Of a DNA stretch of 64,000 nucleotides, positions 1 to 64,000 are shown in pieces. Location: assembly GCA_044892505.1 (NCBI GenBank), contig CM097882.1:542686001-542750000 (forward strand). Reading direction: 5' to 3'. Positions within the stretch are counted from its first letter, which is position 1, and each line of letters opens with the position of its first letter. Source of the DNA: Schmidtea nova (taxonomy: Eukaryota). Under the pieces are notes generated by a model. The model saw only the letters and a list, made by a program, of their open reading frames with translations, was not told the DNA's origin and did not search any database. The translations under genes and the position numbers were made by a program.

Positions 1-9680: not shown

Positions 9681-12600
9681 GGAAAGTGCAAATTCGATCG
9701 ACTTTATTGTATGAGTTCAAACTAACCCATAATGCAACGGATGCTGCTAGCAATATCATCCAAACATTTGATCAGGAGTCGAATAACAAACTTACAGCTT
9801 GGCATTGGTTTTAAAATTTTCGTTGTGGAGATGAAATCCTTGAAGAGGCTGAGTGTTGCGGACGTCCTTTTGCAATTACTCACGCAATAAAACTCGAGAA
9901 CTTGCAGAAGAACTGAACGTTTGACATTTGCACAAAATTGAAAAATCAAAGAAGCTCGATAAATGGACGCCGCAAAAATTAAACAAAAATCAAAGGTTTC
10001 GACATTACGAAGTCTGCGCTGGTCTTCTTTTGCGCAACAAAAATGAGTCATTTTTCGATGGAATTGTGACATGTGATGAAAATTAGATCCTATGTGACAA
10101 CTGTAGTTGTTCCGCTCAGTGACATTTCCCAAAACCAAATCTCCATCAAAGAAAGGTCATAATCAGTGTTTGGTGGCCAGCAAGTAGAATTATCTACTAC
10201 AACTTGTTGAATATTGGTGAAAATATAACAACAAAGAAGTATTGTCAGGAAATCGACAAAATGCAACAAAAACTTAAGCGTTTATGTCCATCATTAGTCA
10301 ATCGAAAAGGATGATAACGCTCGCCAGAATATGGCAAACATTACTCTGCAGACATTGAACGAACTAAGCTAAGAAGCTGTAACTAACCTAGCTTACTCGT
10401 CAGACCTCTCACCAACCGACTTCCACTTTTTCAAGCATCTCGGCATATTCCTGCAAGAGAACGCTTTAAAAAATCAAGCAGAAGCTAAAACAACCTTCAA
10501 AGACTTCATTGATTCCAGAATCCAAGAATTCTATGCTAAAGGAATAAATAAACTTGTTTCTTGTTGGCAAGGATGCGTAAATTCGAATAGTATTTATTTC
10601 TATTAATAAACTTTATTCTAGCTTGAGATATAAAGTTTCAAAGTTTATGGTTAAAGACTGCAATTATTTTTGGTCCAACTAAATAGTTTACAATAGTACT
10701 TAAAATTCAATAAAAAAATATTGGTAATAGGTCACACCAAAATAGAACTTAACGAAATATTAATATCTATAGGAAACCGGCCTTGCCTATTTACACAATT
10801 GGACAATAAATGAAAAATGAATGGAATTAACAAATGTAAAAATTACCAGGTGAGGAAGGAACAGAAAACCGCAAAGTCAGATTTATGGACTCATTCAAAA
10901 TATTTAGGAAAAAGCATCAAGGAAAACAAAAAATAAATATTTTAGAAGGGTTAACAAGGTAAAATCGGCCAGGGATATTTAAGAATGTTTTGTAAGGCTA
11001 TTTATATTAAATTAATTTAATTTCAATTAATTATAACAAAATCATTTTCAAATATTAATCCGATTTTATAAATAAAATGGATAGAATTAAATATTTTATT
11101 GATAATTTAATAATATTATAAAAAACATTCAATAGATTTAGCTACTGAAATAAAACACAATAAAACTAGAAAATGATTAAACATTTTATTCAAATTCCAA
11201 TGTCGTTGTTGCTTCGAATTATTGATTTTTGGATTGTTGTTGTCTGGAAACTGATGATCTATAATTGTGCTTCGGAAATTGATGATTTATTATTGTGCTT
11301 TGGAAATTGATGATTCTTAGTTTTTGAAATAGAGGTAAAAAAATCTGTTGCTATTAATTATAGATTTTTTGATTGATGTTTTCTTGCTTGCTTGGTTTTT
11401 TTTTAATCAGAGAGAAGGTGACGTTTTTTGGTGGTTTAAACAATCGCCTTTTTTATTTGTATATANNNNNNNNNNNNNNNNNNNNNNNNNNNNNNNNNNN
11501 NNNNNNNNNNNNNNNNNNNNNNNNNNNNNNNNNNNNNNNNNNNNNNNNNNNNNNNNNNNNNNNNNNNNNNNNNNNNNNNNNNNNNNNNNNNNNNNNNNNN
11601 NNNNNNNNNNNNNNNNNNATATTTAATTAAATTTCTATATATAAAAATATGATACTAATAAATAAATAACGGAGGCACTACAATAGATAAGAGTAAAAAA
11701 TAAAATTATTTTATCAAATGAAAAATTTTATCCAAAATCATACCGTACAAATTGAATATTTTAATAATTTATTTTTAAATAAAAATAAGTTTTTTTAAAT
11801 AACTCAATTCATACGAATGTTTATCTAAATTAATGAAAAGATTTTAATTGAAAGATGCGGTAAATGAACTTACAATGGAAACTAGTCTCAATTTCTACTT
11901 AATTGTTCCCTTGCAAGCCGCAACAGGAATAATTGACAAAACTTACCATAGGATATAATCTGATACCGGATGCCAATTTAAATATTATAAAGGTTTCATG
12001 AACCACCATTTAGAACTTTATTACTTTAATAACCGGAAACTCTAGATGAGTTCAACCTCGAAAGATTCAGCGTTTCTAATGCATAGATATAAAATCAAGA
12101 AAATTCTAAAATAATCATCTTCGTAATTATAATTCCGTTCATGTATTATTTATTGAAAAAAATAACAAAAAATGATTTTTAAAATAACATTCTTATAATC
12201 TATAAATTTTTACTAAATTATTAATTAATAATGCTTTATTTTTTTCATAATTTATTAATTATAATTTATTTAATTTATAATAAATATGCAATAATAATTA
12301 CATGCATATTTATTATTATGGAAATTATTTATATTAATATATATATGATTAGAAATTATAAGAAAATTTCAAAAAACAAATGTCTTATAATTTAGGCGGT
12401 AATAAAAATATATCGCTTAGTTCGGCAAATGAAAGTAAAAAGATATCATTTAATAATGTGTTAATGATGAGAATTCCTGTCAATTTCATTAGACATAAAA
12501 CGCATAAATATTATGAGAAAAGTGTTAAGTGCACAAAAAATGATGAATGATTAATTAAGCAATTAACTATTTTATTAATAAATTATTTGGAATTTAATTT

Positions 12601-13419
12601 AATTTAATAATATATATTTTTTAAAGATTGAATTAATAATAATTATTATAATTAATAGTTATTTATAATAAATTATTATTACTTTTTATTCCTAATTTTT
12701 AAAAAATTGTAATTATTTTACTTAATCCTCTAAGGGAGGGTAGTTTTTTTATTTTTTTCTATAAAATCTTCGGCTATTTTGTTTGCTATATTTATACTAC
12801 CTATAAAGAGTATGTTAATGAAATATAAAATATCAAAACTTTAAAAAAAGACGAAAACTCCAAAGAAATAAAGTATATTTTAAAGAAATTATTATCATCT
12901 TCACTCGACCTTCATAATCTGAAGCACATGTTATATACGGTAACAATAAAGATGTACCAGCTGTGATTTAATGAACCAATTAAATAATTTCAATATATTC
13001 GCTGCTGATTGTTAATTTTAGGAGATTGTTATTAAATCTGCAATCTGTCACACAAATATTTTCCCACTTATTTTTAAAGTTCTTATATAAATTTTTAAAA
13101 ACTGTCGTTATTTTACACATTATCATGCGTTCAATAATATTACTCAACCTTGTAATCGGTAACGTTCCTGAATCCTCGTTCAGAGGTGAATGGAAATCTT
13201 TCCAATATATGTGGCACTTCACCAATTACATGGAAATCTGTACACTAGATCGGAAAATTAAACTTATTGGGATTTTAGATTTTTTCTTAAACATATTTAA
13301 TGATCTTAAAGATTTCAAAATTATTTTTAATATATTAGATTTGCCTAAAACTTTCATTACAGAAAACTTAAAATTTGTAAAACCTTCCAAATAAAGACTA
13401 ATTAAAACATGAGATATTA

Positions 13420-13990
13420 GGTTCACATTCCGAAGTAAAGACTGTTTTTAGAACTTTTTGATCATTTTTAAAAATTTTAATTGATTTCAAGCTTCATAAG
13501 TACAAAATAAAAATTTTGAAATATTTTTCAAAATCTTTAATGTGATATTTGATGCAATTTTGAATGGCAGACTAGTCTAAATTTTATTTAGCTCTTATTA
13601 GTTTCATGATAAATTTCGAATCCCTTTTTCGTTAAGGCTACACTGTTTAAAATTTTGCGTTTTAAGTGCTTAGGCTTTAAGTAGCTGGTGTGTAAAATTT
13701 GTAGATCTTTACAAGTTAGTATATAGTAAAGATTTAATGACGTATTCTTACACTTCTCAAAACGAACATATATTCTTACGAAAGGTGAGCTGGAGCATAA
13801 TCTTGATGCTAGATACACAAGTTGTCTTGCCATAATTCTGGTAATTCCAATCGTATTGCTCCACGTAAACGCCTCATAAAGTCCAATTAATACTGGACAT
13901 TAACCGCTAGACAAGTGAAAACAATAATCTATTACCATAAAAATTTTGACATCTTTAAATTTCTAGTGCTAATCAAACATCTCTATACTA
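13420..13990 (-). mobile_element. mariner-like transposase remnant
   Basis: Fragments LDFMRRLRGAIRLELPELWQDN and QDYAPAH resemble the mariner catalytic region. Confidence 0.55.
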
Positions 13991-14446
13991 TCTCTATACC
14001 AGTTAAGGTGTTTAGATGCGTTTATTTGATTAACAAGACAAACTGGTGTACAAACTCTTAGCTCCATTTTTGAATTCATAAAAATCTAAGGTAAAAATTA
14101 AATTCTAAATTATATCATTATGACGTAACGGACTAACTAAATGTAAATATTTTTATATAAATCTCAGAAATACCTATAAATGGTAAATGTTTGTTGGTTG
14201 TACCATGAGAACTTATTTTAAAAGACGTATTCCATAATAACTTTGATCACCCTGGTATTGCCATCGGACAATGTTACAAATTTTTCATGTGTTTACACTA
14301 AATTTGGTGTAGGAGGAAGGAAATGAGCTGCTGAACAAATAAATAATACTTGTAAATTCTTACTCGATTCTCTTCCTCTGAATAATTGAAATTCTCTAAA
14401 TTCTCTTGCTTCATTAAACAAACTGATAACAAATGTATTATTGCAG

Positions 14447-14570
14447 TTCATCTACTCCGAATGCTCTAACAAGACTCAATGTAAAGTATGCGAAACAATG
14501 GAGACAAAAGCCGAACAGAAAGGTTGCTACCAAATCACAAATATAGTTGTCAGTTATCTATGCATTTCAA
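14447..14570 (+). CDS. Host gene exon B: C-terminal half of SUEL-like domain 1
   Basis: Acceptor ttattgcag| (phase 0, matches exon A); FIYSECSNKTQCKVCE...GCYQITNIVVSYLCIS; donor a|gtaagt, phase 1. Confidence 0.65.
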
Positions 14571-15160
14571 GTAAGTCATTTATTATTATNNNNNNNNNNN
14601 NNNNNNNNNNNNNNNNNNNNNNNNNNNNNNNNNNNNNNNNNNNNNNNNNNNNNNNNNNNNNNNNNNNNNNNNNNNNNNNNNNNNNNNNNNNNNNNNNNNN
14701 NNNNNNNNNNNNNNNNNNNNNNNNNNNNNNNNNNNNNNNNNNNNNNNNNNNNNNNNNNNNNNNNNNNNNNNNNNNNNNNNNNNNNNNNNNNNNNNNNNNN
14801 NNNNNNNNNNNNNNNNNNNNNNNNNNNNNNNNNNNNNNNNNNNNNNNNNNATAAAGGCTGTGCCGAAATATTGTGTTATTGTTTATAAAAAAAAAATTTT
14901 GATCTATAGTCNNNNNNNNNNNNNNNNNNNNNNNNNNNNNNNNNNNNNNNNNNNNNNNNNNNNNNNNNNNNNNNNNNNNNNNNNNNNNNNNNNNNNNNNN
15001 NNNNNNNNNNNNNNNNNNNNNNNNNNNNNNNNNNNNNNNNNNNNNNNNNNNNNNNNNNNNNNNNNNNNNNNNNNNNNNNNNNNNNNNNNNNNNNNNNNNN
15101 NNNNNNNNNNNNNNNNNNNNNNNNNNNNNNNNNNNNNNNNNNNNNNNNNNNNNNNNNNNN

Positions 15161-15696
15161 ATATATGTAAATTTGATAAGGGTAATGGTTTGGTTGTTCT
15201 TATTCATGATAATTATATAAAAAGTTAGAAATGGTATTGTTATCTCCACAATTTGAAAAGATTGTAAGTTTTCGTAAGAATGGCAAATTACCACCTTTAA
15301 AAGATGAAACAATATTAATATCTCTACTTCATGATTTAATTTTAAATAACCATATAGATAAGGATATTGTTTATTCAGTTTGGCCTCGGGGATCCCAACC
15401 TACTAAATTATACAGTCTTCCAAAAGTGCAGAAAGATAAAAGTACCTATGAGACCTGTATTGTCAATGATTCAAACTTCACAATATAAGGTTGCGAAGTT
15501 TTTAGAAAGTTTGTTGAAACCCTTGATTAAGACTGAATATGAATGTAAAGATAGCTTTGAGTTTGCCTCTTTTATAGTAAATTTAAATAAGAGTGGGAAT
15601 GATGACTTTATGGTTTCGTTTGATATGATTAGCCTTTTTACAAATGTTCCTTTAATAGAAACGATTGATATTTGTTGCAATTTATGGAGTGTTAAC
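15161..15696 (+). pseudogene. PLE copy 2, N-terminal RT segment, interrupted by the Polinton
   Basis: KLYSLPKVQK / VPMRPVLSMI...YKVAKFL...SFDMISLFTNVPLIETIDICCNLWSVN. Confidence 0.88.
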
Positions 15697-17040
15697 AGTA
15701 GGAGGAAGTGTGGACGGAGGAACAAAGACATATAACATCATCGCGTGTGTGCAGCCAATCAAAATCAAGTGACCCCCGGGGGGATTCTTTTTTTTTGTCG
15801 ACCCCCCAAAAAATTTTTTACACACACAAACGATTAGTCATAAATTTTTTAAGGACATTTTGAGGACACTTTAAGGTCAAGGTCTTCATGAGGCCAAGGT
15901 CATGCCAAGGTCAATTTTTAAGGTAAAACTTTCAAAAATTCAAAGATTTTTCCAAAAATTTAAAAATTTTTTAAAAAACATAAAATTTTACAAAAACATT
16001 TTTTCAAAAACACCAAGTGAGAATTTATCAACATTTATTAATAAATACACATATATATGACAACAATGTTATTCCAACTATGCAATTCTTGCGCTTTTTA
16101 TCTTCCAAATTGGAGACATTGCTTCTTTTGGATCGATTTTATATCCTTGGATGGATATATCAATAAACCCATTTTTATTATCCGTATATTCAACTGATTG
16201 AAATGCATCATGAAATTCGGTGTTCCTGTTGTTGATGAATATTGTTTCATTGCAAGATAATTTCTTGTTGATTTTCGTCAACACTTTATTGATTGAAACA
16301 ACATCTTCTTTATAAATCTGATCAATTAAGTTGGAATATTGCGAAGTCGACAGCTTTACCGGATTTGGGACCTTGAAAGAGATTTCGTTTACCAAGAAAA
16401 ACATTTGGTAATCGTGAAACATCTGAACCGGTCGTAAATCAAATTTGTTTTGAGTTGATTTGTTATCGTTCCTAACTGGTTTCATTTTAATTGGACTCGA
16501 TTTGCTGAAAAGATTTTTTTGCATTTTATGAACAATACTATTTTTGTTTTCTTATTTATACTCGTCATCATCTGTGTGCAGCCAATCAGATTCTTGCACA
16601 CGTCTTGTTAATCAATTGCACATGTCTTGCTAATCGATTGGATATGTATTAATAATTGACTTTGTATGCATGTTGATGATTATGTACTGCAATTTCTTTC
16701 TATATACATATATTGTAAGTTATTTACATATCTATCGCAATTTTATTGTCTATCGCAATTTNNNNNNNNNNNNNNNNNNNNNNNNNNNNNNNNNNNNNNN
16801 NNNNNNNNNNNNNNNNNNNNNNNNNNNNNNNNNNNNNNNNNNNNNNNNNNNNNNNNNNNNNNNNNNNNNNNNNNNNNNNNNNNNNNNNNNNNNTAAAATT
16901 ATTTTCCATTATTATTTTCAATAAATATTCAGCATCAACATTTTATAAAAATTAATTTTAACTACAAAACATCTTTCATAACTCGGTACGTTTTAAGAAA
17001 ATAAATACTTTATAAAAAACACTATAAAAAGATATTTTTA
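15697..17040 (+). repeat. Left TIR, ~1.35 kb, imperfect
   Basis: Reverse-complement match to ~29772-31108, with scattered substitutions and indels. Confidence 0.88.
16078..16524 (-). CDS. TIR-encoded protein of unknown function, left copy (148 aa)
   Basis: Open ATG-initiated frame; near-identical to 30292..30786. Confidence 0.65.
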   Translation of the reverse strand: MQKNLFSKSSPIKMKPVRNDNKSTQNKFDLRPVQMFHDYQMFFLVNEISFKVPNPVKLSTSQYSNLIDQIYKEDVVSINKVLTKINKKLSCNETIFINNRNTEFHDAFQSVEYTDNKNGFIDISIQGYKIDPKEAMSPIWKIKSARIA

Positions 17041-18639
17041 CTTTAAAATGACAAACAACTCATAACATCACATAAAAATCAACAAAATTAAAAACAAATC
17101 TTTTGGTTTTCGTTAAAAAATTTATTAAAATAACAAAGTGCCGGTTATATTTTCTGGTTGCACATGCAAGTCCCTCAGCATTTCCCAAACTATCATCTAT
17201 TTGGCATCTGGCCATTCGGTATCTGGCCATTCGGCATCTGGCAGTTCGGCATCTGGCAATTCAGCATTTTATTTTTACTTTTATTTTTACCAACAAAATT
17301 TTGTTTATCATCAGCGTTTGTTAATGCTTTTTTATTACTTTTTACATTAAACAACTGATGATTTTCGCTGGTTATGTGAAATTAAGGCACAGTGTAGATT
17401 TTATTATATAAATAACAATCAAGATATGATTGGTGTGATAATTTAGTATCTTTGATTGATATATCTTTAGCCTTCATACTAGCTTCGCTACCCAATAAAC
17501 TGTAGCATTTAGGTCTCAAAAATATCCATTCATCATATCCAAGGCCTTTACTCTCATCCTTAAATTTACCAATCACCGAGTCAAGGTTTCTTGAATATAA
17601 TGAATGAGTCGGATCATAATTTGATGTATCTAATAGATTATCTCTTATCATTGCTGGTAAGAGACAATCTAATTTACAATTTTTTATTTCTACGAAAAAT
17701 GAGTCGGTGTCCCTACCAATAATATTGATTTGGCAATTAAATTCATTCCTGTATTTCTCCAAATCAATATACTGCAGCTGATACATGCGCAGTTTGGATA
17801 GATCTAGCACAGTTTGACCTATGTAACTAGGTCTATCCAAACACACCGACTCTTTTCTCAATAAAACTGGAATTAAATTATTATCTATTTTTGTACTCTT
17901 CCGAAAAGCCGGTTTAGAGCAATATGTTAATAGTTTTTGTGCAGAATTGCACAATCTTAAATTAATTCGTTTTTTAAGGTTTTCTACGGTTTTACCGTAT
18001 AAACTGTTATTTAGTAGTTTATAATAGTTTTTATCAAGTTTATTTGTGGCTGAAGCTCTTAATTGTGTATTTGTGTCAATATATTTTTTGAATATATTAT
18101 TTTGATTGAATTTAATGGCACGATGTACCTTAGATATATTGACTCCTATATTAATAAATAGTTGGAGAAGCCTCCAATGCAGAACGTAGTTTTTCTTGGA
18201 GTGGTGCGTGAGCAACAGCTTCTCCACCTTTGAATGTGGCGCGCACATCTTTTCAGCTGCAACTGGAAAATCATCCAATTTGTGGTGAATCGACGACGGT
18301 ATATCTAAATCTACTTCTAGGGTATAACCATATGTAAGTAAATCTAAATCTAATGTTTCACACTCTAATAATATATTATTTAATAAAATATCATCCGTTA
18401 CAGTAGGTAGATGTGTGGAGCCGGGAACAAAGACATTATGACTCATTGCGTGGGTGGCGTGGGCAGAAAAAAGACCCCTCCCTCTCGGGGGGGGGGGGTA
18501 GAAATTTTTTTTTGATTACTCAAAAATTTTTTTCAAATTTTTTTTTCGCGCCAAAAATTTTTCTTCAAATTTTTTTTCGCGCCAAAAATTTTTTTTTACA
18601 AAATTTTATTCGCGTCAAGAATTTTTTTTTCAAATTTTT

Positions 18640-18805
18640 TTTAACACAAATTTTTTTAACACAAATTTTTTTAACACAAATTTTTTTAACAAATTTTTTT
18701 AACACAAATTTTTTTAACACAAATTTTTTTAACACAAATTTTTTTAACACAAATTTTTTTAACACAAATTTTTTTACCACAAATTTTTTTAACACAAATT
18801 TTTTA
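18640..18805. repeat. Tandem repeat, 15-bp unit acaaatttttttaac x ~11
   Basis: Read directly from the sequence. Confidence 0.9.
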
Positions 18806-18974
18806 ATTTTTATGACTCATCGATGACTCACCATTATGACTCATCGATGACTCATCCTTATGACTCGCCATTATGACTCACACCATGACTCATCGATAAC
18901 TCATTTCAATTTTCAAATAAGTCACGTCATCGATAACTCATAACAAACTCATTGCAATCCATGTGCAACATTAA

Positions 18975-19330
18975 CAAAGACATTTAATTGCCAAATTTCT
19001 TACCAAAGACAATTCATTGCCAAATTTCTTAATAAAGACATTTCATTGCCAAATTTCATAACAAAGACATTTCATTGCCAAATTTCTTAACAAAGATATT
19101 TTAAATTACTTAACAAAGAATATTCATTGTCAAATTCTTTAACAAAGATATTTCCTTACCAAATTTCTTAACAAAGACATTTCCTTGCCAAATTCCTTAA
19201 CAAAGACATTTCCTTGCCAAATTCCTTAACAAAGACATTTCAATGCCAAATTCCTTAATAATGACATTTCCTTGCCAAAACCTTTAACAAAGACATTTCC
19301 TTGCCAAAACCATTAACAATGACATTTCAA
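18975..19330. repeat. Tandem repeat, ~29-bp unit aacaaagacatttc(a/c)ttgccaaatttctt x ~12
   Basis: Read directly; one further copy near 19490-19520. Confidence 0.88.
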
Positions 19331-21501
19331 TGCCAAAATAACTAAACAGAGACACGAACAAAACATTTACTAGCAGAACCCTAATAGCAGAACATCTTTT
19401 GTGATGGTTTTTATCTGCCAAAGCTTATTACTCGAACATTAATTACAATTCAACTTCATTCAGCATCATTTGATAAAACAACTACATTTCATTGCCAAAA
19501 TCCTTAACAAAGACATTTCAATACCCATGCAGTGTAAGCAACATGCTAAAAAAGATAGTGCAATACATATGCCGTCTTTACAGCTTTATCTAAAGATTCA
19601 CTTACAAATTGACAAGAGTCAATAAACTTAACTGTAAGTGAATCTATTCGCGCAAAAAGTGAAAGAAACTTTTCACTGGTAATTGGAATAACGCTAATAT
19701 TCCACGACTCATATTTTGAAAGCCCGAATTTGAGTATATGATGTAGATCATACCCTCTCAAATTATGGAAGACAACCGGTAAGGTATGTCGGATTTGCCT
19801 CGAAGCATTACATTTCATGCAAGCAGCGCCAATGAATCGACCAGTAAAATGATCATGATCCCTAACTGGGTTATTTAAAATTTTCTTACACAAATATCAG
19901 TTAGTAGAAGCATCAAAAATTAACTTATCTGCGTCACTAAAAATTATTTTCGTTTGATAATTAGGGTAAAAGAAGGGTGTTACAATTCTCTTACTAATAT
20001 TTTCTACATCTGAAAGAAACTCATCAACGCAATTAAGACCTAAAAAGTGTTTATAAGTTTTTTCGCCGGTAAAATTATTGACGAGTAACAAGCCAGCAGA
20101 AATCGATAAGTGACGTTGAAAGTATTTAACATCTTTTGGTAATATTGCCTCAAAGTCGGCGTAAATAACAAAGGGAGGAGTGAGATTTTTCGCCCATACC
20201 TTAAATTCAAGATGTTTATTTTTAGGCAAAGTGTACAAAGTTGTACCTAACTGATCTTTAGCACATAAATCTACATGTCTATTAGAAGAATCATCGGTTC
20301 GAAAACCGTTAAGACATCTGGGACACCATTCATTACAAATACGGACGGCTGTAATTGCAGGATTTCTGCAATTTTAAAATTTATTTAAGTTAGTTATTGC
20401 AGCATAATGATATGTCTGAGAATTCTCAAGTAATAATAAATTAATTGGTTTTCCCCCTACAACTTTGGAACGATAAATTATATCTATGAAGGGGTGTTTC
20501 ATTACTTCCTCCTTATTTGTGATATCTACTAAAGCTTTTTCGTCATAAGAAAGGACGTTAATTGCTTAACCGGGATTTTGCATTTCAAATTTAGAAATGC
20601 TCGAAAGTTTCATCGGCATTTGTGAAGGATCAAATTTAAGATCTGAAAGATTATAGGATGAAGGTCTATTTCGAGTTTGTCGGATAATTGTATCATATTT
20701 TAAAATAGCCAAGACGCTATACACGAAACAAAAGTTGTCATTATTAATTACGTTAACAATAAAAAATTTATTTTTTAAAGTTTTTGGGGTATCTATAAAT
20801 TTTCGGCCGCTTAACCTAGTTATTTCCGCAAATTTTGTGACAATAAAGCTGATATACTCTATTTTATTATTGGTCCAGTTACTCCCCTTCTGATTAATTC
20901 TAATAATTTTTTCGTTTAATAAAGCAATACCTTCATTAATGAAATTATCGCTCATGGGCCTGGTAGAATTTGAAATGACAAAAGATTGTAATTCGTCATC
21001 TTTTTCAAACTCCACCTTCAGACAAAATTAAATTTTGACTGACCCCATTTGACTAATAACAGTATTTAATTTATTTAATAAGACATCGGGAACCGATACA
21101 ATTTTTAATATTAAGGATGAAACATCCATTTTAATAATCGAATGGTTACTGTTTAAATCAGTACTTATTTCTGGTTCTAGTGAACCGCATTCGATCTGAT
21201 TATTAATAATATTATTATTATTTGTTGACATAATAATTATTGATGTGATATTATTATTTTCATTTGGCGACATATTAATTAATGAAGTGATATTATTATT
21301 TTCATTTGGTGATATATTATTTATTGATGTGTTATTATTATCATTATTAACATTATTTGAATGTATTATAGAATACGAATTAATTATTACAGCAGTAATT
21401 TCATCCTCATCGTCGGAAATATTAATTACTTCATTTTTAATAAATTTACAAGGAATTGATTCCTCGTTTAAAATTTTTCGTTTATTGTTGTTGCTGGAAA
21501 A

Positions 21502-21549
<48 letters not shown>

Positions 21550-22503
21550 TCTATTGTTGTTTGAGAAATGATTGACGTTGTTGTTAGAAATATTATTATT
21601 AATATTTATATTGTTGTTAAGTATATTATTTTGAATATTAATTTTAATATTATTATAAATAGCTTTTTTAGAACCAATATTCTGAGTTAAATGATATCGG
21701 TGTTTATCATAAAACTCAGGACATGGAAGGGTTTCATTGATTTTACAAACAGGGCAAATGAGGAAGGTGACTCTACTATATTTATACGAATAGTACTTTT
21801 CCGTAATTTGATGGCAATCATTATCTAAAGTACTATTACAGTATAAAGGGTAATTTGAACCTTTAAAATAAAAAATAATGATAAAATATTTATAAAATTA
21901 TTATAAAATAATAGATAAAATTATTATAAAATAGTTATAAAATAATTGAAAAATAATTGAAAAATAAACATAAGTTTAACTTATTACGGAATAATTTAAT
22001 CTATTTTATCAGTTTAAACTATTACATAATAGGATATTCAAATGTCAATACAAAAAAAAGTTTTAGTTTGAAAAGATTACGTCACTGTGCGAAGTGCGAT
22101 TAACTTAATATGATAATTTATATTTAATGATTATGTCACCGTATCTTATATGATAACGTGTTTTAATTGACATTAAAAGTATTGAAGGGTAAGTATTAAT
22201 ATCAACTTTTAAAAGATTATATAATTATTATAACTAAATTAATATCATTAAGTTAGTANNNNNNNNNNNNNNNNNNNNNNNNNNNNNNNNNNNNNNNNNN
22301 NNNNNNNNNNNNNNNNNNNNNNNNNNNNNNNNNNNNNNNNNNNNNNNNNNNNNNNNNNNNNNNNNNNNNNNNNNNNNNNNNNNNNNNNNNNNNNNNNNNN
22401 NNNNNNNNNNNNNNNNNNNNNNNNNNNNNNNNNNNNNNNNNNNNNNNNNNNNNNNNNNNNNNNNNTGATGGCCTATTATTAATAAAAACATGAAAACGCC
22501 AAA

Positions 22504-22550
22504 CAATAGAAATATATTTCAAGGACATAGTCCTCATCATCAGTCTACCA
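22504..22550 (-). ncRNA. Type-I hammerhead-ribozyme-like motif with canonical core
   Basis: tggtaga-CTGATGA-t-gaggac tat gtcctt-GAAA-tata-TT-tctattg: stems I and II can pair; palindromic ATATAT stem III. Confidence 0.65.
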
Positions 22551-23115
22551 TTATAATCTAAATCAAATACTATATACGGAAACAGTAATGGGGTAATGGC
22601 TATGATTTAATGNNNNNNNNNNNNNNNNNNNNNNNNNNNNNNNNNNNNNNNNNNNNNNNNNNNNNNNNNNNNNNNNNNNNNNNNNNNNNNNNNNNNNNNN
22701 NNNNNNNNNNNNNNNNNNNNNNNNNNNNNNNNNNNNNNNNNNNNNNNNNNNNNNNNNNNNNNNNNNNNNNNNNNNNNNNNNNNNNNNNNNNNNNNNNNNN
22801 NNNNNNNNNNAATCCAATAAATAATATTATTTTCAATAAGATATTAAATATTTTTTATTAAAACTTTTATTAATACTTTATATTATTATTGAAAATTAAT
22901 ACCATTACGTTTCTTTTATAAAATATAATATTACTTTTATTTTATTGAATGTAATACTAATATAAAAAAATGATATAGTTATTTGAAAATATTATTGAAT
23001 ATATTCATAGTTAATTGAGAATATTATTTAATTAAGGGAAAATATTAATATTAAAATATCATAAAAACTACAGCAAAACTATTATAAAACATTTTATAAA
23101 AATTAAAATTCTTAC

Positions 23116-23634
23116 ATTTTGTTCTACTATTCGTCACGGAATTTATCGATGCATTATTTAAAGAATTTCCACCATTTGAAGCCTTATTAAAATTCGTCGC
23201 GGATACATTTGGGGCATTATAATTAAAATCCATCGCCGATACATTTGGGCATTTAAATTTTCTATAAAACATGAAATAAAATAATAAATATACAAATATA
23301 ATTTTACCGTTTCTATAAAAACCATTATTGTTTTCATTTCCCGATACATTACTAGATACGTTTGGGATATTAAATTCCATCGCCGATACATTTTGAGCAT
23401 TTAAATGTTCTATAAAACATGTAATAAAATAATAAATATACAAATATAATTTTACCATTTCTAAAAAAACCATTATTGTTATCGTTTCCGGATACATTTG
23501 TAAAATTTCGCATTTTAATTCTTGACATTCTTAAAATAAATTACGTTTAAAAATAATAATAAAATAAAAAATAAATTCTTACCCTTGAATCCATTGATGT
23601 TGGTATTGTTGATATTGTTGATATTGTTGTACAT
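23116..23634 (-). pseudogene. Four short Asn-rich exons separated by 53-, 46- and 46-nt GT-AG introns; probable spliced leader of pPolB
   Basis: ATG at 23634 (MYNNINNINNTNINGFK); introns 23530-23582, 23410-23455, 23262-23307; donor at 23115. All junctions are phase 1 after two 1-nt frame corrections. Confidence 0.55.
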
Positions 23635-23684
23635 AGTTAATTAACGATTATAAGATGAATAAGAAATTTTGGGTTATAGTAAAA

Positions 23685-23755
23685 AGTGACTAAAATATTG
23701 AAAACATATCTTTATATAAGATATATTGCATAATATTAATTGAACCAATCAAAAT
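23685..23755 (-). promoter_or_regulatory. Pol II-type core promoter candidate: inverted CCAAT, TATATAAA, Inr-like TTAGTC
   Basis: gattggtt ... tatataaa, then ttagtc about 27 nt downstream; lies upstream of the ATG at 23634. Confidence 0.4.
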
Positions 23756-23960
23756 CGTTTATGAGAAGAAAAGATTCGCTCGCACACATACAACATGGAT
23801 TTACCAGCTGTGTGTGTATTATTATACACGTATGTTATACATATATGTTAACTCATTATAATTTACATTAATTCACATGATTACTCATGCACGATGACTG
23901 CAGATGTCATGCATTTCAATTGCAAATTTTGTATTTCAAAGCAATTAATTAAGCATATAA

Positions 23961-24380
23961 TTAATTTTTTAAATAATCTAAAGCCCCCACCAAACAACCT
24001 TTATTTGCACAATTTGTATGATCTCGATATGGGCATGAAATATTGTCAGGAAAAGATTCAACTTCTTTAATATTATACTTAATTAATTTTAGGGAGGGGA
24101 AATATCTTTTTAAAACAGCAAGTTTATCTTGATCAGTGACATAGAAAATTGCACCAACATCTTTAATTACTTTCAAAATACAAGTTGGACAAGAGTGATC
24201 TTCACCTTCATACCATTCTAATCTATCAGGTTCACCAATTCCAGCCCAAAAAGGAACATCATTATATATCCAATATCTTGGCCGAAAAATATTATTAACA
24301 TTCATAATACATAATTCTTTAATAATTATCCCACCGCAATTATCATTATAACCATAAATATCAATAAAATAACAAGTCAT
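23961..24380 (-). CDS. Intact 139-aa ORF; possible DEDD/DnaQ-fold nuclease-like Polinton accessory protein
   Basis: YFIDIYGY...IIIKELC...LEWYEG...CPYRDHTNCA pattern. The fold assignment is inferred. Confidence 0.5.
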   Translation of the reverse strand: MTCYFIDIYGYNDNCGGIIIKELCIMNVNNIFRPRYWIYNDVPFWAGIGEPDRLEWYEGEDHSCPTCILKVIKDVGAIFYVTDQDKLAVLKRYFPSLKLIKYNIKEVESFPDNISCPYRDHTNCANKGCLVGALDYLKN

Positions 24381-24419
24381 TTTTCTAAAACATTTATTAA
24401 ACTAAATTTTTTATACTTT

Positions 24420-24794
24420 TAACATTGAATTAAGCCATGCAAGACAATGTTGACCACAAGTAATTGTTAATGGATGTTAATACCGAATTCGATTATATAC
24501 AATCGGCTTACCCAATGTTTGTAGTTTACTAACTAATAAACCAGGGTAATAGCATCCGAAGGGATCGAATGCATACACCTTGCTTGGTTTCACATATACA
24601 GCAATCGAATGTTCTCCTCCTAGAGTAGATGATTGAGTATTGACGACTATGGCTTGGTTGACATCTAAATTAGGGATTTTGTCTAGTGGATATACTCCAA
24701 TAAATTCATTTCCCAATAAATGTTTACCAATTCGATTAACCTGAATAGAACTATATAAATAGATTTATATAATAAATAATAAAACTTACTCCAT
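24420..24794 (-). pseudogene. Adenain-like cysteine protease with a 39-nt intron (24751-24789) and a nonsense codon
   Basis: Spliced MDSIQVNRIGKHLLGNEFIGVYPLD; catalytic H (GEH), D (FDPFG), C (TCGQHC); TAA sits at the oxyanion Gln position. Confidence 0.88.
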
Positions 24795-24835
24795 GATAAA
24801 TTGTTAACTTTGACTTGTACATTTATATTGATAGT

Positions 24836-26049
24836 TTAAACCAAAACTGTTCGATTAGCAGTAAATTGAATTTCATTTTCAAATACTCCATATATTATTA
24901 CATGTACTGGTTCTTCAATAGCTTTAGAAAACTTTATATCCAATCTCAAATTTCCATTTTGAGGTAATTGACTTTGATTTAAATCGAAATCCGGAGCCAA
25001 AACAAATGTAAAGAAAGGGTATTTGTTTTTAAAATCGGCTAGTGTTATACCACAATTCAAATTCTTATCTAAATATCCCATAAACTAAATACCATCGACT
25101 GCATATATGTAGTACAATAATTATCATTTTCAAAATCTTGAGTATATGTTTCTCGATAATCAGTGTTTTTCGATAGAGATAGGGAAGTTACATTGAAATG
25201 TTTGAATTTCGAACTTGATGCATTATATGATCCATTGTATTGAGTTTCACTTTGAAATGCGACCAGAATGAAATTTGGCATTCTTCGATCTCCAAATATT
25301 TGTTCCTTGTAGAAAGATGATGCACCTTTACCAATAGCAAATTGTACTATTTCTTTGGTTTTCATTGGATAAATAGCGTGTTTTGAGTTAAGTCCAACTT
25401 GATGTCCAGCTAATACAACTGGAACGCGACGAATCATTAACTTTGCATCAACTAATTGACATTTTGGTGCACCGTTTTTTGAATATAGTGATAGTGCAGA
25501 ATCAGAACGCTTCAGTCTGATGTGAACATTGACACCTGGTAATAAATATTTCGGTTGATCCATGAAATCCAGTTGTAGAGATGAACAGATTGTAAATAGC
25601 TTTGAGTCTTTGATCCACGCTTTTCTCTCGTCAGAATCTCCATATCCCATTGGAGTAAGACAAGTTTCTTTAGTATAACCAATTTAATTTAAAATAGTTT
25701 CGATTATTGCCTTGTGTGCATATGTATTGTTTCCACCTTCAATCTTGATATTATTAAAACCAAGAATGGCGTCCTTGAATAGAGTATGAAACATAAAATT
25801 GTTTGGTATAACATCATCAGTTTCAGACAAATCTTTTATATCGGTATTTACAACTTTTATTTGAACTGTTTGTAAAGTATCATTCAAATACAAATATTCA
25901 GATTGAGATCCGTTAATGTAAAATTCCACATCATTTCTACCGCCTGTAATAGAATTCATGGGACATACTTCTTCAAATGCACCATATTCAATGACTGCTT
26001 GAGGAGATGGTCGGTCGAAAAGACATAATTCAGATTTAACACAAATCAT
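24836..26049 (-). pseudogene. Double jelly-roll major capsid protein (Polinton PY type), one stop and one frameshift
   Basis: CVKSELCLF...EFYING...HTLF...ETILN; QLDFMDQPKYLLPGV; FFTFVLAPD...GNLRLDIKF...VIIYGVFEN. Confidence 0.9.
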
Positions 26050-26438
26050 TTTGAAAATATAGTTTCATGTCCTTTCATTCGATTGTTTATATACCTTCGA
26101 TGCTTTTTACCTCTAGGTCCCACTTGTTCCGGTACAGGTTCAGGTTCATCTTTATTAAACATACTTGTTACTCCAGGAATCATACTAGTCACAGTCGACA
26201 GTACTTTACCAATTGCAGACAAGGCATTTGTTTTCAATTATGGTTGTATTTTCTGATCATTCATGATCACATCTTTGGCAGTTTTCAAACCAAAACTACC
26301 TATTCGCTTAAGAATTGGTAGTGCAAATCGTCCTATAGTTTTTAACCAACCTGATCCATACTGTTTACCTGCAAAATAAGGTAATTCCCCACCAGTTTGG
26401 CTATTACTATACAGTGAAATTATATCTGGATTAATCAA
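26046..26438 (-). pseudogene. Conserved Polinton virion-type protein with Gly-rich motif and amphipathic helix; internal stop at 26238-26240
   Basis: QTGGELPYFAGKQYGSGWLKTIGRFALPILKRIG, continuing in frame into MKTNALSAIGKV. Confidence 0.65.
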
Positions 26439-27240
26439 TTAATTTACGAAAATGTAATGTAAAATGTGTTTTTGAATATTTTGGAAAATTTATTAATTTA
26501 CCACTATCGTCACGGATATTTATTTCTATATTGTTTATACATGAGGTAGAAATAGGTAAGTACATTGAATTATCTATTACTATTTGTACAACTTCATTCT
26601 GTTCATATTTTTCGATCCATACCGATTTCAGTAGAGGAACCAGAGAATCAACGACAATTACTGGTTCAATAATGTTACTGTAAATGAACATTTGTTGATG
26701 ATGAACAAGAATTTTAGGTTTCACAGTCTCATCAATAAGGTTTCGATCTCTATGCGTTTGTTTAGCTAATCCTAAAGTATTGACCAAGTTTTTATTGAAT
26801 GTAACTTCACTAATATTATCATTGAGACTGAATTGGAACCATTTATTAATATCGAAAGTTTTAAAGATATGGGAGCAATTGAATGATAAATATTTAGATA
26901 AATCTTCTAATTGCACTATATACAAATCATTTGCAAATGTAAATGTATCTTCAATTTCTGCATCATAAGATATTGTCATCTTAATATCTTCTTTCAAATA
27001 ACTATTCGGTTCAAATAACACGAACTTTAATTGATATTCTTTCAGTGCACTTACAATTTTAAGTCGATTACTTCCCATTCGCTTTGCATCTTCAATATTT
27101 TCAAATGTAATTGTATATGGAGTAAAATCACAATTAATATTTAAACAGTCATTGTTAAAATACATACTACAATGAGCATTCAAAATTTGGTTGGGAAAAT
27201 TATAAATTCTTTCAAAATTGTTGATGATGAATAGAACATG
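26431..27240 (-). pseudogene. Minor capsid protein (penton/PX), N-terminus deleted
   Basis: C-terminal FIYSNIIEPVIVVDSLVPLL...YLPISTSCINNIEINIRDDSG...TLHFR signature. Confidence 0.85.
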
Positions 27241-28292
27241 TAGTATTGTTTATCCACCATTTTAGTTTTTAATATTTTTTGAATTCTAAATACAGTAGGC
27301 GGAGGAATAACTTGTAATTCTTGATCGTAAAATTTCTCACTAACTACATTATTGTCAGAGTCAGAAATAACATACATGACAGGATCTTGGCTAGTATTAA
27401 TTTTTGAGATCTGAAATACTTCATCACTCCAATTACTATCAAAATTTTTGATGAATGGCGAAGCACTAATCTTACTAATTTGAACATGATCACCAATTTT
27501 ATATTTCGGTTTCTTTATAATCGTTTTTAATTTGTGAGATTCAGTATTTTTCGTTGAAACATCAACAGGTCTCAATCCATTTATACCTTTGTGTGACGAA
27601 TGATTATAACTATGTATTATTTTTGACAGTACATTTATCCATGTTTTATTACCTTGATGAACAAAATACTTTTTCAATCGATCTCTTAATGTACGATTAA
27701 ATCGTTCAACGTGGGCGGCTTTGAATTGAGAGAACACAGAATAATGATTAACCCCGGCCAAAACTTCTTTAACTTTACTATTGTAAAATTCTTTACCTAA
27801 ATTATAATTAACAATCAACAAAATTAGTATATATTCTTACCCAAATCAGTTTGTAAATTCTTTGGACGACCGGACTTAAACATAGTTTTGATTGCAACAG
27901 CCATTTCATTTGCTAATTTAGTTCTAGTAGGAATAGCCCGAGCAAATCTTTTGAAAACATCGATACATGTTAAAATATATTTATATCCCTTGTTAATATT
28001 TGAATAGGGTATAATTTCCATCAAATCCATTTGCCACAAGTCATTAATGCCATATGTTTTATATGCTCTTGTTGGAAATCGTTTCAATGCCGGTTTGTTT
28101 AGACTCTATGCCAGTTGCCCCGATAACCATTTTTGAGTTTCTTTTTTCGAGTTTGCGACGTTTTTCTTTAGCTTTTTGACTCCACCGAAACTGGCGGGAT
28201 CTTTTGGGTTTGTCCATATCTTCTCCATTACAACAAGAAGAATTAAAATTCAATTTAAGATTAGGTAAATGAACAATCGGCAATTGACCCAT
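27241..28292 (-). pseudogene. Retroviral-like (rve) integrase with partial chromodomain and a 44-nt intron (27797-27840)
   Basis: KDPASFGGV; WQMDL (D); QTDLG|KEFYN (D, split by a GT-AG intron); HVERFNRTL (E); NWSDEVF; FRIQKILKT. Confidence 0.92.
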
Positions 28293-28304
28293 TGTTTATG
28301 ATTT

Positions 28305-28490
28305 TGAGGATTTTCCTAGTAATCCTACACCACCTAATAAAGATAATGCTAATGGTAGCAATGCCGCAATAAACCCTCCGTGTTGTTTATATATTATTTT
28401 GCGCATTTGTTTTTATTTTTAGTATTTACTAGTGATAATAATGGTTTCTTGTGTTTGTTCAACACATTTTTATTTGATTTACTAATATTA
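28305..28490 (-). pseudogene. Small basic/hydrophobic Polinton protein (QxGGF motif), N-terminus deleted
   Basis: LNKHKKPLLSL...KQHGGFIAALLPLALSLLGG; homolog at 44520-44720. Confidence 0.6.
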
Positions 28491-28751
28491 ATCATCAATA
28501 ATAATTACATCACCACTTCGTAATCTAGACGACCAGTTTTTATCGAATCCTTTTATTATTGTCATTTTAATCTTACAGAATTGATCTTGAGTCATTCCAT
28601 GTTCATCATCAGCTCCCATATGCCAATAAAGTTTGTTAAATTTTGATTTGAATAATTTTGATTGTAATAATTTACAAACAAATAAAGTTTTTCCACTTCC
28701 ACTTGGACCGACAATTTGATAAACTGCATCATTTCTTAACTCCATTTTCAA
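28488..28751 (-). pseudogene. A32/FtsK-like packaging ATPase, truncated after Walker B
   Basis: IVGPSGSGKT (Walker A) and VIIIDD (Walker B), then stop. Confidence 0.85.
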
Positions 28752-28841
28752 AATATTAAGAGTTTATGGATATTGTTTATATTTGTATTAATTAATTGTT
28801 ATACTTTTACGAAAATTATTTAAAAAATAATCAGTCTTATA

Positions 28842-29310
28842 ATGTTAAGCAACATAAATTACAAATGAAAATGTTCTGTTTCTCGTATGAAATTTCCAAA
28901 TGGTAAGCCACAGCAGATTGTAGATAGGAAAGGTAAGTATTCTATAATATTTTTCAAATCCGGTAAATGTAGAATATTGGGATGTAAACAACCTCTAAAA
29001 GATCAAGATTTATTATATGAAATAAGTGATTTACAAATACAATCGATTACAGTTACTACAGATATTGGGAAATGTGTCAATTAACATGAATTGTCACAAA
29101 ATCTCATGTTCTTATGAGCCAGAAATATTCCCGGCATTGAGATATATAAAGTATAATCCTTTATGTGTAAACATATTCAACAGTGGTAAAGTTGTTATAC
29201 TCGGTATAAAAACGTTAAACTATCATGCTTTGGTTGAAGAAATAATTAACGATATCAAATCGGTTATTGATGACGTAGAATTCTTGAAATTTTTGTTACT
29301 TGTTACGTAA
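28842..29310 (+). pseudogene. TATA-binding protein (TBP)-like gene, two nonsense codons and one frameshift
   Basis: Repeat 1: MLSNINYK...IIFFKSGKCRILGCK. Repeat 2: IQSITVTTDIGKCVN(L)HELSQ...SYEPEIFPALRY...VNIFNSGKVVILGIK. Confidence 0.8.
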
Positions 29311-29404
29311 TAAAATACAGGCTTTTGATTGGAATACGGTGTGTACGAATAACCAGTATATATAACAACATCATTTTCATTACATTTATATCAACAGTAA
29401 AAAG

Positions 29405-29731
29405 ATGTCTCTTAATAAAACGAATGGTAAGGATTGATTTTTATGTTGAAATTTTAATTAATGCGTTCTTTTGTTTTTAGAAAAACTGATGGGCGGTCTG
29501 CTTGAAAAAATGGAGGATTTGTACTCGAAAATTATGCGCGAATTGGTTTACTGCGTTCCAGAGCTCTTTTCTTATAAAATATTGGCATTAACCGGAATTG
29601 ATCTCAACAAGGTGTTGCTCGACCATCAACATAATATAGAAGAAGAAGAATGCAGCGCCAGTATTATCTGTGCCTATAGATGCGAAAGTTCCGTCAATAG
29701 GATTCAGAAATACCACAAATGGTTACTTTGA
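29405..29731 (+). CDS. Unknown protein (~90 aa) with a 54-nt intron (29427-29480)
   Basis: ATG exon MSLNKTN g|gtaag ... ttttag|aa joins in frame; the intron contains an in-frame TGA. Confidence 0.6.
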
Positions 29732-29771
29732 GAGGAGTTAAGAAACTTTTTAGGACAATAAATATTTTATA

Positions 29772-31108
29772 TCTAAAATGTCTTTTTATTGTGTTTTTTG
29801 TAAAGTATTTATTTTCTTAAAACGTACCGAGTTATGAAAGATGTTTTGTAGTTAAAATTAATTTTTATAAAATGTTGATGCTGAAAATTTATTGAAAATA
29901 ATAATGTAAAATAATTTTANNNNNNNNNNNNNNNNNNNNNNNNNNNNNNNNNNNNNNNNNNNNNNNNNNNNNNNNNNNNNNNNNNNNNNNNNNNNNNNNN
30001 NNNNNNNNNNNNNNNNNNNNNNNNNNNNNNNNNNNNNNNNNNNNNNNNNNNNNNNNNNNNNNNNNNNNNNNNNNNNNNNNNNNNNNNNNNNNNNNNNNNT
30101 TGCGATAGATATGTAAATAACTTACAATATATATATAGAAAGAAATTGCAGTAGATAATCATCAACATGCATACAAAGTCAATTATTAATACATATCCAA
30201 TTGATTTACAAGACATGTGCAAGAATCTGATTGGCTGCACACAGACGATGACGAGTATAAATAAGAAAACAAAAATAGTATTGTTCTTAAAATGCAAAAT
30301 ATTTTCAGCAAATCGAGTCCAATTAAAATGAAACCAGTTAGGAACGATAACAAATCAACTCAAAACAAATTTGATTTACGACCGGTTCAGATGTTTCCTG
30401 ATTACCAAATGTTTTTCTTGATAAACGAAATCTCTTTCAAGGTCCCAAATCCGGTAAAGCTGTCGACTTCGCAATATTCCAACTTAATTGGTCAGATTTA
30501 TAAAGAAGATGTTGTTTCAATCAATAAAGTGTTGACGAAAATCAACAAGAAATTATCTTGCAATGAAACAGTATTCATCAACAACAGGAACACCGAATTT
30601 CATGATGCATTTCAATCAGTTGAATATACGGATAATGAAAATTGGTTTATTGATATATCCATCCAAGGATATAAAATGGATCTAAGAGAAGCAATATCTC
30701 CAATTTGGAAAATAAAAAAGCGCAAGAATATCATAGTTGGAATAACATTGTTGTCATATATATGTGTATTTATTAATAAATGTTGATAAATTCTCACTTG
30801 GTGTTTTTGAAAAAATGTTTTGTAAAATTTTATGTTTTTTAAAAAAATTTTGAATTTTTGAAAATTTGAAAATCTAACCTTAAAAATTGACCTTGGTGAC
30901 CTGGGCCTTAACTTGTCCCTAAAGTGTCCTCAAAATGTCCTTAAAATCTGACCTTAAAAAAATTTATGACTAATCGTTTGTGTGTGTAAAAAATAATTTG
31001 GGGGGTAGCAAAAAAAAAGTACCATCGGGGCGTTACTTAATTTTGAATTGATGCACACACGCGATGACGTCATATGTCTTTGTTCCCCCGTCCACACTTC
31101 CTCCTACT
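29772..31108 (-). repeat. Right TIR
   Basis: Mirror of 15697-17040. Confidence 0.88.
30292..30786 (+). CDS. TIR-encoded protein, right copy (164 aa)
   Basis: Open frame, near-identical to 16078..16524, with a different C-terminus. Confidence 0.65.
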   Translation: MQNIFSKSSPIKMKPVRNDNKSTQNKFDLRPVQMFPDYQMFFLINEISFKVPNPVKLSTSQYSNLIGQIYKEDVVSINKVLTKINKKLSCNETVFINNRNTEFHDAFQSVEYTDNENWFIDISIQGYKMDLREAISPIWKIKKRKNIIVGITLLSYICVFINKC

Positions 31109-32124
31109 GTTAACACTTCCCTTCATAATATTATTGATGTTGTTCTTTTCGTAAACTTTTGACATTTGCTACTTCTAATGTCCATTTTATTTTTGATAAT
31201 CAATGGTATAAGCAAATTGATAGTGTTGCTATAGGCTCACCTTTAACTTCTACACTGGCATCTATTTTTATGTCAAGTTTAGAAAATAAATTTATAAATT
31301 GTAGTGTAAATAAACCCTTAGTATATAAACGTTATGCTGATGATATTTTTCTTGTATTTAAGAATAAAGAACATGTTAAGCCTTTTTTGTATTATATGAA
31401 TAATTTGCATAAAAATATTAAATTTACTTTTGAAGAAGAAATTTATTCTAAAATATCATTTCTTGATTTGTTGATTGAAAAGAAAGAGAAACATTTTGAA
31501 ACTGAAATTTATAGGAAAACAACGGATACTGATTTGTATACATCACCGGAAAGCTTTTGTGATTTTAAATATAAAAGAAATAAGGGGATTGGTTTATCGT
31601 TCTTGGACATTGCCGTCAACTTATTGTAAATCTATAATAAGTATTGATACATTACTTAAATTACTACAGAATAATGGATATTCAAAATGTTTCTTGCAAC
31701 GAATGGTGAGTGAAACTGTTGATAAGTGTATTAATAAGTTGAATGTGATTGATGAAAAAGTTTCTCCTGGTGTTGATTCGTTTAATACCCCTGATAGTGC
31801 TCCTTTGATTGAAACAGATGATGTTGTTATGGGAATGAATGATGGTGTTGATTCTAATAATAATAATGAAATAAATAAAAGTAACTTGAATGATTGCATT
31901 GGTTCTGTTATAGTTTTAGAAGAAAGAGTAACATTTTTGAGCATAATAAGACTTTCAAGAAGAGTATTGATATTTCTAATTTCAAAATACTTTTTAGGGG
32001 TTTTAAAAATTATTATAAACGTGTGAATTGTGAGGCTTTGATGATAAAATCATTTAATCCAAAAATAAATATACAAAATGCAATATCTACATGCATTTTG
32101 AGAGTTTTAATTAATTTTTACTAG
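31109..32124 (+). pseudogene. PLE copy 2, remainder of RT and partly deleted GIY-YIG region
   Basis: FRKLLTFATS...YKQIDSVAIGSPL...YKRYADDIF...ISFLDL...YRKTTDT; ends EALMIKSFNPKINIQ. Confidence 0.9.
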
Positions 32125-32221
32125 GGTATATAAAAGTTTTATTGGATTATGCACATGTAATTATGTAATCACTATTAAGCGTATAAATAAGATCAATTTT
32201 TATTTTATTGAGATTGTGGAA

Positions 32222-32258
32222 AGCCTGATGATGACAGCTAAGCTGTTGAAATATATTA
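32222..32258 (+). ncRNA. Hammerhead-like core downstream of PLE copy 2; stem I not evident
   Basis: CTGATGA-t-gacagc taa gctgtt-GAAA-tata. Confidence 0.45.
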
Positions 32259-32349
32259 CATTAATATATTTAAAAAATGGTGTTCTCTTATTTATATTTT
32301 TATTTTTATTATCATAATTATCTTCTCGTTTCACCTTTGATCTGTTTTT

Positions 32350-32473
32350 AATATTAATATCAATAACTCCCATAATGGTAAGACTATAGATCAAATTTTC
32401 TTTAAACAAGTGTACTTGTTAAAATAAATTTTGATATATAGTCTTACCACTATGGGAATTATTGATATTAATA
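32350..32473. repeat. Hairpin of the PLE 3' repeat, centre ~32412
   Basis: ...ttaaacaag tgta cttgttaaaa...; both arms share the private variant gtcttacca. Confidence 0.75.
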
Positions 32474-33289
32474 AGTAGTAAGATGTGTGCCAGTCAGATA
32501 CTGTACCACCCGACAATTACGTAATAATTAACCTTTGCATGCCTAAATAACGTAATAATTGACTCCTATAACATAAGGTTCGACCCGAATTGTGTCTCAT
32601 TAGACCGGTTATGTCATATTCGACCCTAGTTACGTCACGTTTGACACCAAATTCATCATATTTGACATTAATTACGTCACATTTGACCTTTAACTCATAT
32701 TACATCATACTTAACCTTTGACCGCAGTTACACCATACTTGACTTGAATTCAGTGGTTCAGTGATTCAGTAGTTCACTGGTTCAGTAGTTCAGTGGTTCA
32801 GTGGTATAATAATGGGTTGTAAGCATGTATTGATTATGTTAATTAGTTACCATGTGTGCGTAAGCAAGTAAGCGTGTTCGTAAGTGAATACGCATGTAAC
32901 GGCATAGCAACTAAAGGTCAAGGTGTTAAGGCCAACTGGGGTCAAAAGTCAAGTATGGTGTAACAGGGGTCAGAGTTCAAGTATGATACAATAGAATCAA
33001 ATGTCACGTATGATATAATATGGGCCTAAAGGCAAATATGATGTAATTATGGTCAAATATGATGTATTTTGGGTCAAATATAACATAATTGGGATCAAAT
33101 ATGACGTAATTATGGTCAAATATGTTGTAATTGGGCCAAATGTGACGTAACCGGGACTAGTGTGACGTAATTGGGGGTCGACTCTTATACAATATGAGTC
33201 AATTATTACGCTATTTATGAATCAACGGTTAATTAATACGTAATTGTCGGGGAGGGATACTGTATATGATGGGGACACATCCTAATACT
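32474..33289. mobile_element. 816-bp non-coding element with Polinton-type ends and long imperfect TIRs
   Basis: Left AGTAGTAAGATGTGT; right (rc) AGTATTAGGATGTGT; shared ccgacaattacgta...aattgactc. No TSD found. Confidence 0.7.
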
Positions 33290-33318
33290 TATATTATTAT
33301 AATTTATTATTATAATTA

Positions 33319-33364
<46 letters not shown>

Positions 33365-33394
33365 ATTATCTTTTTTCACCTTTGATCTTTTTTT

Positions 33395-33511
33395 ATTATT
33401 ATTATCAATAATTCTCATAATGACTATAGATCAAAATTTTTTTTTTATAAACAATATTGTTATTGTTTATAAAAAAAAAATTTTGATCTATAGTCATTAT
33501 GAGAATTATTG

Positions 33512-33515
<4 letters not shown>
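33395..33515. repeat. Near-perfect hairpin of the PLE 3' repeat, 4-nt spacer (33457-33460), flanked by (TAT)n
   Basis: tttataaacaata ttgt tattgtttataaa. Confidence 0.85.
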
Positions 33516-33554
<39 letters not shown>

Positions 33555-34009
33555 CATTTTCATAATTATAATTTGTTTTGTAAATGAATTGAAGCGTTTA
33601 ATCTTTCAAATTTTCTGACAACAATTCTATAACAATCAAAATGAATAAATTTTCGAATTATATCATTTCTTTCGGTTATGTTGCAAAAGAAAATTCAGTT
33701 GGCTCTGTCGGCAGAAATTCATTCACACTATGTTGGCACAAGAAATCAATTATTTAGTCCATTATTTAGTGCAAAGGATGAATAATATACTCCATTTTAA
33801 CTTGCTCAAATTATTCATTAATAAAAAATACAAATAAATAAATATAAAATTTGATTTTACTCTAAATTCGTCTCGTAATTTTAAACAAGAACAATGCAAT
33901 AAATAGCGCGAACAGAACTACAATTAACTTTCCGGAAGTTATTTTTATGATTTCATGCTTTTATAATTTTATATTCATTTTGGTTTTAGCATGGTTGGTT
34001 TATTGTTTT

Positions 34010-34018
34010 ATATTATTA

Positions 34019-34098
<80 letters not shown>

Positions 34099-34100
34099 AT
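34010..34100. repeat. (TTA)n microsatellite; similar tracts at 21502-21549, 33320-33362, 46578-46640, 48320-48381
   Basis: Read directly from the sequence. Confidence 0.95.
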
Positions 34101-34159
34101 TATTATTATAATTATCTTTTTTCACCTTTGATCTTTTTTTATTATTATTATCAATAATT

Positions 34160-34308
34160 CTCATAATGACTATAGATCAAAATTTTTTTTTATAAACAAT
34201 AACACAATATTTCGGCACAGCCTTTATCACACTTTATACACACTTGATAAAGGCTGTGCCGAAATATTGTGTTATTGTTTATAAAAAAAAATTTTGATCT
34301 ATAGTCAT
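34160..34308. repeat. Hairpin of the PLE 3' repeat, 15-nt spacer (34230-34244), with hammerhead-like motif at 34237-34277
   Basis: ttcggcacagcctttatca ... tgataaaggctgtgccgaa. Confidence 0.85.
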
Positions 34309-34493
34309 NNNNNNNNNNNNNNNNNNNNNNNNNNNNNNNNNNNNNNNNNNNNNNNNNNNNNNNNNNNNNNNNNNNNNNNNNNNNNNNNNNNNNNNNNNNN
34401 NNNNNNNNNNNNNNNNNNNNNNNNNNNNNNNNNNNNNNNNNNNNNNNNNNNNNNNNNNNNNNNNNNNNNNNNNNNNNNNNNNNNNNNNNNNAG

Positions 34494-34619
34494 AAAAAAT
34501 CTCAGAAAATTCATACTATGAATTAACCTGTGAACATTTGATATCTCATCGCATTATCATTTATAAAGCAAGTTTGACATTACATAAGAAAATTTCATCC
34601 AGTGTGAAACTTGTTTCAA
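34494..34619 (+). CDS. Host gene exon C: N-terminal half of SUEL-like domain 2
   Basis: ag| phase 1; KISENSYYELTCEHLISHRIIIYKASL...; donor a|gtaatt, phase 1. The pyrimidine tract is masked by Ns. Confidence 0.5.
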
Positions 34620-36099
34620 GTAATTTAATTATTTTTTTTATTATTTATAAATAAAATGTTTTTCTAAAAATCATATTTTCATTTATTTTGAAAACAATTT
34701 TTTACACTTGAAAATTAGAACAAAATAAAATAAAATCCTTTAGATATTATCTTTGCGAAGACCATTTCTCAACAATTCTTTCTGCCGTCAATTTAACTTT
34801 CCTAAAAACTGATCAATTTTTACCTTCTTTTCAAAAACATACAAAACATATTTTGACAGAAGAACTGTGTTGAAATCAGGCGTGACAAAATATTGTCGAC
34901 AAACTACATACCGTAAAAAATTTGTACAACCTTACATCTTATGTAAATGTCATGAATGTCATGATTATACAAATTAGTTTGATGTTGACATGAAAGAAAA
35001 TGAAAATGCATTTTAAAATTAAAATGAAAATTAAATGAAATATTGATATATAAGTGTGATTAGGGATAAAATTATTTTCAAACGAAAAAAATAATGAAAA
35101 AGAGTTATGAAAAAGTATATAAGTTTTTTATAAAATTAATAAATGATTAATTTCTCAAATTTCTATTTTGGAAACAGGTTAGATTAGATCAACTAAAATG
35201 GACAGATTGTTTGAAAAAACGTTTAGGAGGGTACACTAAACAATCCAATGAAAAAATATATAATTTTTTTATTAATTCACTAGGTATGTGATTTACTTTA
35301 TAATGTTTTATGATTATCTACTGGTTATTATACGAATTGTATGTAAATTTTATAAAATAATAAATAATATTGGATTTTATTAATTTTTATTTAAAAGATT
35401 TTTATTTTATTTAAAAAATTCACAATTTAGGCTTCTAAGATTATTATGATACTGAATAATATGGTAAAGAATCTTTTAGACATGATTCTTTAAAGGACTG
35501 AAATCTCAAAATCATGGTTTTCTATAATTATAAGGAGCACTGTATAATTAAACGCATGTTTTTCCTACTTTCTAATAATTACAAAAAAGTTTTGTAGTAA
35601 GCAAAATATTTTATTCATTTTCACGTTGAACACAGAGAATTACTCATACAAATAATAGAGCTGTTCAAATATCCCAGATTAAAGCCCATTAAATTAACAT
35701 TAAATATAAAAATTTTAAACAACTATATATATATATATATATATATATTATTTTAAAAGAATAAAGTTTTCCAAGTTATTATTACTAAAGTTTGTACTTA
35801 GTCAACAAACCAATTATTTATTAGAATGTGTCTCAAACACTAATAAAACCTCTCCCATAGCAGTCAAGGGCCTTGGTTTACCCCATGATCAGATGCTGTT
35901 ATAGAGGTTGATTATAAATAATAATAACCTTAATTATTTTACTGTGATTTATAAAAAATACTAAATGACGGTGATTTTTAGATGTTGTTTATTTTGAGTC
36001 GGTTTCTTATCTGACTCCTCGTGCTCCTATAATTTTATATCATCAAAATCCAACATAATAAATTTTATTGAATTCCACAATTTAAAAACGATAAATTAA

Positions 36100-36650
36100 T
36101 ACAATTTCATTTTATTTACTGCAAAACACTCAGCACTCTTTATTCAAACGATAGGAGTAGGTCTACCAAGAATAGATTGTCTTTTCTGGCACGCTTCACA
36201 TTTTCATTTGCTAATGTTGGGTTCCGCACTTTCTACGTTTTACTCGCCAAATTTGTTTTTCTCTTTATTTTACTACACCTGACAATTATTTCGCTTCGAC
36301 CTTGTTGTTGTTATGCATCTCTTTTAGTCTTCTCCTAATAACAATATAATAGGATTTTACAACAATTTTCCATTAATTGTATTTTAACTCTTGTGATCTA
36401 ATTGTTCTGATGGAAACAAGGTTAAATTAAATTAACCTAGGCAATAATCCTTTTAGACCTGTGACAATTAGATTTCACATCCCATTACTCCAGGTTTCCA
36501 TTGTGTTTGGGCTTCCTACATAACTAATAAGTTTTTTCATTAATTTCTAGGGACTCTATTTGTTATTTTATTATCATATTTGTACTCGTCTCCACATTTG
36601 CCACCCACATATACCAATTTTCATTGCACAAATGTCAATTTTTAATTTTC
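36100..36650 (-). mobile_element. piggyBac-like transposase C-terminal remnant
   Basis: RSKRNNCQV...CEACQK resembles the Cys-rich tail; heavily decayed. Confidence 0.35.
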
Positions 36651-37079
36651 TTAATTTTTATTTAATTTTTGTACTAATTTATAAATTGTGAATTTAACAT
36701 TTTTCAGTTTTTTTATTGATTTGCCCTCAATCCCCCGCACACTCTCGTCTCATGTTGCACCGCTTTAGACGAGCCTCGACGTATTCATTTTGTGAGCTTG
36801 TTTATGGTGGAGCGTATCCTGATTAATCTTTTACTTACTCATCTTTAGTAACTACGCTTCAATGGTTTTCTCTCAATAAATTAGTTAAAGAATTTATATA
36901 AAGCAGTGTTTTATAGACTTTTTTTTCTTTTCGGAACGATTTAGAGCATTTGTAATTTCCTGGTAGTACAGTGTATATCTGAAAATTTTTGTGTTAAAAT
37001 ATAAGTAGTACTCCAATTATGTGTAAAAATTATTTTTTTTTGTCTTTGATTTATTTATAATAGTATTGCATTACTTTGC

Positions 37080-39868
37080 TTTTTTGATTATAAATCTTAC
37101 TTCAACAATATCCTTTGATCATTAAAATGGATGCATTAAAACGTTTCTCTTAAACAATCAAGTGTCAACGCATTGCGTTCAGCTCCAATGTCCCCGTCTA
37201 CAGTAATACGGCTGTTTTGTTAATAATTTTCAACATATTTAAAACACAAATGATCTCAGATTCTTCGGCTGTATGTTTCTGATTCTCATCGAAATAAGCG
37301 GTAACTGTTACAACAACTTATTTTACTGCTTGATTTTAGTATGCTTCTATTAGGTATTTTAATTCTTTTTATAATACTTCATTCTTTTTTATCCTTAACA
37401 GTATCACAAATCAATCATTTCTGTTCTGTAAATGTTATGAAACCAAAGGTGACGTGGTTCCTTTGAAATGTTGCAATGATTTTAACTTTTCCATGTTGAA
37501 ATACTTTGACATAAAAAGAGGTACTCAAAGATTAATACTCATAACATGTTCAGATAAATGAAAGAAGATAAAATTTTGGTTGAGAAAAGTTACTTAAACT
37601 AACAAATGTTAACCAAAATCGAACGTTGTTATTGTGTATATAATGATGTTTTGTCGTGACTGCAGCTTCCTGAACTCGGTGTGTAATTTATATTTTTTAT
37701 TAACAAGTCAATAGGTTCATCCAAGGTAATGAGCGCAGAAGCCCATCACATATATGGAATTCCCAAGAAATTCAAAGGCTCAAATCAAATGTGACTTTGC
37801 CCTAAACTGCTGGAAAATTCGGCAAGAAGAAAAACGTCAAGTTTAAGATAGACCATCATATAGTCAAAAAGAGTTTGACATTGATACCCTCTAAATCATC
37901 AATGTCTTGTCACAATCGGCTTGAGTAATACCTTCCCAGTTTGATGGTAATTCGCAAGTGTTGTTAAGAATTTCTAAAGACGTGGCAAAATTATAAGGAA
38001 AAATATCCTTAAAATCAACAATAGTCCCGGTGAATTCTGATCGAGTCAAAGTCAAACAAGTAAGAGTCTTAACAGCGTCATTTAAGCTGGGATTAACAAA
38101 CTGAAAAGAATCGATGAATTTATTGGTTTAATCACTGACCCTTGCAGACAATGTAAAGAATCTTTCACTAGTTGTTAGAATGCAAGCAATTCTCCAAGTT
38201 GTAAAATCAGCAAACCATATTTAAGAATATGATGCAAGTTATAGCATTTTAAATTATGAAAAATAACAGGCAAGAACTTGTATAATTACATGTATTACAA
38301 GCAGCTCCCAAAGATTCACCAGTGTAGTGATCATAGTCTCTAACTGGTCGTACTAACGTTTTCTATCAAAGATAACAAATAGTAGCTTATGAAAAAGCTT
38401 GTTGATTGGTCCAAGTCATAAAAAGAGGTTTCTTGTAGTTATTTTTGTAAAAGGATAAACAATAGTTTCAGACAAGTAACTAATTTCAGTAAGAGCATTA
38501 GTCACACAATCAAGACCTAAGAAAGTATTTTAAATCTTTTCGTCAGTGAAATTATTTACAAGTTAAACACCGGCAGAGATAGGGATATGTCTTTGAAAAT
38601 ATTTATCAATTGCAGGTAAGATTGCCTCCAAATCGGCGTAAATAACAACAGGTGGGGTAATTGTTTTGCCCAAATTACTAAATTGTAAATTTTTATTTCT
38701 AGGCTGAGTATAAAGAGTTGTGCCCAATGGACGTTTAGCCCAAAACTGTCGATGTTTGAAAACTTCTGGGTTTGTCAAGGAATCAAGAAAAGCATCCTCA
38801 ACATTAATAGCAAGTCCGGGATTTCTAGCCTCAAATTTCAGAATATTACAAAGTCTCATTGGAAAATCAGAAGGGTCAAAGTTAAGATCAGAAAGATTAT
38901 AATTATTGCCCTATTTCTATTATTTTCTATTTCATCATATTTTAAAATAGCCAAAATGCTATAAATAAAACACAATTCATTAGAATTTCTTAAATTTACA
39001 TTACAATGTTTAAGTTGAAGAAGTTGAGGGATTTCAATATGTCCAGGCTCGCTCAATCAACTAATTTTGGCAAATTTAGTCAAAACAAAATGAATTTCAT
39101 TAACTTAATGGTCCAATTGCTGCCCTTATCATTAATTAAAACTATTATTTTCATTTAAAAGAGCCATGCCCTCATCTAAAAAGGTAACACTCAATTTGTC
39201 TTGCAAAGTTTGAAATGATGAATGATTGAAATTCACCATCTTTTTCAAATTCTACGTCAATACAAAATTGTAATTGGACAGACGCCATCTCAGTAATTAA
39301 TTGATTTAATTTATCGATTAACATTTCGGGTAACACTAAAGTTTTTAACTTTAAATTTACAACAATGTCACAATGGCATGAGACTTCAACAAGTCATATT
39401 TGACGCTGGGAAAATTAGGAACAAGAAAACCACCATATTGAACATCTATGGTGGCTTCGTGATCAGAAAGAATAACTATATCAGAAGGAACAATATCGTC
39501 GTCAGAAAGAATGACTATTTCGTCATCACTTAAGTAAATTATCTCATTTGATTTAAATTTCTTATTTGGGGTGGGACCACAGATTCTATTTTTTCTTTCA
39601 TTTTTAAAAATGATTTTATTATTATTATTAATAAAATCATTATTACCAGATGGTAATTTAAAAATAGATTTTTTCTATGTTTGAAATTGAATCAGGTGAA
39701 CCTTATGATTACTATAAAAGTCACTATACGATGAAAGACTAGTCATTTTACAAAAAGGGAAAATTAGGTAAGTGATGCGATTATAGGTGTGTGAATAATA
39801 CATTTCCATCGACTCGTAACAATTTTCATCATGAATCGAGGAATTACAATATGAGCGATATAATGCAC
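37080..39868 (-). pseudogene. pPolB of copy 2
   Basis: NVNLRNSNELCFIYSILAIL; VIYADLEAIL; DHDHYTG; KGYFPYNF; YLKLDVFLLAE. The 3' limit is approximate. Confidence 0.85.
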
Positions 39869-39900
39869 CTGTAAACGAAAGAATTATTAAAAAAATATGC

Positions 39901-39901
<1 letters not shown>

Positions 39902-39965
<64 letters not shown>
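39902..39965. repeat. (TA)n microsatellite; others at ~35725-35750, 45556-45590, 47467-47495
   Basis: Read directly from the sequence. Confidence 0.95.
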
Positions 39966-39969
<4 letters not shown>

Positions 39970-40073
39970 AATCAATTATCATACATAAAGTGTGTATATA
40001 CATACATAAATATTAATAAATAAATATCGGTTAAAATGTTAAATGATTTAATAAAATATAGATTTCGTTAAAA

Positions 40074-40547
40074 ATGTATCAACTTAAAAGTAAGTTTAAT
40101 TATCTTAAAATGATTATTTTAGGATCGAACAATAAGAGCAAACAAGAAATAATGAAAATTATTCTTGAAGAAAATTCTATTTTGGCAGCGAATCTGGTCA
40201 GAAATCCGGAAGTACAATTTCTTCAATACTCAATAGAATATTTGAAATTTCCAATCATTTATTCATTTAAAGTATATATTTATTTACTAAAAATCAATTT
40301 TTAATGTTTTCGATTTAGAAACCTGTTACATTGAAACAATGCATGAAAATTTTCAAGTGGAAAAAATTGGTGAAATTGATAGAAGAAATATTTAAGATAT
40401 TTTGTTAGCAATCAATAAAGATTGTAATTTAGAAAATCATGAAGAAAATTCAATGTATCAAATCAAGATAATGATACAAAGTTTTGAAGAATCAAACAAT
40501 GTAGCAAGACTAGTTTGGCAGACTATAGAATCAAATTTATATGAATA
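40074..40547 (+). pseudogene. Possible small spliced gene inside copy 2 (33- and 47-nt intron candidates)
   Basis: a|gtaag...ttttag|ga and |gtatat...tttag|; the last exon has an internal stop and a phase mismatch. Confidence 0.3.
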
Positions 40548-41274
40548 AACTTTATTTATCAAATCTTTTCATTGCAAATCTTTATTGAATTATTTTTATG
40601 ATTATTTAGTAACAAGTAATAATTATTTAAAGTGACATTTTAAAAATTATATAATTGATATTATTAACATGTATTTTAAAATAATAATGATTTATTTATA
40701 AGTAATAATTAATTAAAGTGTTAATTATTAAATTGTTATTATTCAAATAGTTTAAAGTGACATTTTAAAAATTATATAATTGATATTGACTGAATAGTCT
40801 ATTTAACTTTATAAATTCAAATTCAAATTAAATAAATATTCAATTAATTTGAATATAAATTTACAAAGTTAAATATTATTAACATGTATTTTAAAATAAT
40901 AATGATTTATTTACAAGTAATAATTAATTAAAGTGATATTTATTAAATTGATATTATTTAAATAGTTTATTTAACTTTATAAATTTAAATTCTAAATAAA
41001 TATAAAAATTTTTAATAAAACTTTTGAAATAAAATATTAGCTTACCAAAATTGGGATTAAGTAAAAAGTGATTTTGAAATGAATTTTTCGTTTATATACA
41101 TTACTATTACATGATACACAAGACATCAATGAAACCATGGACACACTCGTGCACATAAATTAAAATACCGTAATATTAAACAAAACAAATTGAAATAAAA
41201 TTGAAAAAAATATGAACTAAAAATAATACAATTTTTTACAATACAAACAATTATTTATTAAACATTTTTATTAA

Positions 41275-41621
41275 CCACACTATACAGTGCTGAACACATG
41301 TTTGTCATTGGATTCTGGTATCGAATTCTGTTATGTTCAATTGGCATCAACATTGAAGAAAGTTTTTTTTATCTATAACGGCCTATAGTAAAATCTCATT
41401 GAATCAAATAAGTGTATTTTATCGGGTTCAATCCAATGTTCAGCATTAAGATTTGATGATTGAGTATTTACAATCAAAGCTTTGTTCACATCAATATATG
41501 GAATTTTATCCAACAGAAAAACATCAAAAAATTCCGATCCCAAAAATTTTTGAGTAAAATATTCAATCTGAATAGAACAATTAAAAATAAAAATTTAAAT
41601 TAAATTAAAATCTTATTTCAT
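41275..41621 (-). pseudogene. Adenain-like protease of copy 2 with a decayed 39-nt intron (41578-41616)
   Basis: MN|SIQIEYFTQKFLGSEFFDVFLLDKIP; splice sites read ATAAG and TTG. Confidence 0.75.
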
Positions 41622-41649
41622 TTGATGTTAAATTTTATTCAAATTAGTT

Positions 41650-43440
41650 TATAAATAATAATGATTGAACAATCCAATAATATTCCATTCAAACCAATAT
41701 TGTACGATTAGCTGTTTTTTCATTTCCTTTTCAAAAACTCGACATACAATTACAGAAGATGATTCAGTCAATGGTGTACCAAACTTAATACCAAGTCTTA
41801 GATTACTCTGTTGAGGTAATTGACTTGGATTTAGATCAAAGTCTGGGGTCAAAACGAAGGTGAAAAATGGATTTTTGGTTTCTTAATCGGCTAATGAAAT
41901 ACCAAAATTCATATTTTTATCAAGGTAACCAAGGTTACAGACAATAGATTTTATATAGCTAGTACTACAATTGCATTTTCAAAATCTTGAGAATATTTTT
42001 CACGATAATCACTTCCTTTCGATAAAGTTAAAAATTTTACACTAAAATGATCCTAAATAGAATAAGTATAGGTAAATGAACCACAATGTCTTTTATTTCC
42101 TTGAAATGCAACAAAGATAAAGTTTGGTAATCGTCTATCACCAAAGATTTATTTTTTATAAAATGACGAAGAACCCATTGGCAATGAAAATTCTACAACT
42201 TCCGTATCTTTTATTGAATAAATTACATTTCTTGCACTAAGTCCGATTTTATGTTCAGCCAAAACCTATGGTTCAACTTGTACTCTTTTAACCAATAATT
42301 TTGCCTCTAATAATTCAATTATAGGTCCAACTTTTGTGCTTGTTAAACTACTGGCTGGGTTTGACCTCGTCAATTTAATTTGAAACTAATACCCATTAAT
42401 AAATACTTGGGTTGTTCCATTACATCAAAATGTAATGGAGAACAAATTGAAAATTGTTTTGAGTTTGCAATCCATGTTTTTCTAGTAAAGTCATGTTCAT
42501 TATATCCCACTAGAGTTAAAGATGTGTGTTTTGTATCATAATTGTAGTTGAGAATAGTTTTAATAATGGCTTTTGTGTGTAAATATATCATTTCCCTCTT
42601 CAATTTTAATAAAGTTGAAAATTAATTCAGCTTCTTTAAAAAGAGTTTGGAAAAAGAATTTGTTGGAAATAACATCAGCATCCAATCCCAAAATTTCATC
42701 TCCATCATGATCATATTTATTTATCCAAATTGATTTTTAGAGAGAAACCAATAGATCACCGACAATTATTAGTTAAATAATTTTACTGCAAATGAACATT
42801 TGCTGATGATAAATAAGATTTTCGGTTTACGAATACCATAGACCATATCTCTAAATGTTTGTCTATTCTTAATATTGATCAAGTATTTATCAAATTTAAC
42901 TTTACTAATATTATCCTTGAGAACGAATTTGTACCATTTATCAATCTACCATAGGTTATCACAATTCATTGATAGATATTTAAGTAAATCTTCAAAATTC
43001 ACCAAGATCATCAAGGTTTCTTCAATTTATGCATCATACGATATCATTATTCTGATATCTTCACTAATAGAACTGTTTGAATAAAAAAGTCCACTTTTTG
43101 AATATTCTTCTTCTTCTATACTTACTATTTTAATTTGATTACATCCCGATCGCTTTGTTTCTTTAACATTTTTAAATGAAATTCCGAATGGTATAAAATC
43201 CTAAATAATATTTAACAATCCGTTTGTCAAAACCATGTTACATTGTTGATTTAATTGATGTTTGGGAATATCGTAGATTCTATCAACATTGTTGATAATG
43301 AAAAGAACACTACATGTTTTCGGGAAATCTTGTTATGCAACTTCTCAATTACCATTTAAATAAATTGAATTTTTAAAATTGACAATGGATTTACTGACTT
43401 GTATATCTGGATATATTACCAGACAACTACAACTAGGAAA
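41650..43440 (-). pseudogene. Fused minor capsid (5') / major capsid (3') remnants of copy 2
   Basis: FYTIFPS...; QQMFICS...KSIWINKYDH runs into DADVISNKFFFQTLF...KTILNY...MEQPKYLL...TPDFDLNPSQLPQ. Confidence 0.8.
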
Positions 43441-43449
43441 AATAGTATA

Positions 43450-44519
43450 AAAATTCAGTTTACTAGATTTTTAAGGATATCCATGAAAGATTTTGATATC
43501 TATGCCACTTTATATAGTATTGTTTATCCTTGTCCATCATTTTAGTTTTCAATATTTTTTGAATTATAAATGCAGTCGGTGCTGAAACAACTTGTAATTC
43601 TTAGTCATTACATTTCCCACTAACTTCATTATTGTCATAGTCAGAAATAGCATACATGACAGAATCTTGAATAGTATTAATTTTTGAAATTTTAAATACA
43701 TCATCACTCCAATTGCTATCTAAATTTTTGACGAATGGCAAAGCGCTAATCTTAATAATTTGAACATGATTATCCACTTTATGCTTTAGTTTCTTTACTT
43801 TTACTTAAAAAACTATCGATCAAAAAGGTATCTTTTCATTTATGTGGTGAATGATTATATCTATTAATTATTTTTGGCAATACATTTATCCAAGTTTAGT
43901 TACTTTAAAGCACGAAATACTTTTTGAGTTGATCTCTTAATGTTCGATTAAAACATTCAACATAAGATACTTTAAATTGATAAAGATACCGAGTAATAAT
44001 ATCCCGGCTAAAACTTTTTTGACTTTACTGTTCTAAAATTCTTTATCTAAATTTACAATTAAATATGTAAAATATTAATATTTTCTTACTTAAATCAGTT
44101 TGTAAATTATATGGATGTCCATCTGCAAAATTTATCTTCATTGCTAGCGACATTTCATTACCAGAATTTGTTTTAGTTGGAATTGCACGAGGAAATTTAT
44201 TGAAAACATCAATAAATGTCAAAATATAATTGTATCATTTTTGAATTTTTGAATAGGGATCGTTTTCATTAAATCCATTTGCCACAAATCATTATTATCA
44301 TATGTTTTATATGCTCTTGATGTGAATCGTTTCAATATTTATTTGATTTGAATGTGTGCCAGTTGACCCGATAACCACTTTTGAGTCTTTTCTTTTGAGT
44401 TTTGAACTCTTGTTTAACTTTGCGACCCCACATAAAACTGCAGGATCTTTTCCATTACTACGAGAAGATATAAAATTTAATTTAATATTAGATAAATGTC
44501 TCAAAGGGGTTTGACCCAT
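43450..44519 (-). pseudogene. Integrase of copy 2 with a 43-nt intron (44047-44089)
   Basis: KDPAV; QTDL|KEF split by gtaag...tttag; NWSDDVF; chromodomain remnant YYIKW. Confidence 0.85.
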
Positions 44520-45553
44520 TGTTTATGTCGATGATGATAAAACTAAAGGTAACAGTGTGGCAATAAACCATTATTCTTGTTTAGATACTATTTTAAGAAT
44601 TTGTTTTCGATTTTTAGTATTTAGTAGAGATAGCAATGGTTTTGTTTGTTCAAAACTATTTTTGTTGATTTATCGATATTGATTTTACTTTAGACAACTT
44701 TTACTATAACATCAACTAAATTGTCAATAAATTAGGAAATGATTGAAGAATACTTATTCTTCTAGTACTTGGAACTTTTAACAATGCATCGAAATATAGA
44801 AAACTACGATGTTTTGAAGATTTTATTATTTTTTTCGTTTAAATTATTTTTGGTTTCAAATTATGTGACAAAGTTTTATTGAACTACTTTAATTTTTTTA
44901 TAGATTTAGTTGACCTACTAAAAATATGACCTTAAAATGAACTTAACCTACTTTTGACCTTAAAATAACCTACTTTCTTAATTTTTTAAAAAAGTTTTCC
45001 TTTGGTGGTTTTGACCTATATATGACGAAGACACATCCTACTAGTTATTTTGATGACTTTTATTGATCATAAATTTTTATATTTAAACAAATATTAAAAA
45101 AAAAGTTCATTATATATTTATTTTATTATTATTATTAATATCAATAATTTCCATAATGAATGACTATAGATTATATGTCATTAGTTTGTACAGGTTCTAA
45201 CTTTTGATTTTTTAATATTATTTAATATTTTTAAATTTTTACCCAAAATCTATAGAAATCTTTTTTTTTCACTACTTGTTAAATCGTTTGTTTAAATTTT
45301 TTAAGACTCAGAAATGGATAAAGAGATTTTTGTTTTAATTATTTCAAATACCCATACCAGTTGCTCTAAATTTTAAATTAAGAATCAAATAAAACTAAGA
45401 ATTTTTCACATTGAAGTATCTAAAATGAATCTTTGAAATTATAATTGTAGAGTTATTAAACTTATTGGAAAGAATACAAAAGTGTACAGATTGAAGGAAA
45501 AATTACAAAGGAAGGTATGAGGCTAAAATATGATTTACTTTTGTCTACGAAAG

Positions 45554-45594
<41 letters not shown>

Positions 45595-45816
45595 CCCTAA
45601 GAACAAATCTTTGAATTATGAAATACGTTTTTAAGCCATTTTTGACGAGCTTCTCAATCTTCACTAGGAATTCGTTCCTAAATGATTCCGGAATAAATAA
45701 TTTTATATTAAAACTAATCAAAACTGAAACTTTTGGATTAATCAATCTTATCTTTTCGAATTTCAATTTACTTTCATCAATCATGTGCGATTAATGGGAA
45801 TAATTAAAATTTTCAG

Positions 45817-45966
45817 ACAGAGCAAAGCAAAAAGATTGTTCTCAAGTAGATGTCAGTGCGAATATCAGTGAGACTTGCTCGTTCAAGAGAAGATGCCAAG
45901 CTGGTCCCAATGAATTATTTAGCGGAGATTGCGAAAAGAGGCAACTGGTGTTGCAATACGCATGTG
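45817..45966 (+). CDS. Host gene exon D: C-terminal half of SUEL-like domain 2
   Basis: ttttcag| phase 1; DCSQVDVSANISETCSFKRRCQAGPNELFSGDCEKRQLVLQYAC; donor g|gtaag. Confidence 0.7.
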
Positions 45967-46577
45967 GTAAGATTGAGAAATATTATTGCTGCTGATCTAT
46001 TGGAATATATTTATCATTGATAACGAATGAGAGCCAAGTCTTGTCCGTAGATTAATCCTAATTGCTCGTAATAGAAAATTAGTTTTGACAAATTTAGCGA
46101 AAATTTCATATTGATTTTCAATATTGATTATGCTTATCACGGAAAATGGAATTGAATTTTTGGAATTGAAATTTAATTCTTTTGATCTTATTCAAATTTC
46201 CTAAATTAAAGTGCTAATATTCTGGCTCCGAAATATATCATAAATATTTATCTAGGACTGGATGATAAATCAATTTATATAAGAAATTTATTATTTATGA
46301 CATTACTCTATTATTTTNNNNNNNNNNNNNNNNNNNNNNNNNNNNNNNNNNNNNNNNNNNNNNNNNNNNNNNNNNNNNNNNNNNNNNNNNNNNNNNNNNN
46401 NNNNNNNNNNNNNNNNNNNNNNNNNNNNNNNNNNNNNNNNNNNNNNNNNNNNNNNAATATCCAGAAAGAAGTGAAAAGTCAATTGGAATTTCGCATTGGA
46501 GTGATCAGGTTCTTTTTAAAATCGAAATATTTCATTTAAATAAACATTGCGGAGAAGGCCTACTATTGTTACCTTAT

Positions 46578-46643
<66 letters not shown>

Positions 46644-47481
46644 GCAATAAAAAGCGCAAATTCAACACTTTATTCATTATTTTATTTATATTATAGCTTA
46701 TTTTTTCAAGTCTTAATTAATTACAAAATATGTTAAATATATTTAAATGAAAAATTATTTTATTACATTAATAAAAAAAATTATATTGTTATTTATCTTA
46801 ATTATATAAAGTTTTCTTTAGAAAAGATTATTTTTTTTATATAAATGTAAATTTTTTCAAATAGTTAAAAAAGAGCGTCAATGCAATACAGAAAATAATA
46901 ATATGGTTGATTGATAAATAAATACGCATATACACCATTTCTTTATCCGATTTACTACAAGGAGAGACTTTTGAGTGTAAACTAGACAGGTTTAAATAGA
47001 TCCGATACATTTATTTGTATCAGTCTACTTGCTGTTCTAGTTGACCCAGTGCATTTGACTGCATGTCACAAATGTATGTATATGTTATGCATGTCTTTGA
47101 TGCTCTACACATTTCTCTGCTCATAGCAGATTCATAGCAGGAATAAATAAAAAGTATTTGAATTAATCGAATCGTAAGTGAAAGAATCAATATATTTCCT
47201 GGGAAATAAATTGGACACAGATGACAATTGAAAAATAAGATCATGTAATATAATTTTAAATTGAAAGGTTCCAAGGTGTAAATTCAAAAATACAAATTTA
47301 TTAATTAATTTGTTTACGTCATCAATCTTTGCAATTTATAAAGCATAATACAATTTTTACATTCAATAGATTAAATGTTGTTATACGTAGGATAAGGAGA
47401 AATTTTAACTTCCTTGTGAAAACTTTAGACGGGAATTCTTTGCTACAATTGTTGGAAGGCTTCCTTATGTTCCTTGTGTAA

Positions 47482-47519
<38 letters not shown>

Positions 47520-48337
47520 TCACCAGTTTGGAGGAAAGGAAGTGTACACATTATGCTGTCATTAGAAAAGAGATGAGAACTATTAAGAAATTGAATTTTA
47601 ATCGAAATTCAGCAAATTGTTAAATTTATGTTTTCAATAAAGTTTCATTACAGTTGAGTTTAAGTTTCTTGATATAACAAAAGTAGTTATTTGAAAATAC
47701 GTCTTACCGAAATTCATTTGAAATCCAACTAAATTGTGATAATATTTCTTTAAAAAATAAATTTCAATAAAAAAGAGCTAAATATTTACAAACGTTTTTT
47801 ATTAGAATATGCTAAACACATTTTTACAGGTCCATAAATAAATCGGGGTAGTCAGGTAAGTTAGTAAATTATTTTGAGGCCAAACTATGATTTTACAAGT
47901 AATAATCTAAAAATAAATAAAAAAAAATAAAATGGTAAAAAAAATTATTAATAAAATTTTGATCGTCTATTTTATATATTTATAGATTTCTTTAGAAATA
48001 AAGATAATTTATAACATCAAAACTTTTAACGCTGAAAGATAATTTTCAGATCAAATTAATATTTTAATTGAACAATTTGATTCAATATGTTCTTACGAAT
48101 TGCGACTTTTTTAATTTTTAATTTTTTTTTATAATTTCTCAAATATTGAAATTTCATTTCATCGAATAATCAGTTCTGGGCTTTTTGGAGCTGTAGGCGT
48201 TTATCAGGCTGGAAATAAAATTCCTTTTAAATTTGGAAACAAAACAAAATGGAAAAATTTTGTCCTCAATTTATTTTGCTAATGACGATAATGATGATGA
48301 TAACAATAAAAATAATAATAATAATAAACATAATAAT

Positions 48338-48382
<45 letters not shown>

Positions 48383-48537
48383 TGGCCCGCTTTGTAAAAT
48401 ATTAAAAAAGTAATTAAATAAAAATAAAATGGTAAAAGGCGGGGCTTGATACTGTGAGAGATTGTGGGCGATCCTGGAAGTCTGAAGCCGGCAAACGGTC
48501 TTATCGAAATCTATATAAATCATATATGATATAGCAT

Positions 48538-48849
48538 ATGCACCACAACATGGGCGGTGCAATTGAAATTCATTCTTCTATTAAATCTGTGATACATTCA
48601 CTCGTCGGATCAGTTGTAATCAATGTTGTTGAAGGATCGGCACTCGGCGCATTATACAAAATGGATAATTATCTTCACAGCAGACCATGTGTTTTCAAAT
48701 CACTATTTCATCAGCATTCCAACTCTCGGACTATAGACTTAATCGATTCACCGATTTCTTTAAGTGCTCATCAATTGTCTCCTGAATTATATTACAATTT
48801 CAACAGTGCGCCACAACCCCATAGTGGACGGAGAGAATATCAGGACTAA
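48538..48849 (+). CDS. Hypothetical 103-aa ORF in cassette 1
   Basis: Open frame starting at the position occupied by the TRAF-like ORF in cassette 2. No family recognised. Confidence 0.3.
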   Translation: MHHNMGGAIEIHSSIKSVIHSLVGSVVINVVEGSALGALYKMDNYLHSRPCVFKSLFHQHSNSRTIDLIDSPISLSAHQLSPELYYNFNSAPQPHSGRREYQD

Positions 48850-49338
48850 TTCCAATTGTGATTTTGATTTTGTGGTAATTGGGATTGAGAACGATTGTTT
48901 GTTTTGTGATTTTGTGATTTAGAATTTTGTTTTTGAAAATTTACATAATAATTGTGAATTAGAGAATTTTTGTAATTTTGTAATTTTATATTTTTTTGTT
49001 AAAGTAGAAAAATTAAGTTTAATTTTAGTAATGATTGAGAATTTTTATATTTGAATTATGGAAAAATTTTTATATATTTGATTTAAAGTAGAAAATTTAG
49101 GTTTTGGTGTTTTAAATAATTTTTTGTAAATTGGTGGGTAATTTAGTTGTTTAAATAATGATGTTGTAATATATGGATTTTGAATTTTGCTTTATGGAAG
49201 ATTTATTGATTTAAATTGGTAATTTGATTAGGAATAGATGCTTTTCAAATTGGGCTTTATTTAATTGGATTGGATTTCGGAATTTTGTTTGGAAATAAAT
49301 GGATAAAAGCTTGTAATTTGAATTTTGTTAAAATTATT

Positions 49339-49900
49339 ATGGCTCGAAGATATGAAACTAGAACAACTATTTTGTCACTAGAAGGTCGTTTATATCAGTT
49401 TGAATATGCAATTGAAGCTGTAGGGCTGGCACTTGCTTGGGAATGGTACCAAAAGACGATGAAACAATTTTCTCCGAGAAGATTTACAAAATCAAAGATG
49501 ATATTTCATGTGCAGTGGCTGGGATTACATCGGATGTTAACATTTTATTGGATAAATGCGACTGAATGCTCAACGTCATTTGCTAACTTTGCAAGAACCA
49601 ATTCCAGTTGATCAATTGGTAATGCAGATTTGTGATTTAATGCACACCTACACAATGTATGCTGGCCGACGGCCTTATGTAGTCTCTATGCTCTTTATTG
49701 GATGGGATAAAGAATACGGCTATCAGTTGTTCCAGTCAGATCCATCTGATAATTTTGTCGGGTGGAAGGCCACTTGTATTTGTTCGAATTCGGCTGTGGC
49801 TTCCTCCATTCTAGAACAGGAATACGATATTGATAAACTTGACGTGGAAAGCGGCTTACAGCTCTGTGTTAAAATTCTTTATAAAGAGATGACAGCTGAC
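49339..49900 (+). pseudogene. PSMA4: 20S proteasome alpha-3 (PSMA4-like) pseudogene, intronless, frameshifted
   Basis: [27 protein letters not shown]; [52 protein letters not shown]. Confidence 0.9.
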
Positions 49901-51604
49901 ACTGAACGCTATGAAAGGATCAAGAAAATCAGAAGAACCCGGCCGAAATCAATAATAATAATAATAATAACCTTTAACAAATTAAAAGTTTTTCAAGTTA
50001 TTAGTGAAATACGAAAATTCGAAGAATTTATTTAGCTCATGATAAATTAAAATTCTAAAAGTTGTTTTAGAAGTTGATGAAATAAAACTGACGTAAAACC
50101 TGAAATTACGGTAAACAAATCTAAACAGACAAAATATTTTACAAAAATTATTACACCTTAGTACGGAGAAGTGAGTGGTCTGACACAAGCCATTTATCCC
50201 TAAACTATAAAAATTACGAATTAATTATACAGTGAACCCCTAACCCCCGAAAGTTATACAGTATTAAAAATCACTGCATGTGTTACGAAAGCATTTTATA
50301 ATACTTTTTTTTATGTAATCGATGACATGATACTAAAAATGTTTAATTTAATTTTTATAATTTTCTTTCAAAAATATAAAATTAATTAATTTTTTCAAAG
50401 ATTTTTAAAATGGTCAGAAATGTAAATGGTCACCATCCTACTCAGAACTGAATAGCGATCAAAAAGAGTAAGAAAGTAAAAATATTAAAAATTTGTCTCA
50501 TCCGACCAAATTACACACGTACAAAAGGCTGACTCTGGAAATTTTCAAAAATTAAAAAAATGGTCAGAATTCAATAGTTTATATACCAATCTACTGAGAA
50601 TTGGTCTGGTATTTTTGTATAGAATTTTTAACTCTCAGATTTTTCTTGGGTAAAAAATGACTTTGATATTTTCTATAGGCAATTTTGGTATGGGTTTTTC
50701 TATTGGAATTTTTGCTCTGGTTTTTTCGTATAACATTTTCAACTCTCAGATTTTTCTCAGGCAAAAAGATGATCTGGTATTTTTGAACAGGGATTTTTGG
50801 TCCTTTTATTTCGAATAGAGAATTTGCTTCCAGTATTTAGTACATGATTTTCTACTCTCACAGTTTCTTCAGACAAAATGGTAATCTGGTAATTTTGAAC
50901 TGGAATTTTTTAATAGAGACACGTGTAAATATTTTGAACAAGTAAAATAGATTTAAAATATTTTATATAGGATTTTTTACTCTCACAATTTCTTAAGACA
51001 AAAAGAGAATCTGGTATTTTTGTACAGAATTTTCTACTTTCGCAAATATGTACAGGCAAAAAGGGTCGACTCTGGTAATTGTGAACTGAAATTTTAAAGT
51101 ACTTAATTTAAGAAAAGCTGTATTAAACATGGGGGTAAACTAAAAATGTTTGAATAGACAATAAAGCATGGAGAATTTTACAAAGACAAAATGATAACAT
51201 AATATTTAAAAAGTAATGAAAATGGTAAAATAAGGTAAGCTCAGAGTTTGAAATGACAATGTAAATTTTTTTAAAAATAAGTACTAATTTTTTTGGGTAA
51301 ATTTGAGAGTGTGTTAAATTTAAAAAACAAATTTCAAGTAAATTATTTTAAATTAAAATTATTATGAATTTTTGTATTCAGATATAAAAGTACTAAATTT
51401 ATGAAATATGTGGCTAAATTTAACTATAAAAACGGAGAATTTTACAAAGAGTGGTCGCGCCCGCTTTTAAAATATTTTTGGAAAATTAATTAAATAGTAT
51501 TTAAAATAATTAATTGCGGAGCTTGATTGCTGTGAGAGAATGTGGAGCAAGCCGGAAGCCGTTAGACGGTTTTATCGAAATATATATAAATCTTATATGA
51601 TGAA

Positions 51605-52300
51605 ATGTCATCTTTGCTTAATAATTTACCAGACAATATCAAAAGGTACAGAAGACGGTCTTTTACCTTCAACTTGACCGATAACCTGAAATGTGTCATT
51701 TGTTCTCAACTTCTTTTAAGTGCAATGCAAACTGATTGCGGTTGCCGATATTGTCAGGAGTGCATTGAGGAACATCTAGCCAACAATGGACCATGTCTAA
51801 CAAAAGGCTGTTCAGCAATCATCTCCACAATGCCTGACAACGCAATCAATAAGGAAATCGGCAAGCTCATTGTTAAATGTTTGTATAACGAATGCGTTCA
51901 TAAAGAAATGCTAAAAGATATAGGAAACCATTTGGATAATTGTCAATACAAGTCGTTAGTCTGTACAAAATGCAAAATAGAAATACCCGGGAAAACGTTA
52001 CCGGAACACGTGCTGAAAGAGTGTGTCAAAAGGATTGTCAAATGTGAGCATTATGAATGTAGAATGGAATATGAAACATTGATCAACATTCATTTGACTT
52101 CATTTTCTGAAAATATCTGCCCGAATTTTGTTGCCAAGTGTCCATAAGAATCCGATTTTGGCGCAGCTGTAAATTTACTGGCCCATCGAAAAGAATGTTC
52201 CAAGAAACCAATTACGTGTCCGTTGGCAGAATTCGGTTGCAGTAAAATTATGACGATGAGGATGCATTTAGTCACGTCTGTGTGCGCAGTGGTGTTGTAG
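51605..52300 (+). CDS. TRAF-like RING plus TRAF-type zinc fingers, no MATH domain; stop at 52145-52147 with similarity continuing ~50 codons
   Basis: CVICSQLL..AMQTDCGCRYCQEC; IVKCLYNEC..HLDNC; CTKC..H...EC; CPLAEFGC. Confidence 0.8.
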
Positions 52301-52562
52301 GGACAATTTTTATGTGGCTGGATTGGTGTGTGCACACAAACGCGAGGTTCAATTCGACTTGGAGGAAAATAAATCAATTGGGTTTTCGGTTAAAAACCTT
52401 TGAGACATTATTGATTTGTTTTACTGTGGGAGTTAATTGGTTTTTATTGGCGGGTTTTCGATTTTTGTTTCGTTTTGTGGTTTTTTGGGAAGTAACTTTT
52501 GGAATTTTGGACATTTTCGTTGTGGAATTTTTAATACTTGAATTATTATTTAATAAATTAAA

Positions 52563-53130
52563 ATGTCTTTGGGCTCGATTGTTTTTGATCGTTATATGAC
52601 TATTTCTTCACCCGAAGACAGATTATTTCAGGTTGAATATGCATTTAAAGCGATTGCGTTAGATGGATTACTTTCTGTTGGTGTTCGAGATAATCATTGT
52701 GGCGTAGTTGCTATACAAAGAAAAGTCCCAGATAAAATGATTGAAAAGAGTTCAGCTACAAGATTATTTAATATAACTGAAAGGACCGGTATGATTCCTG
52801 ATTGCAGATCGCAAGTATGCAGTGCACAAATATAAGATGCACGATTTAAATGCAAAATTGGTTACGAAAAGTCTTGTGACATGATTTGTCTATGTATTGC
52901 CGATATTAATCAATTGTACACTCAATCAGCTGCAATGATGCCATTAGGCTGTTCAATGATCGCATTTTCTTATGATAAGGAGATGGATAAGCCACTGTTA
53001 TTCAAAACCGGTCGTCGAGCTGTTACAGTCGGTTGAAAAGAGTTGGAAGCTAAAAGCTATGAGGAAAAGAATCTTCGTAAAAATACAGAATTATCAACTG
53101 ATGAGGCTTTTGAATTAGCAATCAATTCTG
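52563..53130 (+). pseudogene. PSMA6: 20S proteasome alpha-1 (PSMA6-like) pseudogene, intronless
   Basis: FDRYMTISSPEDRLFQVEYAFKAI; QRKVPDK; IADINQLYTQSAAMMPLGCSMI; stops and deletions. Confidence 0.9.
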
Positions 53131-56100
53131 AGCTTCTAATCAACGCCAGGACACTTTTAGAGGATCCTCGTCAAATGGAAATCAATCGGAGCTGGACGCG
53201 GCCAACCAAAGAGAATAATAACATAATATTTAAAAATTAATAAAAAAGATAAAATATGGCAAACTCAGAGTTGAAATGATATAATATGAAATTTTTAAAA
53301 ATAAGTACTAAATTATTTTGGGAAATCTGAGAGTGGGTAAAATTTTAAAAAACTAATTTCAAGTAAATTATTTTATTTAAATTATTTTAAAGTAAAATTA
53401 TTATAAATTTTTGTACTAAAACTTAAAAGTAATAAATTTATGAAACATGTGGTTAAATTAACAAAGACAAATCATGGATAATGTTACAAAGACAAAATAA
53501 TGAATAAATATTTAAAAAGTAATGAAGAGTAAAATAAAGCAAGCTCAGATTTGAAAATGACATAATATTTAGAAATTTTAAAATGAACTATAAGCAAAGT
53601 AATTTAATGACATAATATCAAAAATAAGTACTAATGTTTGGGAAATCTAAATAATTCAAGTGATGTATTAATTAAATATTCAAATTTCTTTAGTAATTCC
53701 CCGACAACTGTAATTAATACCGAATATGCTAATTTCCGAAGAAATTTGAATATTTAAATAATACATTATATGAATTTTTTAAATATTTAATTAATTTTAA
53801 TTTTAAACACAAAATTAGCTATTAAAACAAAATCAATTTAGAATAATTATGAAAATAAAAATTAATCACTTTTTAATAAAAAAATAACAATTTTAAGTAC
53901 TGAATGGGGAAAATATCGTTGGTAATTTCATTGAATGAGAGGAAATTCAAGTGAGAAACTACATTAAAAATAGGGGATTTCTTATAATTCATTGTATTCA
54001 ATCAATTCATTGAAAACATTTAAAGAGGAAAATAAAACTTTGATGGAACATTTATTCGAATGATAAATTTCTTAAGGAAAATATCATTCATATTGATAAT
54101 ATATGTAGTGAAAATACACAAAGTTTTAAATTCATTCAGAATTCTACTGAAAATAGGTTTATTCATTGAAAATGGGATAGTCAATTAAAAATGGATTAAT
54201 CTATTGAAAAAGAGACAAAGTAGATGACGAAAACCACTCGTTTATTGTTTTGACTCTTCAAAGCATCTTGTTACAATAAATATTTTCATCCGTTAACAAG
54301 ATATTTCAAAGACAATCTCCGATATTGTTATCATAATATTCAGTAACAGAACCTTCCTAGTAGAACCTTTAGTAGCAAAACCTCTTTTGTGATGGTTTTG
54401 TCTGTAAAGGTTTCATACTGTATATTTTTACTCATACGACTATTGTTACATTTTAGTAAATTTTATCTGGTAACAGAATCTTTCTAGCCGAACCTTTATT
54501 AACAGAACGTTTTTTGTGATGGTTTTTTCCTGCAAAAGCTTCATATTGTATTTTCACTCATATACTATTATTAGTAGATTTTTAATATATTTTTAATATC
54601 AAATATCAGAACCTTTCTAACAGAACCCAAGTATCAGAACCTTGGTATGAAAAGTGTGAATTAATGAAAGAACTAGTTATTGAATGAATGATTTCTTCGA
54701 GAAAAGTGATTATTTTCAATGAATGTATTGATCTTTGTGAATATATTTGAGATATTTGATTGGTTAATTATTTAAAAAACTGAGTGAATTGGCAAGTTGA
54801 ATCTAATTAAATTGAATCTACTAAAAAAAGAGTAATCTGTTTAAATTTGTGAATCATCAATGGATATATGATTCAAATGGAGCTAAAATGAGAGAAATCT
54901 GTTCAAAAGTAGTAATCCAAAAGAAAGGTAATATAATAGTAAATTGTTAATTTTTCCATTGGGAAATATCATGAAAATGGGTGAAATCTAGAATTTCAGA
55001 GAATTGTTTGTAATAACTTTGAATTCATATCCTTTAAATTAACAGAGTGAATATTTACCTGAATCAATTTGAACATTTAATAAGTATCAAGAACTGATGT
55101 ATTTTAATTAGAAATCCATAAAAAGTTTACTAGCTGGTTATATTATCATTTTAATACGTTTAACTAGTTAGTGGGGATTTTATAATTATTTTTAAAATAA
55201 TTATACATGTTTTGATTTGGTTTTCAAGTGACAAATTAGAGGGCAATGATTTCAATTAATCTTTGTTTAAAAATAATTTGTATTTTAAATATATTCTAAA
55301 TGTTAAAAACTTTATTTAATAAAAGATTTCATTTTAACAACGTGATTATCTCTATACTATTTTCAAATATTTTATTCCAAATGAAGCGTATGTAATAAGT
55401 AGTATATTTATATAATACAAATGGGTTTTTAAGAAGTTTGTTGAGCCCATCAGTGTCTCCTGTAAAAACTGTCTCGGGACTGCAGGGATGCTTGGTATGT
55501 TTTATTTATGTGTATGAGTATGAGCTGGGTATATAATTATGGTATTAACAAATAGTATTAACAAATTTAACCCACTCATTAACAAATTTTATTTACTCAA
55601 CGTATATAAAATATTTAAATAACACCTACTCAAGTAAGTAATAAATTAATTTTTATGTCACGAAATATAAAATCAGTTAGTTTTTTGCGAAATTTGCTTT
55701 AATTAACTTTGATTATAAAATTTTGACTTTGTCAGATTTTTTAAGTAGTAATATTTCTTAAAATGTTTTTTTAATACACTACTGTAATTCCAGATAATAT
55801 TAAGTTGATTCATTGACAATTATTTGGTTGAAACTTATTAAGACAGAACAAGTTTGTATATTGACTAGTCGATATCTAGCTATAAGGAACAGATAATTGA
55901 TTGATATGGGAAAGTGAAGATTTATTTGGTTAATACATAGGGTCATTTAGTATCTGATTAGTTGATTTAGAAAATTGATTGCGGATAGAGTCAGTTGGTA
56001 TTTGATCAATAATTTATTTATTAATTAAATTAAATTTTGAAAAATTAAATTAAGTTAAACTAAAATAAAATTATTTTAGTATTATGTCGTCGATTACATA

Positions 56101-59100
56101 ATGAAAAAATGTATTATACAATATATATTCAATGAAGTATTATGTCATCGATTACGTAATATATTATGTGTTATGTACCATATAAAGTATTGCGTAATGC
56201 TTCTGTTATACATATATTCCGTAAAACATACATGCTGTCTAACTTTCAAGAACGTGATGGGGGTCACTGTATAATTATTACATAATTTATACAGTTTAGG
56301 GATAAACTGCTTGTACCAGACCCCTTACTTCTCATACTACCTTACAAAATCAAAATAAATATGAAAATAATTGTTTTTTAAAATTATCTTTGTGCTTCAT
56401 TAAGGTTACTTCTTTCTACTCAATAGGAATAATAAATTATAAGTAAATTTGCAAACTATAAAGAAGTGATGGTCATATCTTATTGCCGTCACAATTTCTT
56501 AACAATTGTAACAAATAAAGTAAAACTTTAAAATATAAAACTATTTACTTTTTTTAGAACTGAATCTATGGACGGTGTGTGTTTGTCTTATCAGTTATGC
56601 TGTATTTATGAAACTGATCATAAATCTATTAAATGACAACTCATGGTTACCTCGTTAAATAGTTTTATAATCTGTAATGAAATTAAACGAAGAAAATAAC
56701 CTTTTATTAATTTATAATTACTTTAGCTGAAGATGCTATTATTGCAGATAGAAGAGTAAAAGCAAAAATGGAGCAGAAAGCAAAAACAATAGACCTTCAA
56801 AAATAAGGTTAAAAAAGAAATGTTGGAAAAAATTTAATTTATAAATGAAAATTTTTGGCAAAGGGATTTGCAAAAGAAGAACCCACGAAAAAGATTTTTG
56901 TGAGGAATGCTCTTAATTTTTTGTTTTTAAATTTTTACTCATTTTTGAGAATAATTTGTAAATAGAGTTTTGATATTAGTAAATTTTTAAAAATCTTTAG
57001 TAACCTAGTATCAGATATAGTTAGGTTCTTTTTTAAATACTTAATTTAAAATTAAAAATACTCATTAAAGTTCACATTTATTACTTTTTCACTTTGCTGA
57101 CAAACGTTTAGTGGTTCTCTTCCTGATATTTTACAGTTTTATCTAATTTTATAAATCATTATTTTCTTTTTATAAGTTGCTAGTTTTAATTTCACAATGA
57201 TTAGTAATGAATTTTTTTCTTTTTTCTTTAATGTATTGTTACCAATTTGTAGTTTAAATATACAAATGCATTTTGTTTATCACTTTTACAAATAGTGAAA
57301 TATGAATAAATTGGATAATTTTAAACTTTTATTATTTAAAAAATCAACTATTTAATTTCAATTGCTTACTGTGATTGTTTGTTTTTATATGTTAATTGTC
57401 TAATATAATGTCTAAACTTGTGAAAATTGAAATTTTATATTATTACTAGCTGTAACCCGTGATAAATTATGTGATGTACCGACACAATTCAACTTTTATA
57501 ACTCTAGGTCCGAAAAATGTAATTAAAATTTTTCTTTTATAATATTTCTTAAAAATAATATTATGGAAAAGTCACGCGCATACGGATATGAATAAAATAA
57601 TCCAAAATTTATTTCTTACAATAATCAGTAGATAATAATATTTTAATATAGTATAGAATAATTTAAATAATATAATACAGAAGTTACGGATATAGAATGG
57701 TAATTATATTGTTTGATTATTTAAAATAATACACTTTTATAATTAATTGTATATTATATTTTAGCTGAACATATCTTACTGAAGATTATGATTTTTTATT
57801 TATTGTGTAATACTTTTATTTGTATTATAATATGAGTAAAAAATAATAATACTTTAATTTTTTACAAAAAATTAAAAAGATATTATGAAAATTTAAAAAA
57901 AATATTTTATCTAAACAAACGTTAGTGAAGATTTTTATTTTTTATTTTTAAAACACTGTATTATTTTTAAATGGTTTTAAAGTTATTTTTCCTCAATGTC
58001 CATTGTAACTTGGCTGTACTCCTGCCTCATGATAAACTTGCGGTAGCTGACACATAAGGCCAATTTATTTGTGTAATTTATTACAACTTGTTGCAATATT
58101 ATGGTAACACTGTATTTAGATATTGGGATTAATAAACTTAATCATTCCTTTTAATTAATTCTTTTAACTCTAACCAAATAAAATCTAATCAAATAAAATT
58201 TACAATTTCCTAAAATTACAATATAAAGATTTCAAGCATTATTTTAAGGAAATCCAAATGTGTACTGATATAAAATTATTTTTATAAGTATCATTTATAA
58301 ATCCAACTTAATTATTAATTCAATTTTAATTTAATTGATAATAAAAATTTATTTTCAATTTTTTCAGTGAACAGATCAAAATCCTCTTTATATTTATTCA
58401 AAACAAATTTTCAGCACTGACTTTATTAAGCGCTTTTTTAATTAGCACCTAAAAGAGGCACTGCTGATAATCTTTAGTGAATACGAGGTCTGAAAAAAGA
58501 AAAAGAAAAAAGATAATTTAAACGAAATTAAAAAATAAATTTTATAGACGACTAAGAGTAAATGGAAGTAAAATGTAAATTTATGAAACATAAACTGTGG
58601 GTCAGTGAGAAATTGCGGTAAAATGTTTATAAATAAATGTTTAGCGGTGATAAATAAAGAACTACATTTTGTGTAGAATATAAAGTGCAAAATTCGAATT
58701 TTGTTTGTATTGATGATAGTGACTAATTAAGACAAAAATATTAACAAAACAAGTGACATCCATGATTACTGTATTTTTACATGTTCAGTGCATCGGCCGG
58801 GTATTTCGGATTTCACCTGTGAAATAAATATGGAAACTGAGTGATAATTTTAGTATAATGAATAAATAATTGGTTTTTAATTAGTTTTCTTTTTAGGTTT
58901 CACGGGTCTTTAAATTGTTTGGCAGATTTCTAATGATTTCCTGTTATTTTAATATGATTCATACTCCCGATCAATTCAATTTGTAGTGAAATAATTATTA
59001 AAAACAACATTTAATATCATTCTTCCATTCCATTAATTTTAGAAAATTTTGCATTGTTTCTATTTCTTAAACATGGAATAACATATATGAAGTTTTAAGG

Positions 59101-59289
59101 TTACAAAGAAAGCTAAANNNNNNNNNNNNNNNNNNNNNNNNNNNNNNNNNNNNNNNNNNNNNNNNNNNNNNNNNNNNNNNNNNNNNNNNNNNNNNNNNNN
59201 NNNNNNNNNNNNNNNNNNNNNNNNNNNNNNNNNNNNNNNNNNNNNNNNNNNNNNNNNNNNNNNNNNNNNNNNNNNNNNNNNNNNNNTAA

Positions 59290-61020
59290 ATTTCTAATAA
59301 TTTTTAAAAGTTTCGGATAAATGTTGTTTAAATATTAAGCTTGTTTACAATTTTAATTTATTTAAATTAAATATCCATATGGCTAGAAAAAAACAGAAAT
59401 TACAATCCATCAAAAGGCAAAGATTTGTGCAATAAAGGAGTTGAAGAAAATGTCGCTGAGTGAATTGTCTCAAATTATCAGAAGAGGATTAAACCTGGAC
59501 CTAGGCATTTCTACATTATCAGAAATTTTGAAAAATAAAGAGAAATGGGAAAATTGTGAAAGCTCAAACACTTACTCCAGACAATCTTTGAAAATTCATT
59601 CTCTTCTTGAGAATTCATTGATCGAATGGATATGTCGAATAGATGCGATAACTGGTTACTTGACGGATGAAATTATCATTACAAAAGCAAAGGAATTTGG
59701 ACAAAAACTAAATGTTGATGACCTGCAATTCAGGAAATGTTGGATCTATAGATTCAAAATTCGATTTAAACTGAAATTGAAAGTTCTCCACGGAGAAGCA
59801 AATTCAATGAAGGATGGTGATGTTTCAGCCCATAGAACAAAATGGTTGAAAAATTGGCAGGAATTGGCCCAGAAGTTACACTCAATATGGATGAAACTGG
59901 ACTTTTTGTCAATCATTTCCTACAAAAACGATTTCATCAAGTGAAAGAAAAGGCATAAAACAATCTGTAGTTAGAATAATCATAGCTTTATGTTTATATG
60001 CTAGTGGATCAATAAAATTACACCCTTTGTTATTGGACATAGCAAGAACCCAAGATGTTTTAAAGGATTTAATGTTGCAAGTTACTGTAATTACCACGCA
60101 AATTTGAAAACATGGATGACAACCAATTTGTTTAATTGTTTTATGTAGCATTTTGATGATGAACTGAGAAAATACAAAATGAAATTTTATCTACTTCTTG
60201 ATAATGCTGCAAGTCATAACTTGAAAAATTTTTTTCATAACACTGAAGTTATAATGCTTCCGAAGAACTCAACTGCTCATCTTCAACCCATGGATGCAGG
60301 TATAATAAAAGATTTAAAGCATTATTACAGAAAAAAGTTAGTAGTTGATTATATAAACTCGCTTGATCAAACAAAAGCCTTTGTTGTTAATCTTAAAAAA
60401 GCCATATTGATACTCCATGAAGCTTGGAAAGATGTGAAAGAAGAAACCATCAAAAATTGTTTCAAAAAGGTTGTGATTATTCCAGGTCTTCGCGGATCTT
60501 TTGCTGAAGAAAACTTGTCATTAGATCCCGTTCCTGAAACACACAAGAATAGGCTTGACCAAATAATGGTTGAAGAGGATATGATTCAAACATAAGAAGT
60601 CATTGGTGATGATGAAATCATTACACTGTGTCAAGAAGAATACACTATTGAAGATATTGTACTTAGTGCTGAAGATGGTCAGGCCAATGACAGTTACAAC
60701 ATAAGCCCAAGAAATTTATTCCTAGCAACTGAAATTGTCATCAAAGCAAGTTCTTCAAACAGCTCTACTCTTAAAATAGCCAATGATACAGTAAAAAATT
60801 TAAAAGAAGTCAAAGATGATATACAGAAATTCATTCATAAGAAAACTCTACAAAAAACTTTAGATGATTTTTTAAATAAATAATTGTTTTTTTCTTAATA
60901 ATTTCATCATTAATCTGGCGATCAAATAGATTTTAAATTCCTTCATTATCCGAATTAATTCACAATCCGAAAGGAAATCGATTTCTAATTTTTCGGATTC
61001 ATGAATAAATCCGAAAATAT
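59290..61020 (+). mobile_element. Tigger/pogo (CENP-B-related) transposon, decayed
   Basis: HTH ISTLSEILKNKEK; WIYRFKIR; NMDETGLF; LLLDNAASH; LQPMDAGII. Ends are approximate. Confidence 0.88.
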
Positions 61021-62928
61021 TTTAATTAATTTGTTTATCATAGAAATGATATCTCCTTTTAAATTGGTTTCTTCTTAATTCATTAGTTGATTTATTTTTA
61101 CTTGAGCTACTGCTAGTAATTTAATATCAAAGTAATTCATAATTTCTACACTTGCAATTACACTCGTGTAAATCTTATTTGCCACAAAATATCTGATTTC
61201 AAATTATAATCCAGAAGCTTACACTTCTTATAATATTGTCTTCGTTGCTGAAAATTGATTTCCGCTATGGTATTCTGAATCCAAATTATTTTTTTACTTC
61301 ATCATTATTTCTTTTGTTGGTATATGTATCAGTCTTAATATGGTTTCATCCCCAGAAGCCAAACCTTTTGCACTTTCAAATGTATGGTTTCGTTCTTAAA
61401 ATCACTTTTTTTACATATTGAATTTTTCTGCATCACTAGTTCTAGAGTTTGTGAATATTGGAGTATTATTCTGTTGAAAAAAATGATTTTTTTCTAGTAT
61501 TTGACTGTATATGATTTGTTTTCATGTAGAAATGAAAATGACTGTGCACTTATTTTTGAATATCTACTATTCTTTTTATAACTTCCTTGCTTTTATCAAC
61601 TGATTTAGCTTCTTTTAATTTTAGTTATATTATTGTTTCTGTATCTACCATTGCGTTTTTCTTTAAAAATAACATTAATGCTGGTTCGGTTAATTTATAT
61701 TTGAAGAACATTGTCCACAAGATCTTTCATTTTGTTGAAAAATACAATTCGTGAACCTTTTACTTTTCGAAATCTTAAGAATGTGTCTAATCTATGGCTA
61801 AATTTATCTGTGACTCTACCACTTTTCGTAATATATCTTCATAACCAGAATAACTGCCTGAATTTTTTATACTTTGAATCAGCTCCATAAAAACACTTTG
61901 ATCATGATTTTATCGACTTCTTGAGGTCATTGAGTGATTTCAAAAAATTTGTTTAATTCCAGAATGAAAATTGTTAAATCACACTCAGCAGTAATTGATT
62001 AAATTGGTTGATATAGTTCTGAAATCCTGGCGTGGTCACCATGTAAGAAAACGAAATAGTTAAGCATTATTTATTTAAAATATTTCAAAAACGAAACAAG
62101 TGATTCTAATACTATTTATAGTACTTCCATTTGCATCATCTAGAAAATGGAGTATTATTAGTTTAAGCTATATTATCGATACAGATTCCATTGCATACAA
62201 ATATTCCCGCAAATTCATCAAACATTAGTGTCATAGTGACCCGGTTATATTATTAGTTTATTAAAAATTATTATATAATCTTACAATTATTANNNNNNNN
62301 NNNNNNNNNNNNNNNNNNNNNNNNNNNNNNNNNNNNNNNNNNNNNNNNNNNNNNNNNNNNNNNNNNNNNNNNNNNNNNNNNNNNNNNNNNNNNNNNNNNN
62401 NNNNNNNNNNNNNNNNNNNNNNNNNNNNNNNNNNNNNNNNNNNNNNNNNNNNNNNNNNNNNNNNNTGTATAGATAAAGTCCATAATTAAGAGGTAAATTA
62501 TAATACTTAGAATAATACATAGATATATTCAATATATATAATCAATATATATTAAAAAAACTTTTATTAAATAAATAATCATTTTTGGCGAGTTATAAAT
62601 AAAATATTTTAATGATTTGAATTATCGTCTTGCATTGACAAAATAGATACACAAATATAATATTATAATTTTTAATCTAATAAAATATTTAGAAAATTAC
62701 ATAATTTAGTACACGAATCGGTTATAAAAAAAGAGAGGCAGCGAAATCGACCGCTATTCATTCACTTTACAAATCCGGAGAAATTTTACAACAATGGTAA
62801 TGTTTTGAATTAATTGCACGTATTTTGTTTAAAGAATTTTCCTAGCATATTTCAATTTATAATTTCTCAAAATTAATAAAAATTTAATATTTAGACATGA
62901 TTAATTTTAGCTTTCAATATATAATATA

Positions 62929-63932
62929 CCCTGGCATACCAAAAGTCTCCAGTTAGGCAGGTATTTACATATTGCAGTTTATAATGAACGTCTGCAGTGC
63001 AAATATGAACAGCAATGGGAACAAAGGTCACCAACACCTTCAACATGCTACATGCGCACATTTACACACACAGAGAATATGACTACTCACACCAGACACA
63101 CAACAGTGATAACAGTGAGTCATGTTAATAAAGGATTGTCACTTTCTTAGAATATGGCTACTCGGAATGAGCTTACAGACTGGCCATCCCAAATGAACTA
63201 CTAATTATTTCCTGAGCAAGTACCGCCAGGATCAGACACAAGCAATAAGCAATGTTCAGGCCGCCCTAAACTTTTGAGCATCCGTACACAACAGCAGCTG
63301 AAACGACTTGTGGTGGCTCATCGTCGGTTCCCCTGTCGAAGTTAGTGTCCACATTTAACACTGGCACTGTGCATGCCAGCATGTCCATCATTCGTCGCTC
63401 ATTACATTTTCACGGTTTCTATGGTAAATACTGCTCAAGAAGGCCTTTGATTACAGAAACAATTTGTCGCCGTCGCTTGAAGTGCTGCCAGAAGAGAAGG
63501 AGTTGGACATCAAGACACTGGTGCTCAGTCATTTGGAGTGATGAATCACGTTTATACATACTTCTCACATTATGAAGGAATTATTTCTGCAGCACAGCAT
63601 CAACGTTTTTGATTGCGTTCCACAAAGCCCTGATCTGAACCCTATTGAGTTTCTGTAAGACATCTTTGGTAGACGAGTTTGAAAAAGGATTCCCATTGCC
63701 CGTAACGCATCTGAACACATCTCCATGATTTCCTGGCAAAAGTGATCGATACAATGCATAAACGAGTGCGCCTTGTTATCCAGATGAAAGGTAATATAAC
63801 GAAGCACTAACTCTCTCAGCACTACAGACATTGAGTATTCGTGTGTGTTTGTGACATTTGTTCCCATTGCTGTTCATTATAAACTGCAATTTACAAATAG
63901 CTGCCTGACTGGAGACTTTTGATAGGTCCGGG
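62929..63932 (+). mobile_element. Tc1-like transposon with internal deletion
   Basis: TA flanks; TIR ccctggcataccaaaagtctccag / ctggagacttttgataggtccggg; VIWSDESR and SPDLNPIE remnants. Confidence 0.88.
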
Positions 63933-64000
63933 TATATCATATGCTTAATGGATTTAGGCTAATTTGACTGGATAATTGTTTTCAAAATGATAATTTATGA

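Follow-up and report, generated by a model that had tools for sequence, protein, structure and literature searches.

The window, that is, the whole 64,000-nucleotide stretch of DNA analysed here, contains a broken Maverick/Polinton element from a high-copy family, assigned to lineage A and sharing ~93% identity with other lineage-A loci (Table 1). Its long TIRs are accompanied by a matching 6-bp TSD, as in both of the other two-ended elements (2/2). The protein-primed family B polymerase (pPolB) was recognised by PF03175 on the window pieces (E 1.7e-10), a family also matched by outside homologues, and the rve integrase by PF00665 (E 3.7e-7), a value that the split in the gene keeps just below the curated cut-off; outside rve integrases are up to 77% identical to it. 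A packaging ATPase (PF04665, E 1.3e-6, above the cut-off) was found in one lineage-A locus, and homologues of the element protease carry the adenain-like PF00770. A 406-aa ORF encodes a putative capsid protein: its Atlas neighbours, at 0.98, belong to a group in which 15-30% of members carry PF21738 (DJR-like), and Pfam and PDB sequence searches with it gave no match. An inverted repeat of 211 nt that pairs 22629-22839 with the right TIR was rejected as an artefact, masked N stretches overlapping both sides.

The decay of this copy was underestimated in the initial annotation, which called for two 1-nt corrections in the leader and one near 21020. Leader exons 2 and 4 are indeed frame-broken, but near 21028 the frame ends at an in-frame stop rather than a frameshift, and the copy has more breaks: four stops from 21483 to 19561, one further stop, and ~1.15 kb of other sequence (about 19560-18402) that replaces ~180 codons. 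In the model of a lineage-C homologue, which matches adintovirus PolB at E 4e-18, the TP region resembles a Y-family little finger (Z 8.5, rmsd 2.5, 92 aligned) and is followed by a vOTU region resembling OTU folds (Z 7.5, rmsd 4.2, 106 aligned), Z values of 6-8.5 being middling. The vOTU Cys and His motifs align in 5/5 proteins. pPolB is predicted to have N-terminal TP and vOTU domains, with a vOTU dyad that is intact and putatively active.

Table 1. Features of the window (a slash marks a splice boundary, here and in the text)
Feature	Position	Strand	Remarks
Maverick/Polinton element, lineage A	15697..31108	.	15,412 bp; termini 5'-AGTAGG; TIRs ~1.3 kb
6-bp TSD GTTAAC, both flanks	15691-15696 and 31109-31114		
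Remaining pPolB: C2H2, exonuclease, polymerase	17277..20379	-	broken by stops and ~1.15 kb of other sequence
TP domain, then vOTU protease domain	20380..21139	-	approximate bounds; both interrupted by stops in this copy
Asn-rich low-complexity linker	21140..21663	-	length differs among lineages
Cys/His domain, start of long pPolB exon	21664..21860	-	C/-C-H-C then CPxC...H-x2-H; predicted two-zinc module
Long phase-1 intron	21861..23115	-	GTAAGA...TTTTAAAG; 1255 nt; two masked stretches inside
Leader exon 4	23116..23261	-	146 nt, frame broken here; 150 or 189 nt in lineage A
Leader exon 3	23308..23409	-	102 nt, AG/GT bounded
Leader exon 2	23456..23529	-	74 nt, frame broken here; 75 nt in 18/18 typed lineage-A loci
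Leader coding exon 1	23583..23634	-	52 nt, has ATG; phase-1 end; donor GTAAG at 23582
Predicted Pol II core promoter	23683..23718	-	TATA-like box 23718-23711; Inr-like TCACTTT 23689-23683
Protease start	24751..24794	-	5-nt coding exon ATGGA 24794-24790; 39-nt GT-AG intron 24789-24751; phase 2
Integrase-core intron	27797..27840	-	44-nt GT-AG, phase 1; splits Gly codon of TDLG-KEF (TDLG/KEF)
Small ORF beside TBP-like gene	29405..29480	+	22-nt ATG exon 29405-29426; 54-nt GT-AG intron 29427-29480
Copy 2, lineage-C-like, degraded	39660..41100	-	TATA/TCACTTT ~41071; non-coding exon donor 41045; acceptor 40992
Copy 2 long-exon acceptor	39869	-	ATG-bearing exon not recognisable in copy 2

Predicted leader exons and long intron of pPolB

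The initial annotation proposed that pPolB receives its start codon from upstream mini-exons through an acceptor conserved in both copies of the window, and the landmarks on which it built were recovered: a stop-free frame (stop to stop, 21897-21028 on the minus strand), the acceptor ttttattttaaAG/GT ending at 21861, an upstream phase-1 donor (AAT/GTAAGA at 23115) and, in copy 2, tttacAG/GT with an exon start at 39868 followed by a homologous Cys/His peptide. Conservation of the acceptor extends well beyond the window and exceeds chance, its AG being in register in 30/30 best genome matches (window included), in all long-frame copies examined from lineages A, B and C (60/60) and in 19/30 older copy-2-like loci. 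Exons were typed in 56/60 long-frame loci (A 18/20, B 19/20, C 19/20), leaving out L037, L056 and L120, whose first exon was not found in the stretch, and L046, for which the anchor failed. A stop-free chain from ATG to acceptor, with GT-AG introns all in phase 1, is found in 54/60 long-frame loci, and a leader stop in 2/56 typed loci, one of them also with a GA donor; these counts are not independent, since the loci share a common descent and were picked for their long open frames. Three further lineages (four loci), with unrelated leader sequence, have the same exon-chain pattern.

Exon lengths step by multiples of 3 (150 and 189 nt for exon 4 of lineage A; 180, 192, 207, 216 and 228 nt for exon 3 of lineage B), while the short leader introns step otherwise (46/47/50, 52/56, 48/49 and 47/48/50 nt). 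The encoded peptide is Asn-rich, of 26-126+ residues, and is not conserved between lineages, so that selection is visible only as preservation of the frame; part of this preservation in lineage B is accounted for by a 12-nt repeat unit. The exon-plus-intron module of leader exon 3 looks tandemly duplicated with those of exons 2 and 4. The long intron measures 708-1106 nt in typed lineage-A loci, and the TATA-like box lies 28-31 nt upstream of TCACTTT, a spacing kept in six lineages (one locus each).

The gaps have the traits of U2-type introns, namely GT-AG ends, a pyrimidine-rich acceptor, a frame restored by their removal and a host-like size, 6/9 host CCT loci examined having AT-rich GT-AG candidates of 42-56 nt. 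On sequence grounds, an ATG-bearing phase-1 chain leading to 21860 is supported as the source of the start codon.

Junction cysteine, Cys/His domain and nearby methionine

The final T of the last leader exon (exon 4 in the window copy) is base 1 of a Cys codon, T/GT or T/GC, in 56/56 typed loci and 4/4 further loci, covering six lineages; if unspliced, the genomic codon at this place would read Gly. A conserved Cys/His domain of ~65 aa begins here, with this Cys as its predicted first ligand. It is present at the junction column in 24 of the 29 outside homologues aligned, the other five stopping short of the column, and the Cys/His residues C3 (24/29), C10 (26/29), H15 (27/29) and C21 (26/29) are largely retained. 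The junction Cys is contiguous in P0009, which falls in the cluster of a pPolB 55% identical to lineage A. In four loci of other lineages in the same genome the Cys codon is whole and is preceded, at 2 or 5 nt, by a phase-1 AG. A contiguous-Cys probe gave 13 matches on the genome, none with a leader exon upstream; five resemble acceptor-mutated copies, four have an acceptor further upstream and four are unclear.

From its sequence the domain is predicted to bind zinc. No clear link to the known zinc-finger families C2H2, RING and PHD emerged: Pfam searches with 32 members gave none above the cut-off, fold searches gave weak zinc-finger matches (a C2H2 protein was the best by Foldseek, at E 1.3, and the highest Z was 2.3) and the best Atlas match was 0.80; this absence of a clear match in Pfam, fold and Atlas searches does not equal a new fold. 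An Asn-rich, metal-binding leader on the terminal-protein end had been suggested. The leader is Asn-rich, but it gives the Cys/His domain only base 1 of its first Cys codon, and it is the long exon that encodes the predicted metal-binding domain, set apart from TP by the Asn-rich linker.

The absence of an ATG for ~195 codons, first taken as the sign of a missing start, is true of the window copy, whose first Met comes 196 codons after the acceptor (21273), but it is copy-specific. Relatives do have the in-frame ATG that the initial annotation had set against its own reading, a Met being present at codon 20 in 28/30 best loci and at codon 20 or 21 in 60/60 copies of lineages A, B and C; splicing is retained as the reading in view of the Cys/His residues upstream. 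It is therefore these residues, together with the split Cys codon, that carry the case, and the lack of an ATG does not. The codon-20 Met also occurs in 19/29 outside homologues, most of them with an earlier start, and therefore behaves as a domain residue.

A shorter protein, from unspliced transcripts or an alternative start, is possible because of this Met. That pPolB as such begins there, with a promoter in the 'intron' and with the upstream exons forming a separate small gene or remaining untranslated, is improbable: the frequency of the Met is in its favour, and gene callers place the start of several outside homologues there, but C3, C10, H15 and C21 would be lost, the leader chains are stop-free up to the last donor, and the gaps in integrase and protease would be left unexplained. 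Trans-splicing is known in several invertebrate groups. A spliced-leader site at the acceptor, with translation from the Met 19 codons on, would suit the strong T-rich acceptor and the closeness of this Met; it is nonetheless very unlikely, given an upstream T/GT donor in the right phase that restores the conserved Cys in all six lineages, and given that coding conservation begins at the acceptor, ahead of the Met.

Predicted introns in other genes of the element

The integrase motif split by its intron has 2,204 genome matches (reversed-pattern control, 0), and the contiguous motif has two, both from a degraded lineage and ~71% identical; TDxGxEF is contiguous in 120/120 outside integrases among those listed. 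The protease pattern ATG-RA/GTAAG...TAG/ has 5,942 matches with divergent intron interiors (control, 0), and the spliced start, M-(D or N)-S-I-Q, resembles that of outside proteases. The layout of the small ORF is the same in lineages A, B and C (one locus each). With introns predicted in integrase and protease as well, the trait belongs to the element as a whole and is no device peculiar to adenoviruses. That the gaps stay unspliced, being passed by programmed frameshifting or read-through or belonging to defective copies that rely on rare intronless helpers such as the two contiguous integrase loci, is very unlikely in view of the fixed GT and AG ends with interiors of varied sequence and length and many stops, of the decay of these two loci, and of intron-bearing lineages with many near-identical copies, open frames of 1,300-1,480 aa and perfect TSDs.

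Four sequencing runs from one study, none recorded as RNA, cover leader exons and long intron of a lineage-A locus to similar depth, and none of the 15 joints listed (of 411) is of GT-AG type; they therefore fit DNA and are neutral on splicing. A search of the genome for processed intron-less copies with the A/B junction probe gave two matches, both to unrelated sequence. Viral and metagenome contigs yielded no related loci with DNA, so the intron structure is known from this genome alone.

Proposed expression and relation to known systems

It is thus highly probable, as judged from the DNA, that the pPolB of the Maverick represented by this broken copy is made from a spliced mRNA, in which upstream phase-1 exons would supply the ATG, an Asn-rich leader and base 1 of the junction Cys codon. 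The GT-AG gaps in the polymerase, integrase and protease genes imply that the family likely needs the host splicing machinery, and the best reading is an intron-bearing Maverick clade that would be expressed via host Pol II and the spliceosome. RNA polymerase II would start at the TATA/TCACTTT promoter, and the major spliceosome would remove the 37-56-nt AT-rich introns and the one long intron. The product would then read leader, Cys/His domain, Asn linker, TP, vOTU, C2H2, exonuclease and polymerase, from which vOTU may free the N-terminal part including TP, as proposed for other polintons. Since the element copies itself as DNA, introns are inherited; they were probably gained within the clade, during a long stay in intron-rich nuclear genomes.

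Adenoviruses are thought to descend from polintons. Like Maverick/Polinton elements (Polintoviricetes; adintoviruses), the element is ~15 kb in size, has long TIRs and a 6-bp TSD, and encodes pPolB, an rve integrase, an A32-like ATPase and an adenain-like protease; its pPolB has the TP-vOTU-exonuclease-polymerase order described for polintons (10.1101/2024.03.18.585575), and its 406-aa ORF is a candidate for their DJR-like major capsid. However, Maverick core genes are described as intronless in vertebrates (PMC8097293) and nematodes, the latter having introns in cargo genes only (bioRxiv 10.1101/2022.07.12.499685), whereas GT-AG introns are found here in pPolB, integrase and protease, together with a TBP-like gene and a pPolB extended at its N terminus by a Cys/His domain and an Asn-rich leader. 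No earlier description in print of intron-bearing Maverick core genes was found, Repbase and the 2006 founding paper (Kapitonov and Jurka) lying outside the search. Spliceosomal-type introns do occur in dinoflagellate maverick-polinton-like proviruses, as mobile introner copies mostly acquired after integration (PMC11957031); unlike these, the introns here are fixed in position across lineages and thousands of copies, and their removal is required to assemble core frames.

The parallel drawn earlier with mastadenoviruses holds in part. As in mastadenoviruses, a protein-primed polymerase would here take its start codon from a small upstream exon, but the shared-start-exon design is absent, TP being fused to Pol. 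In HAdV-A31 the Pol and pTP genes share exon c13193-13201 (PMC2794291), that is, one 9-nt exon for two separate E2B genes, whereas the present element fuses TP, vOTU and Pol in a single gene with one to four private coding exons of 49-228 nt; its vOTU dyad is intact and it has an integrase. The link is one of analogy and does not imply homology.

Maverick searches and annotation lean on open reading frames, so an intron-bearing family would be mis-annotated or scored as broken. Fixed introns in three enzyme genes of an expanding family would make expression depend on the nucleus and on a spliceosome able to handle ~40-55-nt introns, a need that could limit host range and horizontal transfer, and would offer a living parallel to the adenovirus gain of splicing in replication genes, as well as simple junction markers for true Maverick expression in RNA data. 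A wider proposal is tentative and rather unlikely as a whole: a Maverick clade spread over many hosts might depend on the spliceosome for polymerase, integrase and protease, be marked by a new two-zinc pPolB domain, and pass from silence to transposition or to particle formation, for instance according to cell type, through the retention of introns or the choice of leader. Among 51 outside homologues of the domain, known as proteins alone, 13 end right after it with G/S-K/N and a hydrophobic run, as translation running on into an AT-rich phase-1 intron would be expected to produce, which is a hint of such introns outside this genome.

Predicted leader exons and split cysteine of pPolB

The long exon of pPolB, the protein-primed polymerase gene of the element (minus strand), lies where the initial annotation had placed it, with a stop-free frame at 21897-21028, an acceptor AG ending at 21861 and the last leader donor at 23115; the acceptor claimed for both copies was also found in copy 2, at 39869. 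Searches of the whole assembly (1.25 Gb) using residues 1-66 of the long exon and the copy-2 peptide each returned at least 150 matches, many of those listed lying in open frames of 1,370-1,490 aa for the first query and near 1,300 aa for the second. Twenty loci, selected mostly by long frames, were taken for each of the Maverick lineages A, B and C, with peptides ~91% (A) and ~70% (B) identical to that of the window and ~65% (C) to that of copy 2. The acceptor AG keeps its register in 30/30 top matches, in 60/60 A/B/C loci and in 19/30 older copy-2-like loci, and a wider acceptor-plus-domain pattern has 2,666 additional matches (control 0), although such locus counts are not independent since copies share descent.

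Each leader exon was checked singly for length, phase, stops and ends, and 56 of the 60 loci were typed (L037, L056 and L120 lack the first exon in the stretch taken; L046 failed the anchor). Coding leader exons measure 52, 75, 102 and 150 nt (189 in one locus) in lineage A and 52, 102 and 180-228 nt in lineage B; in lineage C, a non-coding first exon precedes a single 79-nt coding exon. Every difference in leader exon length is divisible by three, short introns vary in steps of 1, 3 or 4 nt, and the long intron spans 708-2,096 nt. From ATG to acceptor, the chain is stop-free, GT-AG and phase 1 throughout in 54/60 loci, the exceptions among typed loci being L031 (GA donor and a stop) and L067 (a stop). 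The same layout recurs in four loci of the wider pattern, representing three additional lineages whose leader sequences are unrelated. A TATA-like box lies 28-31 nt upstream of a TCACTTT motif in six lineages (one locus each), forming a putative promoter. In the window, leader exons 2-4 with introns 2-3 (23116-23529) resemble tandem duplicates of one exon-plus-intron module, and symmetric phase-1 exons would permit leader growth or shrinkage. In lineage C (L125:8878-9420, antisense to pPolB) and in copy 2 (window 40062-40304, +), the long intron harbours a small gene on the opposite strand, itself containing GT-AG gaps.

At the junction, a donor T/GT and a long exon starting with GT or GC compose a Cys codon in 56/56 typed and 4/4 further loci; without splicing, this codon would read Gly. 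A domain profile compared with 1.84 billion representative proteins retrieved 55, of which 29 were aligned. The junction column is Cys in 24/29, the other five stopping short of it, and the remaining ligands are, in order, C (26), H (27), C (26), C (28), C (29), H (29) and H (29), a pattern from which two zinc sites are predicted. The Cys is contiguous in the outside homologue P0009, which belongs to the cluster of an outside pPolB 55% identical to lineage A. In four assembly loci of other lineages, the Cys codon is whole, with the AG placed one or two codons upstream and likewise in phase 1. The fold of P0152, a natural contiguous homologue, is predicted confidently (pLDDT 89) and has no clear match to anything compared. 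Thirteen of 51 outside homologues with H-x2-H (P0159, P0162, P0164, P0169, P0170, P0172, P0173, P0175, P0177, P0180, P0184, P0186 and P0196) end shortly past the domain with G/S-K/N and a hydrophobic run, which suggests intron read-through in other hosts. Two or three tandem domain copies occur in P0143, P0163, P0165, P0166 and P0188.

Origin of the pPolB start

A cis-spliced Pol II transcript very probably supplies the start, leader and first Cys of pPolB. The reported lack of ATG for ~195 codons holds for the window copy, where the first Met lies 196 codons in, but is a peculiarity of that copy: an in-frame Met stands at codon 20 in 28/30 top matches and at codon 20 or 21 in 60/60 A/B/C loci. 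Initiation at this Met without splicing is improbable nonetheless. Many homologues start with Met 2-4 residues ahead of the first Cys, and the internal Met is kept in 19/29; since homologues with an earlier Met still carry it, it behaves as a domain residue. Trans-splicing at the conserved long-exon acceptor has only a slight chance, as has bypass without splicing or helper dependence. Alongside cis-splicing as the main route, a minor isoform may arise from the internal Met.

Splicing of the element's genes is predicted from their structure. No sequencing run recorded as RNA contains the stretch; four unlabelled runs, behaving like DNA, gave no GT-AG joint among the 15 joints listed, and junction, contiguous-Cys and contiguous-integrase probes found no processed copies in the assembly.

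Past an Asn-rich linker, the lineage-C model (pLDDT 80) contains two recognisable domains in succession: one resembling the Y-family little finger, with 92 residues aligned (Z 8.5, rmsd 2.5), and one with an OTU fold, with 106 aligned (Z 7.5, rmsd 4.2). Its best-scoring viral hit comes from an adintovirus (E 4e-18). The order of terminal-protein (TP) and OTU-protease (vOTU) domains is the same as described for polinton pPolBs in the available part of 10.1101/2024.03.18.585575, where a vOTU cut between TP and itself is also proposed. The leader and Cys/His domain, lying ahead of TP, would be released with it if vOTU cuts there.

Predicted introns in other element genes

In the window and in lineages A, B and C, the integrase motif TDLG-KEF is interrupted within its Gly codon by a 44-nt GT-AG gap. 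The split pattern has 2,204 assembly matches (control 0) and the contiguous pattern two, both from one degraded, ~71% identical lineage; these intronless loci (L131, L132) offer an outgroup to date intron gain. The equivalent motif is contiguous in all of the best 120 of 182 outside integrases. The protease frame, devoid of a usable Met, is preceded by a 5-nt ATG exon and a 37-41-nt intron (5,942 matches, control 0; ends fixed, interiors variable), and its start after intron removal resembles outside proteases. The same design recurs in a small ORF adjoining the TBP-like gene. A Met of their own is present in the capsid, ATPase and TBP-like frames, which are apparently uninterrupted. The TBP-like protein (~156-162 aa; lineages A, B, C; PF00352 E 1.1e-14, over the cut-off) could be the element's own transcription factor, given the putative TATA-box promoters there.

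Since candidate AT-rich GT-AG introns of 42-56 nt occur in 6/9 host CCT loci examined, the element's short introns appear host-sized. Dispersed copies of a CCT/TCP-1 chaperonin C-terminal piece (profile positions ~347-488; dozens, at about 70 loci), some in frames >1,400 aa and many paired 4-5 kb apart, suggest capture by a mobile element.

As far as their available parts go, PMC8097293 describes intact vertebrate Mavericks without introns, agreeing with Kapitonov and Jurka 2006; 10.1101/2022.07.12.499685, nematode Mavericks with intronless core genes and introns in cargo genes; PMC11957031, introner insertions in polinton-like proviruses of dinoflagellates; and PMC2794291, a shared 9-nt adenovirus exon. 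No Maverick core gene with fixed spliceosomal introns is described in the available parts of PMC10748475, PMC8502044, PMC6431247, PMC8532177, PMC11296320, PMC12220804, 10.64898/2026.10.13.758929 and 10.1101/809541. No report of such introns was found in the literature as available, and earlier exon annotation is possible in Repbase/Dfam entries, subscription papers or supplements. Judged by sequence, the feature is real and wider than first noted, and is best read as an intron-bearing Maverick clade.

The window copy and its surroundings

The window is AT-rich eukaryotic DNA, and its element at 15697-31108 is a Maverick/Polinton encoding pPolB, rve integrase, A32-like ATPase, adenain-like protease, TBP-like protein and a DJR-like capsid candidate.

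Features of the window
Feature	Position	Strand	Details
Maverick/Polinton element	15697-31108		15,412 bp; TIRs ~1.3 kb; AGTAGG termini; 6-bp TSD GTTAAC
TBP-like gene	28869-29310	+	also L121:1729-2214 (-), another assembly locus
Copy 2	about 37700-44800		more decayed relative
Mariner-like transposase	5673-6425 / 9940-10656		with inverted repeats
Proteasome subunit exon	49556-50035		
RING/TRAF zinc-finger frame	51590-52147		
Tc5/DDE_1 (pogo-like) transposase	59387-60595		pieces

The window copy is dead, because leader exons 2 and 4 (74 and 146 nt) are not divisible by three, pPolB is interrupted by in-frame stops, four of them lying between 21483 and 19561 and one further on, and ~180 codons are replaced by ~1.15 kb of other sequence. 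The break near 21028 is a stop with no frameshift. The Maverick seemingly inserted into a LINE-like element (15358-15696 and 31138-32026; RVT_1 fragment 31138-31629). At many assembly loci, e.g. L187:1-8337 (4,023-nt arms, 99.5% identical) and L188, the pPolB arm is duplicated in inverted, head-to-head orientation, an arrangement resembling the defective fold-back genomes of a linear replicon with protein priming. Elsewhere in the window, a perfect inverted repeat (981-3208; 1,097 nt, arms 34 nt apart) carries mirrored 329-aa frames lacking a Pfam match, and may represent either a fold-back element or an artefact of assembly.

Follow-up and report, generated by a model that had tools for sequence, protein, structure and literature searches.

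Introns at fixed positions in core genes of a Schmidtea nova Polinton family and its probable reliance on host splicing

We describe a Polinton family with more than 10,000 copies in the genome of Schmidtea nova, in which four genes, among them those for integrase, protease and DNA polymerase (pPolB), are interrupted by introns, up to seven per element. We think it likely that these inserts are ordinary spliceosomal introns, which the host would remove as a required and probably constitutive step, and which would have been gained stepwise and have persisted through DNA-to-DNA copying. Since short inserts with fixed intron ends occur in four genes, the element likely needs host splicing to copy itself.

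The window, a stretch of 64,000 nt, contains two copies of such elements (Table 1), both broken by stops, frameshifts and deletions. Polinton/Maverick features are present: terminal inverted repeats (TIRs) with AG..CT ends, a 6-bp target duplication (GTTAAC on either flank of copy 1, and a different 6-bp sequence around a second natural copy), pPolB, a retrovirus-like DDE integrase, an A32-like ATPase and an adenain protease. The family departs from a trait that is descriptive in the literature rather than definitional for the group, namely core genes that lack introns. The extent of copy 2 is that of its tblastn pieces, its element ends being undefined. The initial annotation had spoken of the two simply as copies; at 66-73% DNA identity, they belong to separate subfamilies. 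The four intron segments that it described (44, 43, 39 and 39 nt, minus strand) were confirmed in position and length, as was the decay of the protease splice sites in copy 2. Several assignments were firmer in a sister copy, where the ATPase (PF04665 Pox_A32, E 1.3e-6, over the cut-off) and the TBP-like gene (PF00352, E 4.8e-16) were recognized. There, the candidate minor and major capsid genes form single frames of 353 and 425 aa. Neither matched Pfam (the minor candidate in copy 1 and the sister copy, the major candidate in the sister copy); the ESM Atlas linked the major candidate, at a score of 0.98, to clusters in which 15% of the members carry PF21738, which is a lead only, and its fold, predicted from one sequence, had a pLDDT of 30.

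Table 1. Positions of Polinton features in the window
Feature	Position	Strand	Remarks
Polinton copy 1, broken	15697..31108	.	15,412 bp; termini AGTAGG / CCTACT; inverted arms I2, I3, I7, I8, I10
Left TIR, copy 1	15697..17049	.	contains 157-aa ORF, no assigned function
pPolB main coding region	17277..21860	-	fragmented in copy 1; PF03175 E 1.7e-10, over cut-off
pPolB long intron 4	21861..23115	-	1,255 nt, phase 1
pPolB intron 3	23262..23307	-	46 nt, phase 1; nearly identical to intron 2
pPolB intron 2	23410..23455	-	46 nt, phase 1
pPolB intron 1	23530..23582	-	about 52 nt; acceptor damaged in copy 1
pPolB exon 1 with start codon	23583..23634	-	preceded by CCAAT- and TATA-like motifs
Protease exon 2 (adenain family)	24417..24750	-	PF00770 E 0.0022
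Protease intron, copy 1	24751..24789	-	39 nt, phase 2 in codon 2, GTAAG..ATAG
Protease exon 1	24790..24794	-	start codon and two bases
Major capsid gene candidate (double jelly roll)	24839..26106	-	no intron seen
Candidate minor capsid gene	26431..27249	-	assigned by position only; no intron seen
Integrase exon 2	27180..27796	-	chromodomain and motif-assigned catalytic Glu; frameshift near 27237 in copy 1
Integrase intron, copy 1	27797..27840	-	44 nt, phase 1, GTAAG..TTAG
Integrase exon 1	27841..28228	-	both catalytic Asp by motif; stop codon 28106-28108 in copy 1
Packaging ATPase, 5' half only in copy 1	28485..28763	-	no intron seen
TBP-like gene	28842..29310	+	PF00352 E 4.6e-9; no intron seen
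Accessory Cys/His-containing ORF	ATG 29405, exon 2 to about 29758	+	one intron
Intron in accessory Cys/His-containing ORF	29427..29480	+	54 nt, phase 1, after codon 7
Right TIR, copy 1	29764..31108	.	inverted arms and termini
Polinton copy 2, old, strongly decayed	37701..44811	-	tblastn pieces; gene order as copy 1
Protease intron remnant, copy 2	41578..41616	-	39 nt; GT and AG both gone
Integrase intron, copy 2	44047..44089	-	43 nt, GTAAG..TTAG, GT..AG kept

The claim that the integrase is split just after its second catalytic Asp was borne out. The reading frame shifts across the insert, both sides align to uninterrupted natural relatives, and the junction motif (QTD.GKEF or QTD.G.EF) is unbroken in 120 of 120 public integrase homologs; an intronless integrase family in the same genome also reads through the junction, with open frames. 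Exon 1 of copy 1 matched PF00665 (positions 5-73 of 102, E 2.1e-6, below the cut-off) and exon 2 of the sister copy gave rve_3 and Chromo matches, both below the cut-off, while an intronless relative from the same genome passed the PF00665 cut-off, with a chromodomain match below its own. When the genome was searched with a first junction pattern that did not require GT..AG ends, 10,384 of 10,691 interrupted junctions (97%) proved to be GT..AG at one phase. Reversed-pattern controls in the same genome gave no matches for either integrase or protease, and GTAAG..YAG pieces of 37-48 nt occur 15 times in the 64-kb window; the anchored integrase and protease patterns exceed chance.

Among 30 unselected loci, integrase introns were 40-45 nt long and fell in all three frames (4, 18 and 8 loci); one of 48 nt was also found, giving an overall range of 40-48 nt. 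Unspliced readings met a stop in 28 of these 30 loci, the frame remaining open in two of the four with inserts of 3n length, and in most copies the unspliced integrase would be truncated and lack its third catalytic residue. Both exons are under purifying selection: dN/dS was 0.06-0.19 per exon in all 10 pairs of five intron-bearing subfamilies, at pS of 0.28-0.72. The intron interiors stayed within 2 SD of shuffles in nine of these 10 pairs, and no conserved interior able to carry a regulatory signal was found in the five subfamilies. The motif TACTAAT, to which the initial annotation had drawn attention, is situated 12 nt in from the intron's 5' end and occurs in two of the 31 closest copies and in none of 30 unselected ones; we therefore rejected it as a conserved branch site. 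No fixed YTRAY position was found near the 3' end among 30 integrase introns.

The protease is indeed split in codon 2, its ATG and two further bases being followed by a 39-nt segment. The unspliced frame terminates within the donor site to give a dipeptide, and the sole Met of exon 2 lies three residues before its end. In the sister copy, exon 2 matched PF00770 over the cut-off (E 7.4e-6). The protease pattern with GT..AG ends had 9,017 genomic matches, with intron lengths of 35-41 nt among the 100 matches listed. Two intronless protease patterns gave 0 and 13 matches in the genome, none of the 13 lying at a protease start and all being due to chance. We considered whether, to escape decay, this intron stays no more than 50 nt away from the capsid stop; the distance is 4-8 nt in metagenomic loci, and the idea was dropped at distances of 36, 72 and 117 nt in the genome.

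The initial annotation named the integrase and protease introns correctly and missed five others, namely four at the 5' end of pPolB and one in the accessory ORF. Intron 1 of pPolB measured 48-56 nt in the 22 loci that could be parsed of 25 sister loci, and intron 4 spans 669-1,272 nt across sister copies. The 5' exons are in frame without stops in 15 of the 22 parsed copies, and the introns vary freely. The near-identity of introns 2 and 3 points to an exon-intron duplication, from which the polymerase 5' introns would in part have arisen. All but one of the seven introns sit at the 5' end of the gene that they interrupt.

The integrase and protease introns had been presented together; both are present, and they differ in age. 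A comparison with relatives, as the initial annotation had proposed, showed that 12 of 43 metagenomic loci carry the protease intron in the same place, with lengths of 37-43 nt, and it is because of this presence that we place it before the integrase intron. It would thus be the first gain, common to environmental relatives. Intron-bearing proteases form one branch (SH-aLRT 94) that includes one contiguous protein; this tree, like all the others, came from a quick search. The integrase intron was not seen outside this genome, the three metagenomic contigs with the junction all being contiguous; an exon 2 query found two short proteins (P0151 and P0153) that begin past the junction, and no close relative was recovered from IMG/VR. 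In a tree with 59 contiguous public proteins, the 41 intron-bearing integrase rows group on a single branch (SH-aLRT 96). DNA trees that include decayed intronless families left a single gain unresolved (three changes for exon 1, and one change, with support 36, for exon 2); this later intron was probably gained once. The idea that this intron arose when an AG|GT site was duplicated in tandem was unsupported, its traces possibly being eroded: in five of five subfamilies, the intron interiors resembled the flanking exons no more than shuffled sequences did (p 0.27-0.82). TTTAG|GTAAG does occur at the junction in some intronless relatives. Nine variant intronless integrase junctions included no precise intron loss; each either had an intronless family as its nearest match or could not be placed because of decay. 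The first introns may go back to an old introner origin.

Transcription is presumably nuclear and carried out by host polymerase II, to judge from the element's CCAAT- and TATA-like motifs and its own TBP-like gene, and the major spliceosome would then remove the introns from the transcripts. That this is an intron-bearing Polinton lineage, as initially annotated, is upheld; so is its dependence on host splicing, in that its integrase and protease could hardly be made otherwise, although splicing itself is read from DNA. The GT..AG ends are constant while interior and length drift, as in U2-type introns, and it would be the splice ends alone that selection preserves. The introns would persist because the element copies DNA to DNA, with no reverse-transcription step to purge them. 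Host myosin introns, identified by homology, are AT-rich, GT..AG and 43-70 nt long (median 50, n=21). Set against this range, as the initial annotation had suggested, the integrase introns and the short pPolB introns (46-56 nt) overlap it, and those of the protease fall below its lower end. Among contigs of four runs of unspecified kind from one study, none of 15 displayed joints (229 in total) on the sister copy fell at an intron, which is evidence neither way.

It is very improbable, in our view, that the inserts go unspliced, with interrupted copies either passive and mobilized by the enzymes of intronless relatives or read by ribosomal recoding. The genome does hold an intronless integrase family with open frames. 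Against this, the intron-bearing subfamilies show purifying selection on both of their integrase exons, the inserts occur in all three frames, and 97% are GT..AG. Moreover, no intronless protease that could serve as helper turned up in the genome; the intronless-integrase family is itself interrupted in its protease, and pPolB is missing from the copy examined. That single copies recently and independently received an introner or another small transposon is hardly credible, even with introners reported from dinoflagellate Polinton-like elements (PMC11957031, in the part cited), given a single position and phase per gene across thousands of copies, interiors unrelated between subfamilies and intron presence that tracks the trees.

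A different question is whether introns that are truly spliced are also adaptive, either timing the production of integrase, protease and polymerase or mimicking host mRNA to escape silencing or gain export. Intron control is familiar from the P element, and introns can protect from silencing. Six introns of seven are 5' located, the capsid, ATPase and TBP-like genes having none, and integrase junctions with an intron are about 50 times as numerous as those lacking one (10,691 versus 205, counts from different patterns). Planarian Polintons are also piRNA targets (PMC8532177, in the part cited). However, intronless open-frame integrases have also spread in this genome and are the rule among relatives, intron interiors hold no conserved stretch for a regulatory signal, and copy number is a correlation in one genome. 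We therefore find an adaptive role doubtful, and no result supported the suggestion that the introns regulate integration and maturation. A bolder version, in which a host-like architecture assembled stepwise (TBP-like factor, CCAAT/TATA promoters and 5' introns in enzyme but not capsid genes) served as a silencing disguise that enabled more than 10,000 copies, strikes us as distinctly unlikely.

If the introns are removed by the host, as we favor, dependence on splicing would put expression of the element in the nucleus, where adenoviruses likewise express their genes. Several datable intron gains, intronless sisters and thousands of copies make this a rare test system in which one could ask how introns arise and whether they aid a genomic parasite. 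The warning that ORF-only annotation misreads such genes was justified, as public entries P0121 and P0126 start with translated intron. Polinton surveys have, in the passages cited, taken "intact" to mean unbroken ORFs or used prokaryotic gene callers, on the premise of no introns (PMC8097293, PMC10120064); whole active lineages like the present one would therefore be scored as dead.

The passages cited describe Polinton core genes as intronless (vertebrate Mavericks, PMC8097293; nematode Mavericks, bioRxiv 10.1101/2022.07.12.499685; adintoviruses, PMC8502044), with introns confined to cargo genes in the nematode elements, and the legend of an adintovirus figure lists a TBP-like gene. Save for the dinoflagellate introners, fixed core-gene introns are absent from these published descriptions as far as cited, and Repbase or supplements may hold them. 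The present elements resemble animal Polintons/Mavericks and adintoviruses in their TIRs, 6-bp duplication, pPolB, retrovirus-like chromodomain integrase, A32-like ATPase, adenain protease and candidate capsid genes, and differ in having fixed introns in core genes. Dinoflagellate Polinton-like elements likewise contain intron-type inserts, which are described as active introner copies, mostly acquired after integration (PMC11957031); here, in contrast, the introns are fixed and lineage-inherited, with diverged interiors and flanking integrase exons under purifying selection. Introns are also known from cryptophyte Polinton-like viruses, but those reported are self-splicing group I introns of 309-376 nt in a small gene (PMC12220804), whereas ours are AT-rich GT..AG inserts of 35-56 nt. 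Ginger1 elements, as described, share integrase-like transposase genes with one to four GT-AG introns at conserved positions and differ in being small cut-and-paste transposons without polymerase or capsid genes (PMC2836005).

The intron observation made in the initial annotation is real, and it is larger than was first seen. All four segments lie where they had been placed (see the table); three of them have GT..AG ends, and in the copy 2 protease segment neither end remains. Copy 1 is a 15,412-bp Polinton bounded by inverted termini and a 6-bp duplication, with Pfam matches to the protein-primed family B polymerase (pPolB), integrase, protease, and TBP. It is broken: integrase exon 1 contains a stop; the integrase, protease, and capsid genes are frameshifted; the ATPase has lost half of its sequence; and pPolB is fragmented. 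Copy 2 is 66-73% identical to copy 1 and represents a different, older subfamily. The host genome is 1.25 Gb, AT-rich, and animal by its myosin and TDP-43 matches.

Features of the window
Feature	Position	Strand	Remark
Inverted repeat, perfect	981-3208		1,097 nt, 34-nt spacer; two mirrored 329-aa ORFs
Tandem array	8751-9485		49-nt unit
Reverse-transcriptase-like ORF	15213-15735, 31138-31629		presumed, by motifs
Copy 1	15697-31108
Protease intron, copy 1	24751-24789
Integrase intron, copy 1	27797-27840
Short Met-Gly ORF	28059-28295	-	overlaps integrase 5' end, other frame
TBP-like gene	28842-29310	+	by motif also in metagenomic L196 and L201
Protease segment, copy 2	41578-41616
Integrase intron, copy 2	44047-44089

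A pattern fixed on exon codons only returned 10,691 interrupted integrase junctions genome-wide (control, 0), and 10,384 of these were kept once GT and AG were added at the same phase. A 44-nt GT..AG insert was present in 31/31 junctions of the 30 closest loci. Among the first 30 loci of the 10,384, the insert was 40-45 nt long with all three frames represented, GT and the final T-A-G were invariant, and the unspliced reading met a stop in 28. With one representative of each of five intron-bearing subfamilies (10 pairs; synonymous sites 28-72% different), dN/dS was 0.06-0.19 for exon 1 (110 codons) and 0.07-0.17 for exon 2 (about 176 codons). From the motifs, we take the two Asp residues of the DDE triad to lie on exon 1 and the Glu on exon 2, so that neither half could work alone. 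In 9 of the 10 pairs, the score for the intron interiors lay no more than 2 SD from that of shuffled sequence. The TACTAAT motif did not hold up as a conserved feature of the intron, being carried by only 2/31 closest and 0/30 unselected copies.

The intronless integrase pattern gave 205 genome matches (control, 6), mostly from a single family whose integrase frame is open over 340 aa. Among the matches listed, the site was contiguous in 120/120 public homologs, the search itself favoring unbroken ORFs. In a quick tree built from the protein sequence beyond the junction (genome rows: 41 intron-bearing, 12 intronless; public proteins: 59; rows containing stops left out and near-identical loci thinned), the intron-bearing integrases fell on a single branch (SH-aLRT 96); DNA trees of 28 rows, including decayed intronless families, neither confirmed nor excluded this branch. 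A single gain of the intron is probable.

The protease intron begins immediately after the ATG and two further bases. Read without splicing, the frame terminates inside the donor site, and exon 2 offers no Met that could serve as a start. The intron was present in 30/30 near loci, and its pattern gave 9,017 genome matches; a pattern search of the host genome for an intronless protease found none. An identical-site intron of 37-43 nt occurs in 12/43 metagenomic loci (the others comprising 23 contiguous starts, 2 unclear, and 6 not parsed). The integrase junction could be seen in 3/8 long metagenomic contigs, all three without an intron there. The protease intron is kept by the intronless-integrase family and by some metagenomic relatives, which makes it older and more widespread than the intron in integrase. 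Proteases with the intron group on a single branch (SH-aLRT 94), within which one contiguous protein is nested, and 6/16 public protease proteins start with an apparent translated intron. The contiguous protease among intron-bearing ones (public entries P0125/P0140) would reflect either an intron removed precisely from the gene or a contig of transcript origin.

Absent from the initial annotation are four small exons at the pPolB 5' end. In the 22 sister loci that could be parsed out of 25, their usual lengths are 52, 75, 102, and 147-150 nt; the introns measure 48-56, 46, 46, and 669-1,272 nt, the last range coming from 15 copies. The parsing pattern demanded splice-like ends, and therefore frame keeping, rather than the ends, serves as the test; the frame was kept without stops in 15 of the 22. 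These four introns, all phase 1, also occur in a copy whose 5' exons are unrelated, and the last acceptor is at an identical place in 5/5 pPolB starts found. The near identity of introns 2 and 3 suggests an exon-intron duplication. An accessory gene, too, has a phase-1 intron close to its start (9/11 matches), which the initial annotation does not give; the capsid, ATPase, and TBP-like genes are each one single frame.

A homology-inferred sample from host myosin genes (10 stretches) gave short introns at 21 sites, 43-70 nt long (median, 50), after three long ones and two alternative calls were set aside; the element introns look alike, except that protease introns are shorter than any sampled. 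Most likely, the element would be transcribed in the nucleus and its introns, for which splicing is predicted, removed constitutively by the host major spliceosome. The introns may persist because DNA-to-DNA copying would be unable to purge them and selection would act on their ends only. It is possible instead that they serve regulation or disguise from silencing, as their bias to 5' ends and high copy number might suggest, but relatives without the intron have spread as well, and the interiors are not conserved.

Several further features were seen. One member of the intronless-integrase family is a palindromic element of 14 kb (L121-L123; host genome G000:C1:17243516-17257751) in which ATPase, integrase, capsid genes, and protease are mirrored on two arms 99.8% identical, without pPolB; many of the 205 intronless-pattern matches form inverted pairs of this kind, about 7.25 kb apart. 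One copy has a TDP-43-like piece (PF18694, PF00076) within its pPolB gene (L124:5034-6062), and this DNA was found at at least 40 places and is therefore carried on some mobile element. CCAAT- and TATA-like motifs lie upstream of several element genes. The Met-Gly ORF has conserved counterparts in two metagenomic relatives, L199 and L201, whose cargo ORFs (L199:919-1260, L201:225-722) we take from their motifs to resemble dual-specificity phosphatase and ubiquitin-conjugating enzyme. Copy 1 appears to have inserted into the reverse-transcriptase-like ORF. The mirrored 329-aa ORFs had no Pfam match.

A literature search by term, with subscription journals and Repbase outside its scope, found no description of fixed introns in Polinton core genes, and the available portions of PMC6431247, PMC8502044, PMC10748475, PMC10675990, PMC11296320, and a Halocafeteria preprint contained nothing on them. 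Intact vertebrate Mavericks are reported to be without introns, citing Kapitonov and Jurka 2006 (PMC8097293); a nematode preprint describes intronless core Maverick genes and intron-bearing cargo genes; and a prokaryotic gene caller has been applied on the premise of intronless elements (PMC10120064). The accessible part of a Dugesia preprint reports Maverick expansion and leaves the introns of those Mavericks unmentioned. Exceptions have been published in the form of introners and group I introns in such elements, and Ginger1 transposases are likewise described as intron-bearing.

What the first reader, a model, noticed from the sequence alone, without database searches (positions are those of the whole stretch)
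48383..53204. Two sister cassettes that each captured a different ORF plus a different proteasome alpha subunit
Seen: both start with the same ~150-bp region (gcccgcttt...gcttgat..tgtgagag..tgtgg...ttatcgaaat.tatataaatc) that places a TATA-like motif 20-30 nt before the first ATG. Then come a cargo ORF (unknown vs TRAF-like), a C-poor spacer, a 3'-truncated intronless proteasome alpha gene (alpha-3 vs alpha-1) and a weakly similar 3' end with a short inverted GGCC motif. Cassette 2 has an imperfect ~8-bp duplication. Inference: Pack-type gene-capturing elements in an animal genome; parallel capture of two paralogous proteasome subunits in the same slot is unexplained.
Basis: partly seen in the sequence, partly recalled or inferred. 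Interest (0 to 1): 0.7.

Follow-up and report, generated by a model that had tools for sequence, protein, structure and literature searches.

The report
Solo LTRs carrying captured host genes
The two "cassettes" are leftover end-blocks (solo LTRs) of a very abundant flatworm retrotransposon family; each holds a copy of the cell's spliced leader followed by swappable, intron-free pieces of host mRNAs, here including broken copies of two proteasome subunits.

Summary
The described layout is in the sequence, but the elements are not Pack-type DNA transposons and nothing was captured at this locus. Both cassettes are solo LTRs with TG..CA ends. Cassette 2 has a perfect 5-bp target duplication. Related copies elsewhere lie next to a polypurine tract or a tRNA-iMet primer-binding site. 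The family has hundreds to thousands of copies in this 1.25-Gb flatworm genome.

Every LTR shares a ~105-nt head followed by a ~40-nt motif ending in ATG that looks like a flatworm spliced leader (SL). Directly after that ATG the copies diverge completely into sense-oriented, intron-free host-gene pieces, forming 17 cargo groups among 60 junctions. They re-converge on a C-poor linker and a 3'-truncated PSMA6 or PSMA4 module beside the LTR end.

- The "unknown ORF" is a PPME1 fragment.
- A second SL type travels with other cargos.
- The PSMA6 module evolves neutrally, so it is a passenger and not an accessory gene.

The most likely mechanism (inferred) is that reverse transcriptase switches to a co-packaged trans-spliced host mRNA and returns through SL homology. 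Earlier notes from this scan report the same family on other DNA of this genome. No RNA data or true SL RNA gene could be read, so the SL identity and the mechanism remain inferences.

The parts
48288..48382 (.). (ATA)n microsatellite into which cassette 1 is inserted; (AAT)n continues after its 3' end
   Evidence: TRF, period 3, 31.7 copies. 13 of 30 related LTRs also abut (AAT)n/(ATT)n.
48383..49945 (+). Cassette 1: solo LTR of the PSMA4-type lineage; both tips are slightly eroded (5 bases missing after TGG; terminal CCA lost)
   Evidence: The whole unit recurs in 30 of 30 fetched loci at 75-95% identity. Family termini are TGGTCGCGCCCGC...ATCAACCA.
48383..48486 (+). U3-like head shared by all LTR lineages
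   Evidence: positions 1-150 are shared by 24-26 of 27 sampled LTRs.
48487..48528 (+). Spliced-leader-like motif ending in ATG; copies diverge immediately after it
   Evidence: It resembles the M. lignano SL in its CGGTCT start, ATG end and length (PMC8629364).
48529..48849 (+).
   Evidence: PDB phmmer on a better family copy, E 9e-12, residues ~114-171. No Pfam hit for the window copy.
48850..49330 (+). C-depleted GT-rich linker
   Evidence: 2.1% C.
49339..49951 (+). PSMA4 (alpha-3)-derived module, intron-free, 3'-truncated, broken
   Evidence: Pfam Proteasome 6e-26. PDB PSMA4 4e-38 on a family copy. Frame pieces at 49378-49431, 49422-49562 and 49556-49951.
51447..51451 (.). Target-site duplication AAGAG, left copy
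51452..53208 (+). Cassette 2: solo LTR of the PSMA6-type lineage, TRAF-cargo subfamily
   Evidence: TG..CA ends and a perfect 5-bp TSD. A paralogous repeat unit shows the empty site. About 12 TRAF-cargo copies at 88-96% identity.
51452..51556 (+). U3-like head
51557..51599 (+). Spliced-leader-like motif ending in ATG
51600..52300 (+). Cargo 2: 5' part of a TRAF-like mRNA (RING + TRAF zinc fingers, no MATH domain), one stop at 52145
   Evidence: Pfam zf-TRAF 4.4e-5, RING 1.5e-3, second zf-TRAF 3e-3. Start codon 6 nt after the SL junction.
52301..52562 (+). C-poor linker, shared with other PSMA6-type LTRs from 60-320 nt upstream of the PSMA6 ATG
52563..53126 (+). PSMA6 (alpha-1)-derived module, intron-free, ends near residue 200 of 246, two in-frame stops
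   Evidence: More than 1,575 such copies in the genome.
53181..53208 (+). LTR 3' terminus (...GGCCAACCA), an imperfect inverted repeat of the 5' tip
53209..53213 (.). Target-site duplication AAGAG, right copy

Best explanation
Both cassettes are solo LTRs of one large group of LTR retrotransposons in a flatworm genome. The full-length relatives I could read look non-autonomous.

Each LTR is built as follows:
- a ~105-nt head;
- a copy of a spliced-leader exon;
- a variable slot filled with a sense-oriented, intron-free piece of a host mRNA that usually starts at that mRNA's 5' end;
- a C-poor linker;
- a 3'-truncated proteasome alpha module (PSMA6 in one lineage, PSMA4 in the other);
- about 20 nt of LTR tip.

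Shown: the LTR identity, the copy number, the sharp junction after the SL-like motif, the cargo diversity, the host-gene origin of the modules, and their neutral decay.

Inferred: cargo enters during reverse transcription. While copying the LTR part of the element RNA, reverse transcriptase switches to a co-packaged trans-spliced host mRNA and runs to its SL-bearing 5' end. The nascent cDNA then anneals to the SL copy in the element's 3' LTR and carries on. Plus-strand synthesis then puts the new cargo in both LTRs, and later retrotransposition and LTR-LTR recombination scatter it as solo LTRs. On this view the proteasome modules are the oldest cargo layer beside the LTR tip. They are passengers, not working genes.
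For: LTR identity:
- The ends are TGGTCGCGCCCGC...AACCA, and 22 of 25 complete PSMA6-type LTRs have perfect 5-bp duplications, 17 of them outside microsatellites.
- LTR1-type copies show the same pattern.
- A polypurine tract directly precedes L003, L014 and L064. A primer-binding site directly follows L010 and L067.
- The PBS is the exact complement of a tRNA-iMet-type 3' end that exists in this genome.
- Same-strand SL pairs lie 4.0-5.6 kb apart.
- A paralogous repeat unit gives the empty site for cassette 2.

Abundance: 832 head candidates, 703 hits to the SL-type-A pattern against 0 in the control, more than 1,575 PSMA6-like copies and 748 PSMA4-like candidates.

Junction:
- All LTRs share nt 1-150, then similarity drops to zero right after the terminal ATG and returns 60-320 nt before the PSMA6 ATG.
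- There are 17 cargo clusters in 60 junctions, all in sense orientation.
- Start codons lie 0-25 nt after the junction.
- Pfam/PDB name TRAF, Argonaute N domain, UFL1, DUF4743+NUDIX, kinase, SIKE, CAP-Gly and PPME1.

SL identity: a second SL type with the same 5' half and a different 3' half, also ending in ATG, sits in LTRs with other cargos. That is expected if each cargo arrived with its own leader.

Retro-origin:
- LTR copies are continuous across the three intron positions of the M. lignano PSMA6 gene.
- The C-terminal 40 residues hit only three places, which are the candidate host gene.

Passenger status: omega is 0.82 in frame against 0.90 and 0.82 out of frame.

Precedent: LTR-mediated retroposition by template switching (PMC5131818), and SL fragments near LTR/LINE elements in parasitic flatworms (PMC12582326).
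Against: - No RNA data: the only public runs behave like low-coverage DNA contigs. The transcription start, the poly(A) site and the U3/R/U5 limits are therefore unknown.
- I could not read a true SL RNA gene. The SL motif followed by a GTNNGT donor has no match in the assembly, and no held paper prints the planarian SL.
- The PPME1 cargo starts at an internal residue (~147), not at the mRNA's 5' end.
- An outside contig shows a C-terminal EAP30 piece fused inside PSMA6. Not every junction fits the simple model.
- The autonomous partner was not identified. The BEL/Pao integrase next to one copy may be only a neighbour.
Confidence: 0.8

Rival explanations
1. Pack-type (Pack-MULE/CACTA-like) DNA transposons that captured genomic gene fragments.
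For: A shared terminal region, host-gene cargo and a short duplication at cassette 2.
Against: - There are no long terminal inverted repeats, only about 10 nt of imperfect TG..CA tips.
- The duplications are 5 bp in 22 of 25 copies.
- Some copies sit beside a PPT or PBS.
- The cargo is intron-free, always in sense, and joined at an mRNA leader.
Confidence: 0.02
2. Ordinary LTR-mediated retroposition without any role for the spliced leader. The element RNA was trans-spliced once, which left an SL copy in the LTR. Cargo then entered by two microhomology switches, as in Drosophila, and the junction after the SL is only a hotspot or a survivorship effect.
For: This model is documented in animals (PMC5131818). 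The PPME1 and EAP30 junctions are not at mRNA 5' ends. SL fragments in flatworm retroelements have been ascribed to trans-spliced element RNA.
Against: At least 17 independent cargos begin at the same base after the terminal ATG. Most have a start codon within 25 nt. The SL type changes with the cargo. Random microhomology switches would not do any of this.
Confidence: 0.12
3. The proteasome alpha modules are accessory genes kept by selection, for example truncated alpha subunits that disturb 20S assembly to the element's benefit. That would explain why two lineages hold paralogues in the same slot.
For: - Two paralogues sit in the same slot.
- 12 of 26 sampled PSMA6 modules keep an open frame.
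- Unchecked scan notes mention PSMG1 and PSMD1 pieces in related LTRs.
- Ubiquitin and HSP90 pieces lie inside a related element.
Against: - In-frame omega (0.82) equals the out-of-frame controls (0.90, 0.82), so no protein-level constraint shows over the family's divergence.
- The open frames fit young age (mean dS 0.07).
- The truncation points are not homologous: about residue 195 versus 213 in alpha-3 numbering.
- Both window copies are broken.
Confidence: 0.06
4. Plain segmental duplication, or the native PSMA4/PSMA6 loci.
For: None beyond the two-copy view from a single window.
Against: - There are hundreds to thousands of dispersed copies, each with its own target duplication.
- The flanks are unrelated.
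- The modules lack the C-terminus, which is found only at C1:208.74-208.84 Mb.
Confidence: 0.01

Closest known systems
LTR-mediated retroposition / chimeric retrocopies (Tan et al. 2016, PMC5131818; Ty1 in yeast; Bs1 in maize)
   Same: Host mRNA pieces are joined to LTR-element sequence by reverse-transcriptase template switching. The copies are partial and often 3'-truncated. Several genes can be stacked. The chimeras spread further as non-autonomous elements.
   Different: Here the cargo sits inside the LTR itself, not in the internal region. One junction is always the end of a ~40-nt spliced-leader copy rather than a 2-10-nt microsimilarity. The family also reaches thousands of copies with many alternative cargos.
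Spliced-leader relics in retroposed sequences (dinoflagellate retrogenes; SL fragments near LTR/LINE elements in parasitic flatworms, PMC12582326)
   Same: A leader normally added in trans is found encoded in genomic DNA, which marks passage through a mature RNA.
   Different: Those reports treat the relics as by-products and filter them out. Here the leader lies at a fixed place in an LTR and marks a slot where cargo is exchanged.
Retroviral transduction of host genes, and LTR-borne ORFs such as MMTV sag
   Same: A retroelement carries host-derived or accessory coding sequence, in one case within the LTR.
   Different: No sign of selection on the carried proteins was found here. The cargo is fragmentary and varies between subfamilies.
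Pack-MULE / Pack-type DNA transposons
   Same: A high-copy non-autonomous element family carrying varied host-gene fragments behind a shared terminal sequence.
   Different: Those capture at the DNA level, keep introns, have long TIRs and make 9-10-bp duplications. None of this is seen here.

Membership tests
LTR of an LTR retrotransposon (solo LTR) | 5' TG ... CA 3' termini forming a short inverted repeat | tested here: met
   TGGTCGCGCCCGC...(G)AACCA in both lineages. Cassette 1 has eroded tips.
LTR of an LTR retrotransposon (solo LTR) | 4-6-bp target-site duplication flanking the unit | tested here: met
   Perfect 5-bp duplications in 22 of 25 complete copies, and AAGAG at cassette 2. Cassette 1 lies in a microsatellite, so it is uninformative.
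LTR of an LTR retrotransposon (solo LTR) | Some copies adjoin a polypurine tract (3' LTR) or a tRNA primer-binding site (5' LTR) | tested here: met
   A PPT lies before L003, L014 and L064. A PBS lies after L010 and L067. The PBS complement with an initiator-type T-loop is present in the genome.
LTR of an LTR retrotransposon (solo LTR) | Full-length elements with two like LTRs around gag-pol | tested here: inconclusive
   Same-strand pairs lie 4.0-5.6 kb apart but could not be fetched. The one internal region I read holds HSP90, ubiquitin and coiled-coil pieces, with no Gag zinc knuckle or pol.
LTR of an LTR retrotransposon (solo LTR) | U3-R-U5 organisation with a transcription start and a poly(A) site | not testable with these tools
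   No RNA runs were available.
Pack-type DNA transposon | Long terminal inverted repeats and a superfamily-typical duplication (9-10 bp Mutator, 3 bp CACTA, 8 bp hAT) | tested here: not met
   Only ~10-nt imperfect tips and 5-bp duplications.
Pack-type DNA transposon | Cargo captured from genomic DNA, so introns are retained and orientation is free | tested here: not met
   The modules are continuous across M. lignano intron positions. All 17 cargo groups are in sense.
LINE-made processed pseudogene | Poly(A) tail, variable-length duplications, 5' truncation | tested here: not met
   No poly(A) tail. The modules are 3'-truncated rather than 5'-truncated, and the duplication is a fixed 5 bp.
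Flatworm spliced-leader exon (as the identity of the 40-nt motif) | About 35-45 nt, ends in AUG, found at the 5' end of many unrelated mRNAs | tested here: inconclusive
   The length, the terminal ATG, the CGGTCT similarity to the M. lignano SL, the 17 unrelated downstream mRNAs and the two variants all fit. There is no RNA evidence, and no planarian SL sequence is printed in the held papers.
Flatworm spliced-leader exon (as the identity of the 40-nt motif) | Encoded by an SL RNA gene with a splice donor and an Sm-like site | tested here: not met
   No motif + GTNNGT match in the assembly. Other donor forms, or unassembled arrays, are not excluded.

The most novel reading that the evidence does not exclude
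This is an SL-guided gene-capture system. Because the LTR contains the cell's own spliced leader, any co-packaged trans-spliced host mRNA shares about 40 nt of homology with it. The mRNA can therefore be recombined into the LTR during strand transfer. The result is a fast-turnover slot that has spread dozens of host 5' gene fragments, each behind a promoter-bearing head, to thousands of sites. That would make it a ready source of chimeric transcripts, of small RNAs against host genes, and of exon shuffling in a regenerating flatworm.
Probability: 0.45. Interest if true: 0.8.

Novelty: new variant of a known kind. Interest (0 to 1): 0.62.

Why it matters
Gene capture by LTR elements is known but is usually rare, one-off and confined to the internal region. 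Here a whole LTR family acts as a carrier with an exchangeable slot, and the exchange point coincides with the leader that flatworms add to their mRNAs.

If the SL-homology mechanism holds, trans-splicing makes a large share of the transcriptome recombinogenic with a retroelement. That link between two well-studied processes has, to my knowledge, not been described.

Practically, these LTRs will inflate gene counts in planarian annotations, with thousands of PSMA6/PSMA4-like ORFs. They will also mislead SL RNA gene searches, and they may seed small RNAs or truncated proteins from host genes.

Tried and rejected
- Rfam scan of 47500-54000: only two chance-level matches, and no snRNA, SL or ribozyme family.
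- Hammerhead/retrozyme reading of the head: the motifs do not fit (by eye).
- Literature search for the motif as text, three searches: nothing relevant. Rossi et al. 2014 is not held.
- True SL RNA gene by motif + donor pattern: no match. A pattern with trailing N letters only repeated.
- Public metagenome scans for the motif: none.
- RNA evidence: the four runs holding the stretch are short DNA-like contigs with no usable starts or ends.
- Transcript contigs of PSMA6 relatives (L079, L080): not planarian and no leader.
- 'Unstructured leader' idea for the C-poor linker: its folding energy is not clearly weaker than that of neighbouring AT-rich DNA.
- Homology-guided swap of PSMA6 for PSMA4: the truncation points are not equivalent.
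- Protein Atlas look-up of the internal ORF: the service was busy.
Full-length pairs, parental genes and SL RNA arrays were therefore left unread and not sought by other routes.

Full report
OBSERVATION. Reading 47800-53800 shows both cassettes as described. The heads 48383-48528 and 51452-51599 align at about 80% identity. The 28-nt core holding the 'TATA-like' letters occurs only at these two places in the window, against none in 100 shuffles. Pfam finds TRAF-type and RING zinc fingers in the 51605-52147 ORF, and proteasome alpha signatures in both downstream modules. Better-preserved family copies match solved structures of PSMA6 (E 2e-70, residues 2-200 of 246) and PSMA4 (E 4e-38, up to residue 213 of 261). 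All other paralogues score far behind. The spacers really are C-depleted, at 2.1% and 8.8% C. Both window copies are broken.

WHAT THE UNITS ARE. The genome is a 1.25-Gb assembly with three giant chromosomes, and its best named protein relatives are flatworm proteins. A search of it with the cassette 1 head returned 832 candidates.
- In all 30 fetched loci the similarity runs through the ORF, and in many also through the spacer and the PSMA4 module. The whole cassette is therefore the repeat unit.
- The family boundaries are sharp: TGGTCGCGCCCGC at the 5' end and ...AACCA at the 3' end.
- For the PSMA6 lineage, 22 of 25 complete copies have perfect 5-bp duplications, 17 of them outside microsatellites. 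The three exceptions include one copy preceded by a polypurine tract and one followed by a primer-binding site.
- The LTR1 lineage shows the same pattern: a PPT before L003 and L014, and a PBS after L010.
- The PBS is the exact complement of a 3' end with an initiator-tRNA-type T-loop. That sequence exists in this genome, mostly as a 458-bp tandem array.
- Cassette 2 interrupts a ~270-bp tandem repeat. A neighbouring unit supplies the empty site, and the duplication is AAGAG.
- Same-strand pairs of the head motif or the PSMA4 module lie 4.0-5.6 kb apart, which points to full-length elements of roughly 6 kb.
- The one internal region I could read runs PBS, an HSP90 fragment, 1.2 ubiquitin repeats, an acidic coiled-coil ORF and then the PPT. 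I saw no Gag zinc knuckle and no pol, so these elements look non-autonomous. The BEL/Pao integrase beside it may be only a neighbour.

THE JUNCTION. The 60 head copies in my loci all carry a ~40-nt motif ending in ATG, and the sequence changes completely at the next base.
- A coverage map of 27 LTRs shows positions 1-150 shared by nearly all. Similarity then falls to zero, and it returns 60-320 nt before the PSMA6 start codon.
- Clustering the 350 nt after the motif gives 17 unrelated groups. Among the 20 junctions sampled through PSMA6 rather than through cargo, there are 15 groups.
- All cargos are in sense orientation, and most have a start codon 0-25 nt after the junction.
- Those that can be named are a TRAF-like RING protein, an Argonaute N domain, UFL1, a DUF4743-NUDIX protein, a kinase, SIKE, a CAP-Gly protein and, in cassette 1, PPME1.
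- Most are N-terminal parts. PPME1 starts internally.

THE MOTIF. It starts and ends like the published Macrostomum lignano leader (CGGTCT......ATG). From memory it also resembles other flatworm leaders. I could not check that against a printed planarian sequence.
- Four LTRs (three different cargos) carry a second version with the same 5' half, a different 3' half and again a terminal ATG. That version has 119 genomic matches, against 703 for the first version.
- Two leader types that travel with particular cargos are what one expects if each cargo arrived as a trans-spliced mRNA with its own leader.

ORIGIN AND STATE OF THE PROTEASOME MODULES.
- More than 1,575 PSMA6-like stretches cover residues ~4-200 without interruption. 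The M. lignano orthologue has introns within that span.
- The C-terminal 40 residues find only three places, at C1:208.74-208.84 Mb, which are the candidate host gene.
- PSMA4-like copies number in the hundreds.
- Among 26 PSMA6 modules the mean synonymous distance is 0.07. Omega is 0.82 in frame and 0.90 and 0.82 in the two wrong frames. The protein is therefore not under detectable constraint, and the open frames in 12 of 26 copies reflect youth.
- The two paralogues are cut at non-equivalent residues, so one did not replace the other through homology.
- Why alpha-ring proteins occupy the layer next to the LTR tip in two lineages remains unexplained. Chance among abundant housekeeping mRNAs is the default.

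MECHANISM (inferred). LTR elements are known to pick up co-packaged mRNAs by template switching (PMC5131818). SL fragments near flatworm LTR/LINE elements have been noted and set aside (PMC12582326). The pattern here fits a special case:
1. cDNA synthesis from the PBS through the LTR switches to a host mRNA.
2. It runs to that mRNA's leader.
3. The nascent end pairs with the leader copy in the 3' LTR.
4. Synthesis continues into the head.

This predicts an exact 5' junction, variable 3' junctions, sense orientation, 3'-truncated cargo, nested older layers and cargo-linked leader types. L055 shows a nested layer, with a new cargo ahead of the tail of the PPME1 piece. The model does not by itself explain the internal PPME1 start or the EAP30-PSMA6 fusion in an outside contig.

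LIMITS.
- There are no RNA data.
- No SL RNA gene was read.
- The copy numbers are lower bounds from capped searches.

EARLIER NOTES. Earlier notes of this scan describe the same family at other places of this genome, with the same reading: solo LTR, built-in leader, swappable cargo. I reached the LTR and SL readings before opening them. I tested the shared claims on my own loci and treat the notes as agreement, not as evidence.

Noticed in passing
G000 C1:510,090,091-510,134,979 and beyond (outside the window): A tandem array with a 458-bp period, each unit containing a tRNA-iMet-type 3' end. There are more than 1,000 matches genome-wide. Such arrays sometimes also hold SL RNA genes.
   Followed up: no
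window 50150-51451 and 53209-53700: A diverged tandem repeat of about 270 bp (units ~78% alike) that hosts cassette 2. TRF misses it at default scores.
   Followed up: partly
L078 (ENA ERZ2272692, 826-bp contig) 1-826: A contig from another public assembly. It has a C-poor stretch, then an EAP30/SNF8 C-terminal piece fused in frame to the PSMA6 module from about codon 48. Relatives of this LTR family therefore exist outside this assembly.
   Followed up: partly
L034:971-2757 (G000 C1:146,462,971-146,464,757): A decayed BEL/Pao pol end (integrase zinc finger, rve, DUF5641) directly upstream of a 5'-truncated copy of the cargo-bearing element. It is either a neighbour or the autonomous partner; this is undecided.
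   Followed up: partly
G000 C1:208,740,428; 208,819,926; 208,841,309 (minus strand): Three identical matches to the PSMA6 C-terminal region, which is absent from all LTR copies. They are probably the host gene in a triplicated segment, or assembly duplicates.
   Followed up: no
L001-L030 upstream flanks; window 48288-48382: About 13 of 30 PSMA4-type LTRs abut (AAT)n/(ATT)n microsatellites. This suggests either a target preference or microsatellite growth at the insertion sites.
   Followed up: no
L049:2461-3232 and L063:440-1336: One LTR subfamily carries the N-terminal domain of an Argonaute/PIWI-like gene as cargo. This would be of interest if LTR transcripts feed small-RNA pathways.
   Followed up: no
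window 21028-44089: Other first-stage notes place a Polinton-like element with short introns upstream in this window. I did not examine it.
   Followed up: no
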